From IMG/VR virus record IMGVR_UViG_3300036985_002287, positions 30,613 to 94,612 of that record: a stretch of 64,000 nt of DNA; one strand, 5' to 3'. The notes beneath the pieces were generated by a model that had not been told where the DNA came from, did not search any database, and saw only the letters and a list, made by a program, of their open reading frames with translations. How positions within the stretch are numbered: the first letter of the stretch is position 1; every line of letters starts with the position of its first letter. This document shows positions 1-64,000 of the stretch, one piece after another. Origin of the DNA: a virus (lineage: Duplodnaviria > Heunggongvirae > Uroviricota > Caudoviricetes). A program made the position numbers and the translations under genes.

Positions 1-109
1 TCTTGGCATTGAAGATAGCTTGTGCAAGTGATTTCTTGCTTGGTGCCTTCGGAGCGGCAACAACAGCTTCAACTTCAGTGGTAACAGCGGTATCTTTAGT
101 CATTTTCAT
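1..109 (-). CDS. hypothetical protein (5' part only; gene runs off left edge)
   Basis: ATG at 109 (or 103) just downstream of AAAGGAA; frame MKMTKDTAVTTEVEAVVAAPKAPSKK... stays open to position 1. Confidence 0.45.
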   Translation of the reverse strand, partial: MKMTKDTAVTTEVEAVVAAPKAPSKKSLAQAIFNAK

Positions 110-204
110 TTCCTTTGTGTGTGTTTAATTGACTCTACTTACTCTACAGTTAACAAACCTCTTTTGCTAACATGTCCTTATTATGCAGGAAGATTACATC
201 CTTG

Positions 205-450
205 TCAAGCCTCCGTCACAACCATTACTTCAAAATCTGCATCTAAATTTACTTTGATCCAGCGTGATGCCTTATGCATATGGCCTTCGCCTTCAGGAGC
301 AATAAATAGCCAAGGACCAAATACGCCAGGTGCAAATAGGATGGTATCGGTCTCTGCCAATACAGTCCATTCATTACCGTGTTCACGCACTCGGTTCTTA
401 CCTTTTTGGGTAATACCCTTTAGCTTGATTTTACTTCCGAGCAAACTCAT
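205..450 (-). CDS. hypothetical protein
   Basis: 81 aa ORF on dominant strand; 4-nt overlap with upstream ORF; opposite-strand ORF 119-475 judged a shadow. Confidence 0.5.
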   Translation of the reverse strand: MSLLGSKIKLKGITQKGKNRVREHGNEWTVLAETDTILFAPGVFGPWLFIAPEGEGHMHKASRWIKVNLDADFEVMVVTEA

Positions 451-644
451 ATTGGGCTCAGACTTTCCGATCTAGGAGATATCTTATTAAGAGTATCTTC
501 GAACGATCCTATCACACTGAAACTATTAGTTTGCAAGTGTATGATACAATTCGACCAATCCGGCGCTATCTCTTCAACCATTGCCACATTTTCAGGTCTG
601 ATGGCAATTTTAGTGCCCATTACAGTTGTAAACGTAAGTAACAT
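447..644 (-). CDS. hypothetical protein
   Basis: 65 aa ORF; junctions overlap both neighbours (644 and 447-450). Confidence 0.5.
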   Translation of the reverse strand: MLLTFTTVMGTKIAIRPENVAMVEEIAPDWSNCIIHLQTNSFSVIGSFEDTLNKISPRSESLSPI

Positions 645-874
645 TATTCGTCCTCCTCATCTTCCAATGCATCTACCAAAGCATCGATGTCGGCATTGTC
701 GGTTTTAATTTTCCTGTTCACATTAACTGTGGCTACAGTGATAGGGCGATAAGCCCATAGTGGACACGACTTGACACTTGTGCAGGCCTCGACCTGTTCC
801 CGCCATGTACCGGGTGTTTTCGGATCGTATATACACATCTTGCACATATCGTTGATAGCTTTGGTGCGACTCAT
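644..874 (-). CDS. small Cys-rich protein
   Basis: 76 aa; CKMC...C...C pattern; AAGGA SD; consensus promoter 899-926 upstream. Confidence 0.55.
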   Translation of the reverse strand: MSRTKAINDMCKMCIYDPKTPGTWREQVEACTSVKSCPLWAYRPITVATVNVNRKIKTDNADIDALVDALEDEEDE

Positions 875-898
875 GTAATTCCTTGTTGCGTTCTATGT

Positions 899-926
899 AT
901 TATAGCAGATGTAGGAAAAATGTCAA
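899..926 (-). promoter_or_regulatory. sigma70-type promoter TTGACA-N16-TATAAT
   Basis: minus strand reads TTGACA (926-921), 16 nt, TATAAT (904-899); 24 nt leader with SD before ATG 874. Confidence 0.7.
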
Positions 927-931
927 TAGGA

Positions 932-1318
932 TTAAGACTTAATCTTATTTAACCGTTTCCACGATGGATAAAAAGTAGGACCCACATCCATAGAAACGTA
1001 ATCTTCTCCCTGCATGTCTTTTTCACCATACTTTATATTTCGTACAGAATTAGCACTGAAGCCAATAATCTGAAGACCTTTCTTAAATTCTTTTATCCAC
1101 AACTTATCTGTACAGATAAGGCCGTGGCCATCCACATTCCGGGAGCCCTGTGTGAACCCGTGTGGCTCGTAGTATGCACGAAGTTCACCAGTGAAAGGAT
1201 CTTCAGGATAGTATTTTAGGCTCGAGTATCCAATTTCGAGTTTGGTAATAAGGACCTCTCGCACTTCTTGCGACCAAAGACCTTTACCATTTGTGAGTGT
1301 GACAATATTAGTTTTCAT
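932..1318 (-). CDS. hypothetical protein
   Basis: 128 aa ORF; 4-nt overlap with upstream ORF. Confidence 0.55.
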   Translation of the reverse strand: MKTNIVTLTNGKGLWSQEVREVLITKLEIGYSSLKYYPEDPFTGELRAYYEPHGFTQGSRNVDGHGLICTDKLWIKEFKKGLQIIGFSANSVRNIKYGEKDMQGEDYVSMDVGPTFYPSWKRLNKIKS

Positions 1319-1656
1319 ATTTGCTTGATAGGCCTCTTCGAAACACGATACCCCATCCTTGCTGCCAAGTCCTTCAGCAAGGCAAGATTGACATCGCCGA
1401 CCTGCTGGTGGCGATTCCAGTGCGTATATGCTACAGGCCTTCCACCATATCCGTCCAATACCGCTAATGTTTGTGTATCAGCATGAACTTGTTCAACAAT
1501 CTGCCCGTATTGAAAGTTTTCAAATCCGTATGATACCGATGATGCCGACTCCCAAATCTTGCGACCTAGTTCGGCGTCTTTTTCCCATACGTGGGCAAGA
1601 TCGTTTGATAATACAACTACAGTTCGAAAGCCCATGTTAGCCAACCTTTCCAACAT
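1315..1656 (-). CDS. hypothetical protein
   Basis: 113 aa ORF; overlaps neighbours at both ends. Confidence 0.55.
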   Translation of the reverse strand: MLERLANMGFRTVVVLSNDLAHVWEKDAELGRKIWESASSVSYGFENFQYGQIVEQVHADTQTLAVLDGYGGRPVAYTHWNRHQQVGDVNLALLKDLAARMGYRVSKRPIKQI

Positions 1657-1843
1657 ATTCCGCTCTCATATACCAGTCCGGAACTGTGGTTGCTGTGTTG
1701 TATTTGGCATTGTATGCACGAGCATATTCTTTTGCTTCGGCCCCATTATCGAAATAGATTGTTTCATCAATCTTGGAACCCCATCCGCGTTCGCTTTCGA
1801 TAATGTCTACACGGAAAGCTGTGTTAAGTTGAACTCTTGCCAT
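1637..1843 (-). CDS. hypothetical protein
   Basis: 68 aa ORF on dominant strand. Confidence 0.5.
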   Translation of the reverse strand: MARVQLNTAFRVDIIESERGWGSKIDETIYFDNGAEAKEYARAYNAKYNTATTVPDWYMRAEYVGKVG

Positions 1844-1853
1844 ATCTTACTCC

Positions 1854-2024
1854 TTATTTTACTATTTCGATTTGGATACACCGTGAACGGGCACCGCTAT
1901 CTTTAGCCATTTCCTGCATACGTTGGCAACTAGCTAGGTCAGCCACAGGCGGGGAATAACTGAGCTGATTACCATTGTGTCCACCCGAAGTGATGAGCAC
2001 CCAGACTAAGAAGATCGATTTCAT
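1854..2024 (-). CDS. small secreted protein (signal-peptide-like N-terminus)
   Basis: Track ORF 1854-2147 trimmed to internal MKSIFLVWVLITSGG... because promoter 2050-2077 and terminator 2092-2120 lie inside the longer version. Confidence 0.45.
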   Translation of the reverse strand: MKSIFLVWVLITSGGHNGNQLSYSPPVADLASCQRMQEMAKDSGARSRCIQIEIVK

Positions 2025-2049
2025 TTTGCTTCCTTGTTGCAATACACTC

Positions 2050-2077
2050 ATTATAGCATAACGCAGCATAAGGTCAA
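2050..2077 (-). promoter_or_regulatory. sigma70-type promoter TTGACC-N16-TATAAT
   Basis: rev-comp of ggtcaa (2072-2077) and attata (2050-2055). Confidence 0.6.
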
Positions 2078-2091
2078 TAGGATATGTACTC

Positions 2092-2120
2092 AAAAGAAAA
2101 GCCCGGGCGATAGGCCCAGG
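2092..2120 (-). terminator. intrinsic terminator of the ncRNA unit
   Basis: minus strand CCTGGGC-CTATC-GCCCGGG (7 bp incl. one G-U) followed by CTTTTCTTTT. Confidence 0.7.
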
Positions 2121-2451
2121 CTTCAATGTCTTTATCACTGACGGCACCAGGAACCCCTAGAACCGCTCTTCGTCACCACCCTCTACGGCGCTGTGTGACT
2201 ACCTATTTTCTAACTTCTCTTTATATTATTGACATTATTATCTCTCCAATGAGCTGATAATAAGCGGCCGGGGTTCTACCCCATCTATATTAGTTTTATC
2301 ATTTTAGTTCTTTGGATATATCTCCTCTGCGAGTGGATAATCGCTCAGTTACCTTTAGCCCTTATTTCATATATCATCTCGACAATTCCTACCACTGGTT
2401 AATAGGCTGTGGAGAGAGGATTTGTGTAGCGTACCGGTGCCATTGCTTCTA

Positions 2452-2577
2452 ACACAATACCATAAAACGAGAAGTCCTTTCTTAGTCTCAGCTACTCCAT
2501 AAATTTAAGCGAGTTAAAAAGTTCCCAACGCTTCTACAAGTCTTACAGTTTCGTCCTTCCGGACTCATCAGTTGTGT
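2452..2577 (-). ncRNA. hammerhead self-cleaving ribozyme (type I topology, long stem III insertion)
   Basis: CUGAUGA-GUCC-GGAA-GGAC-GAAA at 2571-2549; stem III ACUGUAAGAC/GUUUUAUGGU; GUA cleavage triplet (cut 2458|2457); stem I ACACAA/UUGUGU. Confidence 0.75.
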
Positions 2578-3103
2578 AATACTATTTATATCAACTACCC
2601 TTGCTCCGGTCTTGAACCGGACACCGAATGGTCACTAAGGCATGCTTGCAGGACCCGATGACAAAACTCATTCAATGCATCCCCATTTCAAGAGTGTATC
2701 AAAAATTCCTAAGGGGACTCGAAACCCCAAACTGATATATTAAAAGAATACCAGCGCGGCCGTTTAAGACGTAGGATGCAGGCCCACTGTCTCATACAGG
2801 AACTTATAGAAACAAGCTAAAAGGTGAAATAACACTACGGTGCCCTAAGTCAGCGAACCAACATTAGAACCAAACCGGGCCAGGGGACACCTCTCTAGCT
2901 GCAACAAGACTTGACAGAATCCACTTGCAGGTGGTAATCTTTCTCGTCAGCTTGCTTCTATAAATTCCCTACAATAACTAAAGTGAAACACATTATGACC
3001 GGGCTGTTATACTCTCTACTAATACCACCAGGGTATTCGGGTCGTTAGTCCGACTTAGTTACCTATCAACTAATGTATCTCACTTTAGCTATCGTATGTG
3101 TTT

Positions 3104-3132
3104 ATTATAATGCCGTTTACTTACACTGTCAA
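3104..3132 (-). promoter_or_regulatory. perfect consensus promoter TTGACA-N17-TATAAT
   Basis: tgtcaa 3127-3132 and attata 3104-3109 on plus strand; overlaps stop of HD gene; drives the ORF-free unit. Confidence 0.75.
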
Positions 3133-3723
3133 CGGTTGTTCCTTACAATACCGTTCTATGTTTGCCCTTGCCTGTTGCTCCCACCTTTCCCGAGCAAAGT
3201 CGGTATGGTAGATGAATTCACGACAGGTTAGAAACTGCTTTAGGAAGGTAGCACTTTTCGATTGATCTGCTGGATAAGAACCGCCATTCTCTTCAATAAT
3301 GTTTATTTGGTTCTGGATAAAGTCTTCATATGGAAGACAGAGTGAAAAGAGATCAGCATCGAGCAAGGTTCCCAGATCACCTCCTAGATCATCTACCATT
3401 CGCTTATTACTTAGATGAATTTCTATACAAGTATATAGAATCAGTTGTGCAGCCTTATCCACCGCTACCATATTATCGGGCGTCATATCACGCCCTGTCA
3501 GTAGAAGTGCAGCAGCAGAGCATCGTTCGTTAGCATCGGATCCAGCACCCGGAATATAGATAGCATCGTGCCAGTATGCTGCCAGTATCAGTTCAGGTGA
3601 TGCTTTCTCATCGATGATCTGAACACCTTTTACAACATTGAGAGCGTGGCCCCAATTATGATAATGACGACTCTTCCAATTGATATCATACCAATACTGT
3701 GCAGAAGTAGCAATGTCTTTCAT
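3121..3723 (-). CDS. HD-superfamily metal-dependent phosphohydrolase
   Basis: RHYHNWGHALNV...AAYWHDAIY (H..HD pattern); start moved to MKDIATS (ATGA overlap with upstream stop). Confidence 0.65.
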   Translation of the reverse strand: MKDIATSAQYWYDINWKSRHYHNWGHALNVVKGVQIIDEKASPELILAAYWHDAIYIPGAGSDANERCSAAALLLTGRDMTPDNMVAVDKAAQLILYTCIEIHLSNKRMVDDLGGDLGTLLDADLFSLCLPYEDFIQNQINIIEENGGSYPADQSKSATFLKQFLTCREFIYHTDFARERWEQQARANIERYCKEQPLTV

Positions 3724-3938
3724 TTTATTTTCCTTGCTGCCTGTGTTTTCCATCCCTCCAACCAGGCACACCATCTTGCTTGAGTCATTACATCTACAAA
3801 ATTTCTCAACAACTTCGGACCACCGTCTGGGCGTGGATCAACTATTAGTCTATCAGGAAACATAGAGCAATACTCGTTAAATGCCTTGCGGCATACCCTG
3901 AGTTCCTTTAATGATAAATCTGGAACATCTTCTTTCAT
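3720..3938 (-). CDS. hypothetical protein
   Basis: 72 aa ORF; ATGA-type overlaps on both sides. Confidence 0.5.
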   Translation of the reverse strand: MKEDVPDLSLKELRVCRKAFNEYCSMFPDRLIVDPRPDGGPKLLRNFVDVMTQARWCAWLEGWKTQAARKIK

Positions 3939-5332
3939 TCTTCAATCTCCACTTTTTCCGGCTTGATAGCAGCAGCGAACTGAGCTTCAACTTCTGCGAA
4001 ACTATCGGCAACCGTTTTGTCATCGCGGACCTCAATCAATCGTGGTAGGAACAGCGAGTGCTTCTTACCGGCCTTAGTGGAATACATAATACCATTAGAA
4101 CGAATGACAGCAATCTTGTTCATGTATTCGGCGCGGTTGTTATGTATTTCGTTCCGCAAATCATCTGGAATACCCGAAGCATTGACCAAAAGCAGGCCGC
4201 AGCTACTCTCACAGATAAGCGAACCAAATAAGTGAGCAAACTTATTTTTACCTGGTGTAAATCCTTTAATTTCAAGGTCGACGTCAACAACTTCCTTCTG
4301 CTTAACTTGATCTTTGCTTGTACCATCCTTCCAGATTGCGTGACGACTCTTACATACTGTGCCTTCCAACTTACGCCGACGAGCATCACGATAATGTGCA
4401 AGTGCTTCATCGGGAGAATAAACAATCTTTGTTTCAATCAGCTGGATCTGAATAACATCTGTACCTTGTAAGACAGGCTTCATTACCTGTTTTTCAAGCG
4501 AAATAAACCGTTCATGATAAGGAATATTATATTTGCCCTTAGAAACAAATTCTTCTAGCGGAATCTGATCCCAACAATCAAAAACGACCACCTCACCTTC
4601 GCCGAGCGACCCACCTTTGGAAACAGAATTCAAAATCCCATTTCCAATTTGGCGTTCCAACATCACACCGTTACGATACACAGTAAGTTCGCCATGTGTG
4701 CTCGTTCCGTGTGTAAATGTTTTCGCAGCATAATCTTCAATGCCGAGCGCATCCTGAGGCATTACTGTACCACCACGTGAGGTGATTTGAACAAATCCAT
4801 CCTTGCCGACATTCACATAAGCAAACATTCCGTCTGCTTTGATTTGTGAATACACACCTTCGGAATAGTCCCACTCTTCCATATTAGAAGATTCGGGCAA
4901 AGAGCAGCGCATATAAGGAGTGACAGGAATTTCGTAATCCTTGTTTACACCTTTGACAGCTTTGTTTACTGTGGATTCACTAAATCCAGAACCCAAGTCT
5001 TTGATAAGAATCTTGCGATACCAACCATTCCATTGATCATTAGTTGATCGCAGCATGGACATATTGATCGCATCCAGCGCCGCGTGACCTGTTAATACCC
5101 GTTTAGTCAAGCCAACAGCCAGCAGCTTAAACATGTCGAATGGCAATCCTGCTCCATCTGCACCGCTGCGGATAGGAACCTTCTTCACACCAAATGTATC
5201 GATGTTATCCAGCGCATAGCGCAAGCCGGCAAAGAATTCGGTATTGCCTGCCTTAGCTTCACGAGCAATAACACCCTGTTTGAAGAGTTTGCCATTGTCG
5301 GATGCGATTTCTGTAAGTAGTTGGTGTGTCAT
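3935..5332 (-). CDS. ATP-dependent DNA ligase
   Basis: Adenylation motif I KADG (SQIKADGMFAY), EGTVCK (motif IV-like), later K-rich motif; 465 aa. Confidence 0.8.
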   Translation of the reverse strand: MTHQLLTEIASDNGKLFKQGVIAREAKAGNTEFFAGLRYALDNIDTFGVKKVPIRSGADGAGLPFDMFKLLAVGLTKRVLTGHAALDAINMSMLRSTNDQWNGWYRKILIKDLGSGFSESTVNKAVKGVNKDYEIPVTPYMRCSLPESSNMEEWDYSEGVYSQIKADGMFAYVNVGKDGFVQITSRGGTVMPQDALGIEDYAAKTFTHGTSTHGELTVYRNGVMLERQIGNGILNSVSKGGSLGEGEVVVFDCWDQIPLEEFVSKGKYNIPYHERFISLEKQVMKPVLQGTDVIQIQLIETKIVYSPDEALAHYRDARRRKLEGTVCKSRHAIWKDGTSKDQVKQKEVVDVDLEIKGFTPGKNKFAHLFGSLICESSCGLLLVNASGIPDDLRNEIHNNRAEYMNKIAVIRSNGIMYSTKAGKKHSLFLPRLIEVRDDKTVADSFAEVEAQFAAAIKPEKVEIEE

Positions 5333-5333
5333 A

Positions 5334-5768
5334 TTAAACCTTTAGGTATGCGATTTGTTCTTTGATTGCGTGTTTTTGGTCAGGCGTCAGCTTATCCCAT
5401 ACCATATTCGCAACAATGCGGCGATCATTGTATTCGTCTTGTGCTTTCTTAAGCTCGTTTAGCTTTCGTTCAAGTGATTCGAGTTCCCATTCTTCTGTAT
5501 TGTATGTAATGATATCATCAATATAGATTTTATTGGTATGATCTTCACACTCAAATCTAACAGAAGGTCCTGTCTCAGTCAAAGATACATGCGTAGATAC
5601 ACCGAGGTGGCATGCCATTGCTTGAGCATCCATCAACCGTTTAGGAATGGTTGCTTTATACATTGCGATATGCTCGGCCTCATTTAATTCGTATTGTCTA
5701 CGAGTCTCAGCTTCTTCAGCTAAACGCTTTGCTCTGCGGCCGGAAGGGTCGATTACTTTTGTTGCCAT
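5334..5768 (-). CDS. hypothetical protein (probably leaderless mRNA)
   Basis: 144 aa ORF; ATG 6 nt downstream of TATAAT. Confidence 0.6.
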   Translation of the reverse strand: MATKVIDPSGRRAKRLAEEAETRRQYELNEAEHIAMYKATIPKRLMDAQAMACHLGVSTHVSLTETGPSVRFECEDHTNKIYIDDIITYNTEEWELESLERKLNELKKAQDEYNDRRIVANMVWDKLTPDQKHAIKEQIAYLKV

Positions 5769-5774
5769 GTGTAT

Positions 5775-5803
5775 ATTATAGTTGATTCGCTATAAAGAGT
5801 CAA
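5775..5803 (-). promoter_or_regulatory. promoter TTGACT-N17-TATAAT, 6 nt from ATG
   Basis: agtcaa 5798-5803, attata 5775-5780; ATG at 5768. Confidence 0.7.
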
Positions 5804-5808
5804 CAGGA

Positions 5809-6015
5809 TTATTTTAATAATTCCAATCCAAGCCGTCTAATTTCAGCAATGTCTTCGTCACTGTATTTGTCTTCGTCAAACCAACCATAGAAACCCTGAT
5901 GTGTTACTTCATTATCCATCCAGCGTTCTATCTGACCATTTAAGAACACCCTGAAACAACCTTCGTCTGTATCGATATACGCAATCTTTTCTACAAACTT
6001 ACTAATAATTTTCAT
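5809..6015 (-). CDS. hypothetical protein
   Basis: 68 aa ORF; 4-nt overlap upstream. Confidence 0.5.
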   Translation of the reverse strand: MKIISKFVEKIAYIDTDEGCFRVFLNGQIERWMDNEVTHQGFYGWFDEDKYSDEDIAEIRRLGLELLK

Positions 6016-6218
6016 TTTACTTTCCTCGGTTTCGGGAAATATCCTTCGGCAAGGTCGTCAGTGATAGAATTCATAAAGCGTGTCATACTTTCGACATCGC
6101 CGTGTGCCTGGAAAAATTTCTTCTTGGCACCGTCGGCAAACCGTGTAACAGTGATATGAAGATACTTATCGATGTCTTCAGTAACTTCAAAATCAAACAG
6201 TGTCATTAATTTCTGCAT
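6012..6218 (-). CDS. hypothetical protein
   Basis: 68 aa ORF. Confidence 0.5.
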   Translation of the reverse strand: MQKLMTLFDFEVTEDIDKYLHITVTRFADGAKKKFFQAHGDVESMTRFMNSITDDLAEGYFPKPRKVK

Positions 6219-6651
6219 CTTCGGCCTTTAGTTTTCTAAGTCTCAGAACTTCTTTTGTTTCGCCCTTGCTCTTCTTACCATTGCAGGGAGAGCACATAAT
6301 TTGCGTATTGGTAAGATCGTCTGCACCACCCAATGCCCTTGCTTTGATATGATCATGAGTGAATAGAATCTCCTCACCATCACGTACACCATATAGGTTG
6401 AGGTGCCAGGAATCTTGTCCAGGAGATTGCTCCACAGCGAAGAATGTAGCTTCCAAATCGCAGCATACGCACTTCATACCTTTAGCACTCAATCCAGCAC
6501 GAGCAAATGTTCTCATACGGCGAGAGGATACACCTACCCAAATGCCGGATGATCGTTGGATACGGACTCGCTTTTCTTTCCAATGTGTTTTCACATAAGG
6601 AATAATTTCAGAAATGGGTATTACTTCGGATCGAAGGTATCTTTGTGTCAT
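6193..6651 (-). CDS. HNH endonuclease
   Basis: FTHDHIKARALGGADDLTNTQIMCSPCNGKKS = HNH motif; Cys pairs upstream. Confidence 0.8.
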   Translation of the reverse strand: MTQRYLRSEVIPISEIIPYVKTHWKEKRVRIQRSSGIWVGVSSRRMRTFARAGLSAKGMKCVCCDLEATFFAVEQSPGQDSWHLNLYGVRDGEEILFTHDHIKARALGGADDLTNTQIMCSPCNGKKSKGETKEVLRLRKLKAEDAEINDTV

Positions 6652-6657
6652 GCTACT

Positions 6658-6685
6658 ATTATAACATAAGATATAGAAAAGACAA
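6658..6685 (-). promoter_or_regulatory. promoter TTGTCT-N16-TATAAT, 6 nt from ATG
   Basis: attata 6658-6663; weaker -35; ATG at 6651. Confidence 0.5.
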
Positions 6686-6692
6686 ATAGGTA

Positions 6693-6730
6693 GCAGTCGC
6701 GAATGAAAAATTGTTAATCATTCCACTGCC
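6693..6730. repeat. GGCAGTGG...TTCGCGACTGC hairpin element, copy 1
   Basis: gcagtcgcgaa...ccactgcc; related copies at 12314-12362 and 12156-12177. Confidence 0.45.
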
Positions 6731-6809
6731 TGTGCTTTGGTTCTTATGGGTTTAGGATGCTATTTTATAGCAGACGCCCGTAATCCTTTCGGATACCTGC
6801 CCTCACACC

Positions 6810-7697
6810 TTAAATTATATTCTTTGCAACAGAGTCCACGATTACTTTCATATGCTTCGGACCTATATCTACACTCTCCGAAAAATCAATTACGAAGTCT
6901 TTTCTTGTTAGTGGATCTTCGAGATATTCTTTAACTAATTTGTTCCAAAATACTAAATTTTCTTGTCGAGCATCTTTAGGAAGCACAATACAATACCCAT
7001 CTGCATCTTGCCATAGTGGATAAACTTTATTTAGAATAGGAACGAATTCCGAATCGTGTAAAGGTTTTCTATTGCTCAAAGCAAGTAATCGTAACTTTCC
7101 TGCATCTATCATCGGCTTTGCAAGTATCAACGGAAGTATAGCAACGTCGACATGACCACCCATTACATCTGTCATTAACGGTGCACCACCTTTATATGCG
7201 ACCAATGTGGGTGGCCGCCTTCCATTTTTAAGATCTGTAAACTTGAATAGTTCTTCCATTAGAATCTTTTGTGCTGGTGCTCCATAGCCAAATGATTTTT
7301 TGGTGTCTACTTTGCTCAACTCGTTTTGAACTTCTGACAACGATTGTAGGCTATTAGCAGACCCAGTTACAAGTGCAAAGATCGACGTTCTTATCATAGA
7401 TACATATTCAAATTGATAATTAGGGTTCTTATTTTGATAGACTGCTACAGTAGCCACAGTACCAAAACCGATTGTGCTGTCGTCGGCAGAAGCAACTTCT
7501 CCCATCCCTATTAAGCCGTCTGCACCACTTTTATAATTTGCAATAATATTGATTCCTCGTGAATCGGCATATTTTTGAAAATGTCGAAAGGCAATATCGG
7601 CGCCGCCGCCTGGCGGAAATGGTATAATGGCTTTATATGGGTCGGCGTGAGCAATGGCGCATATTAAAATTAACGCTGCGATTATAATTTTTCTCAT
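6810..7697 (-). CDS. TctC/Bug-family periplasmic solute-binding protein (tripartite tricarboxylate transporter receptor)
   Basis: Signal peptide MRKIIIAALILICAIAHA; PFPPGGGADI..., YKGGAPLMTDVMGGHVDV, AGKLRLLAL family signatures. Confidence 0.8.
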   Translation of the reverse strand: MRKIIIAALILICAIAHADPYKAIIPFPPGGGADIAFRHFQKYADSRGINIIANYKSGADGLIGMGEVASADDSTIGFGTVATVAVYQNKNPNYQFEYVSMIRTSIFALVTGSANSLQSLSEVQNELSKVDTKKSFGYGAPAQKILMEELFKFTDLKNGRRPPTLVAYKGGAPLMTDVMGGHVDVAILPLILAKPMIDAGKLRLLALSNRKPLHDSEFVPILNKVYPLWQDADGYCIVLPKDARQENLVFWNKLVKEYLEDPLTRKDFVIDFSESVDIGPKHMKVIVDSVAKNII

Positions 7698-8866
7698 GGT
7701 GTCTTATCGAACTGTCCTATGTTATAAAATCGAGAAAATATCGATTTTGTTGCAATTTTGTTACCTAGCGGATCTAAATCACAATACATGGCATCAATAT
7801 CATCCATCTCGGATGAATAATTATGGCGCCACGCTGCGATCGAATCTTTCAATTCTGGATGAGAATATAACCAGTAGTCCTTATCTTCTCTAAATACACT
7901 CTTAGGCTTCTCAGCCTGAAAGCGACTAAAATCCCAATCTTTATATATTATAGTACGAATAGCATGTTGCGCCAATTCTGCGGCAGCATGGGCTTGATCT
8001 TTTGTTTCTGTATCCCATTTTCTTTGAATGAGAGGTCTCATAGCAGGATTATTATTAAAATATTGGAATACTTGATAGGCCTGCTCGTACACTAATTCGG
8101 GCATATTGGGTGCCCAATAAAATAATTCTAATCCCTCTGTATTCTCGTGATAAGGTGTACTGACTGCAATTATACCATCATTAAATACCATACCAACATC
8201 ACCTTCGTCGTCGGCTACTACAATCGGTTTATCGACCCCCCATATCTCTGCAACCCGCTTACCTGCAGATAACCACTTTTTCTCGTTTTCGGAGAATGTC
8301 TGCATACGCATAAGATTTGCTGCCGAGTGCAGATGCTGTTGTGTTTCAAATAGTGAATCCTTAAAGTATTCAGGACTACATTTATCGACCCATTCGGCAA
8401 CTTCGATTTTTATTTCTGGATGATTTTGTGCAAGCCATTCCAGATCTTTTTTAATCACAAGATCCCATTCACTCATGAAATTGTAGGCGCTCTTGTCATC
8501 TGATCTGACCCGGTGTAGTGGTTGCGCCTTCATGGGCCAGCGAACAAATATACAATCCAGTTTTATATTATTTTTTAAGAAAGTATTCAGAACAGTCCAG
8601 CTATCGCTACCTCCACTGTAATATAACACGAGGTAATCATATGAATCCCTTATCTGTTGAGCTCTTTCTTTATATAATGTTTCTAACGGAGTTTTTCCTA
8701 ATATAGATTTATCGAAATTTAACCATGTATTAAAGAAATAGGAATAGTGTACCCGAGTTTTACTTTTCGATGCCTGCACTAATGCTTCGATCTTATTATA
8801 GTATTTTACATACTTCCCGGCATCATTCTGTGCCCACCATTCTCCATTCTTGTATAAATGTTTCAT
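7694..8866 (-). CDS. PP-loop (SGGxDS) ATP pyrophosphatase-family protein
   Basis: LVLYYSGGSDSWTVL PP-loop motif about 85 aa from N-terminus; 390 aa; ATGA overlap with downstream TctC gene. Confidence 0.55.
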   Translation of the reverse strand: MKHLYKNGEWWAQNDAGKYVKYYNKIEALVQASKSKTRVHYSYFFNTWLNFDKSILGKTPLETLYKERAQQIRDSYDYLVLYYSGGSDSWTVLNTFLKNNIKLDCIFVRWPMKAQPLHRVRSDDKSAYNFMSEWDLVIKKDLEWLAQNHPEIKIEVAEWVDKCSPEYFKDSLFETQQHLHSAANLMRMQTFSENEKKWLSAGKRVAEIWGVDKPIVVADDEGDVGMVFNDGIIAVSTPYHENTEGLELFYWAPNMPELVYEQAYQVFQYFNNNPAMRPLIQRKWDTETKDQAHAAAELAQHAIRTIIYKDWDFSRFQAEKPKSVFREDKDYWLYSHPELKDSIAAWRHNYSSEMDDIDAMYCDLDPLGNKIATKSIFSRFYNIGQFDKTP

Positions 8867-10050
8867 TACGGTATAATCTCCACAAAATCGTATATTGATG
8901 CAGTAGTTACTAATTGTTTATCTTCTACCGATAATTTACTGAACCATTTTACTGGATCACCTTCTGCCATCCGTCTGCCTAAATATTTAACTAATTCGCA
9001 AACGGGCTCGACTACTTCTGTACGATAGCTATCATTCTTAAGGACATAAGCTATATGCAAATTCTTCATGCAGTTACCACGACACCATTCCACGGCTTCA
9101 CATCTATGGCATGGCATATCTGGATGCATCTGCAAAGGGCTATGTGTTAAAGTATTATCGGTAATGGAACCATGCTGCATATCGGGCACCCATGTCATAT
9201 CTGTACACGCAAATATTTTTCCATCAGGGCTTATATTAACTGCATTAGTTGAAGACCGACACTGTGCTTTACCCGAACATTGTGCAGCAGCCGCACCAGG
9301 CACCGCCATGTTACGCGCAATGCCCATTAATGGTACAATAGGGTAGACACCGTCATAGGAATAGAATCTATCTACCAATTGGTCGATCACTCGTTTTTTT
9401 GCTTCCATATGTTCGGGGTAATATACACCTTTTTGTTGAGCAAATTGAAAATGCACCCAATCAAATGTTTCTAATAATTTATCGAAAGCTTCAGAAGGTA
9501 AGTCTGGATCACACCAAGTAACTCTTGCAGTCAGTGTACCTGTTACCCTGGACTGTATTGCTCCTACATTTTTCATAATGTTAGCAAATACATTCTTACC
9601 ACGATACTTATTCGTTATTTGTTCGGTACCATCTATCGATATAAGGAAATTTGTAAAGCGTGATAGCACATCGTCATCTATTTTATTCAATAGTGTGCCA
9701 TTTGTTATAATTTGATATTCCGCAAAAGGAAACCGATCCATAACTTCTGTTATGAACGGCCTGTTCATTAACGGCTCGCCGCCAAAGAATGTGAAATAGA
9801 TATCCTTATCAGACAAGTGAGTATCAACAAATGTCTCTAATTCGTCTAAAGAATATGTAGGTTTTCCTTGAGATGAGAGAATATCTCCTTCGCCTAACAC
9901 ACAGTAAGAACAACTAAGATTGCACTTCAGTGTAGTAGATATCTGGATTTCAACTCTGTTACCACTAATTGCTGGCAGAATTACTGTATCCATGCTCTTT
10001 CTATTATCGATCAACTTCTGTTTTAATAAAATTTGCAAGTTTTGCAGCAT
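8866..10050 (-). CDS. radical SAM enzyme with C-terminal SPASM-like Cys cluster
   Basis: CNLSCSYC (CxxxCxxC), FGGEPLMN, ITNGTLL, C-terminal CxxC...C...C (CHRCEAVEWCRGNC); start may be ATG 9993 (MDTVIL). Confidence 0.8.
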   Translation of the reverse strand: MLQNLQILLKQKLIDNRKSMDTVILPAISGNRVEIQISTTLKCNLSCSYCVLGEGDILSSQGKPTYSLDELETFVDTHLSDKDIYFTFFGGEPLMNRPFITEVMDRFPFAEYQIITNGTLLNKIDDDVLSRFTNFLISIDGTEQITNKYRGKNVFANIMKNVGAIQSRVTGTLTARVTWCDPDLPSEAFDKLLETFDWVHFQFAQQKGVYYPEHMEAKKRVIDQLVDRFYSYDGVYPIVPLMGIARNMAVPGAAAAQCSGKAQCRSSTNAVNISPDGKIFACTDMTWVPDMQHGSITDNTLTHSPLQMHPDMPCHRCEAVEWCRGNCMKNLHIAYVLKNDSYRTEVVEPVCELVKYLGRRMAEGDPVKWFSKLSVEDKQLVTTASIYDFVEIIP

Positions 10051-10216
10051 CCTCGGGAGATAGAATAAGTTCGGTCATCACCCGTTCATTAGTTGGATCT
10101 AATGCTGTATCGAATGTAGATAGGAATCGTAGTTGATATTCATTTGATCGAGGATTAGCATCACGCATCTCTACATAGACTGAATACGATCCGTTTGTAC
10201 TAAGAAGTTGTTTCAT
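10004..10216 (-). CDS. hypothetical protein
   Basis: 70 aa ORF immediately upstream of radical SAM gene. Confidence 0.45.
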   Translation of the reverse strand: MKQLLSTNGSYSVYVEMRDANPRSNEYQLRFLSTFDTALDPTNERVMTELILSPEDAAKLANFIKTEVDR

Positions 10217-10413
10217 CGATCGCCTTCGAATGCGGCCTCCGCCGCCATTACTAAATTGTCATAACCGATGTCATACAATTCGGCAGGATCTAATTCATTC
10301 AGCTCTTCTTCTGTCATATCAAGTCCGTCGTCCCAGCAACCTTCTGTAGCATAGAAGCCATCATCCATGTCGCCTTCGACTACAACGCTATTCCAATCAA
10401 CTTCTTTACTCAT
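10213..10413 (-). CDS. small highly acidic protein
   Basis: 66 aa, D/E-rich (EGDMDDGFYATEGCWDDGLDMTEEELNELD); AGGAG SD. Confidence 0.5.
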   Translation of the reverse strand: MSKEVDWNSVVVEGDMDDGFYATEGCWDDGLDMTEEELNELDPAELYDIGYDNLVMAAEAAFEGDR

Positions 10414-10757
10414 GTTTTACTCCTGTGTATTATATTGAAATACACTGGCAATACTGAGGAGCCAGTTCCGCAGGCAAATACGAGTTCTCGTAGATGAATG
10501 CACCTGGAGCCATTTTCATACCAATATACTTCAATATGATCACAAATAAAAGTGTTCTGGCGACTCCACCACAAAGTCCCAGAACCGGGCTATTAATCCA
10601 TTCATCTAATATCTGTCACGTTTGGCCAAATTAGAACTGACCTACGATTTTTCCAGGCTCCCCTACAAGGGGACTATGAGGCTGATCGTATGCGTACCCG
10701 GCAACTATGGTCTCTTGCCTAACCCACTTCACATAACGGAAAAGTGTACTCCGGGTC

Positions 10758-10961
10758 CTATTTTGAAGAACTTGTATCTTGTTCTAATAATCGTTCTTCA
10801 TATTCTTCTTCGGTCAACGAGTGACTACCATTACAATAACCTGTGGTACTACGACCACATCCGCATGGTTGTTTGTGGTCTGTGCCAAAAATCATATCCC
10901 ATCTCTGCGAGTATTCCTCGTTAGAAACACTCCGGGGTCTTTGCTTACTTCCCTTACTCAT
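10758..10961 (-). CDS. hypothetical protein
   Basis: 67 aa; CGCG...GYCNGSH Cys/His cluster. Confidence 0.5.
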   Translation of the reverse strand: MSKGSKQRPRSVSNEEYSQRWDMIFGTDHKQPCGCGRSTTGYCNGSHSLTEEEYEERLLEQDTSSSK

Positions 10962-11053
10962 TATTATCTTATCCTTTTAAAATTGCGATACTGTGCTTCA
11001 TCCTGATCAGGGCCTATACACAGTGGTGCTCCCGTCTTTCAACATCGCAAACT

Positions 11054-11138
11054 TGGTGCGGCTGGCCGGACTCGAACCGGCACACCTTTCGGCGAGAGAT
11101 TTTAAGTCTCTTGTGTCTACCAATTTCACCACAGCCGC
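11054..11138 (-). tRNA. tRNA-Leu (anticodon TAA), CCA encoded
   Basis: GCGGCTGTGGTGAAATTGGTAGACACAAGAGACTTAAAATCTCT-long variable arm-GCCGGTTCGAGTCCGGCCAGCCGCACCA; class II cloverleaf. Confidence 0.9.
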
Positions 11139-11168
11139 AGTATTCACTAATAAGTATTTATTATATAC

Positions 11169-11501
11169 TTATTCATAGTATATGTCAATATAGGCCAAGG
11201 CATCCATTTCTTCTTGCAGTGCAGTGGCAACGGATTCCTTCACACGCAGCGGATCATTAATCACAACTTCGCGAACCTTATTTGCGATCGAGTCGCGACC
11301 ATTTAGGTACGCAATTAGTCGACCGGATGCAATCGCTCGGCCAACCTTCTTATTGAATACATCAGTTGTATTACACCGAGCAATGGAAACAAGAACCTTA
11401 TTGTTATCGGCTGGCAGAATTGCAATTGTGGCGCCACCACGCGAACTCATTTCCATGTCCATGTTGAAGTACCGATAATGCATAAATTCTAGCTTATTCA
11501 T
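11169..11501 (-). CDS. hypothetical protein
   Basis: 110 aa ORF; AAGGAA SD. Confidence 0.55.
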   Translation of the reverse strand: MNKLEFMHYRYFNMDMEMSSRGGATIAILPADNNKVLVSIARCNTTDVFNKKVGRAIASGRLIAYLNGRDSIANKVREVVINDPLRVKESVATALQEEMDALAYIDIYYE

Positions 11502-11538
11502 TGTGTTCCTTTGTGTGTTAAAGCGTTTATAAGTTTAT

Positions 11539-11567
11539 ATTTTACAGTAAGGCAAGCTGCCTGTCAA
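11539..11567 (-). promoter_or_regulatory. promoter TTGACA-N17-TAAAAT
   Basis: tgtcaa 11562-11567; atttta 11539-11544. Confidence 0.55.
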
Positions 11568-11574
11568 CTATCTT

Positions 11575-12102
11575 TTACTTTGGCCTGTAAAATTTGTGAT
11601 TGTCGATTATTGCCATCACCTCAAATTGTTTTGACCAGATAGGATATTTGTAACCTTTAGCTTTCATCACTTTGTCAGCAAGGTAAAATGTTGCGCCACC
11701 GGTCGGATCGGGTACTGTTCGGTGTGCCACTTTATGTGCTACCTGCATGGCCATTTGCCAACTTTGCTTGTCGATTTCGTTCTTTTGATTCGGTATTTTG
11801 TTTGGGCTAACTGCTATATTTCTAAGTGTAGCGTTATTATTAAATACGCTATACTGCTTAGGCTGTAATACGACCTGGCATAACGTCTTTTTAACCGCCC
11901 TATTTAATGCTGTGTATGCCACAGCTACCTGACCACGCTCCGGCTCGCTACGAGCTTCGCCGTATATAGCAGTAGCCAAACACTTGATCTGCTTCATATC
12001 AACCTTAACTACTTTCGGAGTATGATGCGGTTTAAAACACATTGTCGGCTGACCCAGACCTAATGTGGTAGGCACTAATGCTAGTAAGAGTAATTGCTTC
12101 AT
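11575..12102 (-). CDS. SleB-like cell-wall hydrolase, secreted
   Basis: Signal peptide; AIYGEARSEP...VAYTALNR...PKQYSVFN signature of SleB/Hydrolase_2 family. Confidence 0.7.
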   Translation of the reverse strand: MKQLLLLALVPTTLGLGQPTMCFKPHHTPKVVKVDMKQIKCLATAIYGEARSEPERGQVAVAYTALNRAVKKTLCQVVLQPKQYSVFNNNATLRNIAVSPNKIPNQKNEIDKQSWQMAMQVAHKVAHRTVPDPTGGATFYLADKVMKAKGYKYPIWSKQFEVMAIIDNHKFYRPK

Positions 12103-12109
12103 ACTTCCT

Positions 12110-12138
12110 ATTATATCTTAAATAGGAGTATGAGTCAA
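12110..12138 (-). promoter_or_regulatory. promoter TTGACT-N17-TATAAT, 7 nt from ATG
   Basis: agtcaa 12133-12138; attata 12110-12115; ATG 12102. Confidence 0.65.
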
Positions 12139-12155
12139 TAGGAATTAGAATAAGC

Positions 12156-12177
12156 GGCAGTCACGAAAAGTAGTGCC
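12156..12177. repeat. GGCAGT...hairpin element, short copy
   Basis: ggcagtcacgaaaagtagtgcc; shares TTCGYGACTGCC half with the other copies. Confidence 0.3.
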
Positions 12178-12313
12178 GAACCAGAACCCAATCCGGTCGA
12201 GATGCTTTTCTACTGTCTGTTCCGACATGTATTAGGAACCTTTATAAGAAGTTTACAGCCCTTTCGGGATTGGCTCCACTTATGCCGTGGTGAGCATTCT
12301 TATATTAAAAATT

Positions 12314-12362
12314 GGCAGTCGCGAAAGTAACGATCTTTAACTATCTTGATACTACCACTGCC
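12314..12362. repeat. GGCAGTGG...TTCGCGACTGCC hairpin element, copy 2
   Basis: ggcagtcgcgaaag...ccactgcc, immediately downstream (minus sense) of tRNA 12401-12477. Confidence 0.45.
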
Positions 12363-12400
12363 GGTAATGTTTCTTGACTATCCACATCACCTTTTAAAAA

Positions 12401-12477
12401 TGGTAGGCCGGGTGGGAGTCTAACCCACGATCAACGGTTTATGAGACCGCTGCTTTAGGACACTAAGCTACCAGCCT
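12401..12477 (-). tRNA. tRNA with CAT anticodon (Met or lysidine-dependent Ile2), CCA encoded
   Basis: AGGCTGGTAGCTTAGT...GCGGTCTCATAAACCGT...GTGGGTTAGACTCCCACCCGGCCTACCA; A1-U72 and acceptor resemble E. coli ileX as I recall it. Confidence 0.85.
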
Positions 12478-12482
12478 AAATT

Positions 12483-12674
12483 TTATTTCTTGGTTTTTCT
12501 TGGGTCATCATCCATTAACCCTTGCGCCAATAAGGCATCGCATACACCATTCATGATGATCCACAATTTCCAGTCGGTAGCGCCGCCTTGCTTAACCATT
12601 TCTCTCAATTGTGTATTTGTTTCCTGCAATTCTTGCAGAATTGCATCTAATACTTCTTCTTTACTCTTAGCCAT
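12483..12674 (-). CDS. hypothetical protein
   Basis: 63 aa ORF. Confidence 0.5.
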   Translation of the reverse strand: MAKSKEEVLDAILQELQETNTQLREMVKQGGATDWKLWIIMNGVCDALLAQGLMDDDPRKTKK

Positions 12675-12698
12675 TATATCGCCTTTGTTTGTTATTTA

Positions 12699-12971
12699 CT
12701 ATTTCTTAAACCAAATCTTTGCAATCGCGGTAGCAACTATTAGTGATAAATGGTTGCTACAGAGAACATTTTCGCGTCGTGCAATCTTCGAAACTTCGTG
12801 GCTAAGATAATACCTAACCCAGCTCAACAGACCTTTCGCCTTAGCAAAACTGTCGTGTACATCTTTTCTGCTGTTAAATTCCGCATCACATATTTCGAAT
12901 AATGTATCAACTGCCCCTATCTCAGAGTTCATACAATGATACAATTCGATATGATTTCTTGGAGACAGCAT
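12699..12971 (-). CDS. hypothetical protein
   Basis: 90 aa ORF; 1-nt overlap upstream. Confidence 0.5.
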   Translation of the reverse strand: MLSPRNHIELYHCMNSEIGAVDTLFEICDAEFNSRKDVHDSFAKAKGLLSWVRYYLSHEVSKIARRENVLCSNHLSLIVATAIAKIWFKK

Positions 12972-13273
12972 TATTTGGCCAAACTAATGAAATGTCGTGG
13001 TGTTTTGAACTCTGCATCACCTTTTGCTCGCCATTGCGCCGGTGTCTGAGCTACCTTGGCAATCTTTGCGGCTGGCTTAACCATTTCGCGATTGATATAC
13101 CATGTAAGCATTTTGGCCTTAACTTGGTCTGCTACACTGCCATATTCGGGATCGTGGCTAAATCTAATCGGCGAATCCGCCCATGCATTGCGCGTCATGA
13201 AGGATGCCACTGCCTTCCTGTGCAATTTATTATTCGCATCAAATGCAACTGTGTTCATTTTATGAAGAATCAT
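12971..13273 (-). CDS. hypothetical protein
   Basis: 100 aa ORF; AAGGAAAC SD. Confidence 0.55.
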   Translation of the reverse strand: MILHKMNTVAFDANNKLHRKAVASFMTRNAWADSPIRFSHDPEYGSVADQVKAKMLTWYINREMVKPAAKIAKVAQTPAQWRAKGDAEFKTPRHFISLAK

Positions 13274-13291
13274 TTTGTTTCCTTAGTGTGT

Positions 13292-13366
13292 TGGTCCGGC
13301 GTACAGGAATCGAACCTGTATTAATAGCTTAGAAGGCTACTGTTCTTTCCATTGAACTAACGCCAG
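13292..13366 (-). tRNA. tRNA-Arg (anticodon TCT), CCA encoded
   Basis: CTGGCGTTAGTTCAATGGAAAGAACAGTAGCCTTCTAAGCTATTAATACAGGTTCGATTCCTGTACGCCGGACCA folds as cloverleaf. Confidence 0.9.
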
Positions 13367-13370
13367 AATG

Positions 13371-13484
13371 TTAAAGCTTTGACAAAACTGGTATTACGGT
13401 GAGAGCAACAAACTGCCAATTGACTACAATGTTTTCTGTAATAAATTCCACTATAAATTCCAAAATAGATTCTATCGTCTTCAT
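13371..13484 (-). CDS. possible 37-aa hydrophobic peptide
   Basis: MKTIESILEFIVEFITENIVVNWQFVALTVIPVLSKL; AAGGA SD and promoter 13509-13537 upstream; below ORF-track cutoff. Confidence 0.3.
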   Translation of the reverse strand: MKTIESILEFIVEFITENIVVNWQFVALTVIPVLSKL

Positions 13485-13508
13485 ATAGTCCTTTGTTGCT
13501 ATGTATTT

Positions 13509-13537
13509 ATTATATATAGATTAAGGCTCTCTGTCAA
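13509..13537 (-). promoter_or_regulatory. promoter TTGACA-N17-TATAAT
   Basis: tgtcaa 13532-13537; attata 13509-13514; upstream of small ORF and tRNA-Arg. Confidence 0.7.
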
Positions 13538-13763
13538 TGTCTTTCCAAATATGCAATTCACACATACCATGCTCGGTCCAGCCCGAGTATGCTCGGCCTT
13601 CCAGCCCGATGCATATGAATCCTTTTGGTACACTACATACACAGCCTTTATGATTTTCACTACCTACTGTAGTACAATGAAGATAATCTGTAAGACGAAA
13701 CTCACAATTACAGCAACATCGTCCTGCCGAACTCTCGGGCCAGCCTTGAAAACATTTATTCAT
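13521..13763 (-). CDS. Cys-rich small protein
   Basis: 80 aa with 11 Cys (CCCNC, HCT, CVC, CIG, CELH). Confidence 0.5.
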   Translation of the reverse strand: MNKCFQGWPESSAGRCCCNCEFRLTDYLHCTTVGSENHKGCVCSVPKGFICIGLEGRAYSGWTEHGMCELHIWKDIDREP

Positions 13764-13773
13764 TTCGGATATT

Positions 13774-13798
13774 AAAAAAGGGCCCAGGGACCCTTTTT
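13774..13798 (-). terminator. intrinsic terminator
   Basis: AAAAAGGG...CCCTTTTT GC hairpin with flanking T run after stop of 13814-14014. Confidence 0.65.
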
Positions 13799-13813
13799 AC
13801 TGTTTAGCTGATA

Positions 13814-14014
13814 TTACTTAGCAGCTGAAGCAGGAGCGGCCTTCTTTGCAGCAACTTTCTTTGCTGGCTTCTTAGCAACCACAGTCTTCGTAGCTGCTGC
13901 TGGTGCTGCCGCTGCTGGTGCTGCCGCTGCTGCTGGTGCTGCCGCTGCTGCTGGTGTGGCAGCGAAGGCGCTGAATGCAAATGCCGTAACGATAAGGGCG
14001 ATAACATGTTTCAT
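13814..14014 (-). CDS. secreted Ala/Pro/Lys-rich low-complexity protein
   Basis: Signal peptide MKHVIALIVTAFAFSAFA then (AAAAP)n and KK-rich tail; own promoter and terminator. Confidence 0.55.
   Translation of the reverse strand: MKHVIALIVTAFAFSAFAATPAAAAAPAAAAAPAAAAPAAATKTVVAKKPAKKVAAKKAAPASAAK
13893..13956. repeat. imperfect tandem repeat (about 18-nt unit) inside coding sequence
   Basis: gctgctggtgctgccgct reiterated about 3.5 times; encodes the AAAPAA repeats. Confidence 0.7.
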
Positions 14015-14096
14015 AATTTTTCCTTTTAAAAACGTGAATTACTATTTACAATCTTTATCCGGCAACCTAGCCGAAGATTGGGTGATTTAAGCTACT

Positions 14097-14125
14097 ATTG
14101 TATTATCTTTAACAATTTTTGTCAA
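14097..14125 (-). promoter_or_regulatory. promoter TTGACA-N17-TACAAT
   Basis: tgtcaa 14120-14125; attgta 14097-14102. Confidence 0.65.
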
Positions 14126-14137
14126 CTAATCCTTTTA

Positions 14138-14491
14138 TTAATGCAAAATATGTGGTTCGGAAGCATTGTCTTTTTCTATTATATGATTAATTGCTACATT
14201 CATCATATCACGCATCTTACGCTCATTACGAATGATCATTCGGACAATATTTCTGCAATGTTCGACTGAGATATCCTGTACTTGAAGCATTTCACCTGCC
14301 TCAGTGAACCAAATTTCTTCAGGGAATACTTCACCATCTTGTGCCGTGTAGGTTTTATGTTCTTGCCACTGTACCTTGTACCCCGCACCGTTAGGTAGTT
14401 CCTGAATGTCGATTGCGTATTTGCCTTCGAGCATTAACGGTGCTATAAATTTCTCGAGTTCTTCGGGAGTTTTAATTTCTTTATTCATCAT
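14138..14491 (-). CDS. hypothetical protein
   Basis: 117 aa ORF directly abutting upstream gene. Confidence 0.55.
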   Translation of the reverse strand: MMNKEIKTPEELEKFIAPLMLEGKYAIDIQELPNGAGYKVQWQEHKTYTAQDGEVFPEEIWFTEAGEMLQVQDISVEHCRNIVRMIIRNERKMRDMMNVAINHIIEKDNASEPHILH

Positions 14492-14731
14492 TTATGCTCG
14501 TGTATTCCATTTTTCAATTGCTTCCTCTTTAGAGTCAGCGGACATTTCACACCCGCAGCCACCGGCGGTTGTGGGACAATTAAAACTCCAGCACCACTGC
14601 TCTTTAGGTACTTCTCTAAATGAGTGATACGATCTGCCAAACTCATTATCCTTCCAGCCAGTACCGCTTGGATATAGTGTGTCTCCATCGTCGAGATCAA
14701 CTTCGTGACCGCAAAACGGGCAGGGTTTCAT
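14492..14731 (-). CDS. Lar-family restriction-alleviation-like protein
   Basis: MKPCPFCG...CP...CGC...EEAIEKWNTRA matches the Lar family pattern; start at internal ATG (ATGA overlap). Confidence 0.55.
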   Translation of the reverse strand: MKPCPFCGHEVDLDDGDTLYPSGTGWKDNEFGRSYHSFREVPKEQWCWSFNCPTTAGGCGCEMSADSKEEAIEKWNTRA

Positions 14732-14955
14732 TTTACTACTTTCATAATTTGCCAACAATTACTTGTACCTTCCACACCGTCGTCATATCGTACACAAACA
14801 TTCCCCCAGAAAGATTCGGATCCGTCGTGATGCAGCACTTGTTCGATTATAGTAGCTTCCATCTTTAGTGGTGTAACATATACACGATCACCTTTTTTCC
14901 ACAGTGGCCTTCGGCCCTCGCTGTCAACTCTTTTCATCTTGACGTTCTTTAGCAT
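14728..14955 (-). CDS. hypothetical protein
   Basis: 75 aa ORF. Confidence 0.5.
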   Translation of the reverse strand: MLKNVKMKRVDSEGRRPLWKKGDRVYVTPLKMEATIIEQVLHHDGSESFWGNVCVRYDDGVEGTSNCWQIMKVVK

Positions 14956-15064
14956 CTCTCTTCTGAGCTTGCCGTTCAGACTTCCAGAAAATGCGTTTCC
15001 AGTCTCTTAAATGCTTCCACCATTGCGGCGCAGGCGTGAGCTGCCCTTGTCTTTTTTGTGCCAT
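14924..15064 (-). CDS. possible 46-aa basic Trp-rich peptide (leaderless)
   Basis: MAQKRQGQLTPAPQWWKHLRDWKRIFWKSERQ...; ATG 5 nt after TATAAT of promoter 15070-15098; below track cutoff. Confidence 0.3.
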   Translation of the reverse strand: MAQKRQGQLTPAPQWWKHLRDWKRIFWKSERQAQKRDAKERQDEKS

Positions 15065-15069
15065 AGTAT

Positions 15070-15098
15070 ATTATAGTTGTAATTAAGTTTAATGTCAA
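15070..15098 (-). promoter_or_regulatory. perfect promoter TTGACA-N17-TATAAT
   Basis: tgtcaa 15093-15098; attata 15070-15075. Confidence 0.7.
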
Positions 15099-15304
15099 TG
15101 TCTGAATTGAGGTTTATCGAATTTAGCTAAACTTGCCGCCACAATATCTTTTGCATCACTCTCTGACAAACTGTTTGTTTCTTCCCATTGTTCATTATCT
15201 TCGTTCCAAATAAGAATGCCACCTAGGTTATTGATTTTGTAGAAACCCGAAATAGTATGAACCAATACATATTGAAGAATGATTGCTTTGTGTGCTTGCA
15301 TCAT
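15095..15304 (-). CDS. hypothetical protein
   Basis: 69 aa ORF; ATGA overlap with GGDEF gene. Confidence 0.5.
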   Translation of the reverse strand: MMQAHKAIILQYVLVHTISGFYKINNLGGILIWNEDNEQWEETNSLSESDAKDIVAASLAKFDKPQFRH

Positions 15305-15978
15305 CTATTTATTACTTCTGGAGGTATTCCATGATATAGGTCGATACCGGACTTCTTAGCATAATACATGGCGCAATCAGCGTGATACATCAATGAAGTA
15401 TAATCTTCACCGTGAATTGGGTAAGTAGTCACTCCTACACTGAGACCAACACTAAGATTAGTTCCAGAAATCTCCATTGGCAATTCGACACTCTTTATTA
15501 GATTAATATATTCCACATCAGATAATTCGCCCTTGACTAATATAACAAATTCGTCGCCGCCCAGCCTAGCTGAAATATCACCTTTTCTTAAAGAATCCTG
15601 CATTCTTTCAGCTATGATCTTTAATACGTCGTCGCCCACACGATGCCCGTAGGTATCGTTTATGTATTTGAATTTACATAAATCTATCAATACTAGTTGA
15701 AATTTATCTCCTCGCTTAATAAATTTCTTAAATTCCTTATTAAAGGAACTTCGATTGAATAACCCTGTGAGTGCATCATATTTTGCAAGAGTGACCATTT
15801 CGGACCAGGAAGAATATTGTATAACCATAGGGATAAGTAATAAACATGATACCACAGCATCTACTAAATAATGTAGAACATGTGGCAACACGATTAGTTC
15901 ATGCATAAGATGGATGATAGATATACACCCGGAGAATGCTAGGCATAATACCGTAGCATGAATGATATTTGCTTTCAT
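15301..15978 (-). CDS. membrane-anchored GGDEF-domain diguanylate cyclase
   Basis: Two N-terminal hydrophobic helices; YDALTGLFNR, HRVGDDVL, RLGGDEFVIL (GGDEF) motifs. Confidence 0.8.
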   Translation of the reverse strand: MKANIIHATVLCLAFSGCISIIHLMHELIVLPHVLHYLVDAVVSCLLLIPMVIQYSSWSEMVTLAKYDALTGLFNRSSFNKEFKKFIKRGDKFQLVLIDLCKFKYINDTYGHRVGDDVLKIIAERMQDSLRKGDISARLGGDEFVILVKGELSDVEYINLIKSVELPMEISGTNLSVGLSVGVTTYPIHGEDYTSLMYHADCAMYYAKKSGIDLYHGIPPEVINR

Positions 15979-15989
15979 CTAATATTTAT

Positions 15990-16193
15990 TTAAGATCCAA
16001 TAATTTTAACACGAGATAGGTATGATCGAGCACCCACTAATTCAATCTCTAACTGATCAAGTGCCTTTACAAAGTGCCCACGCATATGCTTTTCGTGAGT
16101 TATCTTTCTAACTTGATTTCCTAACGACCTGACAGAGTCGAATGCCTCTTGTGTTAATCGAAATGCTTCCTCTGCCTTTTCGAGTTCAGTCAT
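15990..16193 (-). CDS. hypothetical protein
   Basis: Track ORF trimmed to MTELEKAEE (8-nt overlap with upstream stop). Confidence 0.45.
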   Translation of the reverse strand: MTELEKAEEAFRLTQEAFDSVRSLGNQVRKITHEKHMRGHFVKALDQLEIELVGARSYLSRVKIIGS

Positions 16194-16371
16194 TTTGAAA
16201 TTCTCTATCTCTTGTTTGATCAGCAAGCCATTCTCCGTATGCAGCCCACCGTTCTGGGATTGGATTACCGCCTATGTCGTAACGTCCGCTGGCAGAAATA
16301 TTCCCTCTTGCATCATAATATTCGTCGTCATATTCATCATCAAGCTCTAGAGCTTCAATCTGTTTTCTCAT
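16186..16371 (-). CDS. hypothetical protein
   Basis: 61 aa acidic ORF. Confidence 0.45.
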   Translation of the reverse strand: MRKQIEALELDDEYDDEYYDARGNISASGRYDIGGNPIPERWAAYGEWLADQTRDREFQND

Positions 16372-16433
16372 ATTGACTCCTGTAAAGTTTATTCTTCAGC
16401 TAACTTAGGAACTCCAGTAGGTACCGGGTCGAC

Positions 16434-16907
16434 CTACGGCTCAGACTCTTCGTGTCTTTCGCGATGATGCCTTTCGCATAATGTCTTAGTCCAACCGTCG
16501 CTGCGTGGCTCACCCGGTGCACCGCACATTTCGCATACGCGGAAAGACATAGATTCGGCAAAATCTATATAATTATGCACTTCATCTGATGCACCATTGA
16601 CATAAAATCGCAAGCCACCAAATTTTTCCTTGACTTGCATAATAGTAGGGAGATCCTCTAATGCATCTGCTACTTCCTTTTCGAGTTTAGGAATGTATTC
16701 GGGATCACCCGAAGGAGTTGGGCACTCTAGTGCAAATTTTAGTCGTCTCTTAGCACTTTCTACCCTGTGTGATATTAAACTGCATAAGGTATCAATTATG
16801 CCGGTCCATCCTATCTCTACGCCGAAATAATCGACATTAGCTTTTTCGTATAGGTCGGGCCAGCGTTTAGCTAAATCTTCAAAATGTTGGTCAATATCTG
16901 GAGTCAT
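16434..16907 (-). CDS. hypothetical protein (leaderless)
   Basis: 157 aa; KEKFGGLRFY and CEMCG motifs; ATG 6 nt after TAAAAT. Confidence 0.55.
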   Translation of the reverse strand: MTPDIDQHFEDLAKRWPDLYEKANVDYFGVEIGWTGIIDTLCSLISHRVESAKRRLKFALECPTPSGDPEYIPKLEKEVADALEDLPTIMQVKEKFGGLRFYVNGASDEVHNYIDFAESMSFRVCEMCGAPGEPRSDGWTKTLCERHHRERHEESEP

Positions 16908-16913
16908 GCTATT

Positions 16914-16942
16914 ATTTTAATACCTTATTATGTAACTGTCTA
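16914..16942 (-). promoter_or_regulatory. promoter TAGACA-N17-TAAAAT, 6 nt from ATG
   Basis: tgtcta 16937-16942; atttta 16914-16919. Confidence 0.5.
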
Positions 16943-16997
16943 TACCTTCATACGCTTATATGCGCGAATTTTGTACGCGATTTTGGTGCAGGATTTC

Positions 16998-17032
16998 TAT
17001 TTTAAAATCCAAATCCCAAATTTAAATCTGAG
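16998..17032. promoter_or_regulatory. 35-nt conserved intergenic element, copy A
   Basis: tattttaaaatccaaatcccaaatttaaatctgag; 31/35 identical to 43391-43425. Confidence 0.6.
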
Positions 17033-17034
17033 AT

Positions 17035-17283
17035 TCAAATCTCGGATTCGTAATTAGGATCGTTGGTCTTACCTTCTTTACAATGTAGCCGACTAATTCT
17101 CTCTGCTGTTGCTGCTAGGCGAACAAAGAGTAATTCATACTTAGATAAGGATACAATATACCCTAATTTATTCTCTCGATCACTTTTCACAACCGATTCT
17201 ATCTTCATGTTCGCTCTACTAAGAAAGCTATGTAATTCTTTTTCCTGATCTTGTGTGATGTCTATTCTATATTTATTTCTCAT
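17035..17283 (-). CDS. hypothetical protein
   Basis: 82 aa ORF. Confidence 0.5.
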   Translation of the reverse strand: MRNKYRIDITQDQEKELHSFLSRANMKIESVVKSDRENKLGYIVSLSKYELLFVRLAATAERISRLHCKEGKTNDPNYESEI

Positions 17284-17633
17284 CGTAACTGGATTCCTTT
17301 TAGTTTTTCAGCCAGCACGTTAGGGTCCGATAAGTCTTCACTACCAGTATGTACTGTAATCTTAATCGTATGCTGATCATTTATTCGTTTTTCTTCTGCT
17401 AACTCTTCTTCAGTGCGTTCACGCCGAATCTTTACCGTCTTCATACCTAACCGGAATGTCAGTGCAGATTCCGCATCCATATCTATAATAGTCTGCCTAT
17501 TTGATGTCCGTAAATTTTCAGTGTCGACTGGATGAATTTCTTCTACCACACTGTATTCGTCGTCATCCAATCTTCCTAAGATTCTACGGAATTTAGTTTC
17601 TTCTTCTGCATCTATTGTAAATGTATATTTCAT
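17280..17633 (-). CDS. hypothetical protein
   Basis: 117 aa ORF; ATGA overlaps. Confidence 0.5.
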   Translation of the reverse strand: MKYTFTIDAEEETKFRRILGRLDDDEYSVVEEIHPVDTENLRTSNRQTIIDMDAESALTFRLGMKTVKIRRERTEEELAEEKRINDQHTIKITVHTGSEDLSDPNVLAEKLKGIQLR

Positions 17634-17869
17634 GTTATTTCCTGTTCGTTATTAACTATGCCCATTATAGGACAAGACAATTTTAGTGCAACCAAGTCAT
17701 TCCTGGTTGCTTTTATCGAATACATTGCTGTCAGCATTCCTGATCCGGAGCCTTCATGCCCTGGTATAAGATCGTAAGATATTGCCTTATGAATTATATC
17801 ATTAGCAGTCAAATATTCCTCTAGCACTGTCGAGTCTTCAAATTTTATTCTAACAAATGATCCACTCAT
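17630..17869 (-). CDS. hypothetical protein
   Basis: 79 aa ORF. Confidence 0.5.
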   Translation of the reverse strand: MSGSFVRIKFEDSTVLEEYLTANDIIHKAISYDLIPGHEGSGSGMLTAMYSIKATRNDLVALKLSCPIMGIVNNEQEIT

Positions 17870-18084
17870 ACCATGTGATCCCTGAAGGTTCCTGCGGGGT
17901 ATTTTAATTTAAGAACTATTTCTAATTCCTCATCGTCAACACAGAATACAAATTGTGTAAGCGGTCCTACTCCTCTAGGATCTATCTCTATTTTTCTAAA
18001 TATAGGCACTCCTACCTCTTCTTTTAACCATTTTTCCTTCATCTGCGCTATTGACGAGATGCATGTATAAGACATAATTCGCAT
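17866..18084 (-). CDS. hypothetical protein
   Basis: 72 aa ORF. Confidence 0.5.
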   Translation of the reverse strand: MRIMSYTCISSIAQMKEKWLKEEVGVPIFRKIEIDPRGVGPLTQFVFCVDDEELEIVLKLKYPAGTFRDHMV

Positions 18085-18845
18085 TATACGCCCTTTATTA
18101 GTTGTAGCATATCGGGAATTCTAGTATGTGAATTCTTACTCCCTAACAATATATACATTCGTTTCCCTACATCAGAATTTAATATCATTACAAGACACCC
18201 TCCTGCTGGATTAGTAAATCCAGTTTTAGATAATTGTATATCAAACTGCGATGTTAGTGGATTCGTATTATGTAATTTAATCAATCTCTTATTTGTCCGT
18301 ATTTCGGCATTAGGCTGACCCGATATTTCACTAATTGTATTATTTAATGTAGCCACCATTAACAATTTCAATAAATCATGTGCTGTGCTAACATTGCCTT
18401 TATCTAATCCGGTGGGTTCTTGATATCGGGTGCTTGTCATTCCTAACTCTGCTGCCTTATCATTCATTTTCTCTACACAAGATGGCAAGTTGATACATAA
18501 TATTTGTGCTGCGAAATTATCCGATCTAACAAGTGCTAGTGTCAATAATTCACGTCTAGATAGATTATGTGTTGTCCTCGGTATGCTACTTTGTACTTGA
18601 CGCTTATTGGGTATAGATAAAGCTTCGGTCAAGTCTTGTTCGGACGAAAGAAGCGCAACCATTAATTTACTGATACTTGCTATAGGGCGTATTGTATCGC
18701 CGTCTTGTTCTTTCAGTATTGTGCCATCCTCTGTAGCCACAATATAACTTTTCGAACTAAAGGGTATTACTCGATGATTGCCTTTGGCCGCAGCATTACT
18801 TATGAGAAGAGCAGATGCACATATAGCTAGAATAAGAGTCTTCAT
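18084..18845 (-). CDS. secreted D-alanyl-D-alanine carboxy/endopeptidase (S11, PBP5/7-like)
   Basis: Signal peptide; SISK (SxxK), SDN, KTG active-site triad motifs in correct order. Confidence 0.75.
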   Translation of the reverse strand: MKTLILAICASALLISNAAAKGNHRVIPFSSKSYIVATEDGTILKEQDGDTIRPIASISKLMVALLSSEQDLTEALSIPNKRQVQSSIPRTTHNLSRRELLTLALVRSDNFAAQILCINLPSCVEKMNDKAAELGMTSTRYQEPTGLDKGNVSTAHDLLKLLMVATLNNTISEISGQPNAEIRTNKRLIKLHNTNPLTSQFDIQLSKTGFTNPAGGCLVMILNSDVGKRMYILLGSKNSHTRIPDMLQLIKGV

Positions 18846-18851
18846 CTCTTT

Positions 18852-18880
18852 ATTATACTACATATATTATTTAATGTCAA
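18852..18880 (-). promoter_or_regulatory. perfect promoter TTGACA-N17-TATAAT, 6 nt from ATG
   Basis: tgtcaa 18875-18880; attata 18852-18857; ATG 18845. Confidence 0.7.
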
Positions 18881-19260
18881 CCTGTGTTCAGGCCTACTGC
18901 CGGTGCCGTCCATAATGGACCTACAGAGGTTGGGCCGTATGTTACGACAGGGAAAGATATTGTACTACCATCATTTATTTGGAAACTAATGCGGCCACCG
19001 CGATCAGTAATATCTAAAAGGTTATCTGTTACCTTAACCATACAGGTGCCTATCGTATCATCTACAGGAATGAATTGTCGAGTTTCGAATATTACGCTTG
19101 CTCGATTTTCGGGATACCAATTAAAGGAGATAATGTTACTTAGTTCCGATCCTACGACCTTAAAGTAACTGGGAACTCCACTTGTTATAACTATCGCTAC
19201 TAGGCCGGAACCTGCAAATGGGCTGGTCGGTAATGCTTGAACTTCGTCTATGGTTGTCAT
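18877..19260 (-). CDS. hypothetical protein
   Basis: 127 aa ORF. Confidence 0.5.
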   Translation of the reverse strand: MTTIDEVQALPTSPFAGSGLVAIVITSGVPSYFKVVGSELSNIISFNWYPENRASVIFETRQFIPVDDTIGTCMVKVTDNLLDITDRGGRISFQINDGSTISFPVVTYGPTSVGPLWTAPAVGLNTG

Positions 19261-19272
19261 CCACTATTTATC

Positions 19273-19530
19273 TTATCGCCGATACTTATTTTTAAGGTCG
19301 TCAGAAATATAGGATATTCGCATATGCTCTGCAAAATATGAATCGCGTAATTTTATAACAGATGCATATGAAGAATTGATTTTACCCCACACTGTGGCCT
19401 GCCCGCTTTCTACATCAGTAAAAAGATGTACAATTTCAAACTCATCCTTATCTAATGCATGAACTTTTTCTAGTAAAATAGACCCGCCGTCTACATCAGA
19501 CAAGAATTCTACCAATATCAGTTCGTTCAT
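19273..19530 (-). CDS. hypothetical protein
   Basis: 85 aa ORF. Confidence 0.5.
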   Translation of the reverse strand: MNELILVEFLSDVDGGSILLEKVHALDKDEFEIVHLFTDVESGQATVWGKINSSYASVIKLRDSYFAEHMRISYISDDLKNKYRR

Positions 19531-19829
19531 ACGCTAATTGATTTTTTAAATATAATACGAAGCAGAGATGGTTTTAATTTAGTGCATAGTGGTTTATACA
19601 CTTCGCCTTCTATCACAAATTCTTGAACATCTAGTTCTTTTATAGCATTGATACAGGATAGTTCTTTATTAAGATGAACGTCAAGATATATTGTATCGTC
19701 AGTTGTCTTTATGACTATTTCGTCTATCGATTGCCTGTTGGTTTCGATTATGGAACGTTCGTTAACAAGCCCATTTACTGATAGAATAGACAGCACTAGA
19801 ATAATTACAATTAAATATTTCACCGACAT
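19527..19829 (-). CDS. hypothetical secreted/membrane protein
   Basis: 100 aa; N-terminal hydrophobic segment YLIVIILVLSILSV. Confidence 0.5.
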   Translation of the reverse strand: MSVKYLIVIILVLSILSVNGLVNERSIIETNRQSIDEIVIKTTDDTIYLDVHLNKELSCINAIKELDVQEFVIEGEVYKPLCTKLKPSLLRIIFKKSISV

Positions 19830-19832
19830 TCC

Positions 19833-19861
19833 TTGATATTGAACATATTATAGTATATAAT
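19833..19861 (+). promoter_or_regulatory. plus-strand promoter TTGATA-N17-TATAAT
   Basis: ttgata 19833-19838, tataat 19856-19861; interdigitated with divergent minus-strand promoter. Confidence 0.55.
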
Positions 19862-19875
19862 ATTATTTTAATCAA
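19847..19875 (-). promoter_or_regulatory. promoter TTGATT-N17-TATAAT
   Basis: aatcaa 19870-19875; attata 19847-19852; AAGGA SD before ATG 19829. Confidence 0.55.
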
Positions 19876-19915
19876 CAGAAGTAAGATAAATAAGTACATA
19901 CTTAACGGAATTCAG

Positions 19916-21055
19916 ATGAGACAGAATGTTTATATAATTTACGATAAGCAGACAGAATATGTTTGTGACAAGATTTGCAAGAAGTTAGATGTAGATGGAA
20001 AATTCATGTCTGAAAATTCCGAATTAACAACCGAAATTTTAGTATCGATAGCAAAGAATTGTAGCAGTAGATACTTCTATATTATTAAAACAGATAAAGA
20101 AATTATATTCGATAAATTTGATTTTTCATATATACCTAAGGTCGTAAAATGGGACAGAAATTATATTCATGTATGGAATAATGATACATCTGTGAGATTA
20201 TATGACTCTGTCGAAGTATTAGACGAACCCGAAATATTTAACGACACTGCACTAAAGAATGGTACAATTAAGATTAAAAATATTGCCGATAAGATATACA
20301 CATATCCGTATTTTGATATAATATTTTTAAGCTACGACGAAGAATATAGCGATGCAAACTATAAGAAATTATTAGATAGATTTCCTAAGGCAAAAAGATT
20401 ACACGGAGTAAAAGGTATCTTGAAGGCTCATAAGATGGCGGCCCGTCTGGCAGAGACCGATATGTTTTATATTATTGATGCCGATGCTGAAATCGTATCT
20501 ACATTTGATTTTTCATACCAACCACAGTCACTCGAAAGGCAATCTGTTCATGTCTGGTACTCGCATAATCCAGTTAATGATTTGGAATATGGGTATGGTG
20601 GCGTAAAATTATTTCCCACACTTGGATTAATAAGATATATAGGTTCTCCCGTAGACTTTACTACCACCGTATCTAAGAGTCTTGTTGTAAAAGAGGAAGT
20701 TAGCAATATCACCCGATTTAACACAGATCCTTTTTCAGCCTGGAGAAGTGGTTTTAGAGAGTGTGTGAAATTAGCATCTAAGATAATACCTAATCATAAT
20801 AATGAAGAAACGGAATACAGATTAAATGAGTGGTGTACTAAGGGAGCAGATAGAGAATTTGGAGAATTTACTATTAAGGGTGCAGTCGAAGGTGCTGTAT
20901 ATGGTAAAATGTTTAGCACTCGCCCTGAACGGCTCTCGATGATAAATGATTTTGCATGGTTAGAAGATAGATTTAGTAGAAATATTAAAATTGTTAAATG
21001 GGATTGGTCCCGTAAAACAAACAAAACATTGACAAAAGACTGTTCCGATTCTTAA
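19916..21055 (+). CDS. hypothetical protein, AT-rich plus-strand gene (possible DxD glycosyltransferase-like)
   Basis: 379 aa; IIDADAE motif; K/I/N/Y/F/D-rich composition; one of only three plus-strand genes. Confidence 0.55.
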   Translation: MRQNVYIIYDKQTEYVCDKICKKLDVDGKFMSENSELTTEILVSIAKNCSSRYFYIIKTDKEIIFDKFDFSYIPKVVKWDRNYIHVWNNDTSVRLYDSVEVLDEPEIFNDTALKNGTIKIKNIADKIYTYPYFDIIFLSYDEEYSDANYKKLLDRFPKAKRLHGVKGILKAHKMAARLAETDMFYIIDADAEIVSTFDFSYQPQSLERQSVHVWYSHNPVNDLEYGYGGVKLFPTLGLIRYIGSPVDFTTTVSKSLVVKEEVSNITRFNTDPFSAWRSGFRECVKLASKIIPNHNNEETEYRLNEWCTKGADREFGEFTIKGAVEGAVYGKMFSTRPERLSMINDFAWLEDRFSRNIKIVKWDWSRKTNKTLTKDCSDS

Positions 21056-21387
21056 CAGTAACTACCTAAGTATCTTTCTACTGTATTATTGATATCGTCT
21101 TCTAACTTATCAGCCTTTATAAAGATTTCTATATCTTTCATTTGTTTAAAGGGATGATCTAGCATATTACATAATGCAGATTTATCTATTAGGACAGGAT
21201 TAAGTAAGTCATCACCTGTCAATTCTACTATATTACCATCTGTATAGAGTACAAGAATCTGATCTATATATTCTAATGGAATTTCTTTAGCATCTATCTC
21301 CCTGACTATACGATCGAATACAGATGGTTTACTTGTTCTACTAATAGCCTTATTAATACTAAAGCTTGTCACTGTTTTCTTTGCCAT
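21052..21387 (-). CDS. hypothetical protein
   Basis: 111 aa; 3' end overlaps convergent plus-strand gene by 4 nt. Confidence 0.5.
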   Translation of the reverse strand: MAKKTVTSFSINKAISRTSKPSVFDRIVREIDAKEIPLEYIDQILVLYTDGNIVELTGDDLLNPVLIDKSALCNMLDHPFKQMKDIEIFIKADKLEDDINNTVERYLGSYC

Positions 21388-21413
21388 ATTATCTCCCGTA
21401 TAGTATATTTATA

Positions 21414-21440
21414 CAAAAATAGGTCGAATGATCGACCTAT
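21414..21440 (-). terminator. intrinsic terminator
   Basis: 9-bp stem ATAGGTCGA/TCGACCTAT, 4-nt loop, followed by TTTTG on minus strand. Confidence 0.6.
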
Positions 21441-21460
21441 TACTCGATGGGATAATATTA

Positions 21461-22186
21461 TTATCTAGCAGCATCTCTCTTTAATTTTGCCGCAACTTTG
21501 GTGCTAATTGCAGAATCCACCTTATCTACTTTGGCCGCTGCTGCTTTAGCTCTGTCACGTTCTCTACGCTTAACCTTTTGTTCTTCTAGCTTTACGGCCT
21601 TTACATCCACCGGTAAAGCTGGTCTTCCTTTACCTGGTCTTGAGCTGGGATCTAATGCGTAAGCCTCCTCGCGCTTTGCTGCTGCATCTTTCTCTAGTAA
21701 CTCTGCTTGAAGAAGTAATCCTTTAGCAATTGCCGATGTATCTATACCTGGAACTGCCGGTATTGTAGGAAGTACAACTGGCTCAACTACTTGCTGACCT
21801 GCTTGTTTAGCCTTATATTCGTCAACCTTCTTATCGATAGTTGCATTAATAAGTGCTAAAGGGACCATGTGTCCTGGTAAAGGAATCATTGTGATATTAG
21901 ATACAGGCTCCTTCCTTAAGAATCCACGTTGATGCAATGCAGTTAAACAATTCTGCCCGTCTGGGAATGTTCTTCGATTCAGAACTTCATAGAATTCATT
22001 TGTTTCGGCTGCTTCTTTGCTGTTAGCACATTGTATCATGTAATCATGATAACTATCCGGGATACGCTCTGTTTCAACAATTAAGCAATTTGTTTCGTCG
22101 TTTGGTAGTTTTCTAAATACAACTGCAACTCGTACACCTGTATTATTTAATGTTCCTACATGCTTTTTTAAATTTTCGATAGCCAT
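21461..22186 (-). CDS. hypothetical protein with Lys/Ala-rich C-terminal tail
   Basis: 241 aa ORF; C-terminal KRRERDRAKAAAAKVDK... basic tail. Confidence 0.55.
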   Translation of the reverse strand: MAIENLKKHVGTLNNTGVRVAVVFRKLPNDETNCLIVETERIPDSYHDYMIQCANSKEAAETNEFYEVLNRRTFPDGQNCLTALHQRGFLRKEPVSNITMIPLPGHMVPLALINATIDKKVDEYKAKQAGQQVVEPVVLPTIPAVPGIDTSAIAKGLLLQAELLEKDAAAKREEAYALDPSSRPGKGRPALPVDVKAVKLEEQKVKRRERDRAKAAAAKVDKVDSAISTKVAAKLKRDAAR

Positions 22187-22195
22187 ATTATCTCC

Positions 22196-22471
22196 TTATT
22201 GAGCCTTCGGCTCTTTTTTCTTTTCTTCGTTCTCTACCCAGGCAAGAAAGCCTGTGAGCTTGTTAAATGCTGTACCTACATCAGCCAACTCAACCGCCTG
22301 AAATGCTCCCCTTCGAGATGCCAAATCAATAATTCGGGCAAGTAGTTGAAGGTCGTTTACTGTTAGCTGCACCGGCTGCGGCTCTTTTTCGGGTAATTGT
22401 AATGAATCATCGGGTAATCCCGACAGTGTTTTTTGTGATAATTTATCAGCATTTACCATTATTGTCTCCAT
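22196..22471 (-). CDS. hypothetical protein
   Basis: 91 aa ORF. Confidence 0.5.
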   Translation of the reverse strand: METIMVNADKLSQKTLSGLPDDSLQLPEKEPQPVQLTVNDLQLLARIIDLASRRGAFQAVELADVGTAFNKLTGFLAWVENEEKKKEPKAQ

Positions 22472-22554
22472 AAAATTAAATACATACTATTCTATATGTA
22501 TTTTATTTATCTCTTCGTGGAGGAAAATGGTATTTTATTGGACGAAAAGTCAAT

Positions 22555-22579
22555 AAAAAGGACCCGAAGGTCCCTTTTT
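22555..22579 (-). terminator. intrinsic terminator
   Basis: AAAGGGACC-TTCG-GGTCCTTTTT on minus strand directly after stop of HNH gene. Confidence 0.65.
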
Positions 22580-23165
22580 AAGTGGCATGCCCAGTTGGCT
22601 GTGGCAGAACAGTTACTAAGTGATCCGGCCAATCCACATAAAACTTCCATTCTTCATCTCTAATATGCAAGGGCAAAGTTTTGCGCTTTGCAAGAATTTC
22701 GTAGTATGTGGGTTTAACAGGCTTCTTTTTTGGCACAATAGTATGATCATCACCCTTATCGCTATTACACGCCTTGCAGGATGTACATACATTGTTCCAA
22801 ACAGTCTTACCACCATGCGAACGCGGAATAACATGGTCGAGTGTTAAGTCGACAAACTTTACCTTACCTGCACGATCCCTGCACCTGCTTGTTGTCTGTA
22901 ACTGGCAGGTAAAATCGTCTCGCAGATACACATTGGCGCGGCTGTACTTCAATGTCTTAGCCCACTTAACCTGTTCTGTCATGATAATGATAGAAGGGAT
23001 AGCCATATCTAAATATTGCGATCTGGCAGTCCAGCTATCGTATGACTTCAATACCTTCACTTTATCAGTGAAAACTAATCTCATAGCGACTTGCCAGCTC
23101 ACAACAGAGAGCGGGATAAGCGATAAGGGCATGCCATTGGCATTTAAAAGTAAGGTATCCGACAT
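22578..23165 (-). CDS. HNH endonuclease
   Basis: LTLDHVIPRSHGGKTVWNNVCTSCKACNSDKG. Confidence 0.8.
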   Translation of the reverse strand: MSDTLLLNANGMPLSLIPLSVVSWQVAMRLVFTDKVKVLKSYDSWTARSQYLDMAIPSIIIMTEQVKWAKTLKYSRANVYLRDDFTCQLQTTSRCRDRAGKVKFVDLTLDHVIPRSHGGKTVWNNVCTSCKACNSDKGDDHTIVPKKKPVKPTYYEILAKRKTLPLHIRDEEWKFYVDWPDHLVTVLPQPTGHAT

Positions 23166-23205
23166 ATTATTCTTAATTTAAAGGATCATTGTGATCCAAT
23201 AGTAC

Positions 23206-23234
23206 ATTATACCGCAGTATAACGTAATTGTCAA
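23206..23234 (-). promoter_or_regulatory. perfect promoter TTGACA-N17-TATAAT
   Basis: tgtcaa 23229-23234; attata 23206-23211; leader contains inverted repeat GGATCA-CAA-TGATCC. Confidence 0.7.
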
Positions 23235-23240
23235 CTCGTC

Positions 23241-23501
23241 TTAAGCAACAAATTCGACATAGTGTTGTAGTTCGGATGGGACACCTTTTAATCTAAGTGC
23301 TACAGCATCTTCTCTTCTATCAAAATCCACTATATATGTTTCTTCGACAATGCGCGGAGTCACAGTTGTTCTTTCGAGTCTGTAACTAACTTCATTATTA
23401 CAAGAATCGTCTATCCAAGCTTTAAAGAAAATATCTAAAAGAGGATGTTTATTTAAAGATTCAGGATTTTTAAGCTTGAATAATAATGAGGTCGAGGACA
23501 T
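23241..23501 (-). CDS. hypothetical protein
   Basis: 86 aa ORF. Confidence 0.5.
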   Translation of the reverse strand: MSSTSLLFKLKNPESLNKHPLLDIFFKAWIDDSCNNEVSYRLERTTVTPRIVEETYIVDFDRREDAVALRLKGVPSELQHYVEFVA

Positions 23502-23544
23502 TAAAAGTATTTATCTATACTTTTAATGTTTGATGAAATTACTG

Positions 23545-23793
23545 TTACAGTACGGGTGTTTTCAGAGGAGTTTTTGTTCCGACGGGACAAAACGTCTCAT
23601 CAACCAATACAAAGATAGGCACAATGATTGTTTCTGAAAATACAATTGCCAAGAATGTATTCCATACACTTAGTTTATAAACAAGTTCTGGATTCTTATC
23701 ATCGGCAATACCAACACAGTGACCAAACTGAGTGGTAGATGTGCAGCCAGAAAGCATAGCGGCTGCTAAGATAATAGCAATAAGTTTTTTCAT
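23545..23793 (-). CDS. small lipoprotein
   Basis: MKKLIAIILAAAMLSGC lipobox; start trimmed to this ATG, 1 nt after VWA gene stop. Confidence 0.6.
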   Translation of the reverse strand: MKKLIAIILAAAMLSGCTSTTQFGHCVGIADDKNPELVYKLSVWNTFLAIVFSETIIVPIFVLVDETFCPVGTKTPLKTPVL

Positions 23794-23794
23794 T

Positions 23795-24997
23795 TCATTT
23801 TTTCCTGTTTTGCGGTGAATGGCTATCTGCCTCATACCAAGCTGTCATACCGAACGGCGCAACCAATTTGCGACCGGGGTCTCCGTGAATAAGAAAGAGT
23901 GTATCACAGTAATCCGGGTCTCCCCAGGATCCGCATGGATATCCATCGGTCATCATAATGAATCTTTCAGGACAAATACCTTTCTCCTTCATGAATTTCC
24001 AATTACACATGAAGTCAGTCCCGCCTCCGCCCTTTATATCATACTGGTCGATATCGTCGAGCGTATCTGGCGTAAACTTTTGATAGTTATAAACCTTTGT
24101 ATCAAAAGTCCAAACTTCTAACTCAAAGTCCATGAACTGTTGCATAATACCTTTTGTTTCGGTTAGTAAATCACGCAGCATATCGTCACTCATAGAGCCG
24201 GAAGCGTCTACGCCTACAGCCGCTTTAACTTTGAAATCGTTCTTTGTAGCAGGCAGATATATGCCGCTTGCTTGCATCTTACGCGAGCAACGATCCCAGG
24301 TAAAATCTGCCTTTACCATAGACTGCAATTTCATATTAAGCACCTCTCTCCAATCCATCTGTGGCTCAACAAGATCCTTCAACAGGCGCCGAACACCTGC
24401 CGGTGTATGTCCGGCGCCTGCAGCCTTAGCCGCTTGCATAACAGCATTGCGAATTTCATCTGACAGAACACGTTGTTCTTCTTCTGTCATCGGCTCACCT
24501 TTGCCATCACCTGGTTCCAAGTGAATATCGAACTCGGGCCAATTGGAGTTAGGATCCTTAAGAAGCAGTTCATACACTTCTTCTGTACACATTCCTTTGT
24601 ACTTTTTATCGAAACATGCAGTTACCCCGGATGTTTTTGGATTAGGTAAAACACCGATGTGATGTTCGTCCAACTCGCAATTAATGACATAGTCAGCAGC
24701 AGCATTCCACATCTTTGGTTTGCGGCTACCTCGTCTGTCCATGTGGTCATATACGCAGTGTTCTACTTCGTGTCCTACCAGGAAGATGCACTCGGGTCGA
24801 TCGAGCTTGCTAATGAAGTCTCTGTTGTAATAGAAGTATCTACCGTCCGTCGCCGCGGTTTTACACCAAGGATCGTCTGTAGCATCCCTCAGAATCAGTC
24901 GTGTTGCAAGTGTTCCCCAAAATGGTTGTTGGAGAAGTAATGAGATTCGAGCCCTTGTCAATTGCTCCAATACTGCTTCGGCACTATTGTTAATCAT
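23795..24997 (-). CDS. VWA-domain protein with N-terminal HExxH metallopeptidase-like domain
   Basis: GHEVEHC (HExxH); MIDAS-like DASGSMSD; standard partner of MoxR ATPases. Confidence 0.7.
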   Translation of the reverse strand: MINNSAEAVLEQLTRARISLLLQQPFWGTLATRLILRDATDDPWCKTAATDGRYFYYNRDFISKLDRPECIFLVGHEVEHCVYDHMDRRGSRKPKMWNAAADYVINCELDEHHIGVLPNPKTSGVTACFDKKYKGMCTEEVYELLLKDPNSNWPEFDIHLEPGDGKGEPMTEEEQRVLSDEIRNAVMQAAKAAGAGHTPAGVRRLLKDLVEPQMDWREVLNMKLQSMVKADFTWDRCSRKMQASGIYLPATKNDFKVKAAVGVDASGSMSDDMLRDLLTETKGIMQQFMDFELEVWTFDTKVYNYQKFTPDTLDDIDQYDIKGGGGTDFMCNWKFMKEKGICPERFIMMTDGYPCGSWGDPDYCDTLFLIHGDPGRKLVAPFGMTAWYEADSHSPQNRKK

Positions 24998-25017
24998 TTA
25001 ATTCCTTTGTTGTATGT

Positions 25018-25046
25018 ATTATACATTTATACAGTTAAACAGTCAA
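25018..25046 (-). promoter_or_regulatory. promoter TTGACT-N17-TATAAT
   Basis: agtcaa 25041-25046; attata 25018-25023. Confidence 0.65.
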
Positions 25047-25050
25047 GTGG

Positions 25051-25072
25051 AAAAGGCCCTTGCGGGCCTTTT
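25051..25072 (-). terminator. intrinsic terminator (weak T tract)
   Basis: AAAAGGCCC-GCAA-GGGCCTTTT hairpin abutting MoxR stop. Confidence 0.5.
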
Positions 25073-26167
25073 TTAATCTTCCAGGATGTATTTACCGTAT
25101 TTTTCTTGGAATGTCTTGAACGTCTTCAGTTGCCGGTGACGAATAGGCAGGTTGTAATCACGTAGTGCAGTCTTAGCACCGAGCACAATCATTTCTGTCT
25201 GGAAATTGCTCATCATGTATGCAAAGAAGTGATCGATGCACTCATGCCATGTGTCCATATTGAACCCGTCTTCTTTTGCATTAGCCTTCGCAACCCATTC
25301 GTTCAGTGTGTAACACATAGAAATAGTCAGCGAATACATTGCGCTCAAGTCCTTAACATTAAGGGACTTTTCCTTACCCATCAGCACATCTTCCGACTTA
25401 GGCATGCGAGCCGAAATCTTTCTATGAGCACTAAACTCTGTTGCCAAGCCATCACCGACAGTGCCAGCAACCAGCGCCGTATTCATCGACTCAGGAATAT
25501 CATCGCTAATCAGTTGCGAAACGAATACCCAAGTACGCGGGGTAGCGAATGCCTTGTCCGGGCTCTTGCTGTCGAAGTTAAACAATTTTTGTTTGTGATG
25601 CGACAAGAAACCTACCACGTCTGGATGGATGCGGTTAGCGATTGCCCATTTTTGCCAATCTTCAAAGTTGGCCGCCATTTCCATGTGAACCAAACGATTA
25701 GCCAACGGACTTGGCATACGATATGTCACACCCTTGTCGCTATCCCTATTCCCTGCACAGACGATAGATACACCTTTTGGCAAGTGATATTCGCCGACGC
25801 GCCGATTAAGAATAAGCTGATATGCAGCAGCTTGAACGCTGGGCGGTGCAGCATTGATTTCGTCCAAGAAGAGAATGGCATTTGCCATATATGTGTCGGT
25901 AGGCAAGTCAGCAGGCTGTGCCCACTTCATTGTCTTTGACTCGGGATCGAAGTACGGAATACCTTTAATATCGGTAGGTTCCAATAACAGCAGACGCATA
26001 TCAATCACAGGGCGACCAGTTTCTTCACCGATCTCTGCAATCAATTCAGATTTACCAATACCAGGCGGTCCCCAAATCATTGCAGGACGACCTACCTTCA
26101 TACAACGAGTAAGAAGGGTGCGTACATCACGTGGACGTTCGACGCGGGAGGTATCAAGTGTAGCCAT
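25073..26167 (-). CDS. MoxR/AAA_5-family AAA+ ATPase
   Basis: Walker A GPPGIGKS, Walker B LFLDEINAA; 364 aa. Confidence 0.8.
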   Translation of the reverse strand: MATLDTSRVERPRDVRTLLTRCMKVGRPAMIWGPPGIGKSELIAEIGEETGRPVIDMRLLLLEPTDIKGIPYFDPESKTMKWAQPADLPTDTYMANAILFLDEINAAPPSVQAAAYQLILNRRVGEYHLPKGVSIVCAGNRDSDKGVTYRMPSPLANRLVHMEMAANFEDWQKWAIANRIHPDVVGFLSHHKQKLFNFDSKSPDKAFATPRTWVFVSQLISDDIPESMNTALVAGTVGDGLATEFSAHRKISARMPKSEDVLMGKEKSLNVKDLSAMYSLTISMCYTLNEWVAKANAKEDGFNMDTWHECIDHFFAYMMSNFQTEMIVLGAKTALRDYNLPIRHRQLKTFKTFQEKYGKYILED

Positions 26168-26207
26168 TTAAATTATTCTCCAAGGGTTAAAAAGTTGCTA
26201 TCTGTAT

Positions 26208-26236
26208 ATTATACGTTTATTGGCAGTATGTGTCAA
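26208..26236 (-). promoter_or_regulatory. perfect promoter TTGACA-N17-TATAAT
   Basis: tgtcaa 26231-26236; attata 26208-26213. Confidence 0.7.
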
Positions 26237-26240
26237 TTGG

Positions 26241-26570
26241 CTACTTTACGTGGCCTGCTAACAATTCCATAATCAATTTGCCTTCCATGTCTTCTTTGAA
26301 GGTTGGCCAAATTTGGTAGAGTCTATCTTCAGTGATAGGCACATAGCCTTTCTTGCGTTTGGAATTAACGAGCTTGTCCAACTCATACCCGGTGACGTCG
26401 GCCTTAAACTGCATAGCTTTGCCACGCGCTGCCCAAAATTTAGCACAATTCCAGCCGACACGCTTGGTCGCCCACTTGCGGGCATTGGGCGTCGGACGGT
26501 ACAAATATCCCCAGATTTTGTCATGATTATCTTCATTGCACCAGCCAATCCAGCCAAATTCAGCAGCCAT
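26241..26570 (-). CDS. hypothetical protein, possibly WGR-domain-like
   Basis: HDKIWGY...AKFWAARGKAMQFK...KLVNSKRKKGY loosely resembles the WGR pattern. Confidence 0.5.
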   Translation of the reverse strand: MAAEFGWIGWCNEDNHDKIWGYLYRPTPNARKWATKRVGWNCAKFWAARGKAMQFKADVTGYELDKLVNSKRKKGYVPITEDRLYQIWPTFKEDMEGKLIMELLAGHVK

Positions 26571-26598
26571 ATTGCACTCCTATCTATTGTATGCCTTA

Positions 26599-26627
26599 AT
26601 TATAGCACTAATAGTGGAACCTGTCAA
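26599..26627 (-). promoter_or_regulatory. perfect promoter TTGACA-N17-TATAAT
   Basis: tgtcaa 26622-26627; attata 26599-26604; AGGAG SD. Confidence 0.7.
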
Positions 26628-26634
26628 CAGGATA

Positions 26635-27099
26635 TTACACGGGCATTTTGCCGTCAATTAACCAAACATAGGTAGGATATGTTACCGTCTCTTCAATAAT
26701 GGTAGAAATAATATTCCAATTGCCGCCACCTAATCCGGCGCCAATTAAAGGGATATGTAATTCGGACACAACATCTTCTAAGAATGACACAGCATGATTG
26801 ATTTGCTCGAAGCAGGACTGTATTGCATCATAACTACAATTTCTTGTAGGCATGCCAAATCCGTCCTGCGTAATTGCATTCCATATGACAAGCTCGGCGG
26901 TAGGACAGAAAGGGTATGCAAAACCTAAATCGAGTCCTTCCTCTTCGTGGATAGTGACATAGTCGGTATACGCTCCGGGATATTTCCTCTTTACTGCTAA
27001 GGCAACACCGGAACCCATAACACCTTGTGCATTGCATCCGTGAACAATATGACCGGATGTCACATCAAGTAAATTGCCAGTTCTATAAATAAGTTTCAT
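26635..27099 (-). CDS. macro-domain protein (ADP-ribose binding/hydrolase)
   Basis: TGNLLD...HGCNAQGVMGSGVALAVKRKYP...IGAGLGGG; start at MKLIYRTG (1-nt overlap with upstream stop). Confidence 0.75.
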   Translation of the reverse strand: MKLIYRTGNLLDVTSGHIVHGCNAQGVMGSGVALAVKRKYPGAYTDYVTIHEEEGLDLGFAYPFCPTAELVIWNAITQDGFGMPTRNCSYDAIQSCFEQINHAVSFLEDVVSELHIPLIGAGLGGGNWNIISTIIEETVTYPTYVWLIDGKMPV

Positions 27100-27395
27100 T
27101 AAATCTTCCTTGTTGTATTTCGAAAATTGTTGTCCCAAACCGGATCAAGTAAAGGTTTAAATTTGGGATAGTATGCATCATGCAAATCGACGAGCGCATC
27201 TATTGCCAATACCGCATCAAATGGAAAACCTTGCCTATTTGGTCGATCAGAATATGTTAAGCTAGTTAATAACTCTCTGCCTGCCTTGTATCCCCAATGT
27301 AAACGCAATTTATTTTGTATATGCGGAAATTTTTCCAAACGCTCAATCAAATTGATTACTTCCTCGTTTTGATTCTTGTTTTGATCTTTTGTCAT
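27099..27395 (-). CDS. hypothetical protein
   Basis: 98 aa ORF. Confidence 0.5.
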   Translation of the reverse strand: MTKDQNKNQNEEVINLIERLEKFPHIQNKLRLHWGYKAGRELLTSLTYSDRPNRQGFPFDAVLAIDALVDLHDAYYPKFKPLLDPVWDNNFRNTTRKI

Positions 27396-27406
27396 ATATC
27401 ATATAT

Positions 27407-27658
27407 TTATTTCTGCTTCAATAATTTACTTATATCACGCAGTTGAACTATCTCATGTGCTGCCTCTTCCAATAGGTCTGCTATGCGATCCGGTTTGTTT
27501 TCCTGAACACTCTTTCTACCCGGAATCTGCCGGCGTATGCGGGCTCGCTCCTTCAGGCGATATACGATGTCCTGTTCCGGCGCCAGCTGTTGTTTGTCAT
27601 AGATTGACACCAGCCGTTCATTGTCGTATACTGATTCTGGGTTAATTTTCTTATTCAT
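27407..27658 (-). CDS. hypothetical protein
   Basis: 83 aa ORF. Confidence 0.5.
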   Translation of the reverse strand: MNKKINPESVYDNERLVSIYDKQQLAPEQDIVYRLKERARIRRQIPGRKSVQENKPDRIADLLEEAAHEIVQLRDISKLLKQK

Positions 27659-27848
27659 CTTCTTGTATACTTTTCAGTATGCTAATTAGTTGTGGGATTG
27701 CTTTGCGGTCCATGTGAAACACACTATTAAATGGCATTCCTTTAACCTGCATCTTCAACACAGTATCGGACGCCCACACATCAGCATACCAAGACGGTTC
27801 AAACTTTCCCTGATGTGTAGTGTCATACTGAGTGATTGTGTGTTTCAT
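27651..27848 (-). CDS. hypothetical protein
   Basis: 65 aa ORF. Confidence 0.5.
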   Translation of the reverse strand: MKHTITQYDTTHQGKFEPSWYADVWASDTVLKMQVKGMPFNSVFHMDRKAIPQLISILKSIQEDE

Positions 27849-28627
27849 TTTATATTACAAGTATTGTTTAAATTTTGCATATCGGCGCATGTATATGCTT
27901 GATAAGAATCTTTTAAAATATCCGGCATATCGATGTACTCGACTCTTGCATTATACTCCTTTGCAATTGTACGAGCAACCAACTCAAAAGATGATGCCTG
28001 CCCTGTTCCCAGATTCCATAATCCACTTTTATTAATATTCAAAAAATCCAGATGAGTTTTTATTACTTTCTGGACTTGAATAAAATCTCTCATAAAATTT
28101 TCACTATTTTTAAATAACTTAATTACACCAGTTTCCTTAGCCTGCTTTGTAAATTTAAAATGTGGGCTTGCTTGATCGCCTTTATGTTCTTCACCTTCGG
28201 GCCCATAGACATTAAAATATCTAAATCCTTGAATAATATTGCCACCGGGATGATCACGCACATATCGTTCAAATAAGTATTTACTCCATGCATACGGAGT
28301 GCGAGGATCCAATCGGGCATCTTCCTTGAATGTGCTGTTTAGTCCGTAAACGCTTGCACTACTCGAATATTGAAAATTAACTCCGTATGTTTTACAAGCA
28401 TTATACAATTGACGACTAAAATCAAAATTTTGTCTCATTACCTTTTCTATATCTCTATCAGTTGTGCTACTGATTGCACCAATATGTATAACCCAATCTT
28501 GTTCCATAACACTAGGGAGATTACTCTCGCCCCATTCATAAGTTGACACAGAATGTCCTGCAGATTCTAGTGCGGTCAACATATGACCGCCTATAAATCC
28601 TTTATAACCAGTTAATATAATATTCAC
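27845..28627 (-). CDS. NAD-dependent sugar epimerase, HldD (ADP-glyceromanno-heptose 6-epimerase)-like, short form
   Basis: ILTGYKGFIGGH Rossmann; GAISSTT...FQYSSSASVYG resembles the HldD pattern GACSSTTE...YASSAATYG. Confidence 0.6.
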   Translation of the reverse strand: MNIILTGYKGFIGGHMLTALESAGHSVSTYEWGESNLPSVMEQDWVIHIGAISSTTDRDIEKVMRQNFDFSRQLYNACKTYGVNFQYSSSASVYGLNSTFKEDARLDPRTPYAWSKYLFERYVRDHPGGNIIQGFRYFNVYGPEGEEHKGDQASPHFKFTKQAKETGVIKLFKNSENFMRDFIQVQKVIKTHLDFLNINKSGLWNLGTGQASSFELVARTIAKEYNARVEYIDMPDILKDSYQAYTCADMQNLNNTCNIK

Positions 28628-28980
28628 TTCTGGCTATCTCCCGGCATAACACGATAATTATCTTCTACACTATCCGGTGTACTAACTTCCAGAATAGTGC
28701 CTGCTTCAAGACAGATAACTTGATGCGGAGATAGTGGTGGATTATGGTGTATCATCCCTGCTTCTAAAGTACATTCAAATATCTGTGCATTACTTGTCTG
28801 AATATATCTGACTAAGAACTTGCCACTCATGATACGCCATGTTTCTTCTTTAACTGAATGAAAGTGCATACTGAATCTAGAATCTTTATCGAAATGCATT
28901 AGTTTACTACAATATTTGTCATTAGATATCCAAATTTCTTCCGATCCCCAACCTTTTTTTACTCGGCCATTTAATCTCAT
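28624..28980 (-). CDS. cupin-fold protein (sugar isomerase/epimerase-like)
   Basis: WGSEEIW...MHFHSVKEETW...G pattern of small cupins; ATGA-coupled to the epimerase. Confidence 0.5.
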   Translation of the reverse strand: MRLNGRVKKGWGSEEIWISNDKYCSKLMHFDKDSRFSMHFHSVKEETWRIMSGKFLVRYIQTSNAQIFECTLEAGMIHHNPPLSPHQVICLEAGTILEVSTPDSVEDNYRVMPGDSQK

Positions 28981-29186
28981 ATATTACCTCTTCCTATTCT
29001 GCTGTAACCTAACTCACTCATTGTGTCACGCCGACCTTCTCGCTTGTCGTTTTCGTATTGTTGAATGACAAGCATGGCAAACTTTTCCAATTCTGATTCA
29101 CTAAAATTCCAGGGCTGTTTATGGTACTTTTCATAATCTCTTTGCCCGCCGGCCTTAAGAGTAAGTTGTCGAATTCGTTCATTCAT
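28977..29186 (-). CDS. MNE-paralog family member (divergent)
   Basis: MNERIRQLTLKAGG...KFAMLVIQQ; ATGAATGA junction with upstream paralog. Confidence 0.5.
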   Translation of the reverse strand: MNERIRQLTLKAGGQRDYEKYHKQPWNFSESELEKFAMLVIQQYENDKREGRRDTMSELGYSRIGRGNI

Positions 29187-29397
29187 CACTAACTCCAAAA
29201 TGTTCTAAAATAGAAGGCCGGACTAATCTTGCCTCACCGTGTGTCGCTGCATGATTACCAATGTCAGCACACTCCTGCACGATAAGTTCGGCAAACTTAC
29301 CAAGTTGGATCATGGCGAACTGATTGTCACCTTCTTGTGTGTGCTTGTCTGCATACGCATAGGCTTGCTTTTGCAGGGCTAAAAGTCGTTCATTCAT
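29179..29397 (-). CDS. MNE / FAELIVRE / HFGV paralog
   Basis: MNERLLALQKQ...FAELIVQECA...EHFGVSDE. Confidence 0.55.
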   Translation of the reverse strand: MNERLLALQKQAYAYADKHTQEGDNQFAMIQLGKFAELIVQECADIGNHAATHGEARLVRPSILEHFGVSDE

Positions 29398-29600
29398 TCT
29401 TCAACTCCGAAATGTTTAAACATCGCAACTACCCCTTCATGATCGTGCCCGCAAAACTCACCACATTCCCGAACAATCAACTCGGCGAACTTTTTCATCA
29501 CAGTAGAGTCCAGAGTATCTTTTGGATCGTACATATACACAGCATCACCCCACACGGCAATACCAGCCTGTTCAGCAAGTAGTCGAATTCGTTCGTTCAT
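29394..29600 (-). CDS. MNE / FAELIVRE / HFGVEE paralog
   Basis: MNERIRLLAEQAGI...FAELIVRECG...KHFGVEE. Confidence 0.55.
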   Translation of the reverse strand: MNERIRLLAEQAGIAVWGDAVYMYDPKDTLDSTVMKKFAELIVRECGEFCGHDHEGVVAMFKHFGVEE

Positions 29601-29770
29601 TCTTCTACTCCAAAGTGTTGTTTAATCACCAACTTATATTCAAGCGCCCGTGGATCAATTGGCGGCTCTACTTTTTCATGAACTAGTTGGTGTCTACCTT
29701 CAGTGTTTGTTACACCAAGTAATACACCATTATGATATACTTCCCATTCGTATCTATTTTCGTCAATCAT
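29597..29770 (-). CDS. 57-aa protein sharing only the HFGVEE tail
   Basis: MIDENRYEWEVYHNG...KQHFGVEE; ATGA overlaps at both ends; below track cutoff. Confidence 0.45.
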   Translation of the reverse strand: MIDENRYEWEVYHNGVLLGVTNTEGRHQLVHEKVEPPIDPRALEYKLVIKQHFGVEE

Positions 29771-29982
29771 TCTTCTACTCCAAAGTGTTCTCTTATAATC
29801 TCTGCACCAGAAATACCGTAATCATTAACACGCAGGTTTTTAACTTGTTCGGCACATTCCCGAACAATAAGTTCGGCAAACTTTTCTTGTTGTTCTACCC
29901 ACGCTTCACAATATTCTCTGCCGTGAAAATCTAAAAACTTAATATCAGCCTGCGTGGCAAGTTCTTTAATTAGTTCATTCAT
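29767..29982 (-). CDS. MNE / FAELIVRE / HFGVEE paralog
   Basis: MNELIKELATQADI...FAELIVRECA...EHFGVEE. Confidence 0.55.
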   Translation of the reverse strand: MNELIKELATQADIKFLDFHGREYCEAWVEQQEKFAELIVRECAEQVKNLRVNDYGISGAEIIREHFGVEE

Positions 29983-30193
29983 GCTTCGGCTCCAGACTAC
30001 CGCGTTCTAACCAAAGCGCAATGGCATTGTTGGATGTGTGGGATACATGTTCAATCCCTTTACTATCCACAAAAATAATGTCTTTACCGTCAAACTTTAG
30101 GTGACCATTCTCTGGTCCGATGATCATGTCATACGAATCATTGTGTGTCAGAAAACCTAACACAACGGGCCGCAGGATTGTATATTCATTCAT
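29975..30193 (-). CDS. small protein with EPKHE tail
   Basis: MNEYTIL...SLEPKHE; ATGAATGA junctions. Confidence 0.5.
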   Translation of the reverse strand: MNEYTILRPVVLGFLTHNDSYDMIIGPENGHLKFDGKDIIFVDSKGIEHVSHTSNNAIALWLERGSLEPKHE

Positions 30194-30425
30194 GCTTCGG
30201 CTCCCGAGGGTCTTTGAAATACAATTTTTGATAATCAGGTGTAGATTTACCCAATGGTTGGATCATTGGTAATGTTCCGCCCAATTCAATTACTTGCCTA
30301 CGCAACTCTGTTATTTCTTCTAAAGAAGCCAGGTATAATGTGTCCCATGGCTTACCGTAGTTCAACGCATTTTCCAATACAGGCACAATGTCCTGGTCTC
30401 TGATTTGTTTTACTTGTTCATTCAT
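30186..30425 (-). CDS. small protein with EPKHE tail
   Basis: MNEQVKQIRDQ...PREPKHE; start trimmed to the MNE ATG. Confidence 0.5.
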   Translation of the reverse strand: MNEQVKQIRDQDIVPVLENALNYGKPWDTLYLASLEEITELRRQVIELGGTLPMIQPLGKSTPDYQKLYFKDPREPKHE

Positions 30426-30624
30426 GCTTCGGCTCCACACCCTCTGGGTTTAACAGTTGAAAACAAAAATACTCCTCGCAATCGCTGCCAGGATCTCTCT
30501 TTTCTTTATGCAGGCGACACCAACCATCGCCGGTGTAGCAACCTTCAGCATCACCGTTGAAGTTATAGTAAGCACAGTGGTCACAGCAAGTGAACCCTGG
30601 AGCGCAATCAGGACATAGTTTCAT
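30418..30624 (-). CDS. Cys-rich small protein with EPKHE tail
   Basis: MKLCPDCAPGFTCCDHCAYY...GVEPKHE; N-terminal extension of track ORF displaced by 30626-30802. Confidence 0.5.
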   Translation of the reverse strand: MKLCPDCAPGFTCCDHCAYYNFNGDAEGCYTGDGWCRLHKEKRDPGSDCEEYFCFQLLNPEGVEPKHE

Positions 30625-30625
30625 T

Positions 30626-30802
30626 TCATTTCCACATTGTGGCTCCGCACTTGGTGCAATCATACGCAGTATCATTATGTCCATGACCAGCAAAACGCCA
30701 ATAGTGTTCACAGGTTCGTTGTTTCTCTTTTAAATCTACTGCTGCTTTAATCTTGGCACGATGATCCAGCACTAGTTGCTTTTCTTCTTCAGTTAGTTTC
30801 AT
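30626..30802 (-). CDS. 58-aa zinc-ribbon-like protein
   Basis: MKLTEEEKQLV...CEHYW...HGH...DCTKCGATMWK; ATGA overlap with upstream stop; below track cutoff. Confidence 0.45.
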   Translation of the reverse strand: MKLTEEEKQLVLDHRAKIKAAVDLKEKQRTCEHYWRFAGHGHNDTAYDCTKCGATMWK

Positions 30803-31275
30803 GTGTTGCCGCCAGCTTCTACAAAATTAATTTTAACACAGAATTTTTCCTTCCAGCTCCTGTAGGCGTGTTTCACAAAACCGTCCGGTCTATTTCGATA
30901 TTCGGTGCTTCTCTTGCGTTCGATATACCATTTAAACAGAAATGTCATCCCGAAGGTCGCAACAACCAGAAGAGTGATAATCATGGTTACTTCCGCCCAA
31001 GAAGAGAAGAACCAAGTACCGAGCATGAAACTGAACCAAACACCGATCAGGACGTGTGCCAGAAGAAAACCGACCAAACCTATTAAGGCAGCGGCTATTG
31101 CCAATAGCAATGCACCGCCCATAACATGCTTGGAGTATGTGCAGATATCTGCACTATCTCCGTATGTATAAAACTCACCGTCGCTATATTCGCAGACGCT
31201 GGGCACCCTGTAGTTGGCTACTTTTGTAGCAAGCAAAAAGTGCCAGCTGTTTACATTAAATGTAAGTGTTTTCAT
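30799..31275 (-). CDS. integral membrane protein
   Basis: Start at MKTLTF (AGGAAA SD; longer track start would include the promoter); three hydrophobic helices. Confidence 0.55.
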   Translation of the reverse strand: MKTLTFNVNSWHFLLATKVANYRVPSVCEYSDGEFYTYGDSADICTYSKHVMGGALLLAIAAALIGLVGFLLAHVLIGVWFSFMLGTWFFSSWAEVTMIITLLVVATFGMTFLFKWYIERKRSTEYRNRPDGFVKHAYRSWKEKFCVKINFVEAGGNT

Positions 31276-31306
31276 TTTGTTTCCTAAAAATAAAGGGGTT
31301 ACACAC

Positions 31307-31335
31307 ATTATAGCGTATAACCCCTAATATTGCAA
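31307..31335 (-). promoter_or_regulatory. promoter TTGCAA-N17-TATAAT
   Basis: ttgcaa 31330-31335; attata 31307-31312. Confidence 0.6.
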
Positions 31336-31357
31336 TAGGTGTTGCCACCTATGTTTC

Positions 31358-32581
31358 TTACTTAGAAGTCTTGCCCTTAGTGACAGACATATCAATACCA
31401 AGTTCTCGCGCAGTCTTAGCAGTGAGCATTTCAACAAGAGCAGCAGCACCGTTTCCGCCTTGGGCACTATTACCCATCACTACACTCGGAACCCAAGCGC
31501 CTTGATATTCACCCATTGCAGTTGCATAAGCCTTTGATACAGTTACATACGCTTCCAGCTTTGCATCCAAAGCACCGTCCGCGTTCATTCGCAGAGACTT
31601 TGCTTGTGCATCACCTTCACCACGAAGAATTTGTTCCTTCTTGTATTGTTCAGCAGCCTTTGCACCTAGCGTTGCCACAGCCACAGCCTTTTCAGCGAAA
31701 GCAATTTCCTTGGCATTCAGTGTTTCTTGTTCCCACTTTGCCTTAGCCGCAGTTGCCTTACCTTGTTGCTCAGTTGTGATCGCATCTTGTTCAGCTTTCT
31801 TTGCGTTGGCGATAGAGATTTGAACACCAGTTGTTGACTGTTGACGTTGCTTGATCTGGTCTTCAACGATCTGGTCGTACTTGATTTCGTTGATTGAGAC
31901 CGGCTGTAAAATGATGCCATACTTCGTAATCTGGGATTCAGATTCACGCATCGGCTGACCCTTGTCATTCATTGCAATCTGCACCACAGCCACTTGCTTA
32001 TCAGCACCAGTGATCGGATCCTTCTGCGTGACTGTGACAGTCTTTGTCAGATACGGACCGTGAATCAACTGATCGTCAATGTACTTCGGAATCTCAGGAC
32101 GCTTTTCAGCCGATGATTCAGTTGAACTCATTGTGGGTCCGACGTTGTAAATAACTTTCTGCATCGCCGGGCGAATCAATTGCTGCTCAATGGCGCCGAC
32201 TGATCCAAAGTCCTTGTGAAGCGCCACGATCTGTTCGTGCTTCAACGGCATCTGCCAGTTCACTGTTCCGGAGATGTTACCGTGACCACCGTCATTGAAG
32301 CGAGTGGAGATTGATTCATCAGTCGTTTTTCCCTGATCTTTCACGGAACTAAACGAGAACTGATCACGCCGTTGATACGTTGTAACTTTGCCGAACGCCT
32401 GGGCTTTCCAACCGGGTTCAGTAAAAGTATTCAGATCGCCGCCAAGTGCCTGAATCACCATGAGGTTCTTCGCATCAAGATTTTCCACCAGCATTGGCAG
32501 ACATATCAGAAGTGCGAAAAATGCAAGCCCTGATAGAGCGCCGACTAGAATTCGGCGCGGGGTAATTGTGGGGGTGTTCAT
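31358..32581 (-). CDS. SPFH/band-7 (prohibitin/flotillin-like) membrane protein
   Basis: N-terminal TM helix, SPFH-like core, C-terminal Ala/Lys/Glu/Gln coiled coil; start at MNTPT (AAGGA SD), alternative ATG 32602. Confidence 0.55.
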   Translation of the reverse strand: MNTPTITPRRILVGALSGLAFFALLICLPMLVENLDAKNLMVIQALGGDLNTFTEPGWKAQAFGKVTTYQRRDQFSFSSVKDQGKTTDESISTRFNDGGHGNISGTVNWQMPLKHEQIVALHKDFGSVGAIEQQLIRPAMQKVIYNVGPTMSSTESSAEKRPEIPKYIDDQLIHGPYLTKTVTVTQKDPITGADKQVAVVQIAMNDKGQPMRESESQITKYGIILQPVSINEIKYDQIVEDQIKQRQQSTTGVQISIANAKKAEQDAITTEQQGKATAAKAKWEQETLNAKEIAFAEKAVAVATLGAKAAEQYKKEQILRGEGDAQAKSLRMNADGALDAKLEAYVTVSKAYATAMGEYQGAWVPSVVMGNSAQGGNGAAALVEMLTAKTARELGIDMSVTKGKTSK

Positions 32582-32604
32582 GTAGTTTTTCCTTGGTAAC
32601 ATGA

Positions 32605-32874
32605 TTAAGATTTGACTATCGATGCTTCGACAATCTTCTGCTCAAGGGCAGCTTGCTCTTGATTTAAATCGAACAGTCGCTTTTGAAGGCGATACAGTTC
32701 GGTCTTTTCTTCCAGTTCGTGTTCAGCTTCCTCAACTGCAACAAGCAGAGGAGTAACCTTACGGAACATAGGAAAGAAAGGGGTGCTGAACAAGAAGGGC
32801 ATCACTATTTGAGTCAGAAACCCAATGAATAGCACCAGTGCCACAAACCCGCCAACCAATTCTAAAAAGATCAT
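32605..32874 (-). CDS. small membrane / coiled-coil protein
   Basis: 89 aa; TM helix then heptad-like acidic helix. Confidence 0.5.
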   Translation of the reverse strand: MIFLELVGGFVALVLFIGFLTQIVMPFLFSTPFFPMFRKVTPLLVAVEEAEHELEEKTELYRLQKRLFDLNQEQAALEQKIVEASIVKS

Positions 32875-32897
32875 ATAAACTCCTTTGTGTGTAGTGT

Positions 32898-32926
32898 ATT
32901 ATATGTAATTGATTATTAATTGTCTA
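32898..32926 (-). promoter_or_regulatory. promoter TAGACA-N17-TATAAT
   Basis: tgtcta 32921-32926; attata 32898-32903. Confidence 0.55.
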
Positions 32927-33152
32927 GTGGATTAAGGTTACTTTTGAAATGGTTGTTTACTACAGAAGCAAAATATTCTCGACGATATCGGTCTTTGGTC
33001 ATAATAACATCGGAGCATTCTTTAACAATTAATCTAGCAAATTCTTCTAATGCTTCTTCAGGGCAAATTACATAAGCAGGTGCTGACCCAGATACTACTC
33101 GAACGAACGGTATACCGGCCTGTTCGGCAAGTTGTTTCAGTTGTTCATTCAT
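32916..33152 (-). CDS. MNE-paralog family member
   Basis: MNEQLKQLAEQAGIPF...FARLIVKECS. Confidence 0.5.
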   Translation of the reverse strand: MNEQLKQLAEQAGIPFVRVVSGSAPAYVICPEEALEEFARLIVKECSDVIMTKDRYRREYFASVVNNHFKSNLNPLDN

Positions 33153-33346
33153 TACCAACCTTCTACGCCGGATACTTCAATCTTAAATTCGCCCTCTTCA
33201 CCCTCGATTGTGGTCCGTATTGTCATAGAAGTGGTTGAACCTATGCCGCTCGAATTATCCTGTTCAATTAAGAAGGTTTCGATATTAGGAAATTTATCCA
33301 TAATCTCTACCATCTTCTTTAAATCATCTCTGTGTATGTACATCAT
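33152..33346 (-). CDS. hypothetical protein
   Basis: 64 aa ORF. Confidence 0.45.
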   Translation of the reverse strand: MMYIHRDDLKKMVEIMDKFPNIETFLIEQDNSSGIGSTTSMTIRTTIEGEEGEFKIEVSGVEGW

Positions 33347-33363
33347 TTAACTCCGAATATTAA

Positions 33364-33807
33364 TTAGATCGAATACTCGTAATTAACGGTATCCGTGTTT
33401 TCCCTAAAAATCGCAGCACCATTCTTTAAATGGAATCGGCGAGCCATAGGCGTTTTAGGACTTAGTGTGACAAATCGTGTTACTGTTGGATATTGTATGC
33501 GAATGCTATCGACAGCCTTTAGTAACAGTTCGGCGCCTGCACCTGGTTTGTAACTCCATATTGTATAAAACACCGCCATAGTTGGATTATCGGTATTAGT
33601 TGATAGTTCGGCAACGTTCTCGGGAATCTCAGAATGGAAGCTGACACATACCATAGCATCAGGCGTACTATTCGATAAATCGTTGGATAGTGCAATAACT
33701 ATACGGCCGTCACTTACTCGGAACTCAGTTGGAATTTCCGGGCGGACAGGATCGTCTTTGATAAAGGATAGAAAGGAATTTAGGGTGTCTTTTATGTAAT
33801 GTATCAT
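33364..33807 (-). CDS. possible GNAT-fold acetyltransferase
   Basis: KPGAGAELLLKAV and ARRFHLKNGA resemble the GNAT acetyl-CoA-binding segment; weak. Confidence 0.45.
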   Translation of the reverse strand: MIHYIKDTLNSFLSFIKDDPVRPEIPTEFRVSDGRIVIALSNDLSNSTPDAMVCVSFHSEIPENVAELSTNTDNPTMAVFYTIWSYKPGAGAELLLKAVDSIRIQYPTVTRFVTLSPKTPMARRFHLKNGAAIFRENTDTVNYEYSI

Positions 33808-33864
33808 GATAATGATATTTATTATCTGCCGCTAAAAAATGAAATATTAGCACGTTATTTGACT

Positions 33865-34062
33865 TCAGTGTATTTTCTTTCTGAATATCTTAGCTTCCAA
33901 AAGTACATAAAAAGCCATAACCAAATTAATCATAGGCACCAAAGAGACGACCGCGCCGATGCAAATATCAACAATAGTGATAGAGCCTCGCTGCTTTCGA
34001 GTGCCGTAGAAAATACACACAAACGAAAGTAATACTGTTAATAAATAAATAGTTCCCATCAT
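33865..34062 (-). CDS. small membrane protein
   Basis: 65 aa, two hydrophobic helices. Confidence 0.5.
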   Translation of the reverse strand: MMGTIYLLTVLLSFVCIFYGTRKQRGSITIVDICIGAVVSLVPMINLVMAFYVLLEAKIFRKKIH

Positions 34063-34200
34063 TTCTTTCCCATCTCATAACGCCACGAATTATACGCATC
34101 GATACCCCAGCGGCGTTTCAACGATTCTTTTCCCATACATTCAATAAGAAGCTGATAATAACAAACTCGGAAATTACTATACTTGCCCAATATAAAATAG

Positions 34201-34452
34201 TCATTCTTCAACTCCAAAATGTCCTTCGAGTGTTCTTATCGCAACGAGTAACCCATCGTCGAATGCTCGATCATACACTTGACCAGCGGTGCCAACTTTG
34301 ATCGCTCTTACTTCTTCAATTTGATTAATACTTTCACGAATGATTAATTCTGCGAATTTTCTGTAGTCAAAATCACGTAACCCCTCGTGATCGCTTCCAT
34401 AAGGGGCAATCAATCCAGCTTTTCTTGCTAGGTCTCTCGTAATATCAATCAT
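34201..34452 (-). CDS. MNE / FAELIIRE / HFGVEE paralog
   Basis: MIDITRDLARKAGL...FAELIIRES...GHFGVEE; start trimmed. Confidence 0.5.
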   Translation of the reverse strand: MIDITRDLARKAGLIAPYGSDHEGLRDFDYRKFAELIIRESINQIEEVRAIKVGTAGQVYDRAFDDGLLVAIRTLEGHFGVEE

Positions 34453-34723
34453 ATACCTTCCAACAGTTGTTGTCATAGTCCCAGTGTCGGGTGTCGTAAA
34501 TCTGCACTTCCACACCGTATCCGAATAAGCATAACTCCAACGACGGTCCGGCGTGGTCGCACCGCACTGACCAATTAAAACTTATCTTGAGTAAGTCATA
34601 CGAATAGCGACAAATTTCAAATTCCCACGCTTTGTGCTCGGTAATCTTACAGGAACGGCAAAACAAGTTTTGGAAGTTTTCCGTGTACCACGGATTGGTA
34701 ATACTAAGTTGTAGATTTATCAT
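34445..34723 (-). CDS. hypothetical protein
   Basis: Start uncertain (ATGs at 34723-34753); track start 34843 would overlap the upstream gene extensively. Confidence 0.4.
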   Translation of the reverse strand: MINLQLSITNPWYTENFQNLFCRSCKITEHKAWEFEICRYSYDLLKISFNWSVRCDHAGPSLELCLFGYGVEVQIYDTRHWDYDNNCWKVYD

Positions 34724-34928
34724 GAAGTTTATTCGCTTCATTTTCATCGCCATCCATAATTTCGAGCGTGCCGTCGAAATTGTAGCCAATGCCTTTGAGC
34801 CAATCCTGAATATGATTAAGCAAGTCCGGCCAAGTCTGTTCACCTGTGATAGTATGCTTTATTTCACGACCTGGGCCAAAGGATGTAACTTCGTCATCCT
34901 CATATATAAGAGTATATTTGCTCGTCAT
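34704..34928 (-). CDS. hypothetical protein
   Basis: 74 aa ORF. Confidence 0.5.
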   Translation of the reverse strand: MTSKYTLIYEDDEVTSFGPGREIKHTITGEQTWPDLLNHIQDWLKGIGYNFDGTLEIMDGDENEANKLHDKSTT

Positions 34929-34929
34929 A

Positions 34930-35478
34930 TTATTTCTCGATTGAAAATTTTGCTATTGCTTCTCTGAGGATATGTTCAACATAGTGGTTGAGAGTCATAT
35001 CAGCTTCGTGAGCTTGCGTCATCAATAACAATTTGGTTTCATCATCCAAATTTAATGTTATCGTTATGCGTGTATCATATTCTTTACCAGCAGCAATGGC
35101 AGTAGCCTTTTTCAAGATATCTTCTTCGACATCTAAATCGATGAACTTACTATCGTCCAGCGATGCTTCAAAATCTACGCCGCGGCAATCTGCCTCTGCC
35201 TTGTGTGCTTCCAGATAGTCCGGATGAATCCAGCGATATTCGCGATGGTTAGCATAGTCCCACGCTTGCATTTCATATACAACTTGAGTCTTTGTATCAA
35301 AGATGACACTTATCGAGCAGCCTGTGTCGTCATGTTTCTGGTTCCAGAAATCCATGTTATAGGCATCCGGACCATAACATGCCCAACCGTAGGTACTACC
35401 TTCAGTAATTTTATACTGAGTGCATTCCATAAAATCTTTAAGAGTAATAATAGTCATTTCGGGTCCTTTATATACCAA
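34930..35478 (-). CDS. hypothetical protein (C-terminal ribbon-helix-helix-like tail?)
   Basis: 182 aa; tail ...MTLNHYVEHILREAIAKF weakly RHH-like. Confidence 0.5.
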   Translation of the reverse strand: MVYKGPEMTIITLKDFMECTQYKITEGSTYGWACYGPDAYNMDFWNQKHDDTGCSISVIFDTKTQVVYEMQAWDYANHREYRWIHPDYLEAHKAEADCRGVDFEASLDDSKFIDLDVEEDILKKATAIAAGKEYDTRITITLNLDDETKLLLMTQAHEADMTLNHYVEHILREAIAKFSIEK

Positions 35479-35642
35479 CCAGTCTTCAACTCTGAGTTCA
35501 ACTTACCTTTTTTCTCATAATGTGTCTTTGTAAATTCAGACATAGTATGAAATTCTGTAATTTTCCGCAAGATTTCTTCAATATTTTTTCCTGCAACTTG
35601 TGTGCTGTATTCTTTGCCCATTTTAATTTCAGCAGTAATCAT
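35454..35642 (-). CDS. hypothetical protein
   Basis: 62 aa ORF. Confidence 0.45.
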   Translation of the reverse strand: MITAEIKMGKEYSTQVAGKNIEEILRKITEFHTMSEFTKTHYEKKGKLNSELKTGWYIKDPK

Positions 35643-36106
35643 TTCGGTTCCTTGGTTAATTTACAAATTAGCATAAATTCTTCATACGCATTTCTCACTG
35701 CCTGGTTATTTAACAGTTTATCAGCTTCTTCCTGCATCGCTTTTACGGCGGCATCGGTTGCTTCTTGTGCAGATGGCCACTGAAGTGCATGTGTTTCTTC
35801 ACCAAACGATGCTGCCAATGCAGCCCATGCAATCCGTTGTTCCTCAGTCAATAGAGTACTTCCTCTAGCTGCTCTTAAATCTGACTCACGCATTATAACA
35901 CGTGAGATAGCATCTTTGCAATATCTACCAGCTGCAATCATCGGTGCAAATGCAGGATCAATGTCGTAATTCCGTTGCTCGCCGTTCTTATATTTCATCA
36001 CTAAGTGATTACCATACGGCATAGCATTATAGAACTTGGTCCTATCGTCATATTCCCTAACAGGAATATATTTACGACCTTCTTTTTTATAGAATATTGT
36101 TTTCAT
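35639..36106 (-). CDS. hypothetical protein
   Basis: 155 aa ORF. Confidence 0.5.
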   Translation of the reverse strand: MKTIFYKKEGRKYIPVREYDDRTKFYNAMPYGNHLVMKYKNGEQRNYDIDPAFAPMIAAGRYCKDAISRVIMRESDLRAARGSTLLTEEQRIAWAALAASFGEETHALQWPSAQEATDAAVKAMQEEADKLLNNQAVRNAYEEFMLICKLTKEPK

Positions 36107-36470
36107 TACCCGTGTATGTTAATGTTATATCTTCAACTTCGGGATTAGCATTCATGGCTAACCAGCGACCCCATACATACATAGCATCGCCATTGTATCC
36201 CGGGTCGCCCGATAATAGATAAACTCGACCGCTACCTGTTACACCTTTGCGTGATTTGACATCAAAGGTTTGGACAGCAGAACAAACACGACCTTCATAG
36301 CCGGCATATCCTACAAAATGGATAGTATCTCCTGTTCCGTGAAAATCCCCCTTAACACGATAGATTCTCCATTGTGTCAGAGTTGTATTTGGTTCCTGTG
36401 TCACATCAGCAGGTTTCCATATGCTAATGCTTTCTAAATGGTCCATAAGTTTTTCAAAATTTGTTGTCAT
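36087..36470 (-). CDS. hypothetical protein
   Basis: 127 aa ORF; AAGGA SD; promoter upstream. Confidence 0.55.
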   Translation of the reverse strand: MTTNFEKLMDHLESISIWKPADVTQEPNTTLTQWRIYRVKGDFHGTGDTIHFVGYAGYEGRVCSAVQTFDVKSRKGVTGSGRVYLLSGDPGYNGDAMYVWGRWLAMNANPEVEDITLTYTGNENNIL

Positions 36471-36487
36471 ATCCGATCCTTTGTCCT

Positions 36488-36516
36488 ATTATAGTACAGA
36501 GTTTAAAACTAGTCAA
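36488..36516 (-). promoter_or_regulatory. promoter TTGACT-N17-TATAAT
   Basis: agtcaa 36511-36516; attata 36488-36493. Confidence 0.65.
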
Positions 36517-37439
36517 TCTTTTAGATCTACCTTGTTCACAACAAAAGGCTCTATTTCCTTAAACTCGGTTTCAGTGGCCTGGTAGAATTTCCATTCATTT
36601 AATTCGACACAAGTTAATCCAGCCCATTTCTTCGGCGCCACACCATGCTGCGAATATCCGCCTGTATTCGACCAGCGACATTGCCATGCGCCGGTATCGA
36701 TACAAGTCTGCCCTACTATAGTAATTGGTTGATGTAATGTTGTATGGCCACAGATGATGTGTGATAGCTCATCATTAAACATACCAGTCATGTCGTTATA
36801 TTTAATTACTCTGACTATCTTATCTCTATTACTTAAATCGCGTTCATACATCTCGTAGAATATACATCTATGCCATGTAAGTGAATCACCTTCATAACAT
36901 GGAACAGTTGCTATTTTTCTTACGTCATCCGGGTCAGATAAAATTTCATCCGAAAGAGGTACCCGTACCTCCGGGAATTCTGCGTGAATGATATGAAACT
37001 TTTTACCATTCTTTACATCTACTGTAATAAGGTAAGGCAATTCCTCTACAAGTGGCAGTAGATCAAACAGGGCAACACTATGATCGGAAGGTATCAGTGC
37101 CGGATTCTTTTTATCGTTTATTGCTTCTATTCCCCATTGTCCACCATTATTAAACCACATACTATCAGTCCCGTGCGGCCAGTGGAATTTTTCAAGCATC
37201 ATCTGTTCATGATTACCTAACACAGCATGAAACCAAGGCTCTCTAATTAGTTCCAAACATTTGAGATGGTCGGGACCTCGGTCGACCAAGTCACCAACGG
37301 AAATCATACGGTCGATGGTAGTATCGAAATTAATATTCTTTAGCAAATTCTGAAGCACATCGTAGCATCCGTGGAGGTCTCCGATCACGAAATCGCGACC
37401 TAATAAATTCGTCTCTAATGTCTTTAATGCATCCTTCAT
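36513..37439 (-). CDS. Ser/Thr protein phosphatase-family metallophosphoesterase (lambda PP / ApaH-like)
   Basis: GDLHGCYD, GDLVDRGP, GNHE motifs in order. Confidence 0.8.
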   Translation of the reverse strand: MKDALKTLETNLLGRDFVIGDLHGCYDVLQNLLKNINFDTTIDRMISVGDLVDRGPDHLKCLELIREPWFHAVLGNHEQMMLEKFHWPHGTDSMWFNNGGQWGIEAINDKKNPALIPSDHSVALFDLLPLVEELPYLITVDVKNGKKFHIIHAEFPEVRVPLSDEILSDPDDVRKIATVPCYEGDSLTWHRCIFYEMYERDLSNRDKIVRVIKYNDMTGMFNDELSHIICGHTTLHQPITIVGQTCIDTGAWQCRWSNTGGYSQHGVAPKKWAGLTCVELNEWKFYQATETEFKEIEPFVVNKVDLKD

Positions 37440-37705
37440 TCTTTAATTCCCCATACTTTCTTTGTAGCTTCTAATGTAAATGCACCACTCGTTGTAATGC
37501 GAGTTAAAAAATCTTCCTCTTCCTGTGTTAGTACGGGAATCGGTCTAATCTCATACCAAAATTCGTAAGAATCGTTTTTACCGAAATCTTCCTCTTGTCT
37601 TGCACACTTATCGCAAAATGGATGATCGCCCGCAAACTGAGTTGAACGAATCCATACAGTGGGAGCATTGCATATTATACAAAATTCCTCTTTTATTTTT
37701 GTCAT
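37436..37705 (-). CDS. small zinc-ribbon-like protein
   Basis: 89 aa; CIIC...CDKC. Confidence 0.5.
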   Translation of the reverse strand: MTKIKEEFCIICNAPTVWIRSTQFAGDHPFCDKCARQEEDFGKNDSYEFWYEIRPIPVLTQEEEDFLTRITTSGAFTLEATKKVWGIKE

Positions 37706-37980
37706 TCTTCAACTCCGAAGTGTTCACTAATGCTATCTCTGATTGTTTGGGCAGTATCATCATTATCCCAATTAAACTCCAATGCGTTCTTATGTTCTTG
37801 GTGGACAATACCCAAACATTCCCGAACAATAAGTTCGGCGAACTTTTCCGGGCTAAACTTAGTTTCGGTAGTAGTTACATAACGATAAGGCGGCCGATCA
37901 TTATCCCATGCACCCGAAATTTCCCGAGTTTCGATTGTGATAATAGATTGTTTTTCAAGTTCTTGCAGTCGTTTATTCAT
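37702..37980 (-). CDS. MNE / FAELIVRE / HFGVEE paralog
   Basis: MNKRLQELEKQ...FAELIVRECL...EHFGVEE; start trimmed (ATGA overlap). Confidence 0.5.
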   Translation of the reverse strand: MNKRLQELEKQSIITIETREISGAWDNDRPPYRYVTTTETKFSPEKFAELIVRECLGIVHQEHKNALEFNWDNDDTAQTIRDSISEHFGVEE

Positions 37981-38303
37981 TTTATTCCTGCTAATACATT
38001 TAACACGTTTTCCTGATCTGCCCATGCTTTTTCCTGATCAACCCTAATCTTCAGATACTCGCGTATGTGTCTGCGATTGCTCCAAATAAACTTTTCGTAT
38101 TTTAACAAACTTTTAGCACACCCTTCGCATCCATAAACAAATAACATACCGGCGAGTTCGATATAACCAAAAGAATCATCGCTATCCTCCGGAAAGCTAT
38201 GATCCTTACCGCAGCCACAATGCACCCACGGGCCACCACCACCCAGGCCAGCATCCCACATCATATCACTGGCTCTATCGGTGGGTTCTGTATAATTTGG
38301 CAT
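37977..38303 (-). CDS. hypothetical Cys-rich protein
   Basis: 108 aa; HCGCG...CEGC. Confidence 0.5.
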   Translation of the reverse strand: MPNYTEPTDRASDMMWDAGLGGGGPWVHCGCGKDHSFPEDSDDSFGYIELAGMLFVYGCEGCAKSLLKYEKFIWSNRRHIREYLKIRVDQEKAWADQENVLNVLAGIK

Positions 38304-38497
38304 TAATCGTCCCCGTATAAAGCATCGCCCAAACTTTGCTCGAGCTCGCTGATTTTATCTTCCAGTCGCTCAACTACTTTATCCTTTTCGTCCTCGAGGC
38401 TAGATAGTTGTTCCTGCAGATATGTTATCTGTCCACGCAGACGAATATTTTCCTGTTGTAGTTCAAATATTCGTTCGTCCTTCAAGTCATCCATCAT
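38303..38497 (-). CDS. small coiled-coil protein
   Basis: 64 aa, heptad-like acidic helix. Confidence 0.45.
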   Translation of the reverse strand: MMDDLKDERIFELQQENIRLRGQITYLQEQLSSLEDEKDKVVERLEDKISELEQSLGDALYGDD

Positions 38498-38973
38498 TTT
38501 ATAAGTCCTTTGCGCTTTCTGCGTTCAATTTCTTTCTTATATTCTTTCGGAGACCATTGCTGCCCGTTGATCCAATATTCTTTTGGATGTCCTGTAGCAT
38601 CAACTGCCGGCCCATCCAGACGATGCAATTTTCCATCTACAAACCAAAACCTACTCTGCTTATGTCTATATGCGGGGCCGTCTTCACGATGAAGTTCACC
38701 GTCTTTATACCAACCTTCGAAATCATACTTTCTACTAATATGTGATGGACCAAAGAGTCTATGAAGTACCTTCTTTTCTGCGAAGGCCGATTCGGGTTGT
38801 GGACTACTCGATTTACGATATATAACATCCATGGCACCTGTGCCAGATCCCCACCAGTCTTCCCACAGCTTACCACGCACATAATAATGCGGTCTAACAG
38901 GGTTCATAAATTCTTTATCGATGGTAAGAGCTTCAATTAGCCGATCACCTTCTCTATCGTCGTGCTTAGTCAT
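38494..38973 (-). CDS. MORN-repeat-like protein
   Basis: Repeats GELHREDGPA / GKLHRLDGPA / WINGQ; start uncertain (38973, 39033 or GTG 39039). Confidence 0.5.
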   Translation of the reverse strand: MTKHDDREGDRLIEALTIDKEFMNPVRPHYYVRGKLWEDWWGSGTGAMDVIYRKSSSPQPESAFAEKKVLHRLFGPSHISRKYDFEGWYKDGELHREDGPAYRHKQSRFWFVDGKLHRLDGPAVDATGHPKEYWINGQQWSPKEYKKEIERRKRKGLIK

Positions 38974-38989
38974 ATTATTGTATTTTACA

Positions 38990-39334
38990 CTATCTGTCAA
39001 AGGTAGAGTATGTCTCCAAGAACCGTTCGACATCGCCACATAATTTTATCGTAATAGCATCACTCTCTGAAAATAATATCAATCTCTTTTTTGTAACAAA
39101 ATAAGGATAATCTATCTTCGACATCGCCCGTTGATGTCTGGATTTAATTGTATCTGGCAATTCGAATGAATAAACAGTAAAGATAGACTTAACAATAATA
39201 AAGCCGGTCAGTGACAATCTCACACCATCAGGATGATGAAATAAGAGTTTATTGAGTTGGTTATCGTCTAACGATGCTGCCGTCTCATGCTTACTCCTGA
39301 CCTCGGTAAATATAGCCGCTTTAAGTGGTAACAT
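38990..39334 (-). CDS. hypothetical protein
   Basis: 114 aa ORF. Confidence 0.5.
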   Translation of the reverse strand: MLPLKAAIFTEVRSKHETAASLDDNQLNKLLFHHPDGVRLSLTGFIIVKSIFTVYSFELPDTIKSRHQRAMSKIDYPYFVTKKRLILFSESDAITIKLCGDVERFLETYSTFDR

Positions 39335-39341
39335 AAACTAT

Positions 39342-39566
39342 TTATAATAACCAACGAACAATACCTACAAGATTTATAACAACAAAGAAATAACTTTGAT
39401 ATATTATAGATTTAGAAGCATCCGAATCTTTTAATAAATAAATTGTTGCTATGTTAGATAAAAGAAATAACAGGAATGCCCAGCCTGACACAGAAATTTT
39501 CAGTGCCATGAGCATCGAGCCTGCGACCGCTCCCCAGAATGATGTGTGATCTAAAAATGATTTCAT
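39342..39566 (-). CDS. small membrane protein (leaderless)
   Basis: 74 aa, three hydrophobic helices; ATG 5 nt after TATAAT. Confidence 0.5.
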   Translation of the reverse strand: MKSFLDHTSFWGAVAGSMLMALKISVSGWAFLLFLLSNIATIYLLKDSDASKSIIYQSYFFVVINLVGIVRWLL

Positions 39567-39571
39567 ATTAC

Positions 39572-39600
39572 ATTATAACACATGATAAGATAAATAGCAA
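39572..39600 (-). promoter_or_regulatory. promoter TTGCTA-N17-TATAAT, 5 nt from ATG
   Basis: tagcaa 39595-39600; attata 39572-39577. Confidence 0.55.
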
Positions 39601-39601
39601 T

Positions 39602-39979
39602 ATGAAGATTAAAGAAGCTATATTAGAACCTGCAATATCTCACTTAATTCAGCTTTGTAAAGAGGAATTAGGTATAACTGAATTGCCACACATCCATCTT
39701 ATAAGTAATCAATCCTTTATTGAATCCGGAGATAAGAAATCTTTCGGTGAGTTCAATGGAAACCACGTTAAGGTAATTACAAAAGGTAGACACCCATTGG
39801 ATGTCATGCGAACACTTGCCCATGAACTAACACATTGGAAACAACAGTTAGAAGGTGACGTGATGGATGGCGAAGACGGCAGTGATGTAGAAAATGAAGC
39901 TAATAGCACTGCCGGGGTAATTATGCGTAAATTCGCAGAAAAATATCCCGACTCTTTCTTAAGTTCTATACCAGATTAA
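39602..39979 (+). CDS. HExxH motif protein (putative small metallopeptidase)
   Basis: LAHELTHWKQQ; start at MKIKEAIL; plus strand. Confidence 0.45.
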   Translation: MKIKEAILEPAISHLIQLCKEELGITELPHIHLISNQSFIESGDKKSFGEFNGNHVKVITKGRHPLDVMRTLAHELTHWKQQLEGDVMDGEDGSDVENEANSTAGVIMRKFAEKYPDSFLSSIPD

Positions 39980-40269
39980 TCATCTGCCTCGGTACACTGT
40001 ACTCCAGTAACTAATTTAAATACAGAAAAATCACTTGTCTTGAACATCTTGTTTAATCTCTCTGCTAGATTAAAAGCATGGCCAGAGTTAGAAAAGGATA
40101 CCTTCTTATACTTAGGACCAGGATAAGAAATTAAGTGGCTTAGTGTACGAAGATTTATAGGCTTTTCTTGATAAAATACAGCATAGATAGCATCAGCATT
40201 CAACACTTGTTCTGCCTTGTATTGTTTGTTAACATTCTCTAAAAGTATGGTGGGTTTTGGTCTCGCCAT
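39976..40269 (-). CDS. hypothetical protein
   Basis: Start trimmed to MARPKPT; 4-nt tail overlap with convergent gene. Confidence 0.45.
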   Translation of the reverse strand: MARPKPTILLENVNKQYKAEQVLNADAIYAVFYQEKPINLRTLSHLISYPGPKYKKVSFSNSGHAFNLAERLNKMFKTSDFSVFKLVTGVQCTEADD

Positions 40270-40353
40270 GTAAGTATTCTCCAATAATATGTATATATTT
40301 ATCAAAAAATACACTTTTAATGAGTTTCTAAAATATCAGATAAATAATAGATT

Positions 40354-40596
40354 ATGAAATTACAAGAATTAATCCGAGAAAACAGATTAGAGCAGGCCCG
40401 ATATAATGCCGAATTCGACAAGGCTAACGGTCAGTGGGAACCTAGCCGTCCCAAAATGATACCTACTTATTCAGTCTTTATAAATGGTAAACACTGGAGA
40501 GATTTTGAATCGGAAGATGCAGCTATGAAATCTGCAAATACAGTGTATAACAAGAAACCCCGTTGCAGGGTAGATGTTATGCCGTATAAAAGGTAA
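40354..40596 (+). CDS. hypothetical protein
   Basis: 80 aa plus-strand ORF ending in the convergent hairpin. Confidence 0.45.
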   Translation: MKLQELIRENRLEQARYNAEFDKANGQWEPSRPKMIPTYSVFINGKHWRDFESEDAAMKSANTVYNKKPRCRVDVMPYKR

Positions 40597-40612
40597 GACC
40601 CGAAGGTCTTAC
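40593..40612. terminator. hairpin between convergent genes
   Basis: GTAAGACC-CGAA-GGTCTTAC (8 bp) overlapping both stop codons; T tract only in minus sense. Confidence 0.5.
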
Positions 40613-40809
40613 TATAGATGCCCGCCGTCTATTATTCGAGTTGTTTCGGCGGGTGCATTGATAACCACTTCGAGTGGTTTTTCTTTTTGTATTAGAAGAC
40701 CCTCAATCTCTTTCAACAATTGCTTCGCTTGTGTCATGGACATCCTGTATTCCACAACATCTTTTTTAACGTTCTGTAAACGTAATTTGAATTTATTTAT
40801 TTCCTGCAT
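40612..40809 (-). CDS. hypothetical protein
   Basis: 65 aa ORF. Confidence 0.45.
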   Translation of the reverse strand: MQEINKFKLRLQNVKKDVVEYRMSMTQAKQLLKEIEGLLIQKEKPLEVVINAPAETTRIIDGGHL

Positions 40810-41299
40810 TGTCTGAATTCTTTTGTTTGCGATTTTTTGTCAAGGCACTTCTCATCTCTAATTCTGTCTTAAATGGGCCTGCATATTCGTATGTTTCTAA
40901 GGTAGAAAATTTAGGACAAAATGCGGGCATCCAATTCTTAGGAAAATGCAAGCAATAATAACCTGCACTATAGTACACATTGCTAGTCGCTTTTTTACTA
41001 AAAAGAGGTAACTTATTGCCTTTTATTAATACCTCGGTAGGACTATCGAAATCTACTGGGTAGCCGTTTATGAAATAATTAGTTACACTTTCTTTCTCTG
41101 TCTTATCAACTACATTTTCAAACACATCTTCATTAAAGAATTTGTTAACTTCTTTTCTATCAACGAATTGTTGTTTTACTCCCTTAACCATTAATACATA
41201 TTGGTTACGGATTTCAGTTAATAATCCTACACGACTATCTTCTGTATCACTAATCACCAGCCAGCTGGTTTCCGTGATCGGTTTTAATTTTACGGACAT
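40793..41299 (-). CDS. hypothetical protein
   Basis: 168 aa ORF. Confidence 0.55.
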   Translation of the reverse strand: MSVKLKPITETSWLVISDTEDSRVGLLTEIRNQYVLMVKGVKQQFVDRKEVNKFFNEDVFENVVDKTEKESVTNYFINGYPVDFDSPTEVLIKGNKLPLFSKKATSNVYYSAGYYCLHFPKNWMPAFCPKFSTLETYEYAGPFKTELEMRSALTKNRKQKNSDNAGNK

Positions 41300-41310
41300 T
41301 CTTTTTCCTT

Positions 41311-42348
41311 TTAAGAAATGTATTTAGCACGAAGCATAGGCATAAAATCTACAGAGTTATCGCCTATCTTCTTTAATCCCCATCTACCACAAAATTTCAT
41401 GAAATGGTGTCCGATCTCAATTGCTGGAACTGCTTTTCTTCCAGTCTCCTCTGCAATGATTTGTAGACATTCTATCTTGATATCGTCCGGTATCTGTGTT
41501 AAGTCTATCAGCATACGATTAAATTCATAACGCTCTCTAACGATTTGTTCTTGTTGGTTATGGTCTACCCATTTCTGCAACATAAAATTATGCCAGCTAA
41601 ATCCTTTGGCTGTCTGATCGCCGAATGCTTCGCGGATACCCACACTCGACTTTGTGCCTTTTTCCCGAACACCGGGGTAGGCACTAAAAATATTGTCTGT
41701 CTTATCCCCGCGGACGCATTTTAAGAACAAAGCATATTCATACCACTTATCTTCACACACAAAGGTAGGATTTCGTTTTCCGGGCTTAATCTTAGCATCG
41801 GATGACAAGATGAATTCGAGTCTCTTCCCGTTATCGTCATAAACTCCATCTTGTTTTATCTGGATGTCCTTGACAGGATCATACAACATAACACCGGGGT
41901 ACCGTAATAACTGAAAGAAATCTGAGTCTGAGCTGATTACTATGTGTTTATCGTCTGGGTGTGCCTCGATAAACATAGCAATCATGTCATCTGCTTCTGC
42001 ATGTTTGTTCTGCAATACAGTTACATTAGTCTTGGTGTCTAAATACTCTACAAGATCATCGAATGCTTCTGTAAGAATGGCATGATCTTCTTGTTCTTTT
42101 TGTGTCAGCAATGCTCTGGCCGCTGTACGATTACCCTTGTAATCGGGGTAGACGTGTTTTCTCCACGAGTGACCTTCTATAAAGAATACAGTATGAGTAC
42201 CATTAAATTTATTGTACTCTTTTTTCATACTGCTAAGAATAAGGTGCAATGCCATCCCTATCATACTATCGATGCCCAATGCAGGATTGGTCATTTTAAT
42301 TTGGCGGTGAAATAGATTTGCGCCGTCTGTATGGATAAATGTGTGCAT
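41311..42348 (-). CDS. 5'-3' exonuclease / flap endonuclease (T4 RNase H / PolA-N family)
   Basis: DGANLFHR, HAEADDMIA, SSDSDFFQL acidic-cluster motifs; leaderless start. Confidence 0.75.
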   Translation of the reverse strand: MHTFIHTDGANLFHRQIKMTNPALGIDSMIGMALHLILSSMKKEYNKFNGTHTVFFIEGHSWRKHVYPDYKGNRTAARALLTQKEQEDHAILTEAFDDLVEYLDTKTNVTVLQNKHAEADDMIAMFIEAHPDDKHIVISSDSDFFQLLRYPGVMLYDPVKDIQIKQDGVYDDNGKRLEFILSSDAKIKPGKRNPTFVCEDKWYEYALFLKCVRGDKTDNIFSAYPGVREKGTKSSVGIREAFGDQTAKGFSWHNFMLQKWVDHNQQEQIVRERYEFNRMLIDLTQIPDDIKIECLQIIAEETGRKAVPAIEIGHHFMKFCGRWGLKKIGDNSVDFMPMLRAKYIS

Positions 42349-42353
42349 GTCTG

Positions 42354-42382
42354 ATTATACTATATTTAAGGGTGACTGTCTA
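42354..42382 (-). promoter_or_regulatory. promoter TAGACA-N17-TATAAT, 5 nt from ATG
   Basis: tgtcta 42377-42382; attata 42354-42359; ATG 42348. Confidence 0.55.
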
Positions 42383-42399
42383 CTGGCTAGATTGTAAAC

Positions 42400-42672
42400 T
42401 TACAACGAGTCGCTTACACTAGGTCGACGCTTAACAACATTGACCTGTTCAAGAAGCGCCTGGTATTCTGCTGGGTGTGAACGCCAATATACTACGCAGG
42501 ATTTCTGGGGGCGTTCGACGTAATGATTGAATAGGATTTCTTGGCGTTTCGGATGGATTTCATGCTGAAGGCACCCGGGGACTGGATAATATTTCCAGCA
42601 GAGTTTCTGATGTTTTGTCATTTTCTCGCCACCTAATCTGGCCTTCATAGCATAGTAGGTCCTTAAGTGCAT
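42400..42672 (-). CDS. hypothetical protein
   Basis: 90 aa ORF. Confidence 0.5.
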   Translation of the reverse strand: MHLRTYYAMKARLGGEKMTKHQKLCWKYYPVPGCLQHEIHPKRQEILFNHYVERPQKSCVVYWRSHPAEYQALLEQVNVVKRRPSVSDSL

Positions 42673-43322
42673 TATTTGTATCCACGTCTACCTTCACCAA
42701 ACGCCTTAGGGGTCGAATTATCGTTTGCATTCCAGCGTCTCATTGCTTCCATGTTGGCATCCGAATCTGCAGTGAAATCACCCGTACCATCGAATTCTTC
42801 TAACGCTACATTTCTGCATACTTCCATAAACCACTGATTAACAATGCTATCTGGAGTCAGCCCTTCATAACCTTCTTTCTTAAGATTCTCTACAAACAAC
42901 TCATTCCAATCTAATTCGAAGCTACCTTCTAATGATTTCTTTCCACCAAAGTCCATGCTTAATACAGTTACCCATGGCTCACCTTTTAATGTAGCAGTTT
43001 GTTTGCCGTGTTCGAGTTCGGTAATCTTTCCTTGTTCCTTTTTAAGGTTCAACAATGCTTGTTTTCTTTCACCGTCGTCTTTAATGAGTGTTAGAAGTAA
43101 GTGATCATATTCGTCCTTGTCTATTACACCTCTTCTTAATTCCAGATCATTAAATCGTTTAAAATAAGTATCCTCGTCGAGCTCGTCTTTGGATAACTCG
43201 AGTAATTTCCGCTCTAATTCGAACCCTGATAATTCATACTCAGCTCTGGCTCGCTCTCTTGTTTTTCCGGCCATCCCCCATGTAAATGGCAATAATGAAA
43301 AGGGTATTAATTTTTTTGACAT
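42672..43322 (-). CDS. hypothetical protein
   Basis: 216 aa ORF downstream of palindrome-rich control region. Confidence 0.55.
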   Translation of the reverse strand: MSKKLIPFSLLPFTWGMAGKTRERARAEYELSGFELERKLLELSKDELDEDTYFKRFNDLELRRGVIDKDEYDHLLLTLIKDDGERKQALLNLKKEQGKITELEHGKQTATLKGEPWVTVLSMDFGGKKSLEGSFELDWNELFVENLKKEGYEGLTPDSIVNQWFMEVCRNVALEEFDGTGDFTADSDANMEAMRRWNANDNSTPKAFGEGRRGYK

Positions 43323-43341
43323 CGTTATTCCTGTGTATAGG

Positions 43342-43365
43342 TAGAAAATTTACGTAAATTTTCTA
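43342..43365. promoter_or_regulatory. 24-nt perfect palindrome (operator-like)
   Basis: TAGAAAATTTACGTAAATTTTCTA equals its own reverse complement. Confidence 0.7.
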
Positions 43366-43368
43366 GGT

Positions 43369-43384
43369 TCAGATTTTAATCTGA
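43369..43384. promoter_or_regulatory. 7-2-7 inverted repeat
   Basis: TCAGATT-TT-AATCTGA. Confidence 0.6.
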
Positions 43385-43390
43385 GAATGA

Positions 43391-43425
43391 TATTTTAAAA
43401 TCCAAATCTGAAATGTAAATCTGAC
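43391..43425. promoter_or_regulatory. 35-nt conserved intergenic element, copy B
   Basis: tattttaaaatccaaatctgaaatgtaaatctgac; 31/35 identical to 16998-17032; carries AATCTGA repeats. Confidence 0.6.
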
Positions 43426-43437
43426 TTTGATATTCCA

Positions 43438-44340
43438 TTATGCCATGCTTACATATAAATGCTGTTGTAGGTTCAGCTTGAATCCATGATCAAGACAGTA
43501 TTTACCTGTGTATTCGTGATTACGTTGATTTTCTACTAAGTTTAATAATCCAGGTTCCCAGAAAGAAATTACCTCATCTACTGTAGATCGTTCTGCCATT
43601 GTGATCTCACCTTTCTCTGCTCGAAGTAATTTAATCTTCTGCGGAAAGTCATTATATACATTCATAGGGGAACAATAGATTTCTTTCTCCGGATTAAGTC
43701 TTTTCCATTCGTGTGCCCATTCCGGGACTGTGCTATATGGACTTACCGGGTCCGCACTCATTACAAACTTAAGGCAGTCGGCCCGCTTAAGAATCATATC
43801 AGTCGGTGCTAAATACTTTGTTGCTACACCGTTCTTTTCCGAACACTTGGGAGAACATACAACAGTGACGTGACTGGCTATATATGGATTGCTTATTGTG
43901 CCATTAGTTTCGATTTGAATTGCCTTAAATACCGGTTCAACACTATCCATAAAACCTAATAAATTAGATTGCAACATCGGCTCGCCACCCGTGATAACTA
44001 AGACAATGTTCGGCCAATGGAAGCTTGGCTGTGGCCGAGGGAAACGAGTCATTGCCCACTCCGGCGGCACTTCTGGCGGTGTCCGTGTAGCCCAATAATT
44101 ACGAATAGTATCAAATGCCTTATGCTGAATTTCATCATATGTCATCCATGTACCGTCATCAAAGAAAGTATCGCAGAAAGAACATGCTAGGTTACACTTT
44201 GCTAATCTGATGAATAGTGCAGGTAGACCAGCATAGGGTCCTTCTCCTTGCAACGTAAAGAACATACTTGTAACATACAAGCTGCCTTTAGGTGCTTTAT
44301 CAAAAAATTTCTTGCCAATTATTGTATTAGTTCCGAACAT
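43438..44340 (-). CDS. queE: 7-carboxy-7-deazaguanine synthase (QueE-like radical SAM)
   Basis: LQGEGPYAGLPALFIRLAKCNLACSFCDT is the QueE N-terminal signature. Confidence 0.7.
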   Translation of the reverse strand: MFGTNTIIGKKFFDKAPKGSLYVTSMFFTLQGEGPYAGLPALFIRLAKCNLACSFCDTFFDDGTWMTYDEIQHKAFDTIRNYWATRTPPEVPPEWAMTRFPRPQPSFHWPNIVLVITGGEPMLQSNLLGFMDSVEPVFKAIQIETNGTISNPYIASHVTVVCSPKCSEKNGVATKYLAPTDMILKRADCLKFVMSADPVSPYSTVPEWAHEWKRLNPEKEIYCSPMNVYNDFPQKIKLLRAEKGEITMAERSTVDEVISFWEPGLLNLVENQRNHEYTGKYCLDHGFKLNLQQHLYVSMA

Positions 44341-44516
44341 TATTCTTTATCCTCGAATTTAACAAGTTTAACTCTGACGCCTTCAAATTCATTATCGAAC
44401 GCAACAGTGACAACTTCCAAAACTTCTTCACAGCCTGTTACGCCACGATCATTTATGTCATTCCAGAACTCATCATCGCCTTCTTCTATAACAAATTCGA
44501 ATATGTATCTTTTCAT
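44340..44516 (-). CDS. 58-aa acidic protein
   Basis: MKRYIFEFVIEEGDDEFWNDINDRG...; AAGGA SD, own promoter, TAATG junction with queE; below track cutoff. Confidence 0.5.
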   Translation of the reverse strand: MKRYIFEFVIEEGDDEFWNDINDRGVTGCEEVLEVVTVAFDNEFEGVRVKLVKFEDKE

Positions 44517-44534
44517 ATATAGTCCTTATCTGTT

Positions 44535-44563
44535 ATTATAGCGATTTTCGATATGTAAGTCAA
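44535..44563 (-). promoter_or_regulatory. promoter TTGACT-N17-TATAAT
   Basis: agtcaa 44558-44563; attata 44535-44540. Confidence 0.65.
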
Positions 44564-44576
44564 GTCACCTATCGAA

Positions 44577-44900
44577 TTATACACCAGATGAGTCGCCCCA
44601 TGTATGCATATATTTAGATAGTCTTATCATCTTATTAACACGGGCTTTTTCTATACCAGAAGCGGTAACACCGAGATTCGCGTTAGTAACCATATCTACC
44701 AACGCCAATACATCTCCTAATTCCATTTCTAAATTTTCAAGATTAGTTGTTGTAGAAGCAGGGTTCTTACCCACTACACCAAATCGTTTAATTTTAGATG
44801 CTGCCTGAATTACTTCGGCACATTCTTCCTGAAGAATATTAAGACATTCTTCCTGATGATCATTTACTTGTTTCAAATTTTTTCTCCCAATTCCATGCAT
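44577..44900 (-). CDS. MazG-like nucleotide pyrophosphohydrolase
   Basis: CLNILQEECAEVIQAASKIKRFG...ELGDVLALV: EExxE/D helices of the small all-alpha MazG family. Confidence 0.6.
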   Translation of the reverse strand: MHGIGRKNLKQVNDHQEECLNILQEECAEVIQAASKIKRFGVVGKNPASTTTNLENLEMELGDVLALVDMVTNANLGVTASGIEKARVNKMIRLSKYMHTWGDSSGV

Positions 44901-45828
44901 GTGATATAATATCTTTTATATTATATTGAGGTTCCCAATGTAATATATTCTTAGCCTTATCTATACATGCCGTCAATATTGCAGGATCTCCTTTGCGAGG
45001 TGCAACATATTCATATATAGGCTCTTTACCAACTACTTCACCTGCATATTTAACTAGCTCTGTTAAACTTATGCCACCGGTACCACCACCTAAGTTAAAT
45101 ATTTCATTACTGAAACCGGCATTAAGGAATTCTATCGCCTGTACGTGACCTTCTGCTAAGTCAGACACATGAATATAGTCCCTAACACAAGTTCCGTCTT
45201 TTGTAGCATAGTTGTTACCGAATATTTGAAATACTTCATTATTCATTATTTTATTACATATAATAGGAATAACATGAGTAGCAGGGCGCTGTGTATATCC
45301 GAATCGACATTCTGGATCAGCACCTGCGGCATTAAAATATCTAAATGTGATATACTTGATACCATATGCTCTTGCATAATCCCTGATCATTAATTCTCCT
45401 GCTGTCTTTGACGATGCATAGGAATTTTCTGGATCATAATACATATCTTCTTTTAGATATAGAGCTCTGCCTTGCCTACCATATAAATTTCCGGTAGAAC
45501 TAAAGACGATATTTTTTATGCCTATAGCGACCATATGATCGAGCATAACCTGCATTTTTACCACATTATTCGTGTAATATTTAGCCGGCTCTGACAGGCT
45601 TTGCGGCACAATATGCTCCGCTGCCAGATGCACTATTGTATCAAATTTAGTTGTATTTGTTTTAATGAAGTCACAATAATCTGATTCAATAACTTCGCCT
45701 GGACCATTCCAGTTCTGTGTATTCTTATCCACAATAGTAATTTTGTGACCTTCTTCGTGTAATTTATATACTACTTGCGTACCTATAAATCCACAGCCTC
45801 CGGTAACTAGAATATTATGTCTTCTCAT
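44860..45828 (-). CDS. NAD-dependent sugar-nucleotide epimerase/dehydratase (GalE-like SDR)
   Basis: VTGGCGFIGTQV Rossmann, YASSKTAGE (YxxxK). Confidence 0.8.
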   Translation of the reverse strand: MRRHNILVTGGCGFIGTQVVYKLHEEGHKITIVDKNTQNWNGPGEVIESDYCDFIKTNTTKFDTIVHLAAEHIVPQSLSEPAKYYTNNVVKMQVMLDHMVAIGIKNIVFSSTGNLYGRQGRALYLKEDMYYDPENSYASSKTAGELMIRDYARAYGIKYITFRYFNAAGADPECRFGYTQRPATHVIPIICNKIMNNEVFQIFGNNYATKDGTCVRDYIHVSDLAEGHVQAIEFLNAGFSNEIFNLGGGTGGISLTELVKYAGEVVGKEPIYEYVAPRKGDPAILTACIDKAKNILHWEPQYNIKDIISHAWNWEKKFETSK

Positions 45829-46202
45829 TAGTTGGGAAAATATTCTAATATTCCACCATTAATATTATCTTCGTAAATCTCTACCTTAATGTATCTACCT
45901 TCATACCTGTATCGAATTTTATCGATAAGCTGTTCTGCTAACATCTCACAGCTCATATAGTCCATTTTTAGTTCTTCCACATATAAGGATTCCAGCCATC
46001 GTCTAAACTGAATGAATTCTATATCACGATTGTTCTGGAATACTTCCACAGTTACAACAAAGTAAAAATAGTGGAAGTGTTCGTGTCCTAAGAAAGATAC
46101 ATCATCCCACTTACCCGTCTTTAAGGTAGGATCTGTTAATGCTTCCGGATACCTATGTGTACCTTCTTTAGTAAATTTTACGTTTATATATCGCTTAATC
46201 AT
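45828..46202 (-). CDS. queD: 6-carboxytetrahydropterin synthase (QueD / PTPS-like)
   Basis: FTKEGTHRYP...LGHEHFHYFYFVVTVE...SCEMLAEQL aligns by eye with E. coli QueD FEAAHRLP...LHGHSFMVRLEI...TSEVLAKW. Confidence 0.65.
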   Translation of the reverse strand: MIKRYINVKFTKEGTHRYPEALTDPTLKTGKWDDVSFLGHEHFHYFYFVVTVEVFQNNRDIEFIQFRRWLESLYVEELKMDYMSCEMLAEQLIDKIRYRYEGRYIKVEIYEDNINGGILEYFPN

Positions 46203-46357
46203 ACAATCTCTTCGATAATACCTAATATCTCTGCAACTACAATCATTGTACCTGCAAAAAACAGATTTCCTGCAGCAAGACTACATCCTGCCACAATGCG
46301 TAATGCGCTCTTAACGAAACTAATTCGTTGATGTAATTTAGGATCTGGCTGTCTCAT
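46199..46357 (-). CDS. 52-aa hydrophobic peptide
   Basis: MRQPDPKLHQRISFVKSALRIVAGCSLAAGNLFFAGTMIVVAEILGIIEEIV; ATGA overlaps on both sides; below track cutoff. Confidence 0.45.
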   Translation of the reverse strand: MRQPDPKLHQRISFVKSALRIVAGCSLAAGNLFFAGTMIVVAEILGIIEEIV

Positions 46358-47142
46358 TTCTTAGCCTTTACTGTTTTCGGTTCTTTCGCAGATAGCGGGT
46401 CTTTCGTAGTACCAGCCGTATATGCTTCAACTGCATCATTAGTAGTCTGAATAGTACTCGTTTTGATGGTCTGGATTTGCGTTTCTTCATCTTCCGGTTT
46501 CAGTTGTGATTTAGCGTCTGGATCAAGTCCTAACTCTGCTTGATTCTTTACATCGCTCAATGGCTTATTTAGCGCCTGTTTGGGCTGCTCTGTTGTAATA
46601 ATAACATCATCTACATATTCACTCCAACTTGTGAAGCGATTGCTATCCGTTACTTCATGATGATTCATACACCATACACCGGGATTTGTTGCACCAAAAT
46701 TAATATCATCAATCTTAATTGTTAAATTAATGTTGGATGTATTTACGTGTGGAATTGCAACACTGAGCACCGGTACAAAGTTTCTGGATTGCCATACATC
46801 CTGATTCAAAATATTAAGTACCATAGCATGTTTATGTGCTGGATAATCTAAAGATACCATAAATCCTGCATTAAGCAAGAACAAGATTTGTTTATCCCAA
46901 TCAGAAGCCAGTGTGTTACCGACCATATACTTTCCGTTTACCATGTCGACAGAATCAAAAGATCTGTTAGCACTCAAGAAGATGTGCTTGACTCCATACT
47001 TTTTAGCATGATCCAAGATAGTTTGTGTATCTTGTAGTCCTACCACAAATAATGTCTTCTTGTTAAATGCAGGTGTCTGCTCAATTTCGGGGCCTACAAA
47101 AAATGTTACGCCTTCATGACCTTTTCTTACAAATTCGCTCAT
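46354..47142 (-). CDS. hypothetical protein in modification cluster
   Basis: 262 aa; no motif recognised; Pro/Lys-rich C-terminal tail. Confidence 0.55.
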   Translation of the reverse strand: MSEFVRKGHEGVTFFVGPEIEQTPAFNKKTLFVVGLQDTQTILDHAKKYGVKHIFLSANRSFDSVDMVNGKYMVGNTLASDWDKQILFLLNAGFMVSLDYPAHKHAMVLNILNQDVWQSRNFVPVLSVAIPHVNTSNINLTIKIDDINFGATNPGVWCMNHHEVTDSNRFTSWSEYVDDVIITTEQPKQALNKPLSDVKNQAELGLDPDAKSQLKPEDEETQIQTIKTSTIQTTNDAVEAYTAGTTKDPLSAKEPKTVKAKK

Positions 47143-47143
47143 A

Positions 47144-48232
47144 TTATTTCCTTAATAATTGGTTTATTAAACCGTATGCTGTGAAGTATTCCTTCAGTAA
47201 ATGCGGGGCCAACCTGCCCTTAGTATCCTTACTAATAATATCATATTGACCCATAGTATTCTTTATCAAAGTTATAATATCGGTCTTATGTTTATAATAG
47301 TTTTCCATGCTACTTGTCCACTCATCTGGATATAAGTATCTTACGTCATACATCTCACTATAACTCAATCTATCAGGTAATAAAGGTATGACACCTAGTA
47401 ATGCACCTTCGAACGGACTTATACCTAATGTTTCTTGTAAATTAGCCGACCACATAATCTTCGACTTAGCTAATAATTTATGATATTCTTGCTTTGTTAG
47501 CTTATTATCCTGGCACACAACAAATTTATACTCGGGTAGTGATTCTGCCAGATCTCTAAATATCTCTACCTGCTTTTCGGGTGCAAGACGATGCGGGAAA
47601 ATAATGATATCTTCTTTTTCGCTAGTATCATATTCCTTAAACAGGTCGGGCATATATTCCATAGGCCATCCGGTGCCTATAATTTTCTTCGACTGAATAT
47701 CATCCAGCATATTGGTACCTAACAGATTCAACATAAACATCTCTATGTGAAAATCCGTAGCAAAATAATTATGATCGAATGAATGGTAGAAGCTACGCTC
47801 TGCATTTCTTACCCACGCAGCAGGTCCTATCAATCTGCCCAGGAAATCGTATGCATCATAACTTCCTGCATGCCACATTCCGTGCAGTGTCCAATTATGC
47901 CCCAACAAGTCATTCATATATCTTAGTTGAACAACAGTGGGATTCCACGCATCTGTAAATAAAAAATGATCGTCGGGTGTTACCTTACCGCTATTATAGA
48001 ATTCTATCCAGTTACACAACTGCGAACTTTTCCAATAATTAGTATCCGAGAAGTTTAAGAACGCACCCGGAGTGACTTGTGTATTTTTTTGAATTCCATC
48101 CACTTGAACAATGTTGAATTTATGTCCGCATTGTTTTTCTAACATAGCAGGAACACGACTGTGCCATTGTCCCGTATATCGCGTCTCTATGGGCTCTATA
48201 CTAAAAATCCAGATTGTCGGTTTTACTTCCAT
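47144..48232 (-). CDS. GT-B-type glycosyltransferase
   Basis: C-terminal QETLGISPFEGALLGVIPLL (E-x7-E-like) and overall two-Rossmann layout. Confidence 0.55.
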   Translation of the reverse strand: MEVKPTIWIFSIEPIETRYTGQWHSRVPAMLEKQCGHKFNIVQVDGIQKNTQVTPGAFLNFSDTNYWKSSQLCNWIEFYNSGKVTPDDHFLFTDAWNPTVVQLRYMNDLLGHNWTLHGMWHAGSYDAYDFLGRLIGPAAWVRNAERSFYHSFDHNYFATDFHIEMFMLNLLGTNMLDDIQSKKIIGTGWPMEYMPDLFKEYDTSEKEDIIIFPHRLAPEKQVEIFRDLAESLPEYKFVVCQDNKLTKQEYHKLLAKSKIMWSANLQETLGISPFEGALLGVIPLLPDRLSYSEMYDVRYLYPDEWTSSMENYYKHKTDIITLIKNTMGQYDIISKDTKGRLAPHLLKEYFTAYGLINQLLRK

Positions 48233-49125
48233 TCAATATATCCTCTAGAATAATTTTGCGGCCTATTAAGCCCCTCATCAAATGCTAGTTTAACTTCTGT
48301 CTCCCTATCATATGACTTTGTCCATAACCCGCTTACATCCAAATCGCCATATCTTAGCAGTTCTTCTGCTAATACCATTGCACTGTAGAATGATTCGTTT
48401 CTCGGACTTGGAAACTTCACATCCACTGCGTTCCAGAGGAACTGTGAGAACGATGTTACTGCTGGCGGATGCTTTTCTGCAGCAAGTACAATTGTAGCAC
48501 GTTCCTTATAAACATTCAAGTTTAGATACTCTGGTTTATCAGATAAGTCTATGATATATTCGAAGCCTTTATTCTGGACATCTTTTAATTGTTTTACTTC
48601 TGCATTATTCTGTTTTGACCAGAAATCTTTGTTGGCTTCGCCGACTACAACTACTTTATTTTCCCAATATCTATCGAGTATTGTATAAACAACTGTTGCT
48701 AAAAATCCTGTACCTAACAATAAAATATCTGCATTTGTAGTCGGCACTATACTCTTTGCAATGTTAATGCCGCAAGCGATAGGTTCTAAAATAAATCTAG
48801 GATTACAATCAGGCACCTTAACAAACATCTTATCCGGGCAGTTATAATAATCAGCAAATGCTGGTTCTCCGCGAGTACCAACATAGTCGCCTTCCTTAAC
48901 AGTTGATATATCTTTACCTACCTTAGTAACTACACCCAGACTTTCGTGTCCTTGTATAGTCTTGGGTAGCATCTGAAATGTACCACAATACATATCGATG
49001 TCAGAACGACAAACACCTGTATAGATAGACTTTACTTCGATCTCATTTGATTTGGGTTCAGGTTTATTCCATTCTTCCTCTATGATGTCTTTGTTGCCTG
49101 TAGTATAGAAAAGTCTTGTCTTCAT
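48223..49125 (-). CDS. zinc-dependent medium-chain dehydrogenase/reductase
   Basis: GVCRSDIDMY (catalytic Cys) and GHESLG motifs. Confidence 0.7.
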   Translation of the reverse strand: MKTRLFYTTGNKDIIEEEWNKPEPKSNEIEVKSIYTGVCRSDIDMYCGTFQMLPKTIQGHESLGVVTKVGKDISTVKEGDYVGTRGEPAFADYYNCPDKMFVKVPDCNPRFILEPIACGINIAKSIVPTTNADILLLGTGFLATVVYTILDRYWENKVVVVGEANKDFWSKQNNAEVKQLKDVQNKGFEYIIDLSDKPEYLNLNVYKERATIVLAAEKHPPAVTSFSQFLWNAVDVKFPSPRNESFYSAMVLAEELLRYGDLDVSGLWTKSYDRETEVKLAFDEGLNRPQNYSRGYIEWK

Positions 49126-49985
49126 TAAAATCTCTCCAAAAATCTATGAATTTCTAAATCCAATGAATAGCTATCGGATGTATTTGTTAACATTTTACCG
49201 TATGCTTCTGCGGGACATAATCCAAACACCCATTCATATGTTGTGCCGTCTTTAAAATACAAAGTGATAGATTGTTTATCATACCCTTCTTTCCATGCGG
49301 CATATAATTTTACAGAAATTCCGTCTATTGTTGCAATTGCAAATGCTGTATCATCTACGTCATATACACCGTTAGGATAAACTGTTCCATAATCTGTAGA
49401 AGAGATTGACGAGAGATCCCATCTCTGATAACTAGATTGTTTAAATACCGATTTCTTTACAGTATCTTCACCAAATAATTTTACAGCAAAACAATACAGG
49501 TGTGGCATTAAATCTCGGGAGATACCTCCAAAGGAAGAATCCTTATCTGTAAACCAACTACCGGGATTAGGAATACGATTATCATTTATCCAATTAATGT
49601 CGACGCCTATTACTTTTTTGCTTCGCATTAATTCCAATACATCGCCATAACTATCTCTGTACAAGTTATTTTTTACTAAATGGAATGTTGTGTTGGTATA
49701 CTTATATTTAAGTCGACTCCATGCCCATGAATCTACAAGGCCCGGCTTCTCTACGAAGATTTGTTTTGTACCTGTCTCTGCCAATCTTTCTGCGATAGGT
49801 CCGTGCGTAAAATTGGGTGTACAAATTACTGCTATATCGTATGCTTTGTTGATTTCCGATGCATCTTTATATATCGCATTATCTGTTCTTGCATCTAATA
49901 CATCTATATCATAACCTAACTTTTGTAATTCGGGCCAATAGACGTTAGCGCCTATTCCACCGAACCCTGCCAATAATGCCTTCAT
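49125..49985 (-). CDS. Gfo/Idh/MocA-family oxidoreductase
   Basis: N-terminal MKALLAGFGGIGANVY Rossmann, ICTPNFTH, FVEKP. Confidence 0.6.
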   Translation of the reverse strand: MKALLAGFGGIGANVYWPELQKLGYDIDVLDARTDNAIYKDASEINKAYDIAVICTPNFTHGPIAERLAETGTKQIFVEKPGLVDSWAWSRLKYKYTNTTFHLVKNNLYRDSYGDVLELMRSKKVIGVDINWINDNRIPNPGSWFTDKDSSFGGISRDLMPHLYCFAVKLFGEDTVKKSVFKQSSYQRWDLSSISSTDYGTVYPNGVYDVDDTAFAIATIDGISVKLYAAWKEGYDKQSITLYFKDGTTYEWVFGLCPAEAYGKMLTNTSDSYSLDLEIHRFLERF

Positions 49986-50231
49986 TTAATCTCCTGAATG
50001 TTTTAATAGATACACTATCATATCTGATTCTTGTAATAGTATTGCTTGTTTTGGATATATAAGATAAGATTTTTTTCCATACGATGATATAGATATAACC
50101 CGTATTAGTTTAGGAGTTACTTTAATTACTGCACCCAATACTAGATTATTGTTTCTACAAAAGGCAACGTGATTTCCTACTGAAATCGCATTGTCTAATA
50201 AATCAGTATGGACTATGCTTTTTGCCGCCAT
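49986..50231 (-). CDS. hypothetical protein
   Basis: 81 aa ORF. Confidence 0.45.
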   Translation of the reverse strand: MAAKSIVHTDLLDNAISVGNHVAFCRNNNLVLGAVIKVTPKLIRVISISSYGKKSYLIYPKQAILLQESDMIVYLLKHSGD

Positions 50232-50499
50232 ACATTGTCTGCAACTCTTTTATTATTTCGTTATCTATTTCTTTGGTTATCTCTGCTGACATAACAGCCA
50301 AGATCTCATCTTCTAAACGCTCGTCGAGTGTTTTATAAGGTTGGCTTAGACGGCGAACAATCTCGTCTGCCCGCTCGTCTTCAGTCATATCTTTGACGTT
50401 CTTAAAATACTCCCGAGGACGGATATCCTGGATGTAATTAATCGATATACTTTCGGATATACCGACAGGCTTTATCTTATCTGTCATAGTCGATAACAC
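50203..50499 (-). CDS. hypothetical protein
   Basis: 98 aa ORF. Confidence 0.45.
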   Translation of the reverse strand: MLSTMTDKIKPVGISESISINYIQDIRPREYFKNVKDMTEDERADEIVRRLSQPYKTLDERLEDEILAVMSAEITKEIDNEIIKELQTMYGGKKHSPY

Positions 50500-50773
50500 G
50501 AATCAACTTATCACCCATCCAATGAGAACAATTTTCATTATCATCTTTTGCTAAGTCTTTGAGCATATTGTCGAATTCTTTCTTAGTGATTTCTCTTCCA
50601 TCAATGATAGTTTCGCCCAAGTGGCGCTGTGTTACTTCTGCGAACATATCAGCTTCACTGCCGGAACTAACCATTGTTACTTCGTCATAAGCATGTTCGA
50701 GCTCATCTGCTTCAATAACATAACGGCATCTAAATGTAGAAATTGTATCTACGATGTATAGTTTCTTTTTCAT
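50477..50773 (-). CDS. hypothetical protein
   Basis: 98 aa ORF. Confidence 0.45.
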   Translation of the reverse strand: MKKKLYIVDTISTFRCRYVIEADELEHAYDEVTMVSSGSEADMFAEVTQRHLGETIIDGREITKKEFDNMLKDLAKDDNENCSHWMGDKLIRVIDYDR

Positions 50774-51000
50774 ATTATTCTCTTATTACTTTTATGCCGT
50801 ATTTTGGCATGTTTTTTTCTTATAGGTCTTATATAAAAATCTGGATCATGCGAATCCGCGAATATTGAGTGGGCACATATAAGCCCGTTCAACATTCCGT
50901 GCATATATTGTACACTAGGGTCGCCGGCAATTACACAATCCGTTTGTATACCGATCATGTTCTCTAGAGTACTAAGATCCTTTTGTAATCTCTCATTCAT
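50770..51000 (-). CDS. hypothetical protein (MNE start)
   Basis: 76 aa; ATGAATGA junction with the DpdA-like gene. Confidence 0.45.
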   Translation of the reverse strand: MNERLQKDLSTLENMIGIQTDCVIAGDPSVQYMHGMLNGLICAHSIFADSHDPDFYIRPIRKKHAKIRHKSNKRII

Positions 51001-52561
51001 CTTCTTCAGCTAAATGTACATCGTCCATATCAGCCATATCTTGCACTGTTGGTAATTCATCAACTGGTTCTGTAGTAGGTTGTCCCCACATATCGACATT
51101 TTCTATAGTAGTAACAGTTTTCTTATCACCAAAACTAATACTTTCCAAGAAGTCCTTATAAGTTTCTAACATTTTATATGGGTCCTTATTATTTGGATCA
51201 AATAATTCCTCAACAAACTTATTAAAATAAATTATATCATTCGGAACAAAATCGCTCTTATTAGAAACCTTACCTTTCTTCCCTCTATACTGATACCAAT
51301 CTCTAAAATCTACACTTGGCAGCGTAGCATGAGCTATGTCTGCCAACCGATTGATTTCTTGAACTGCATGTATATGATTATACACATTGTGGGCCATAAC
51401 AAGAGCATAGCTAGTTGTATCCCAGCTTGTTTTACCTATCTTTTTATTCTTATTTGTATCAGTTGGACCCATAACACAAATGTCACCACTTGTTAATCTG
51501 TCATTAATGGGACTTTGATAAGGCATGGCATATCTTGTATTTTTCAATCCCTTATCATCCAAGCCCTTACCCATAGAATAAGTCAGTCTATCTGACGAGA
51601 AGTGAGTGTAGTCGTAAGATAAAGCATATCCACCTGCTGCAACAAACGGTGATGCAGCATCAAAGCTAATGCTAATGTTAGGATTGTGATACTTCTTAAT
51701 TTGTCTTTCGATGGATGTTAAGTAACAAGCCCAATCGAGTCTGCCAATACCCAAGAAGTGAATCCAGTCTTTACCTTCCAGTAAACCATCATCACGTAAG
51801 TTCAGTAATCGTTCGAGTGTTACTCTCATACGGCGCATATTACAACCTGCAAATGCCCAGCCTTCTAATGTCCTATCACGCGAATAACCCAATGCTTCTA
51901 CTATATCTGGTTGGCTAAACACTTTTACAGATTCGTACCACACTTTGGAATTTTCATTATCGCTACCCGATAATACATTAAGAAATTTTGTAGCACCGGG
52001 AATACGATTCTTCATGAAGTAATGAAGATTACATTCAGTAACATCCAGACATTCTTGAAAACTTGTTAAACCAGTCTTTGCACTAAATGGAGGTTTAGCG
52101 GCAAATGCAGGTACATCTAATGTCATAGACCAATCCGAAGTGTGTTCTAAGTATCGTAGAATTTCTTCTCTTAGCTTATCGCCCTCGGGACCTTTAACAG
52201 TTTTCCAATCTAACTTAATAACACCGGTCGCTACCTGAAACCCGCCCGAATCGCCAACAATAATTGTTTTCTCGCGATTACGCTTATGGATCATCGGCTC
52301 TTTAATATCACATCTATCCAGACGTCTTTCGGCGTGCCCTGCTGAAAATAATCCGTAGCCATAATGATAGTAAGAATTATCAGGTTCTAAAAAGTCCAAA
52401 CCTTGTATACCATGTTCGAATTTTTCCGGCACACGTTCTTTAGGAATAAATGTCGGATCAGAAAGATCCTTTCCTAAGTGAGTAGTATAGAACCCGCTGA
52501 TTGCAGGTAGATACTTAGCCCACTTACCGTCGTCGTGACGCTTTGTTAGATTAATACCCAT
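50993..52561 (-). CDS. tRNA-guanine-transglycosylase-fold protein, DpdA-like DNA transglycosylase candidate
   Basis: IIVGDSGGFQV (TGT catalytic DSGGFQ), WAFAGCNM and IHFLGIGRLD resembling TGT YAIGGL / LMGVG segments; acidic tail. Confidence 0.6.
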   Translation of the reverse strand: MGINLTKRHDDGKWAKYLPAISGFYTTHLGKDLSDPTFIPKERVPEKFEHGIQGLDFLEPDNSYYHYGYGLFSAGHAERRLDRCDIKEPMIHKRNREKTIIVGDSGGFQVATGVIKLDWKTVKGPEGDKLREEILRYLEHTSDWSMTLDVPAFAAKPPFSAKTGLTSFQECLDVTECNLHYFMKNRIPGATKFLNVLSGSDNENSKVWYESVKVFSQPDIVEALGYSRDRTLEGWAFAGCNMRRMRVTLERLLNLRDDGLLEGKDWIHFLGIGRLDWACYLTSIERQIKKYHNPNISISFDAASPFVAAGGYALSYDYTHFSSDRLTYSMGKGLDDKGLKNTRYAMPYQSPINDRLTSGDICVMGPTDTNKNKKIGKTSWDTTSYALVMAHNVYNHIHAVQEINRLADIAHATLPSVDFRDWYQYRGKKGKVSNKSDFVPNDIIYFNKFVEELFDPNNKDPYKMLETYKDFLESISFGDKKTVTTIENVDMWGQPTTEPVDELPTVQDMADMDDVHLAEEDE

Positions 52562-52569
52562 CTTAGATC

Positions 52570-53313
52570 TTACGCCTTGCCAGCTGGCAGAAGATAGGTA
52601 TACTTTCCTATACCACTGTCAATATCAATCTTCAATACGCCCATGTCGGAGAAGCTCATAGTAGCTGTAGCTGTCTCTGTCAATTTCAAGATACTGAGAA
52701 CTTGTGACAAAGGCCACGACCACTGATGCTTCAATGTACCTGTTACATTTTCTGCAAAAGAAATATCCATCTTATCTGCAGGACCCGATCCCACAGCAAA
52801 TACCAATGTACCTTTAGTATTCACACTAACAGTAAATCTCTTTTCTAAAGAACCTAATGCGCCTTGCATATAAGACAGTTCGGTAATTCTCTTCTTCTCT
52901 GGTGTAATAACTACATTCCATGTTGCACCCTTAAATGGTGGAACTTTAATTTGTTCATTAACCATTGACTCGCCCATAAAGCGATAATTTGCAGAAGATT
53001 CGCCGCTGTCAAACTTAACTCCAGTTGGAACAGTAACACCCGCACGAGATTCTGTAACTACTTCCGTAGTTGCCTTTGATCCAGAATATGGTGGAAAGTC
53101 AATAAAGCTCTTTAACACTGGAATGCGAGATAATCCCACAACAGAATCAATACCTGCGATAGGCTGATACATAGTTCCAAAAATAACAACAGTCTTATCT
53201 GCATCTAGTGCTTCAATCTTTGCATCTGTTGCTGTACCTACAATTTTTACCATATCAATAAAGCCTAACGAATTTGTGTGCTTAATGATATCCTTAAATG
53301 AATCTAATAACAT
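52570..53313 (-). CDS. possible sliding clamp (gp45-like)
   Basis: 247 aa, immediately downstream of DNA polymerase; size and loose resemblance only. Confidence 0.35.
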   Translation of the reverse strand: MLLDSFKDIIKHTNSLGFIDMVKIVGTATDAKIEALDADKTVVIFGTMYQPIAGIDSVVGLSRIPVLKSFIDFPPYSGSKATTEVVTESRAGVTVPTGVKFDSGESSANYRFMGESMVNEQIKVPPFKGATWNVVITPEKKRITELSYMQGALGSLEKRFTVSVNTKGTLVFAVGSGPADKMDISFAENVTGTLKHQWSWPLSQVLSILKLTETATATMSFSDMGVLKIDIDSGIGKYTYLLPAGKA

Positions 53314-53333
53314 GTGAGATCTCCCTTTTGTTT

Positions 53334-53362
53334 AGTGTATAATATTTCGTGACTGTTGTCAA
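53334..53362 (-). promoter_or_regulatory. promoter TTGACA-N17-TACACT
   Basis: tgtcaa 53357-53362; agtgta 53334-53339; AGGGAG SD. Confidence 0.45.
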
Positions 53363-53367
53363 ACGTT

Positions 53368-56316
53368 TCAGCAGTTGCTGAAGTCAAACAACGTTTCCAG
53401 GTGTGCATGTTCTTTGTTGGTTCTGCTAAGATCCCATTTAAGCACACCTAATAAATTTTCGACCTTCTTATCGACAATGCCTGCCATCATATCGTCACTG
53501 TCGAATGGCAAACTTAAGAACCATTCCGGTAAATGTGTTTCGTCTACAGGATATGCAATACTAGACAATCTATTTTCGGTTGTTTCTTTTAACTTACAAA
53601 CAATAATCTTTTGGCCGTCGACGATACGCATTGCATGTTGGTCTTGATTAATTTCCTTTAACTTGTTCCATGCAAGACTAGCAGATACATGACCCGGTAC
53701 ATGCAAGTTTCCGGATTCTATACCCTTCAACTTTTTAACACCGGCATCTTCTATCTTTTCTCTATAATGCGTTAATCTATTAACTGCGCGAGGAGTGCCT
53801 TGCTGCCATGGTTTCATGCTTTCGAATGTTTCCTTGAATAGCTTAATCTTTTCTATGACAGCATTCTCGCCCTTACCAGTCAATGTATCCATCAATATTT
53901 CTGATAAGAATTTTTGAACAAACTTAGGTGTATCAGCTCTCTTCAGATCCAGTCCCATTGCCTTTACCTTACCTACTTTGCCACTAGCATCAAGTCGAAT
54001 TCCGTCCTTATCATACATAAGACAAGCATAACGTTTCTTAACAATCCATAATCCTGTTTCGGACACTGTTTCACGAGAACTAGCAATTACACCAGTGGAT
54101 CGCTTAATGGGCACATTTAGTCGTCCTAATAAGAACTCCGGGAATGTTGCAGATACTGCTTTGGCTAAGGAATTGTACAAATCTACAATGCTTTCCTTTG
54201 TCCACTCTATCTCACCCCTGTCAATCTCTTCTTTAAGAATAGGATATGCGGAGAAATAACACGAGTCAGTATCGCCATATACGATGCACTTACCATAATG
54301 ATCATATTCATTTGTTATCATCTCATTAGTCTTAGCAGCCATATGTTTAGTAATTGTTCTGCCAGTTAATGTAGTAGATTGTCCGAGGCGTTGATCAAAG
54401 AATCTGCTTCCAGCATTTAACAAAGCGCCGTATGCGGAGTTCAGGTTAATTTTCTTAACTAACTGCCTCTTGTCCCAGAAACCAATGATAGATTTCAGTG
54501 ACTTCTGGTCACGATGAATTGCTTTACCATCTTTTACCATTAAGTTATGTTGGTTCATATATTGAACAACACGCTTCTTATGACCTTCGGAAATAATTTC
54601 TTTCAGTTTCTTTGGTCTATATGCTTCGGAATCCAGGAAAGGATCTGCCTTTGATTCTACATCACTTATGTCATCGTTCGTAAACAAATCTGCAGAAACC
54701 TTTACGCCGTCGATCTTAGCATTATCTTCTATATCCTGATAATTTACCATGAGACCCTGAAGTATCTTACGCTCGTTATACCAACGAGTTAATAGACTAG
54801 GAATAACACCGTCTGTATCAGTTTTGAATATTGTGCCATTTGCGCTAATGCACCAAGGCTGTCCACTCTCAAATATTAAGTCATGAAGTTCTTTACCTGT
54901 CACTTCAAATTCGGAACCATCTTCCATATCTAATATCATAGATGTGCCGATATCTTGATTATAGAAATCTTCCATCTCTAACACATTAAATCTGTCGTTC
55001 CACCAAGATGCAAATGTATATTTTGCGCCTTTCTTTTCCCAGTCAGCAATTGCCTGATTAGTACGATCCAATCTAATCTGCCCGATAATCATTTCAGGGC
55101 TCATATTAAGAGTTCTAATAACAGATGGATACAGAGACTTCATGTCGGTAGAAGCGATCCATCTATGCAAACCCTTCTTAGGTGTTGCTACCCACCCGCC
55201 TGCTGCTCTAGTTTCTCTATCTTCGCCATGCTTCTTATCCGGGCACACCATATTACGGTTGTGCGCTTCTATAAGAATGTTTTGATCAGTAACTGCCACA
55301 ACACCCATAATTGTCTGAATTAACACACAACTCGAATGTGCAATAGAATTAGCCAAATCAATAAACTGTAATTTTCTATCAAGCTGATCCAGCAGTCGTG
55401 TATCTTGTATGTTATACTCTAAAAACTTCTTAAAATCGTCATTGTATAATTCATCTAGAGTACCTTCATATTGTACTTTAGTTTCGCCTAGTTCAATTTC
55501 TGCAATTGCATTAAGCGCATAACTATGCCGTTCTTCATAGTTGAACTTCTTATAAATTTGCATATAGTCGATAGATATTCTGCCGATCAGATCGTATGTA
55601 AATGCTTCTTTTCCGCCTCTGTCGTATTTTCTTTCTTTAGGCATTTGTTCCCAGAGACATAGCTTTCGGGCCGCTTGTTTTCCTAATACTTTCTTTATAC
55701 GATTAACTACATACGGAATATCATATACTTCCGAATTCCATCCAGATAATACATCGGCATCTTCTACAATGTCCATGAAGGCATTTAACATCTCGCCTTC
55801 ATCTTTGAATAATACAGTATTACCTACCTGATTAGCAATTTCATTTGCTTCTTCCCAGGTATGTGTATCTGGTGGAATAGCCAAACAAATAATTTCATCC
55901 TGCCACTGTAAGTGTACTGATATAGCTGTTATGTAATTATCTGCATCGGCTGGATCAGACCAACCACGTTCTTTATCGAAACTAGTTTCTATATCGAAAA
56001 ATGCTACATTTAATTTAGGTGCTTCGCCACTGTGATAATTATGTTCGAGACATCGAAAGACAGGATCTACGTCAGATTCCCAACTCTTGACATTACTGGA
56101 TAATGTTTTAACAAGTTTTTGTTTTTCGCCAAATGAGCGCGGCGTTACTTTTTTGACTGCGTCGCCAAAAATACTTTTGTGTGAACCACGCGGATCAGTG
56201 ACAAAGAAATGGAAATCAGGTTGGTACTCTTTATAAACACGAGCCCCGTTTATTCTTTCTACTATCCTGATTGTTTCTTCTTCGCCCGATCTCTTGAAGG
56301 AGGCATCAATATACAC
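53368..56316 (-). CDS. family-B DNA polymerase with 3'-5' exonuclease domain
   Basis: FDIETS (ExoI), DMKSLYPS (motif A), KINLNSAYG (motif B), YGDTDS (motif C). Confidence 0.95.
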   Translation of the reverse strand: MYIDASFKRSGEEETIRIVERINGARVYKEYQPDFHFFVTDPRGSHKSIFGDAVKKVTPRSFGEKQKLVKTLSSNVKSWESDVDPVFRCLEHNYHSGEAPKLNVAFFDIETSFDKERGWSDPADADNYITAISVHLQWQDEIICLAIPPDTHTWEEANEIANQVGNTVLFKDEGEMLNAFMDIVEDADVLSGWNSEVYDIPYVVNRIKKVLGKQAARKLCLWEQMPKERKYDRGGKEAFTYDLIGRISIDYMQIYKKFNYEERHSYALNAIAEIELGETKVQYEGTLDELYNDDFKKFLEYNIQDTRLLDQLDRKLQFIDLANSIAHSSCVLIQTIMGVVAVTDQNILIEAHNRNMVCPDKKHGEDRETRAAGGWVATPKKGLHRWIASTDMKSLYPSVIRTLNMSPEMIIGQIRLDRTNQAIADWEKKGAKYTFASWWNDRFNVLEMEDFYNQDIGTSMILDMEDGSEFEVTGKELHDLIFESGQPWCISANGTIFKTDTDGVIPSLLTRWYNERKILQGLMVNYQDIEDNAKIDGVKVSADLFTNDDISDVESKADPFLDSEAYRPKKLKEIISEGHKKRVVQYMNQHNLMVKDGKAIHRDQKSLKSIIGFWDKRQLVKKINLNSAYGALLNAGSRFFDQRLGQSTTLTGRTITKHMAAKTNEMITNEYDHYGKCIVYGDTDSCYFSAYPILKEEIDRGEIEWTKESIVDLYNSLAKAVSATFPEFLLGRLNVPIKRSTGVIASSRETVSETGLWIVKKRYACLMYDKDGIRLDASGKVGKVKAMGLDLKRADTPKFVQKFLSEILMDTLTGKGENAVIEKIKLFKETFESMKPWQQGTPRAVNRLTHYREKIEDAGVKKLKGIESGNLHVPGHVSASLAWNKLKEINQDQHAMRIVDGQKIIVCKLKETTENRLSSIAYPVDETHLPEWFLSLPFDSDDMMAGIVDKKVENLLGVLKWDLSRTNKEHAHLETLFDFSNC

Positions 56317-56568
56317 TTAACCTAAGCCTCCGGCTTTATACAGTTCTTCTAGCTCGTCGAATGCTTCGCGCTGATCATTCATAGTGCCTTTTTGTACAGC
56401 CTTTATCAACTTGTTTAGTTGTGCAGGTTTTACTTCTAACTCTTCTGCTATTGCTTTAACAGTGTCGCTTAAACCTTCCTTCAAGTCCTCACATTCTTGT
56501 AATACTTGAACTCCGTCTGCAACCAATTGTTTCAATCGTGCAATATTTTCTGGTGATAGTTTCGCCAT
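56317..56568 (-). CDS. hypothetical protein
   Basis: 83 aa ORF abutting the polymerase start. Confidence 0.5.
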   Translation of the reverse strand: MAKLSPENIARLKQLVADGVQVLQECEDLKEGLSDTVKAIAEELEVKPAQLNKLIKAVQKGTMNDQREAFDELEELYKAGGLG

Positions 56569-56645
56569 GTTACTCCTTGAATCTTAGTGTTTTACTTAGC
56601 ATTTAAGCTAGTGTAACACCGATCTTTACGAAAGTATAGAGTTTC

Positions 56646-57054
56646 TTAGTTGCAGGCGCATCGGGCAACTTCCTTGCCACGATAATCAGCAATTGCTGCC
56701 TTCACTGCATCCTCTGCAAGAATTGAGCAATGTATCTTAACCGGAGGTAGTGCCAATTCTTCTGCAATTTGCGAATTCTTAATAGTTGCTGCTTCGTCTA
56801 GTGTCTTACCTTTTACCCATTCGGTAACTAAAGAACTCGACGCAATAGCTGACCCGCAACCATATGTCTTAAATTTTGCATCTTCGATGATGCCTGTAGC
56901 GGGATTTACTTTTATTTGGAGTTTCATTACATCTCCGTTAACCGCACGCTGGGGCGCCGACAATGCCGGTTCCAACGTGCGTATTCTCCTTATCTAAATT
57001 CCCGACATTACGGGGGTTTTCATAGTGGTCAATCACTTGTTTACTATAGGACAT
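56646..57054 (-). pseudogene. iscU: IscU Fe-S scaffold gene interrupted by a 7-nt insertion (in-frame TAA after Cys of GAPACG)
   Basis: ATG 57054: MSYSKQVIDHYENPRNVG...GAPACG-stop; removing TAACGGA restores ...ACGDVMKLQIKV...TYGCGSAIASSSLVTEWVKGK...PPVKIHCSILAEDA. Confidence 0.7.
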
Positions 57055-57628
57055 TTTTAGTTCTCCTTCTCTCATGAGCAAGTTTCATGGATATAGATCT
57101 CTTGAGACGTGTTTCTTCGGAGACCTCCTTACCTCTGTTTCCTGCTTGAATCTTTAATTTAGTTTCCGCGGAATGTTGTTTACCTAACATGGGGCCGGGT
57201 TTACCATATCCGTGATGTTTTTCTCCAGAAAACTGTTTTAATTTTGTTTTTTGTTCTTCAGACATAATCCTGCCAAAACAAACATTCTTCTCCCCGAGCA
57301 TAGATTCGCTTTTCTTACGTTTTTCTTCTTCTGTCCAGGCTCTTCCACCCTTAGAATGGCCTATCTTACCCACATTACCTTCGCCGCCATCGGATTTATT
57401 CTGTAATATGCCTGTATTAATATCTTTTCTTCCCCACCACGCAATCATCCTGCGTTCTATCGCCCAGGCACCTATCTCGGATAATTTAGATTCAAGAATC
57501 ACAATTTTCGACTTATCGTTAGGTCTGTTTATGTTTGTGTGCTTTTCCCAGGCTCTCCTGTTTTTACCTTTCCCTATGTAGTAAGGTTTACCGGAGTTAC
57601 CTATATATGCATATACATAGAACATCAT
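57044..57628 (-). mobile_element. GIY-YIG homing-endonuclease gene (Seg-like, NUMOD3-type repeats)
   Basis: YVYAYIGNSGKPYYIGKG (GIY-YIG); repeated G..HSxETKxK motifs; free-standing between sigma-like gene and iscU, overlapping both. Confidence 0.75.
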
Positions 57629-58761
57629 ACACGTCCAAATGCGTTGCCGGTAAGTGCTTCATTTGAGCCTTTATATTGGTGTGGATCGTATCCATGTATA
57701 GGAGAAAAGAGTCCTTTGCGTTCGTTTTCGTCTGCCCTCGGTTGGCCAAAACGATGCATCTGATCCGGCATTACTCTATCTAACCAAGAGACCACGAATG
57801 GACGGATATCTCGATTAGGCTCGGTGTCCTCTAGTGTTCTTATTTGATCATTCAACTCGTCATCATCTATAATTTCTATTAGGTAGATAGATGCTACTGC
57901 TGCTGGAATAGGATTTTCCATTATTCGCTTAACTACTTCGAAATCATCGTCTGTCAACGGTAACTTGTTCACTGATTCATTGACTCTACCTACTGGTCTG
58001 AAATCGTATTTGTCTGGATTTTTATCTTCTCTGCCTAAGAATACGGCGGTGTTACTGGCCTTCCCTGGCGTTTTATATATGTGGCCGGGAACCCTTTTGT
58101 TCGTAGATTTATCGTATATTTCGTAATATTTAACATCTCCGGCAGTAGCATTGTTAGTAATATTAGGTGTAGGAATCTTAGATAACTCCTTAGCCCGGTC
58201 GATATAAGCTGCCTTCATGATTCCCCGTAATCCACTTGCTTCGAGTTGTCTGATTCTTTCTCTGGTGACACCCATTTGTTCCGCAATTTCCTGGTATGTC
58301 ATTTCACCAAATACTCTCATCTTAATTACTTCGGCAATTCTGTCGGGTAGCATTGACATATACTTTTTAATAACCTGATCTCGGGTCATTGGGCTAAGTT
58401 CTTCTTCATATCCGTCGTCAGGTACTGAACTTAGTGGTTCAGCATTATCTGCCGGGTCAGGTCTTAAAGTGGGCATCTGCTCTCCACGATAGGTAGCGCC
58501 ATCCGGATTATATAGACTCATCTGTTGTTTAGGATTTGCTTCAGTTATAGCAATTTCTTTTATTGCTGCTTTGAATTCATCATAGTCTGTCTTCAAATGT
58601 GCTTTTAAGAATTCTTTTCCAGACTTAGATGTTTTAGGATCACATATCTTATCTACATATCCGGTCATGCGCTTTTGCAAGGCATCGATCTTTTTGATTT
58701 TTTGAGGCGATAGACTCTTGTCGGAAGTGCCTTTAGGTAATAGGATTTCTAAAATTCTCAT
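57625..58761 (-). CDS. sigma-70 region-4-like HTH protein (atypical sigma factor or transcription regulator)
   Basis: RIAEVIKMRVFGEMTYQEIAEQMGVTRERIRQLEASGLRGI = region 4.2 signature in mid-protein; no region 2 recognised. Confidence 0.5.
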   Translation of the reverse strand: MRILEILLPKGTSDKSLSPQKIKKIDALQKRMTGYVDKICDPKTSKSGKEFLKAHLKTDYDEFKAAIKEIAITEANPKQQMSLYNPDGATYRGEQMPTLRPDPADNAEPLSSVPDDGYEEELSPMTRDQVIKKYMSMLPDRIAEVIKMRVFGEMTYQEIAEQMGVTRERIRQLEASGLRGIMKAAYIDRAKELSKIPTPNITNNATAGDVKYYEIYDKSTNKRVPGHIYKTPGKASNTAVFLGREDKNPDKYDFRPVGRVNESVNKLPLTDDDFEVVKRIMENPIPAAVASIYLIEIIDDDELNDQIRTLEDTEPNRDIRPFVVSWLDRVMPDQMHRFGQPRADENERKGLFSPIHGYDPHQYKGSNEALTGNAFGRV

Positions 58762-58790
58762 ATTGTATTTATCTTATTTATTGCGTAGTC

Positions 58791-58817
58791 AAAAGAAAAG
58801 GGGCACGAGCCCCTTTT
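58791..58817 (-). terminator. intrinsic terminator
   Basis: GGGGC-TCGT-GCCCC followed by TTTTCTTTT on minus strand. Confidence 0.7.
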
Positions 58818-58832
58818 CAGACATTATCAATA

Positions 58833-59198
58833 TTAGATATTGAATTCTGTAGCAATAGACTTAGGAACTAAGTCGATACTATATTCCTTAGCTTTTCCAA
58901 TGATTGTAGGAAGAGCGAAAATAGCACCTGGCACGGCCACAAGTGCTGCGAATGAAGTTGCCTTCATTAATTCTTTAGCATTTGTATTGGCAGCAGCAAG
59001 TTCTTTTGGAGTTGCATCACCCAACATAGCTTTCTGATAGACACGTGTCATCTCTTGAGCATTGGTAACTTCTGTAGTAATAACAGATTGTACTTTTTCA
59101 AATACAACTTTTGCTGCCTGAGGTGTCTTAGGGATAGATTCAAACATGTCTGTCATAGACTTGATGAAGGCTTGTGGGGTTTTGATAGATGTGAACAT
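58833..59198 (-). CDS. hypothetical protein
   Basis: 121 aa ORF with own terminator. Confidence 0.55.
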   Translation of the reverse strand: MFTSIKTPQAFIKSMTDMFESIPKTPQAAKVVFEKVQSVITTEVTNAQEMTRVYQKAMLGDATPKELAAANTNAKELMKATSFAALVAVPGAIFALPTIIGKAKEYSIDLVPKSIATEFNI

Positions 59199-59321
59199 TT
59201 TTAATTTCCTTATAAAGTGCCATAATTGGCCACTATTGCAATTTACTGCCTCACCATGAGCACAGTTCTTGTAGTGTAACAGTATTTATGTGCGGTCGCA
59301 ACAATTCTGTATAATATCGGT

Positions 59322-59555
59322 TTATAATGTCGGTTTTGGCTCTGTTGATTCTTTAATCTTAACACCAGCACTGCCCGCGCCTAAGAGTGATCCGTATGCT
59401 AGGCCGAAATTTACCATATCAAAAGCACCGCTCTTGTATATTTGGAATCCTGAAAATCCTAAGAAACAAACTACACCAACGATCCATAACCATCTTGCCG
59501 GATCATGCGTCTCGCCGTCCGGGCCTGTGAGTAAATCTTTAATCATTCTATTCAT
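59322..59555 (-). CDS. small membrane protein
   Basis: 77 aa; hydrophobic helices WLWIVGVVCFLGFSGF and GLAYGSLLGAGSAG. Confidence 0.5.
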   Translation of the reverse strand: MNRMIKDLLTGPDGETHDPARWLWIVGVVCFLGFSGFQIYKSGAFDMVNFGLAYGSLLGAGSAGVKIKESTEPKPTL

Positions 59556-59567
59556 TTTTACCTCCTA

Positions 59568-60533
59568 TTATTGCGGAACCTGATAAGAGTATATAATATG
59601 GCACAAACCGCTGCCCGAAGATCCTGCAACAGTTGCTATAACTTGCTCGGAGGCCCCTATTGTGAAGAATATATCGGCCTCATATATACCTGCAGTTTGT
59701 AAATCATTCTCCGTTGTTAACATAAATGCATCTATACCATCTGTAACAGATCCTACGCAAAGTGTAGCTGTAGTGTCGGGTACATCTACTAATACCTTGA
59801 CTGATAGAAGTGTCGAATTCGTAGGAATAAAGGTTCCTATCACAGTTGTGCCATCGACATTTAATGGTACTTCTGTCTGTAAAGATTTCACGGCCCCTGC
59901 TGCTGCGCCTGTTGTTATCGCATTATCTACATAAAATTTATTTGTTAAATCGTTTTCTGCAAGGCCTGTTGCATAGTCAACTGCTGTAGGCCCTATAATA
60001 GACAATTTATTAGTAATTCCTGCCGGCAATGATAGATATAGTGAGCCGAGTATAGAGGTTAATGTTAGTGTAGTATTACCCACTACTTCTAAGGATTCCG
60101 CAGCAGCCGATTCTAATATACCGCCGCCAGTTGTGCCTATTATAACCGACCCATTTCCATTCGGTATGAGTGTTATACTATAATTAGGTGCAATAGATGA
60201 TAGTGTTACACCTAGAGTATCTGTTGCAAGCCTGGCGCCATTTAGCCCGCCTATGAATAATGTACCATTTAGTCCATCCGGTATAAATGCTAATGCAGGA
60301 TCGGTTTGTAAAGGTAGCGTACCTTTGCCAAAAAGAATTTGGTTAGGTTCGAAATAATCGTTTCCAGTACCTCCCGACGGTACATCAAGTATAGTCGTAT
60401 TGCTATTTTGTTCGGCATTAATAAATGCCTTTCTTACCGAATCATATACAAGTGTTTGTCCTTGTTGTATATTCTTTATGAAGAATGTCGGTACATACTG
60501 ATTTAGTAAGGTGTTTTGTCCTACAATTGACAT
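59568..60533 (-). CDS. putative virion / fibre-like protein
   Basis: 321 aa, Gly/Thr/Asn/Ser/Leu-rich beta-type composition; no motif. Confidence 0.4.
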   Translation of the reverse strand: MSIVGQNTLLNQYVPTFFIKNIQQGQTLVYDSVRKAFINAEQNSNTTILDVPSGGTGNDYFEPNQILFGKGTLPLQTDPALAFIPDGLNGTLFIGGLNGARLATDTLGVTLSSIAPNYSITLIPNGNGSVIIGTTGGGILESAAAESLEVVGNTTLTLTSILGSLYLSLPAGITNKLSIIGPTAVDYATGLAENDLTNKFYVDNAITTGAAAGAVKSLQTEVPLNVDGTTVIGTFIPTNSTLLSVKVLVDVPDTTATLCVGSVTDGIDAFMLTTENDLQTAGIYEADIFFTIGASEQVIATVAGSSGSGLCHIIYSYQVPQ

Positions 60534-60545
60534 CGATATTATCCT

Positions 60546-60983
60546 TTATAAACTCAACAGAACACAATCAATTTGTCCATATTGCCATGTACTCCATTGT
60601 GGATTGACAACTACAGGTTGTAAATAATCGCGAGTTAATACTGCTCTCAGAAATACAAAATTTCCAATAAATGTGACTGCCATAGACCCGGTATCTCCAC
60701 CATTATTTCCTGTAGGTGCATAAGGGTCGAGTGGATATGGAATGAAGGGGGTATTAACGTCACCGTTTGGATTTAACTTAATCCAAAACCAATCTTCAGG
60801 TTGCGGATTTATGGCAAGAGTTCCTTGTATGCCAAATCCACCTACAAGATTTTGATATATTACTTGAACTGTGCATACTCCGTTGTCGTACCCGTAATAG
60901 GCATTTCCGCGAATAGGTTCCCCGATAACATTCCAATTTGTGCCTGTATTAGATAGCATCATTATACTTTTTCTGATAGCCAT
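60546..60983 (-). CDS. hypothetical protein
   Basis: Start trimmed to MAIRKS (GAAGGAA SD). Confidence 0.5.
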   Translation of the reverse strand: MAIRKSIMMLSNTGTNWNVIGEPIRGNAYYGYDNGVCTVQVIYQNLVGGFGIQGTLAINPQPEDWFWIKLNPNGDVNTPFIPYPLDPYAPTGNNGGDTGSMAVTFIGNFVFLRAVLTRDYLQPVVVNPQWSTWQYGQIDCVLLSL

Positions 60984-61040
60984 TCTTGTTCCTTCTTGTT
61001 CTCTATTATTTATCATAAGTAGACAAGAATTATAACCCAT

Positions 61041-61066
61041 AAAAAAGCCGCCTACTGGCGGCTTTC
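61041..61066 (-). terminator. intrinsic terminator
   Basis: AAGCCGCC-AGTA-GGCGGCTT followed by TTTTTT on minus strand after ClpA-like gene. Confidence 0.75.
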
Positions 61067-61079
61067 TATATTAGCTTAT

Positions 61080-63296
61080 TTAATTTAATATTTCTTCTAA
61101 GATAGGAGATATAACGTCAATACTCAATGCATCTCCTACAATGTCATAATCGACGTTTGCTCTACCGCCATTTCTTAATTTTCCGAATAAGATTTCTTTA
61201 GACAGTGGCTTTTTAACTTTCTCTTCAAACAACCGTTCAAATGGTCGCGCACCCATCTTAGGATCATATCCATTCTTAGCTAACCAGTCACGTGCTTGTT
61301 GAGTAACATTTATGCTAATATTCTTAGGAGAAAGCATTACGTCAAGCTTCTCTACCTCGGCGTTAACAATTAAGTTCATGCCAGACATAGTTAATTTATT
61401 AAATGTCACTATACCATCTAATCTATTTCTAAATTCCGGAGTAAAGAAGCGTTTAACTTCTGCTTCTACTGCATTACTATTGTCCTGATTGCCAAATCCG
61501 ATTTTTAATTTTTCAGTTTCGGCGGCACCCAGATTAGCCGACATAATAATTATCACATTTGAAAAATCAATTGTCTTACCTTTAGACGAAGTAAGCCGGC
61601 CGGCATCCATAACTTGTAATAATACACTAAGAACGTCCGGATTAGCCTTCTCAATTTCATCTAACAGTAATACACAGTTAGGATGTGTATCAATCGTCTG
61701 GATTAGTTGTCCCTCACCCATCTTACCTTCGCCGTGTCCTACATACCCGGGAGGCGCACCAATAAATTTAGATACAGTATGCTTTTCCATATACTCGGAC
61801 ATATCAAATCTAGCAAAATGTACACCCAATGTTTCGGCAAGTTTACTAGCCGTATAAGTCTTACCAGTTCCTGTAGGGCCAGTAAACAAGAAACTACCGA
61901 TGGGCTTAGATGGATTTCGTAATCCTGCCTTAGACATAAAAATAGCTTCGACTAATTTATCAATTGCTTCATCTTGTTCATATACCTTGTCCTTCATACG
62001 CGGAGCAAGATTCTCGAGTGAAGTATTCTCTTTCATATCAATCATATCAACAGGCATATGTGCAATCTTTGCCGCCTGCTGCACAATAGTATCGATAGTA
62101 ACGACTGTCTGATCCATCAGTTTAGTTATCGCGCCAGCTGAATCCATAATATCGATTGCTTTGTCAGGGAAGAACTTCGACTTCAGATATCGGTCAGCTA
62201 AATCCACGCACATATCTGTGGCACCTTCCTCGAAAGTAACACCATGGAATTTTTCGTATTGATAAGCAATACCTTTAAGAATTAATTTAGTCTCTATTGC
62301 GGACGGTTGTTCAATATCATATTTTTGGAAGCGACGAAGCAATGCTTTGTCCTTCTCGAAGTGTTGATGGAACTCGTCGTATGTGGTCGCACCTACACAA
62401 GTTAATTGTCCTTTGGCAAGCATAGGTTTCAACAAATTGCCTGCATCCATTTGACCACCACCTGCGGCGCCCGCACCTAAGATCATATGAATTTCATCAA
62501 TGAACATAATGCAGTTGCCCATTTTCTTAACTTGCTCTAAAACACCTTTAAGACGTTCTTCAAAGTCTCCACGGAATTTTGTGCCAGCAATCAGTGCGCC
62601 AACATCTAAACTATATACTACTTTGTTCTGTAATGCTTTAGGCACTTCTTTATTAACAATTTTTAATGCAAGTCCTTCAGCAAGTGCTGTCTTTCCAACA
62701 CCGGGTTCGCCCACGTAAACTACGTTATTCTTTCTGCGTCTAGCAAGAATTTCGATAGTATCCATAACTTCTTTTTCTCTACCGATTACAGGATCGATAG
62801 ATCCGTCAGTAGCTTCCTTATTCAGATTACGTGCATATTGATCTAAGAAAGTCTCATTAGGTCCTTGCTTTTCTTCCGACTTACGCAGTTGTCCCATAAT
62901 CTTTTCTCTGGTAACACCGTGTTTACCTAAGTAATAGAATGCATGACTAGTTTCTTCACTAAGGATACTCAGTAGAATACCTTCGTTAGTCAATTCTCTG
63001 CGACCCGAAAATATTACTTGAGTTAATGCACGTTGAAACGTGCGATTTAATACTGATGTACGCTTTGCCGGCACATCTTTGAGTGCATCAGGTTTCTTTA
63101 GTGCAGGATCACCCAAAAATTGGACAGTTTCGACCTTAATCTTAGCCGGTTGTCCGCCTACTGCAAGTATAAGTTCGTTAACTTCTTTCTCATGCAACAG
63201 AGATAATAGCATATGTTCTAAGGTTACATATTCGTGATTATTGTCATTAGCGAGAGTCACTGCTCTCTCGATCATCTTTTCTACTTTTTTAGTCAT
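61080..63296 (-). CDS. ClpA/ClpB-family double-AAA+ chaperone (ClpA-like length)
   Basis: Clp_N repeat; [15 protein letters not shown] and [15 protein letters not shown]alker A motifs; 738 aa, no long M-domain. Confidence 0.85.
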
Positions 63297-63303
63297 GTTT
63301 ACC

Positions 63304-64000
63304 TTAAATATTTATAGATTCTCTGTGATTCAAAGACTTCATAATGTCCTTCTCTGCGTCACTTAAATTTTTAGGAATACTGATATTGATCCTAACCAAG
63401 ATATCGCCCTGCCTATCTATCTCGGGATTGTTCATACCTTTCCCACCTAATTTAACTATTTGCCCGGGCTGAATACCTGCCGGTATTGTAAACTGTAGTT
63501 TAGCACCGTCTATATGATCGAGTATAGCCTCCACGCCCAGAGCAGCTTCAGCGGAATTAATATTTACATCGACTAATAAGTCGTCGTTCGCCCTCTTAAA
63601 TTTATAATGAGGTTGAACATCTATACGGTATAATTTATTATCAGCGAAGAATCGTGTACCCGACCGTACTCCTCTAGGAATAGTCAAAGTAACTGACGAA
63701 TCGACCCTAATTACCTTACCCGAATAAGCATCTGCTAATGAAATATTTATAACAGTTATTTGTTGGCGGCGCTGAGTGCCACTATAGGGGTCGAATGATG
63801 CATTAGTTCCAAAGAATGATTTAAGCATATCTTCGACATCTCGTTGGTTAGTCGTACCATGTGCCCATTGCTGTGCATTTCCACCAGATAGACCTTCGTG
63901 ACCGTGTATATCGTACTGTCGACGCTTCTCGACATCGGCAAGAATTTCGTATGCCTCTTTAACTTCCTTGAAGTTAGCTTCGGCGGTCAGTTTTTCGGGC
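63304..64000 (-). CDS. DnaJ/CbpA-like J-domain co-chaperone (5' end beyond window)
   Basis: Frame stays open upstream of track ATG: ...FKEVKEAYEILADVEKRRQYDIHG (end of J domain), then DnaJ C-terminal beta-domains; no Zn-finger CxxCxGxG. Confidence 0.75.
   Translation of the reverse strand, partial: PEKLTAEANFKEVKEAYEILADVEKRRQYDIHGHEGLSGGNAQQWAHGTTNQRDVEDMLKSFFGTNASFDPYSGTQRRQQITVINISLADAYSGKVIRVDSSVTLTIPRGVRSGTRFFADNKLYRIDVQPHYKFKRANDDLLVDVNINSAEAALGVEAILDHIDGAKLQFTIPAGIQPGQIVKLGGKGMNNPEIDRQGDILVRINISIPKNLSDAEKDIMKSLNHRESINI

What the first reader, a model, noticed from the sequence alone, without database searches (positions are those of the whole stretch)
28977..30802. Tandem array of small paralogs with DNA-level conserved stop/start junctions (HFGVEE* / EPKHE* overlapping MNE starts)
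At least seven ORFs share the pattern MNE(R/L/Q)...L(A)EQAG...(K/E)FAELIVRE(C)...HFGVEE-stop. They are at 28977-29186, 29179-29397, 29394-29600, 29767-29982, 32916-33152, 34201-34452 and 37702-37980. A 57-aa ORF (29597-29770) keeps only the HFGVEE tail. Three neighbouring ORFs end in EPKHE-stop. The junctions are ATGA or ATGAATGA overlaps, so each stop is embedded in the next MNE start. The junction DNA is repeated almost exactly. TTCATTCATGCTTCGGCTCC occurs three times (29974-29993, 30185-30204 and 30417-30436). CATTCTTC(A/T)ACTCC(A/G)AA(A/G)TG occurs five times (29395, 29598, 29768, 34201 and 37703). The same ATGAATGA junction links the DpdA-like gene to its downstream ORF at 50993-51000. 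Conserved termini around variable cores suggest a cassette-like, recombination-prone family, or a conserved termination-reinitiation signal.
Basis: seen in the sequence. Interest (0 to 1): 0.5.

Follow-up and report, generated by a model that had tools for sequence, protein, structure and literature searches.

The report
Shuffling small-gene family in lake phages
A large uncultured phage carries seven copies of a small protein gene of unknown function. The conserved start, middle and end of these genes act as crossover points for swapping gene halves and neighbouring genes, and the conserved end also holds the ribosome-binding site of the next gene.

Summary
Seven minus-strand ORFs form one family (hmmsearch E 1e-20 to 1e-31). 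The junction repeats occur exactly as described (3 exact 20-mers and 5 HFGVEE-type 21-mers, against about 0.01-0.03 expected).

The family is very large and unnamed. It has 8,715 clusters at 50% identity, with no Pfam, PHROG, PDB or cultured-phage match. It is multicopy in 63 of 83 related viral loci.

Members are predicted to be three-helix proteins. Three conserved anchors (MNERIRELAEQAG, KFAELIVREC, HFGVEE) separate two variable segments, and these segments combine in many ways.

A closely related 210-kb phage contig shows exchange directly:
- All four family genes at shared positions have one half replaced, with breakpoints in the central anchor.
- One cassette is 99.6% identical where the flanks are about 87-88% identical, and it is bounded exactly by the 20-nt junction repeats.
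- Other cassettes between the same repeats are present in one phage and absent in the other.
- One cassette reads the same junction DNA in a different frame.

The tail DNA is GGAG-N7-ATGA. Its Gly codon is GGA in 95% of tails against 26% elsewhere in these genes, and 75% of members overlap the next ORF by ATGA.

My reading: the anchors serve both as protein core and as recombination sites, and the tail also carries the next gene's ribosome-binding site. The biochemical function is unknown, and the claimed link to the "DpdA" junction is not supported.

The parts
28977..29186 (-). Family member 1 (MNERIRQLTLKAGG...). It has a degenerate central motif (KFAMLVIQQ) and no HFGVEE tail. Its stop overlaps the start of the cupin gene by ATGA.
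   Evidence: hmmsearch E 1.6e-22
29179..29397 (-). Family member 2 (MNERLLALQKQ...KFAELIVQEC...HFGVSDE). Its stop overlaps the next start by 8 nt (ATGAATGA). The central anchor at 29269-29298 is the right-hand breakpoint of the block shared with L085.
29394..29600 (-). Family member 3 (MNERIRLLAEQAG...KFAELIVREC...HFGVEE). The central anchor at 29463-29492 is the left-hand breakpoint of the 95%-identical block W 29270-29492 = L085 8879-9101.
   Evidence: structure model
29597..29770 (-). 57-aa ORF with a body unrelated to the family but an HFGVEE tail. Its 23-nt junction is identical to that of the next gene upstream (29767). Homologues elsewhere carry several different tails.
29767..29982 (-). 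Family member 4 (MNELIKELATQAD...KFAELIVREC...HFGVEE).
29975..30193 (-). MNEYT cassette (72 aa, not a family member, EPKHE tail). It is 99.6% identical to L085 9711-9941, while the flanking DNA is about 87-88% identical.
30186..30425 (-). MNEQV cassette (79 aa, not a family member, EPKHE tail). It is absent at this position in L085, L086 and L087, and present in L110 and L121.
30418..30636 (-). Cys-rich 68-aa gene with an EPKHE tail. It is the first gene joined by the 20-nt junction.
29974..29993 (-). 20-nt junction repeat GGAGCCGAAGCATGAATGAA, copy 1 (SD-like GGAG, 7-nt spacer, ATG; the stop is inside ATGAATGA).
30185..30204 (-). 20-nt junction repeat, copy 2.
30417..30436 (-). 20-nt junction repeat, copy 3.
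32916..33152 (-). Family member 5 (MNEQLKQLAEQAG...EFARLIVKEC...). Its N-terminal variable segment is replaced in L085, while the C-terminal half is conserved.
34201..34452 (-). Family member 6 (MIDITRDLARKAGLIAPYGSDHEGLRDFDYRKFAELIIRES...HFGVEE). In L085 the N-terminal half is kept under purifying selection and the C-terminal variable segment is replaced.
37702..37980 (-). Family member 7 (MNKRLQELEKQS...KFAELIVREC...HFGVEE). In L008 an unrelated ORF that starts at the same ATG replaces this gene and the next one (37436-37705).
31294..31335 (-). Promoter-like site (TTGCAA-17-TATAAT) overlapping a 13-bp hairpin followed by a T-run. It is the nearest strong candidate promoter upstream of the array. 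No site of comparable strength lies inside 28977-30802.
   Evidence: consensus scan only

Best explanation
The array belongs to a very large, unnamed family of stand-alone phage proteins of about 60-90 aa. It is found almost only in uncultured phages, and where the source is named the sample is a freshwater lake.

Each protein is predicted to be a small three-helix fold. Its core is made of three conserved segments: an N-terminal helix (MNERIRELAEQAG), a central helix (KFAELIVREC) and a C-terminal helix with its cap (I..HFGVEE). Between these lie two variable segments, V1 and V2. Each occurs as many distinct versions, which I call alleles here, and at least one V1 allele is under purifying selection.

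The three anchors are also conserved as DNA and are repeated several times per genome. They therefore act as short homology tracts for recombination. This is inferred to be homologous recombination or template switching, within a genome and between co-infecting relatives. Crossovers in the central anchor exchange gene halves and re-assort V1 with V2. Crossovers in the stop/start junction insert, delete or replace whole small genes, including genes unrelated to the family.

The junction has a second role. The tail codons GGA-GTT-GAA-GAA-TGA, and the lineage-specific variant GGAGCCGAAGCATGAATGA, spell an SD-like GGAG, a 7-nt spacer and an ATG that overlaps the stop. Whatever gene lands downstream therefore receives a ready ribosome-binding site and is probably translationally coupled within one operon.

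Shown here: family membership, the mosaic structure, the breakpoints, cassette presence/absence differences, nucleotide-level selection on the tail, and the overlap statistics.

Inferred: the recombination mechanism, translational coupling, and the idea that diversification is adaptive (for example, a varied set of small proteins that bind host factors or counter host defences).
For: **The family is real and large.**
- Window profile E-values are 1e-20 to 1e-31.
- There are 8,715 clusters at 50% identity, nearly all 60-160 aa and matched over the full profile.
- It is multicopy in 63 of 83 loci, always on one strand, with up to 13 copies in 12 kb.
- 194 of 296 members start MNE and 112 of 296 end HFGVEE.

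**Fold.** The AlphaFold2 model has pLDDT 83.4, with helices at residues 3-11, 32-50 and 55-64. The anchors lie in these helices and V1 lies in the region of lowest confidence.

**Mosaicism.**
- 297 sequences fall into 199 V1 clusters and 233 V2 clusters.
- One V1 allele pairs with 21 V2 clusters, another with 29, and one V2 allele pairs with 5 V1 clusters.

**Direct comparison with the syntenic relative L085/L008.**
- The block W 29270-29492 (95% identical, 11 differences in 223 nt) starts at KFAELIV of one gene and ends at KFAELIVQEC of the next. There is no similarity outside it.
- Members 32916 and 34201 each have one half replaced at the central anchor.
- The MNEYT cassette has 1 difference in 231 nt and is bounded exactly by the junction repeats.
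- Between the Cys-rich gene and the first family gene I found at least five different cassette arrangements, all joined by the identical junction of about 20 nt: the window, L085, L086/L087, L107 and L121 (L110 matches L121 as far as that contig extends).
- In L085 one cassette reads the junction in another frame (...FGAEA*).
- 38 of 55 internal ends of long similarity blocks between loci lie within 25 nt of a start, a central anchor or a stop.

**Ribosome-binding-site role of the tail.**
- The tail Gly codon is GGA in 198 of 208 tails, against 174 of 677 Gly codons in gene bodies. GTT is used for Val in 86% of tails against 40% in bodies.
- 75% of members overlap the next ORF by ATGA, against 28% of small and 22% of large non-family ORFs.
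- The downstream gene is a family member in only 60 of 217 overlapping cases.
- The junction RNA is unstructured.
- AGGA/GGAG-type motifs precede about half of the window's long genes.
- Unrelated gene bodies carry (HF)GVEE tails, and homologues of one such body carry various tails.

**Purifying selection on a V1 allele.** In 38 codons compared between W and L085, 18 have synonymous-only changes and 6 have amino-acid changes.
Against: - There is no experimental evidence for coupling or for recombination. Breakpoints are expected to fall in conserved stretches to some extent simply because similarity can only be scored there.
- All comparison sequences are metagenome assemblies. Repeats could in principle cause chimeric joins, although the same arrangements recur in independent samples and assemblies.
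- A 20-nt repeat is short for classical homologous recombination, so replication slippage or a single-strand-annealing recombinase has to be assumed. No recombinase was identified in the window.
- The protein's function is entirely unknown, so an adaptive reason for diversification is speculation.
- Conservation of HFGV is partly explained by the protein fold alone (helix end and cap).
Confidence: 0.65

Rival explanations
1. This is ordinary tandem duplication and divergence. The paralogs arose by local duplication, and the ends and middle stay similar only because the protein fold requires them. Overlapping ATGA junctions are just normal compact phage gene packing, and the repeats play no special part in recombination.
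For: The conserved segments coincide with the three predicted helices. ATGA overlaps are common in these genomes even outside the family, at 22-28%. A V1 allele is under purifying selection.
Against: - Between two phages that are about 87-93% identical, all four family genes at shared positions have one half replaced by unalignable sequence, with sharp borders in the anchor.
- V1 and V2 assort in many combinations.
- Three unrelated genes share an identical 20-nt junction, and it is read in two different frames.
- A cassette is 99.6% identical within flanks that are 87-88% identical.
- Gly GGA is used in 95% of tails against 26% in bodies, which is selection at the nucleotide level.
Confidence: 0.15
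2. This is purely a translation signal. The conserved junction exists only as a termination-reinitiation / ribosome-binding module (GGAG-N7-ATGA), and the mosaic pattern is incidental.
For: Codon bias at the tail, enrichment of overlaps, unstructured junction RNA, and no strong promoter-like site inside the array.
Against: - A ribosome-binding site needs only GGAG and suitable spacing. That does not explain 20-23-nt identity, including the spacer and the first codons of the next gene, nor the adjacent junctions that share rare codon variants (CAC TTT GGA GTA at both 29597 and 29767).
- It says nothing about breakpoints in the central anchor.
Confidence: 0.1
3. The N-terminal segment is a leader peptide, as in the T4 internal proteins. 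On this view MNERIRELAEQAG (which contains L-A-E, resembling the (L/I)-x-E cleavage site of the T4 prohead protease) is a capsid-targeting sequence. The family would then be a varied set of proteins packaged in the capsid and injected to counter host defences.
For: Only analogy, from my own knowledge of the T4 IPI-III locus: small, varied proteins with a conserved N-terminal leader in a highly variable region. The L-A-E motif can be read directly in the consensus.
Against: The N-terminal helix is modelled with confidence as part of the fold (pLDDT 88 for residues 1-10). The central and C-terminal anchors are equally conserved, which a leader peptide does not explain. The window contains no structural or protease genes that could be checked.
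Confidence: 0.05
4. The mosaics are metagenome assembly artefacts. The half-swaps and cassette differences would then be chimeric joins made by assemblers at repeated anchors.
For: All the data are assemblies, the anchors are repeated within genomes, and related phages co-occur in lakes.
Against: - The same junction architecture and several arrangements recur in independent projects and samples: IMG/VR L085-L087, JGI and ENA contigs L107, L108, L110 and L121, and the ENA loci L001-L003.
- The exact repeats are only 20-30 nt long, which is shorter than the k-mers usually used for final metagenome assembly (my own knowledge).
- The ORFs stay intact across all joins.
Confidence: 0.05

Closest known systems
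PeSL (promoter-early stem-loop) mobile regulatory cassettes in the hyperplastic regions of T4-type phages (Arbiol et al. 2010, PMC2839356; Comeau et al. 2014, PMC4122927)
   Same: Short conserved sequences are repeated between many small non-essential genes. Recombination between them explains insertions, deletions and replacements of small ORFs between closely related phages. Each repeat also has a role in gene expression.
   Different: PeSLs are intergenic and consist of a sigma-70-like promoter plus a terminator hairpin, so they act on transcription. Here the repeats lie inside coding sequence: a stop/start overlap carrying an SD-like motif, plus an intragenic central motif. They have no hairpin or promoter, they would act on translation, and they also re-assort halves of a single protein family.
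Modular evolution of phages through short 'linker' or boundary homologies at gene borders (Susskind & Botstein / Botstein module theory; boundary sequences in lambdoid phages).
   Same: Exchange points coincide with gene boundaries and with short conserved sequences shared by otherwise unrelated modules.
   Different: Here the boundary sequence is one defined element of 20-35 nt that recurs many times per genome and across thousands of contigs. It is tied to one protein family and to a ribosome-binding site.
Translational coupling through ATGA or TAATG stop/start overlaps in bacterial and phage operons (general knowledge)
   Same: A 4-nt ATGA overlap, with an SD-like GGAG 7 nt upstream of the ATG inside the coding sequence of the upstream gene.
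   Different: The coupling module is conserved well beyond what a ribosome-binding site needs. It is part of a conserved protein C-terminus, and it travels between unrelated genes.
T4 internal-protein (IP) locus: varied small proteins that share a conserved N-terminal capsid-targeting sequence (my own knowledge)
   Same: An array of small, highly varied proteins with a conserved N-terminal segment, in a highly variable region. The shared leader DNA is thought to favour shuffling.
   Different: There is no evidence here for packaging or cleavage. This family has three conserved segments that are predicted to fold together.
Integron gene cassettes
   Same: Tandem, promoterless small genes separated by a recurring junction element, with cassette content differing between relatives.
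   Different: There is no attC-like hairpin. No integrase was found among the 40 window ORFs of at least 150 aa that were scanned. The junction is a 20-nt coding overlap, not a structured recombination site of 60-140 nt.

Membership tests
Any curated protein family (Pfam-A, PHROGs v4, PDB sequences or folds) | Significant profile or fold match | tested here: not met
   - Pfam: nothing at or below E 0.01 for the window members, and 1 of 78 members at E 0.007 to WhiA_N.
- PHROGs: 1 of 78 members at E 0.009.
- PDB profile search: best E 0.42.
- Foldseek against PDB: best E 3.3.
- BFVD: only uncharacterised proteins of uncultured Caudovirales, best E 3.5e-3.
- tblastn against 50,697 deposited phage records: no match even at E<=1.
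PeSL-type mobile regulatory cassettes | The repeat unit contains a sigma-70-like early promoter | tested here: not met
   No promoter-like site scoring at least 10 of 12 lies on the coding strand inside 28977-30802. The junctions are coding overlaps.
PeSL-type mobile regulatory cassettes | The repeat unit contains a stem-loop terminator | tested here: not met
   Eight junctions were folded, giving z-scores from -1.85 to +1.30 and no shared structure.
PeSL-type mobile regulatory cassettes | Indels and replacements between close relatives are bounded by the repeats | tested here: met
   Window compared with L085, L086, L087, L107, L110 and L121.
Translationally coupled overlapping genes | The stop codon of the upstream gene overlaps or abuts the start codon of the downstream gene | tested here: met
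   188 of 272 members overlap by ATGA and 217 of 272 overlap in some way. 75% overlap by ATGA against 22-28% of non-family ORFs.
Translationally coupled overlapping genes | An SD-like motif 5-10 nt upstream of the start, inside the upstream ORF | tested here: met
   GGAG-N7-ATG in both junction types. The Gly codon is GGA in 95% of tails against 26% in gene bodies.
Translationally coupled overlapping genes | Downstream translation depends on translation of the upstream gene | not testable with these tools
   This needs reporter assays or ribosome profiling.
Integron cassette array | attC-type structured recombination site between cassettes | tested here: not met
   The junction is a 20-nt unstructured coding overlap.
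Integron cassette array | An adjacent tyrosine-recombinase integrase | tested here: not met
   No integrase or recombinase domain was found among the 40 window ORFs of at least 150 aa that were scanned against Pfam. The rest of the phage genome was not available.
Diversity-generating retroelement target | A reverse transcriptase plus a template/variable repeat pair with adenine-specific differences | tested here: not met
   No reverse-transcriptase domain was found in the scanned ORFs. The variable segments differ in length and cannot be aligned, so they are not point-mutated copies.
T4-like internal proteins with a capsid-targeting leader | N-terminal leader cleaved at (L/I)-x-E by the prohead protease, and protein present in virions | not testable with these tools
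   An L-A-E motif is present in the consensus, but no protease gene or virion data are available.

The most novel reading that the evidence does not exclude
The family could be a recombination-driven system for generating combinations. In this reading it is a three-anchor protein scaffold whose two surface modules are continually re-assorted among paralogs and among co-infecting lake phages, by crossovers in anchors that are conserved as DNA. Its C-terminal tail would be a frame-tolerant 'plug-and-play' translation adaptor that lets any incoming small gene be expressed in the operon. Together these would give uncultured freshwater phages a fast-evolving set of small proteins directed at the host, for example against host defences.
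Probability: 0.3. Interest if true: 0.75.

Novelty: new variant of a known kind. Interest (0 to 1): 0.58.

Why it matters
- **A large unnamed family.** This is one of the larger unnamed protein families of environmental phages: 8,715 clusters at 50% identity, with no Pfam or PHROG entry and no member in any cultured phage searched.
- **A clear case of repeat-mediated shuffling.** It is an unusually clean natural example of short conserved sequences driving modular shuffling in phages, both inside genes (half-swaps at a 30-nt motif) and between genes (a 20-nt stop/start junction).
- **Recombination and expression in one element.** The same nucleotides encode the end of a protein helix, the ribosome-binding site of the next gene and a recombination site. 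This links gene mobility with immediate expression.
- **A defined target for follow-up.** It gives structural and interaction studies a defined scaffold with thousands of natural variants. It also gives annotators of viral metagenomes a recognisable marker for the highly variable regions of large freshwater phages.

Tried and rejected
- **Cultured-phage searches.** DNA searches (megablast and blastn) and two tblastn searches against 50,697 deposited phage records found nothing.
- **Family and structure databases.** Pfam, PHROGs, PDB sequence profile, Foldseek against PDB and BFVD gave no informative match. The afdb50 fold library was not available.
- **Host assignment.** The bacterial and archaeal genome collection gave only 18 hits. 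All are contigs of metagenome-assembled genomes (551 nt to 38 kb), most from freshwater lakes, assigned to mixed phyla. No host can be inferred.
- **Exact-protein lookup.** The window protein P0002 was not on record. NCBI cluster members carry no informative name.
- **Literature.** Full-text searches for the motifs found nothing relevant.
- **RNA structure.** A conserved structure at the junctions was rejected.
- **Other mechanisms.** A diversity-generating retroelement and an integron were rejected (see the membership test).
- **dN/dS.** Too few DNA sequences of any one allele were held. Only a codon count between W and L085 was possible.
- **First breakpoint test.** The first version was confounded by short anchor-only hits. 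I replaced it with blocks of at least 100 nt and at least 92% identity.
- **Metagenome scan.** Of the 17 hits to the 19-mer junction, 13 are unrelated chance matches in other genes. Only L107, L108, L110 and L121 are relatives.
Full report

All the genes concerned are on the minus strand. In all-against-all blastp they are 28-43% identical, with E mostly 1e-4 to 1e-8. A profile built from them recovers exactly those seven among 565 ORFs of the window at E 1e-20 to 1e-31, and the next ORF scores 0.098.

The junction repeats are also real. GGAGCCGAAGCATGAATGAA occurs three times without a mismatch, at 29974-29993, 30185-30204 and 30417-30436 (0.01 expected). CAYTTYGGAGTWGAAGAATGA occurs five times, at 29394, 29597, 29767, 34201 and 37702 (0.03 expected). 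The three ORFs ending in EPKHE* have unrelated bodies, and the 57-aa ORF 29597-29770 has an unrelated body with an HFGVEE tail.

One extension does not hold. The junction at 50993-51000 shares only the octamer ATGAATGA and has no GGAG. The octamer itself occurs 12 times against 5.8 expected.

**2. Context**

The window is part of a large phage genome. It encodes a family-B DNA polymerase, an ATP-dependent ligase, a 5'-3' exonuclease, a sigma-factor-like protein, a ClpB-like ATPase, radical-SAM proteins, sugar epimerases, an SPFH protein, a metallophosphatase, HNH and NUMOD3 endonucleases, and a GGDEF and a macro-domain protein.

Nothing similar is present among 50,697 deposited phage records, either as DNA or by tblastn with two family members.

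Inside the tandem array (28977-30802) there is no strong promoter-like or terminator-like site on the coding strand. The nearest candidate is a promoter-like site overlapping a hairpin at 31294-31335. The array therefore looks like part of one operon.

**3. The family outside the window**

All are hypothetical proteins from metagenomes with no Pfam domain. An exhaustive HMMER scan of 1.84 billion representatives at 50% identity found 8,715 clusters at E<=1e-3 and 1,513 at E<=1e-10. Nearly all are 60-160 aa and matched over the whole profile, so this is a stand-alone small protein.

In species genomes there are only 18 hits. All are contigs of metagenome-assembled genomes (551 nt to 38 kb), most from freshwater lakes, assigned to mixed phyla. 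No host can be named.

In 80 IMG/VR loci plus 4 assembly loci, a profile scan found 294 copies, all on the same strand. 63 of the 83 loci with a hit hold two or more copies within about 12 kb, and one holds 13. Among 296 members, 194 start MNE and 112 end exactly HFGVEE.

There is no match in Pfam, PHROGs, PDB sequences or PDB folds. Predicted viral structures give only 'uncharacterized protein, uncultured Caudovirales phage'. A full-text search for the motifs found nothing relevant.

**4. Anatomy of the protein**

An AlphaFold2 model of member 29394-29600, built with 78 sequences, has mean pLDDT 83.4 and pTM 0.71. It has three helices, at residues 3-11, 32-50 and 55-64, and a low-confidence stretch at residues 21-30.

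The nearly invariant residues are N2, R4, I5, L8, A9, Q11, G13, Y22, K37, F38, A39, E40, L41, I42, V43, E45, C46, H63, F64, G65 and V66. They lie in or next to those helices. The three conserved 'anchors' are therefore most simply read as the core of the fold, and the two variable segments (V1 before the central helix, V2 after it) as its variable surface. H63 and F64 end the last helix, and G65 and V66 follow it. This is inference from the model.

**5. Mosaic structure**

The homologues are visibly modular. The same V1 module (for example GLIAPYGSDHEGLRDFDYR or GIAVWGDAVYMYDPKDTLDSTVMK) is joined to many unrelated V2 segments. The same V2 (for example LGIVHQEHKNALEFNWDNDDTAQTIRDSISE, which is also in window member 37702) is joined to several V1 modules.

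In 297 unique sequences I counted 199 V1 clusters and 233 V2 clusters. The two commonest V1 alleles pair with 21 and 29 different V2 clusters, and one V2 allele pairs with five V1 clusters. This sample is biased towards relatives of the query.

**6. Direct evidence for exchange**

An exact scan for the EPKHE junction in IMG/VR found a 210-kb contig (L085, the same contig as L008). It is syntenic with the window at about 80-93% identity over the shared genes: SPFH, the 88-aa gene, MMYIHRDD..., the MMGT membrane protein...CWKVYD, the metallophosphatase and others. Against this background four things stand out.

(a) Every family gene at a shared position has one half replaced.
- L085 9003-9190 has a new N-half joined to the C-half of window gene 29394.
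- L085 8764-9006 has the N-half of window gene 29179 joined to a new C-half.
- L085 8331-8573 has a new V1 joined to the C-half of window gene 32916.
- L085 10320-10556 has the N-half of window gene 34201 joined to a new V2.

(b) At the DNA level, the block W 29270-29492 = L085 8879-9101 (11 differences in 223 nt) begins at AAGTTCGCCGAGTTGATTGT (KFAELIV of the upstream gene). It runs through the stop/start junction and ends at KFAELIVQEC of the downstream gene. There is no alignable sequence on either side. The exchanged unit is therefore 'C-half + junction + N-half', out of register with the genes.

(c) The MNEYT cassette W 29974-30204 differs from L085 9711-9941 at 1 of 231 positions. The neighbouring Cys-rich gene is 88% identical and the SPFH block 87%. 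The near-identical block ends exactly at the two 20-nt junction repeats.

(d) Cassette content between the Cys-rich gene and the first family gene differs between relatives:
- Window: MNEQV + MNEYT.
- L085: MNEYT + MNEEF + MNEPK.
- L086 and L087: MNEYT directly after the Cys-rich gene.
- L107: none.
- L110 and L121: MNEKV only.

All of these are joined by the identical junction of 19-20 nt.

In L085 the MNEEF gene ends in that same DNA but in another frame (...FGAEA*, stopping at the first TGA of ATGAATGA). The junction is therefore conserved as DNA, not as peptide.

In L008 an unrelated ORF beginning at the same ATG replaces window gene 37702-37980 and its neighbour.

Across all loci, long similarity blocks between loci (at least 100 nt, at least 92% identity) have 55 internal ends. 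Of these, 38 lie within 25 nt of a start codon, a central anchor or a stop codon. Part of this is expected, because similarity can only persist in conserved DNA.

Within the window, the two adjacent junctions at 29597 and 29767 share 23 identical nucleotides, including the rare tail codons CAC and GTA (used in 13 and 11 of 208 tails). The three EPKHE junctions are identical to each other. This points to local homogenisation.

**7. The tail as a translation signal**

Both junction types read GGAG, then 7 nt, then ATG, with the stop inside ATGA or ATGAATGA.

- Of 272 non-redundant members, 188 overlap the next ORF by ATGA and 217 overlap in some way. The next gene is a family member in only 60 of those 217.
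- With a crude ORF set, 75% of family genes overlap the next ORF by ATGA, against 28% of small and 22% of large non-family ORFs.
- In 208 tails the Gly codon is GGA 198 times, while Gly in the bodies of the same genes is GGA 174 times out of 677. Val is GTT in 86% of tails against 40% in bodies.
- The junction RNA has no stable or shared structure.
- AGGA/GGAG-type motifs precede about half of the window's long genes.
- The 5' end is conserved as DNA too: ATGAACGAACGA in 125 of 272 members, and 146 of 272 starts are themselves overlapped by an upstream stop. In a tandem pair the conserved junction therefore spans tens of nucleotides.
- Unrelated bodies carry FGVEE-type tails (18 non-family ORFs, of which at least 7 are clearly unrelated to the family).
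- Homologues of the 57-aa ORF keep their body but end variously in HFGVEE, SGVEE, SGVE, HGITPMKAKL and others. Two run through into a second FGVEE tail.

**8. Selection**

In the N-half shared by window gene 34201 and its L085 counterpart, 18 of 38 codons differ only synonymously and 6 change the amino acid. The 26-residue stretch RDLARKAGLIAPYGSDHEGLRDFDYR is identical in the two proteins. This V1 allele is therefore a constrained, functional module and not a neutral spacer. A broader dN/dS analysis was not possible with the DNA in hand.

**9. Interpretation**

The best-supported reading has three parts.
- The family is a real, functional small three-helix protein with two variable surface segments.
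- Its three anchors, repeated in each genome and conserved as DNA, are the places where recombination joins different halves and different neighbouring genes.
- Its C-terminal tail also holds the ribosome-binding site and overlapping start of whatever gene follows, so an inserted cassette is expressed at once.

The recombination mechanism is inferred. It could be homologous recombination between co-infecting relatives, or slippage or unequal exchange between direct repeats 210-270 nt apart. No recombinase, integrase or reverse transcriptase was seen among the 40 large ORFs scanned. Three homing-endonuclease-type genes in the window could stimulate repair-associated exchange, but this is speculation.

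What the protein does is unknown. The multicopy, highly varied, modular pattern in an accessory-gene region fits a varied set of host-directed or anti-defence proteins. No result here tests that.

**10. Relation to known systems**

The closest analogue is the PeSL system of T4-type phages. There, short repeated promoter/terminator units between small non-essential genes mediate insertions, deletions and replacements between close relatives (PMC2839356, PMC4122927).

The behaviour here is the same: shuffling mediated by repeats that also serve gene expression. The element is different: it is coding, it has no promoter or hairpin, it would act on translation, and it has an additional intragenic crossover site that re-assorts halves of one protein family.

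It is neither an integron nor a diversity-generating retroelement (see the membership table). I rate it a new variant of a known kind, carried by a protein family that is itself unnamed.

**11. Caveats**

- All comparison sequences are metagenome assemblies.
- The ORF sets used for baselines are crude.
- The breakpoint statistics are not tree-aware.
- Translational coupling, recombination and protein function are untested.

Noticed in passing
window 31294-31335 (-): A sigma-70-like promoter match (TTGCAA-17-TATAAT) overlaps a 13-bp hairpin followed by a T-run, between the SPFH gene and the 169-aa gene. This composite resembles the PeSL units of T4-type phages. Other strong promoter-like sites lie at 32926-32898 and 36516-36488.
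   Followed up: no
Its junction with the next ORF (which starts MNERLQKD...) shares only the octamer ATGAATGA with the array junctions.
   Followed up: partly
window 15301-15978, 26635-27138, 61080-63296, 63304-63828, 18084-18845, 6810-7697, 33364-33807 (all -): An unusual set of auxiliary genes for a phage: a GGDEF diguanylate cyclase, a macro domain, a ClpB-like double AAA+ ATPase next to a DnaJ C-terminal-domain protein, a D-Ala-D-Ala carboxypeptidase, a TctC-like solute-binding protein, and a fragment resembling malonyl-CoA decarboxylase.
   Followed up: no
window 6193-6651, 22578-23165, 57044-57628 (-): Two HNH endonuclease genes and one NUMOD3-motif gene, all of homing-endonuclease type. 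They could stimulate recombination between co-infecting relatives. None is adjacent to the array.
   Followed up: no
related loci L005-L084 (e.g. L024 431, L031 6222, 6595 and 11007): Among non-family ORFs, the second most common C-terminal tetrapeptide is LRWS or LKWS (12 + 4 cases), after GVEE (13). Some xWS* tails come from TGGAGTTGA, which is the SD-like GGAG read in another frame. This may be another recurrent junction type.
   Followed up: partly
proteins P0281 and P0291 (homologues of window ORF 29597-29770): Read-through fusions. The body is followed by a first (HF/S)GVED tail without a stop, then a further segment ending in a second FGVEE tail, as if a stop had been lost at a junction.
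   Followed up: no
L008 1068-1451 compared with window 37436-37980: In the close relative, an unrelated ORF beginning at the same ATG (after ...ISRNK) replaces family member 37702-37980 and the 89-aa Cys-rich gene 37436-37705. L008 also has two extra small genes (2367-2804) after the metallophosphatase gene.
   Followed up: partly
family alignment A2 (positions C46 and H63 of window gene 29394-29600): Cys46 (with Glu45) and His63 are nearly invariant across the family. They could form a metal-binding or dimer-interface site. The model coordinates could not be inspected here.
   Followed up: no
L001 18418-20258 (318-kb ENA contig): A run of at least eight small genes (65-96 aa) joined by 4-nt overlaps in a jumbo-phage contig that also carries one family member. 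This run was not scored by the family profile.
   Followed up: no

What the first reader, a model, noticed from the sequence alone, without database searches (positions are those of the whole stretch)
43323..43437. 115-nt intergenic control hub: 24-nt perfect palindrome, 7-2-7 inverted repeat and a 35-nt element shared with a second locus
The spacer between queE and the next gene contains three kinds of element.
- TAGAAAATTTACGTAAATTTTCTA (43342-43365) is a perfect 24-nt palindrome.
- TCAGATT-TT-AATCTGA (43369-43384) is an inverted repeat.
- A 35-nt element (43391-43425) is 31/35 identical to 16998-17032, which lies upstream of gene 16434-16907.

The shared element carries reiterated AATCTGA / GATTT units and a TTTTAAAATA box. 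Neither locus shows a good TTGACA -35 associated with this element. This looks like operator and activator sites, or a phage-specific (non-sigma70-type) promoter class used at both loci.
Basis: seen in the sequence. Interest (0 to 1): 0.55.

Follow-up and report, generated by a model that had tools for sequence, protein, structure and literature searches.

The report
Conserved 13-bp repeat array at phage promoter
The spacer holds a weak bacterial-type promoter embedded in evenly spaced TCAGATTT repeats, followed by two RNA hairpins; the repeats belong to a previously undescribed DNA element that is conserved upstream of the same few genes in a clade of uncultured giant T4-like phages and probably binds an unknown regulatory protein.

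Summary
The 24-nt perfect palindrome (43342-43365), the 7-2-7 inverted repeat (43369-43384) and the 31/35 match to 16998-17032 are all present. The match extends to 62 nt at 74% identity.

All genes here lie on the minus strand. Read on that strand, the spacer runs in this order:
- stop codon of a QueE-like radical-SAM gene;
- two TCAGATTT units 13 bp apart, overlapping a sigma70-like TTTACA-N16-TAAAAT;
- a third TCAGATT at the predicted transcript start, forming hairpin 1;
- the palindrome, forming hairpin 2;
- AGGA, then the ATG of a 216-aa gene.

The shared element belongs to a family of at least 47 distinct copies in viral and metagenome contigs. The copies are 13-bp-periodic arrays: TCAGATTT units followed by AATCYTGCAC units that resemble their reverse complement. 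They are intergenic and co-oriented with the downstream gene. Two or three copies were found per genome in an uncultured T4-like jumbo-phage clade.

There is no RNA covariation, no Rfam hit and no cultured relative.

My best reading (confidence about 0.5) is an iteron-like binding-site array for an unidentified clade-specific DNA-binding protein that controls a sigma70-type promoter. On this reading the hairpins are lineage-specific 5'-UTR structures. A T4 oriE-like origin role is not excluded.

The parts
43438..44340 (-). Upstream gene: 300-aa QueE-like radical-SAM protein; its stop codon TAA is at 43438-43440
   Evidence: ORF. phrog_2076 'QueE-like radical SAM domain' at 1.7e-47. NCBIfam QueE models score 45-72 bits, below their 200-300-bit cutoffs. 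Its neighbours are sugar-modifying enzymes, not queC/queD.
43417..43424 (-). Type-A unit 1, TCAGATTT; its last three bases are the first three of the -35 hexamer
   Evidence: Sequence. The motif is conserved in the family.
43414..43419 (-). -35-like hexamer TTTACA
   Evidence: Promoter scan gives a 10/12 match. TTTACA, TTTATA or TTTTCA/G sits in the same register in L321, L002, L008 and L009.
43402..43411 (-). Type-A unit 2, TCAGATTTGG. It starts 13 bp after unit 1 and lies in the promoter spacer (about -26 to -17).
   Evidence: Sequence. CAGATTTGG lies at the homologous position in L002, L008, L009, L013 and L021 and is invariant in the alignment of win1, L002, L321 and L009.
43392..43397 (-). 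-10-like hexamer TAAAAT. It lies within the palindromic centre TTTTAAAA (43393-43400) of the 56-nt dyad.
   Evidence: The family consensus at this position is T(A/C/T)(A/G)AATAG, 7 nt after ...TTTGG.
43369..43384 (-). Type-A unit 3 (TCAGATT, 17 nt after unit 2) plus its inverted copy. This is the 7-2-7 repeat and forms hairpin 1 at the predicted 5' end of the transcript (predicted start about 43383-43386).
   Evidence: RNA fold gives -5.2 kcal/mol, z = -4.6. The third TCAGATT sits at a fixed 17-nt distance in win1, L002, L321 and L009. The hairpin is kept and lengthened in L002. The transcript start is inferred, not mapped.
43342..43365 (-). 24-nt perfect palindrome, forming hairpin 2 of the 5' UTR (10-bp stem, ACGU loop)
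   Evidence: Fold gives -6.3 kcal/mol, z = -5.7, 0 of 200 shuffles as stable. L002 has a different 6-bp hairpin (AAAGUU/AACUUU) at the same place, 3 nt after hairpin 1. The exact core occurs elsewhere only in the sister contig and in one unrelated contig.
43329..43332 (-). Shine-Dalgarno AGGA, 6 nt before the ATG
   Evidence: Sequence. AGGAA or GGAAA lies before the ATG in all relatives of the 216-aa gene.
42672..43322 (-). Downstream gene: 216-aa protein with no Pfam domain; PHROG 13349, annotated 'virion structural protein'
   Evidence: 38% identical to homologues in PA5oct-type phages.
16979..17040 (-). Second copy of the array (win2): GAGATTTGAATCTC, TCAGATTT, a degenerate unit GGGATTTGG, and TTTAAA-N16-TAAAAT. 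Type-B units AAATCCTGCACC / AAAATCGCGTAC / AAAATTCGCGCA continue down to about 16955.
   Evidence: (D7). Orthologous copies lie upstream of homologues of the 157-aa gene.
16914..16942 (-). Proximal leaderless-type promoter of the 157-aa gene, TAGACA-N17-TAAAAT, ending 6 nt before the ATG at 16907
   Evidence: The same CTATAGAC / TTGACn ... TATAAT arrangement is seen in relatives.
16434..16907 (-). 157-aa gene (p157), the usual downstream partner of the array. It has a conserved CxxC...C..H motif and no known function.
   Evidence: AF2 model has pLDDT 92.9 with no PDB fold match.

Best explanation
The spacer is an internal transcription-control region for the 216-aa gene. It is built around one copy of a clade-specific, iteron-like DNA element.

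Shown by the analysis.
- On the coding strand, two TCAGATTT units 13 bp apart overlap the -35 hexamer and fill the spacer of a sigma70-like TTTACA-N16-TAAAAT.
- A third TCAGATT lies 17 nt further on.
- Two stable hairpins (the 7-2-7 repeat and the 24-nt palindrome) follow, then AGGA and the ATG.
- The TCAGATTT array is a member of a family of 13-bp-periodic arrays conserved, intergenic and co-oriented, upstream of a few genes in an uncultured jumbo T4-like phage clade.

Inferred.
- The repeats are binding sites for an unidentified sequence-specific DNA-binding protein. It is most likely phage-encoded, because the motif is clade-specific and both units changed together in one lineage.
- Sites over -35, the spacer and +1 would let that protein occlude or remodel host RNA polymerase at this promoter, giving temporal control.
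- At the p157 locus the same array lies upstream of a separate leaderless early promoter.
- Transcripts starting about 7 nt after TAAAAT would begin at hairpin 1. Together with hairpin 2 this gives a structured 5' end that may stabilise the mRNA or tune translation.
For: Promoter hexamers lie on the coding strand. -35-like and -10-like hexamers sit in the same register in L002, L321, L008 and L009.

The motif is conserved at orthologous sites in loci retrieved by protein homology, not by motif.
- For the 216-aa gene, CAGATTTGG lies 80-130 nt upstream in 6 lineages.
- For p157, all 3 distinct lineages from the IMG/VR scan have it. All 5 sampled homologues at 52-66% identity carry it in canonical, variant or partial form; both sampled at 46-48% identity, which come from a different phage group, lack it.

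There are 47 distinct canonical copies. In 44 of them the core lies outside any ORF of 80 aa or more. Unit spacing is 13 bp in 55/78 type-A intervals and 63/68 type-B intervals. Unit number varies (2-4 exact CAGATTT, 0-4 type-B units).

In L368 both units read TGAGATTT, a concerted change.

There is no conserved RNA structure in 12 p157-type copies: -2.5 kcal/mol and no covarying pairs. There are no Rfam hits.

The pentamer cluster is unique in the window.

The 115 nt are identical in a sister contig, where the 216-aa gene differs at about 2 per 100 nt and the QueE-like gene at 10-40 per 100 nt.

The two-hairpin arrangement is kept in L002 with different sequence.
Against: No transcript start, binding protein or expression data exist; the phage is uncultured.

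The promoter match alone is at chance level for this AT-rich DNA: 10 matches found against 9.6 expected in 3 kb.

In most p157-type copies the central box is TCAAAT, TTGAAT or CTAAAT, which lacks the key A at position 2 of a sigma70 -10. The internal promoter is therefore not a family-wide feature.

There is a strong early promoter at 44563->44535 and no terminator between it and the spacer. Read-through could therefore express the 216-aa gene without any local promoter.

Neither candidate neighbour looks like a DNA binder. p157 has a confident model with no known fold match. The associated small-protein family has a generic ferredoxin/PII-like fold.

Much of the apparent invariance in the large set comes from the exact-pattern scans used to collect it.

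Identity with the sister contig is only mildly significant against the 216-aa side (my estimate is P about 0.08).
Confidence: 0.5

Rival explanations
1. Replication-origin-like element. The evenly spaced direct repeats are iterons. They flank an AT-rich centre next to an early-type promoter, as at T4 oriE, or at phage and plasmid origins where the same iterons occur at two loci. The promoter or bound initiator opens the AT-rich centre.
For: - The repeats are evenly spaced at 13 bp and variable in number.
- Opposed orientation of type-A units and type-B units (which resemble the reverse complement of A) around an AT-rich centre; this is my reading.
- Two or three canonical copies were found per genome.
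- The array is adjacent to an early-type promoter.
- win1 lies about 1 kb upstream of the RNase H/FEN gene, inside the replication module.
Against: - There is no GC-skew inflection or strand switch at either locus.
- win1 is only about the 15th least stable 100-bp window, and win2 is unremarkable.
- No initiator gene has been identified.
- The role of the T4 oriE repeats themselves is undefined.
- The fixed orientation relative to a downstream gene, and placement over -35/+1 at win1, look more like transcription control.
Confidence: 0.17
2. Recombination or module-boundary cassette in the manner of PeSLs. The conserved sequence mainly serves as a patch of homology where unrelated genes are swapped, and any promoter activity is secondary.
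For: - Divergence from the sister contig jumps exactly at the spacer, from about 2 per 100 nt on the 216-aa side to 10-40 per 100 nt on the QueE-like side.
- The site upstream of the 216-aa gene is occupied in relatives by different genes: a 70-aa ORF, an endonuclease-like ORF, or others.
- The same element precedes at least three unrelated gene families.
- PeSLs are composite promoter/terminator motifs that mediate such shuffling in T4-like phages (PMC4122927).
Against: - PeSLs are numerous in hyperplastic regions and consist of a terminator stem-loop followed by an early promoter. Here only two or three copies were found per genome, the hairpins lie downstream of the promoter, and no terminator is detected.
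- The strict 13-bp periodicity and the concerted unit change are not explained by a homology-patch role.
Confidence: 0.1
3. RNA-level element. The repeats act in the polycistronic mRNA as binding sites for a translational regulator or as processing sites. The AGGAA-containing type-B units act as decoy or standby ribosome sites.
For: - There is no terminator upstream, so the array is probably transcribed by read-through.
- Type-B units contain AGGAA/GGAAU, and in 15 copies the last one abuts the ATG of a small gene with no other SD or promoter.
- The win1 hairpins are clearly RNA-like in their conservation.
Against: - Direct repeats without covarying pairs give no structural support.
- The dyad symmetry of whole arrays and the overlap with the -35/-10 hexamers point to duplex DNA.
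- No Rfam family matches.
Confidence: 0.1
4. Decaying remnant. The array is what is left of the 5' end of a lost small gene and has no present function. In some relatives that small gene is the 70-aa ORF beginning MNIPAEF..RVYKTRFSGL, whose first codons are element-like DNA.
For: Element-like DNA (CCTGCAGAATTT..CCGAGTTT..CCAGATTT) encodes the N-terminus of a real small ORF in L004, L005, L010, L014, L020 and L022, with synonymous Arg codons (my reading).
Against: - The array is kept in several lineages and at a second, unrelated locus.
- The CAGATTT motif falls in different reading frames (ACC AGA TTT in L010, CCA GAT TTG in L009).
- A 13-nt period cannot be a coding repeat.
- There are 47 distinct copies upstream of other genes.
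Confidence: 0.05

Closest known systems
Bacteriophage T4 oriE iteron cluster
   Same: A cluster of evenly spaced short direct repeats (12 nt in T4, 13 bp here) in a T4-type genome, next to an early-type promoter, and conserved at syntenic positions in relatives (PMC3016281).
   Different: There is no sequence similarity. Here the repeats lie upstream of or over the promoter, in two opposed sets, and occur at two or three loci per genome. Origin activity is untested here, and the function of the T4 repeats is itself undefined.
PeSL cassettes of T4-like phages (promoter-early stem-loop)
   Same: A conserved intergenic cassette combining a sigma70-type promoter with stem-loops, repeated within a genome and lying at a mosaic boundary (PMC4122927).
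   Different: A PeSL is a terminator stem-loop followed by a strong early promoter, in many copies. Here no terminator is detected, the hairpins lie downstream of a weak promoter, the defining feature is a 13-bp repeat array, and only 2-3 copies were found per genome.
Repeat-array operators and iterons of plasmid and phage regulators (for example omega heptads, MetJ met-boxes, P1 RepA iterons); cited from my own knowledge
   Same: Short units in variable number and mixed orientation, overlapping or just upstream of a promoter, often next to the regulator's own gene.
   Different: No cognate protein has been identified. The neighbours tested do not show ribbon-helix-helix or winged-helix folds. 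A 13-bp spacing is unusual for those systems.
T4 middle (MotA-dependent) promoters
   Same: A sigma70-type -10 combined with a phage-specific upstream box that replaces a good -35 (described in PMC3016281).
   Different: The MotA box TGCTTtA at -30 is absent. The conserved box here is TCAGATTTGG at about -26 to -17, together with further repeats. Only two sites occur in 64 kb.
5'-terminal stem-loop mRNA stabilisers (E. coli ompA, T4 gene 32 leaders); cited from my own knowledge
   Same: A hairpin predicted at the very 5' end of the transcript, followed by a second hairpin ahead of the SD.
   Different: The transcript start is only predicted. The hairpins are AU-rich and weak (-5 and -6 kcal/mol) and are present only in the window, sister-contig and L002 lineage.

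Membership tests
Sigma70-type bacterial promoter | -35 and -10 hexamers close to TTGACA / TATAAT with a 16-18-nt spacer, on the strand of the downstream gene | tested here: met
   TTTACA-N16-TAAAAT, a 10/12 match, on the minus strand at 43419->43392. The number of such matches in the region equals the shuffle expectation, so this is necessary but not sufficient.
Sigma70-type bacterial promoter | Hexamers conserved in orthologous regions | tested here: inconclusive
   They are kept in the copies upstream of the 216-aa gene (L002, L321 weakly, L008, L009). In most p157-type copies the box is TCAAAT, TTGAAT or CTAAAT, which lacks A at position 2.
Sigma70-type bacterial promoter | Mapped transcription start | not testable with these tools
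   There are no transcript data for this uncultured phage.
T4 middle (MotA) promoter | MotA box (a/t)(a/t)(a/t)TGCTTtA centred at -30 | tested here: not met
   The sequence from -35 to -25 is TTTACATTTCA, with no TGCTT.
T4 late (gp55) promoter | TATAAATA at -10 | tested here: not met
   The box here is TTAAAATA (6/8). True (T)ATAAATA motifs occur before other genes in the window.
PeSL cassette | Terminator-like stem-loop immediately upstream of a strong early promoter; many copies per genome | tested here: not met
   No terminator-like site was found in the spacer or at win2. The hairpins are downstream of the promoter. There are two copies in 64 kb.
Intrinsic terminator | GC-rich stem followed by a U tract | tested here: not met
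   The scan finds none here. Both stems are AU-rich and are followed by ACC and CCUAUAC.
Iteron-type origin (T4 oriE-like) | Cluster of evenly spaced direct repeats | tested here: met
   Spacing is 13 bp in 55/78 type-A and 63/68 type-B intervals across 47 copies.
Iteron-type origin (T4 oriE-like) | Compositional or strand-bias shift, or an exceptional unwinding element | tested here: not met
   The cumulative GC skew is monotonic. For 100-bp duplex stability, win1 is about the 15th least stable non-overlapping window and win2 ranks 4863 of 63900 window positions.
Iteron-type origin (T4 oriE-like) | Origin activity or a cognate initiator | not testable with these tools
   No replication data exist and no initiator was recognised among the neighbours.
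Known structured RNA (Rfam, including preQ1 riboswitches, considered because of the queE neighbour) | Covariance-model match or covarying helices | tested here: not met
   No relevant Rfam hit at E <= 1 at either locus. RNAalifold on 12 copies gives -2.5 kcal/mol with 0 compensatory pairs.
MITE-like mobile repeat | Terminal inverted repeats with target-site duplications, at non-orthologous insertion sites | tested here: inconclusive
   An overall imperfect dyad exists. However, the copies sit at orthologous positions across diverged genomes. Target-site duplications were not looked for.

The most novel reading that the evidence does not exclude
The 13-bp-periodic TCAGATTT / AATCYTGCAC arrays are assembly platforms for a new clade-specific DNA-binding protein that polymerises along about 100 bp of DNA at two or three loci per genome. 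They would act as origins of replication, or as origin-plus-promoter switches analogous to the still unexplained T4 oriE iterons. That would give T4-type jumbo phages a protein-and-iteron initiation mode.
Probability: 0.15. Interest if true: 0.65.

Novelty: new variant of a known kind. Interest (0 to 1): 0.45.

Why it matters
Regulatory DNA of uncultured jumbo phages is almost unknown. This is a sharply defined element that can be searched for: TCAGATTT-N5-YCAGATTTGG followed by 13-bp AATCYTGCAC units. It marks a small, conserved set of genes across a whole clade.

It offers a handle for three things:
- finding the cognate DNA-binding protein;
- dissecting temporal control, or origin function, in T4-like jumbo phages;
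- recognising members of this clade in metagenomes.

If the arrays prove to be origin iterons, they would bear on the long-unresolved role of the T4 oriE repeats.

Tried and rejected
- Near and distant BLAST of the spacer, and of a canonical array, against 50,697 GenBank phage records found no homologous element.
- Cultured relatives of the flanking proteins are only distant: PA5oct type at 38% and Rak2 type at 25% for the 216-aa protein, and only partial matches for p157.
- Rfam at E <= 1 found nothing relevant at either locus.
- RNAalifold on 12 p157-type copies found no conserved structure.
- Terminator scans found nothing in the spacer or at win2.
- The unwinding-element and GC-skew tests for an origin were unremarkable.
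More specific patterns were needed.
- p157 as the binder: the AF2 model has pLDDT 92.9 but no PDB fold match at E <= 0.001. This is uninformative.
- The small adjacent protein family as a ribbon-helix-helix-type binder: the AF2 model (pLDDT 72.5) is beta-alpha-beta-beta-alpha-beta with weak PII/ACT-like matches, so this is not supported.
- The window's 82-aa ORF has only 2 database homologues.
- An exact search for the palindrome core in IMG/VR found only the sister contig and one unrelated contig, where it sits after the stop codon of a gene. The palindrome is therefore not a repeated site.
- Host-factor consensus sequences recalled from memory (IHF, Fis, DnaA box, sigma54, CtrA, GANTC) do not fit the units. 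This was checked by eye only.

Full report
**Setting.** The window has 39.8% G+C, and nearly all long ORFs lie on the minus strand. A 982-aa gp43-type DNA polymerase is 38-43% identical to those of Sinorhizobium phage Phosso, Agrobacterium phage Atu_ph07 and Rak2-like phages. This is therefore a T4-like, probably jumbo, phage with no close cultured relative.

A contig about 92% identical exists in IMG/VR (IMGVR_UViG_3300021602_000003, 166 kb).

The finding lies between two minus-strand genes:
- A 300-aa radical-SAM protein at 43438-44340. It is QueE-like by PHROG but well below the NCBIfam QueE cutoffs.
- A 216-aa protein at 42672-43322, annotated in PHROGs as a virion structural protein.

**Observation.** All three features are present at the stated coordinates.
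- The 24-nt palindrome is perfect, unique in the window and absent from all shuffles.
- The 7-2-7 repeat is present.
- The 35-mer matches 16998-17032 at 31/35. The similarity extends to 62 nt at 74%.
- The region holds the largest short-range dyad in the window, a 56-nt imperfect palindrome centred on TTTTAAAA.
- It holds the only cluster of AGATT/AATCT pentamers in 64 kb.

**Anatomy on the coding strand.** After the TAA stop come, in order:
1. TCAGATTT (43424-43417).
2. TCAGATTTGG, 13 bp later (43411-43402).
3. ATTT, then TAAAAT (43397-43392).
4. Seven bases, then TCAGATT-AA-AATCTGA (43384-43369).
5. ACC, then the palindrome (43365-43342).
6. AGGA (43332-43329), six bases, and the ATG.

TTTACA (43419-43414) and TAAAAT form a 10/12 sigma70-type match with a 16-nt spacer.

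The predicted transcript would begin at or within two bases of hairpin 1. The 64-nt leader folds into two hairpins at -12.9 kcal/mol, z = -4.6.

**The shared element is a family.** Relatives were first retrieved by protein homology, not by motif.

Upstream of the 216-aa gene:
- Six lineages have CAGATTTGG 80-130 nt upstream of the gene.
- The pentamer cluster recurs at the same position in L002, L008, L013 and L017.
- In win1, L002, L321 and L009, CAGATTTGG and a third TCAGATT exactly 17 nt downstream are invariant.

Upstream of homologues of the 157-aa gene that follows the second locus:
- The array is present in all three distinct IMG/VR lineages.
- It is present, in canonical, variant or partial form, in 5 of 5 database homologues sampled at 52-66% identity.
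- It is absent from 2 of 2 homologues at 46-48% identity, which sit in a different phage type.

Exact-pattern scans then gave 16 family members among 18 IMG/VR hits. A metagenome scan gave 112 stretches, 95 of them distinct. Together these yielded 47 distinct canonical copies.

**Family architecture.** In the direction of the downstream gene:
1. The stop codon of the upstream ORF, often the TGA inside ATCTGA.
2. TTTCCATC.
3. Two to four TCAGATTT units at 13-bp spacing.
4. A box T(A/C/T)(A/G)AATAG, 7 nt after ...TTTGG.
5. Up to four units of the form GGAATCYTGCAC / AAAATCCTGCAC, also at 13-bp spacing. By eye these resemble the reverse complement of the first unit type with one extra base.
6. 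Usually CCTATAGAC or TTGACN, then N17, then TATAAT, then 5-8 nt, then the ATG.

The last item is a leaderless-type early promoter of the kind seen before nine genes in this window.

The core lies outside any ORF of 80 aa or more in 44 of 47 copies.

The downstream genes are:
- the p157 family (22 copies);
- a family of 74-92-aa proteins (15 copies);
- singletons.

The exact-pattern scans found two canonical copies in each of the 210-kb and 364-kb contigs. In the 210-kb contig a further, coding, element-like stretch lies at the start of the small ORF upstream of the 216-aa homologue (L005).

In the window, win2 is the p157-type copy. Its second unit is degenerate (GGGATTTGG) and it has its own proximal promoter, TAGACA-N17-TAAAAT. 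win1 is a shortened copy. It keeps the TCAGATTT units and the central box, but replaces the second unit type and the proximal promoter with the two hairpins and an SD.

**DNA or RNA.** Twelve p157-type copies show no conserved fold: -2.5 kcal/mol and no compensatory pairs. Rfam finds nothing relevant.

Three features point to recognition of duplex DNA by a protein:
- direct repeats with strict spacing and variable number;
- overall dyad symmetry;
- a lineage (L368) in which both units read TGAGATTT.

By contrast, the two win1 hairpins behave like RNA structures. L002, whose 216-aa protein is 72% identical, has a longer hairpin 1. Three bases later it has a different 6-bp hairpin 2, AAAGUU/AACUUU in place of UAGAAAAUUU/AAAUUUUCUA. 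More distant relatives have neither hairpin.

**Mechanism.** I favour a regulated internal promoter, at confidence about 0.5. An unidentified clade-specific protein would bind the 13-bp-spaced units. At win1 the units cover -35, the spacer and +1. At p157-type loci they lie upstream of a separate early promoter.

This is inference. The caveats are:
- The hexamer match is at chance frequency for this DNA.
- The -10-like box is poor in most family members.
- Read-through from the strong promoter at 44563 is unobstructed.
- No binder was found. p157 gives a confident model with no fold match. The small-protein family is ferredoxin/PII-like rather than a known DNA-binding fold.

**Rivals.**
- *Origin-like role (0.17).* This is suggested by the resemblance to the T4 oriE cluster of evenly spaced 12-nt repeats beside an early promoter, whose function is still undefined (PMC3016281). 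Neither GC skew nor duplex stability singles out these loci.
- *PeSL-like recombination role (0.10).* Divergence from the sister contig jumps at the spacer: 0 mismatches in the spacer, about 2 per 100 nt on the 216-aa side, and 10-40 per 100 nt on the QueE-like side. The genes found at this site also vary among relatives. However, the defining PeSL anatomy is not met (PMC4122927).
- *RNA-level protein binding (0.10).*
- *Decaying gene remnant (0.05).*

The last two are less likely, for the reasons given under the rival explanations.

**Caveat on conservation.** The large copy set was collected with exact patterns, so invariance of the pattern positions in that set is by construction. The unbiased evidence is the homology-retrieved loci.

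The element is a new, well-defined member of the broad class of promoter-associated iteron or operator arrays. It is conserved in an uncultured jumbo-phage clade, and its function and binder are still to be shown.

Noticed in passing
window, upstream of the ATGs at 5768, 6651, 12102, 15064, 16907, 18845, 39566 and 42348 (minus strand): Nine minus-strand ORFs (these eight plus a weaker, ORF-internal match at 39033) have a near-consensus TTGACA-N16/17-TATAAT whose -10 hexamer ends only 5-9 nt before the ATG, with no Shine-Dalgarno. This implies leaderless or nearly leaderless early mRNAs. Other genes carry T4-late-like (T)ATAAATA boxes.
   Followed up: partly
window 15301-15978 (-): A phage-encoded GGDEF diguanylate cyclase (Pfam GGDEF, 6e-40) with a hydrophobic N-terminal region, two to three genes downstream of p157.
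   Followed up: no
window 18084-18845 (-); also L370 1-600: A D-alanyl-D-alanine carboxypeptidase (Peptidase_S11, 4e-33) encoded by the phage. It is syntenic with the small-ORF array and p157 in a relative.
   Followed up: no
window 17035-18084 (-): Four tandem small ORFs (82, 117, 79 and 72 aa) lie directly upstream of the second array. They are the top window hits, though weak (E 0.007-0.28), of an HMM built from the 74-92-aa proteins that follow the array in other phages. An AF2 model of that family is ferredoxin/PII-like.
   Followed up: partly
L004, L005, L007, L010-L012, L014, L015, L020, L022 (about 200 nt upstream of the 216-aa homologue): A roughly 70-aa ORF (MNIPAEF..RVYKTRFSGL...FETQEDCLAFTLKYG) begins inside element-like DNA with a 13-nt period (CCTGCAGAATTT, CCGAGTTT, CCAGATTT). 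Synonymous Arg codons indicate real coding, so a regulatory repeat appears to be overprinted by, or recruited as, an N-terminus.
   Followed up: partly
window 43323-43500 compared with L087: There is a sharp mosaic boundary with the 92%-identical sister contig: 0 mismatches in the spacer, about 2 per 100 nt in the 216-aa gene, and 10-40 per 100 nt in the QueE-like gene.
   Followed up: partly
window 43438-49985 (-): The 'queE' is only QueE-like (below the NCBIfam cutoffs). It sits with MazG, an NAD-dependent epimerase/dehydratase, an ADH_N protein and a GFO/IDH/MocA oxidoreductase rather than with queC/queD. This may be a sugar or DNA-hypermodification cluster rather than the classical 7-deazaguanine pathway.
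   Followed up: partly
window 29063-30440, 33115-33152, 34201-34230, 37702-37854: Several families of 25-44-nt direct repeats (D1, D3, D4, D5, D8) recur at about 200-400-nt spacing. They look like the conserved ends of tandem paralogous small genes.
   Followed up: no
window 13804-14007 (-), repeats at 13878-13958: A 67-aa Lys/Ala/Pro-rich ORF (...VAKKPAKKVAAKKAAPASAAK) is encoded over GCTGCTGGT-type repeats. It is reminiscent of histone-H1-like or AlgP-like DNA-binding tails.
   Followed up: no
L368 about 1340-1400: In one lineage both 13-bp units read ATCTGAGATTTTT instead of ATCTCAGATTT. This is a concerted change, of the kind expected from co-evolution with a binding protein or from gene conversion between units.
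   Followed up: no
window 16434-16907 (-): p157 belongs to a family of 1250 database homologues, all hypothetical. It gives a confident AF2 model (pLDDT 92.9) with an invariant CxxC...C..H motif, but no PDB fold match at E <= 0.001.
   Followed up: partly
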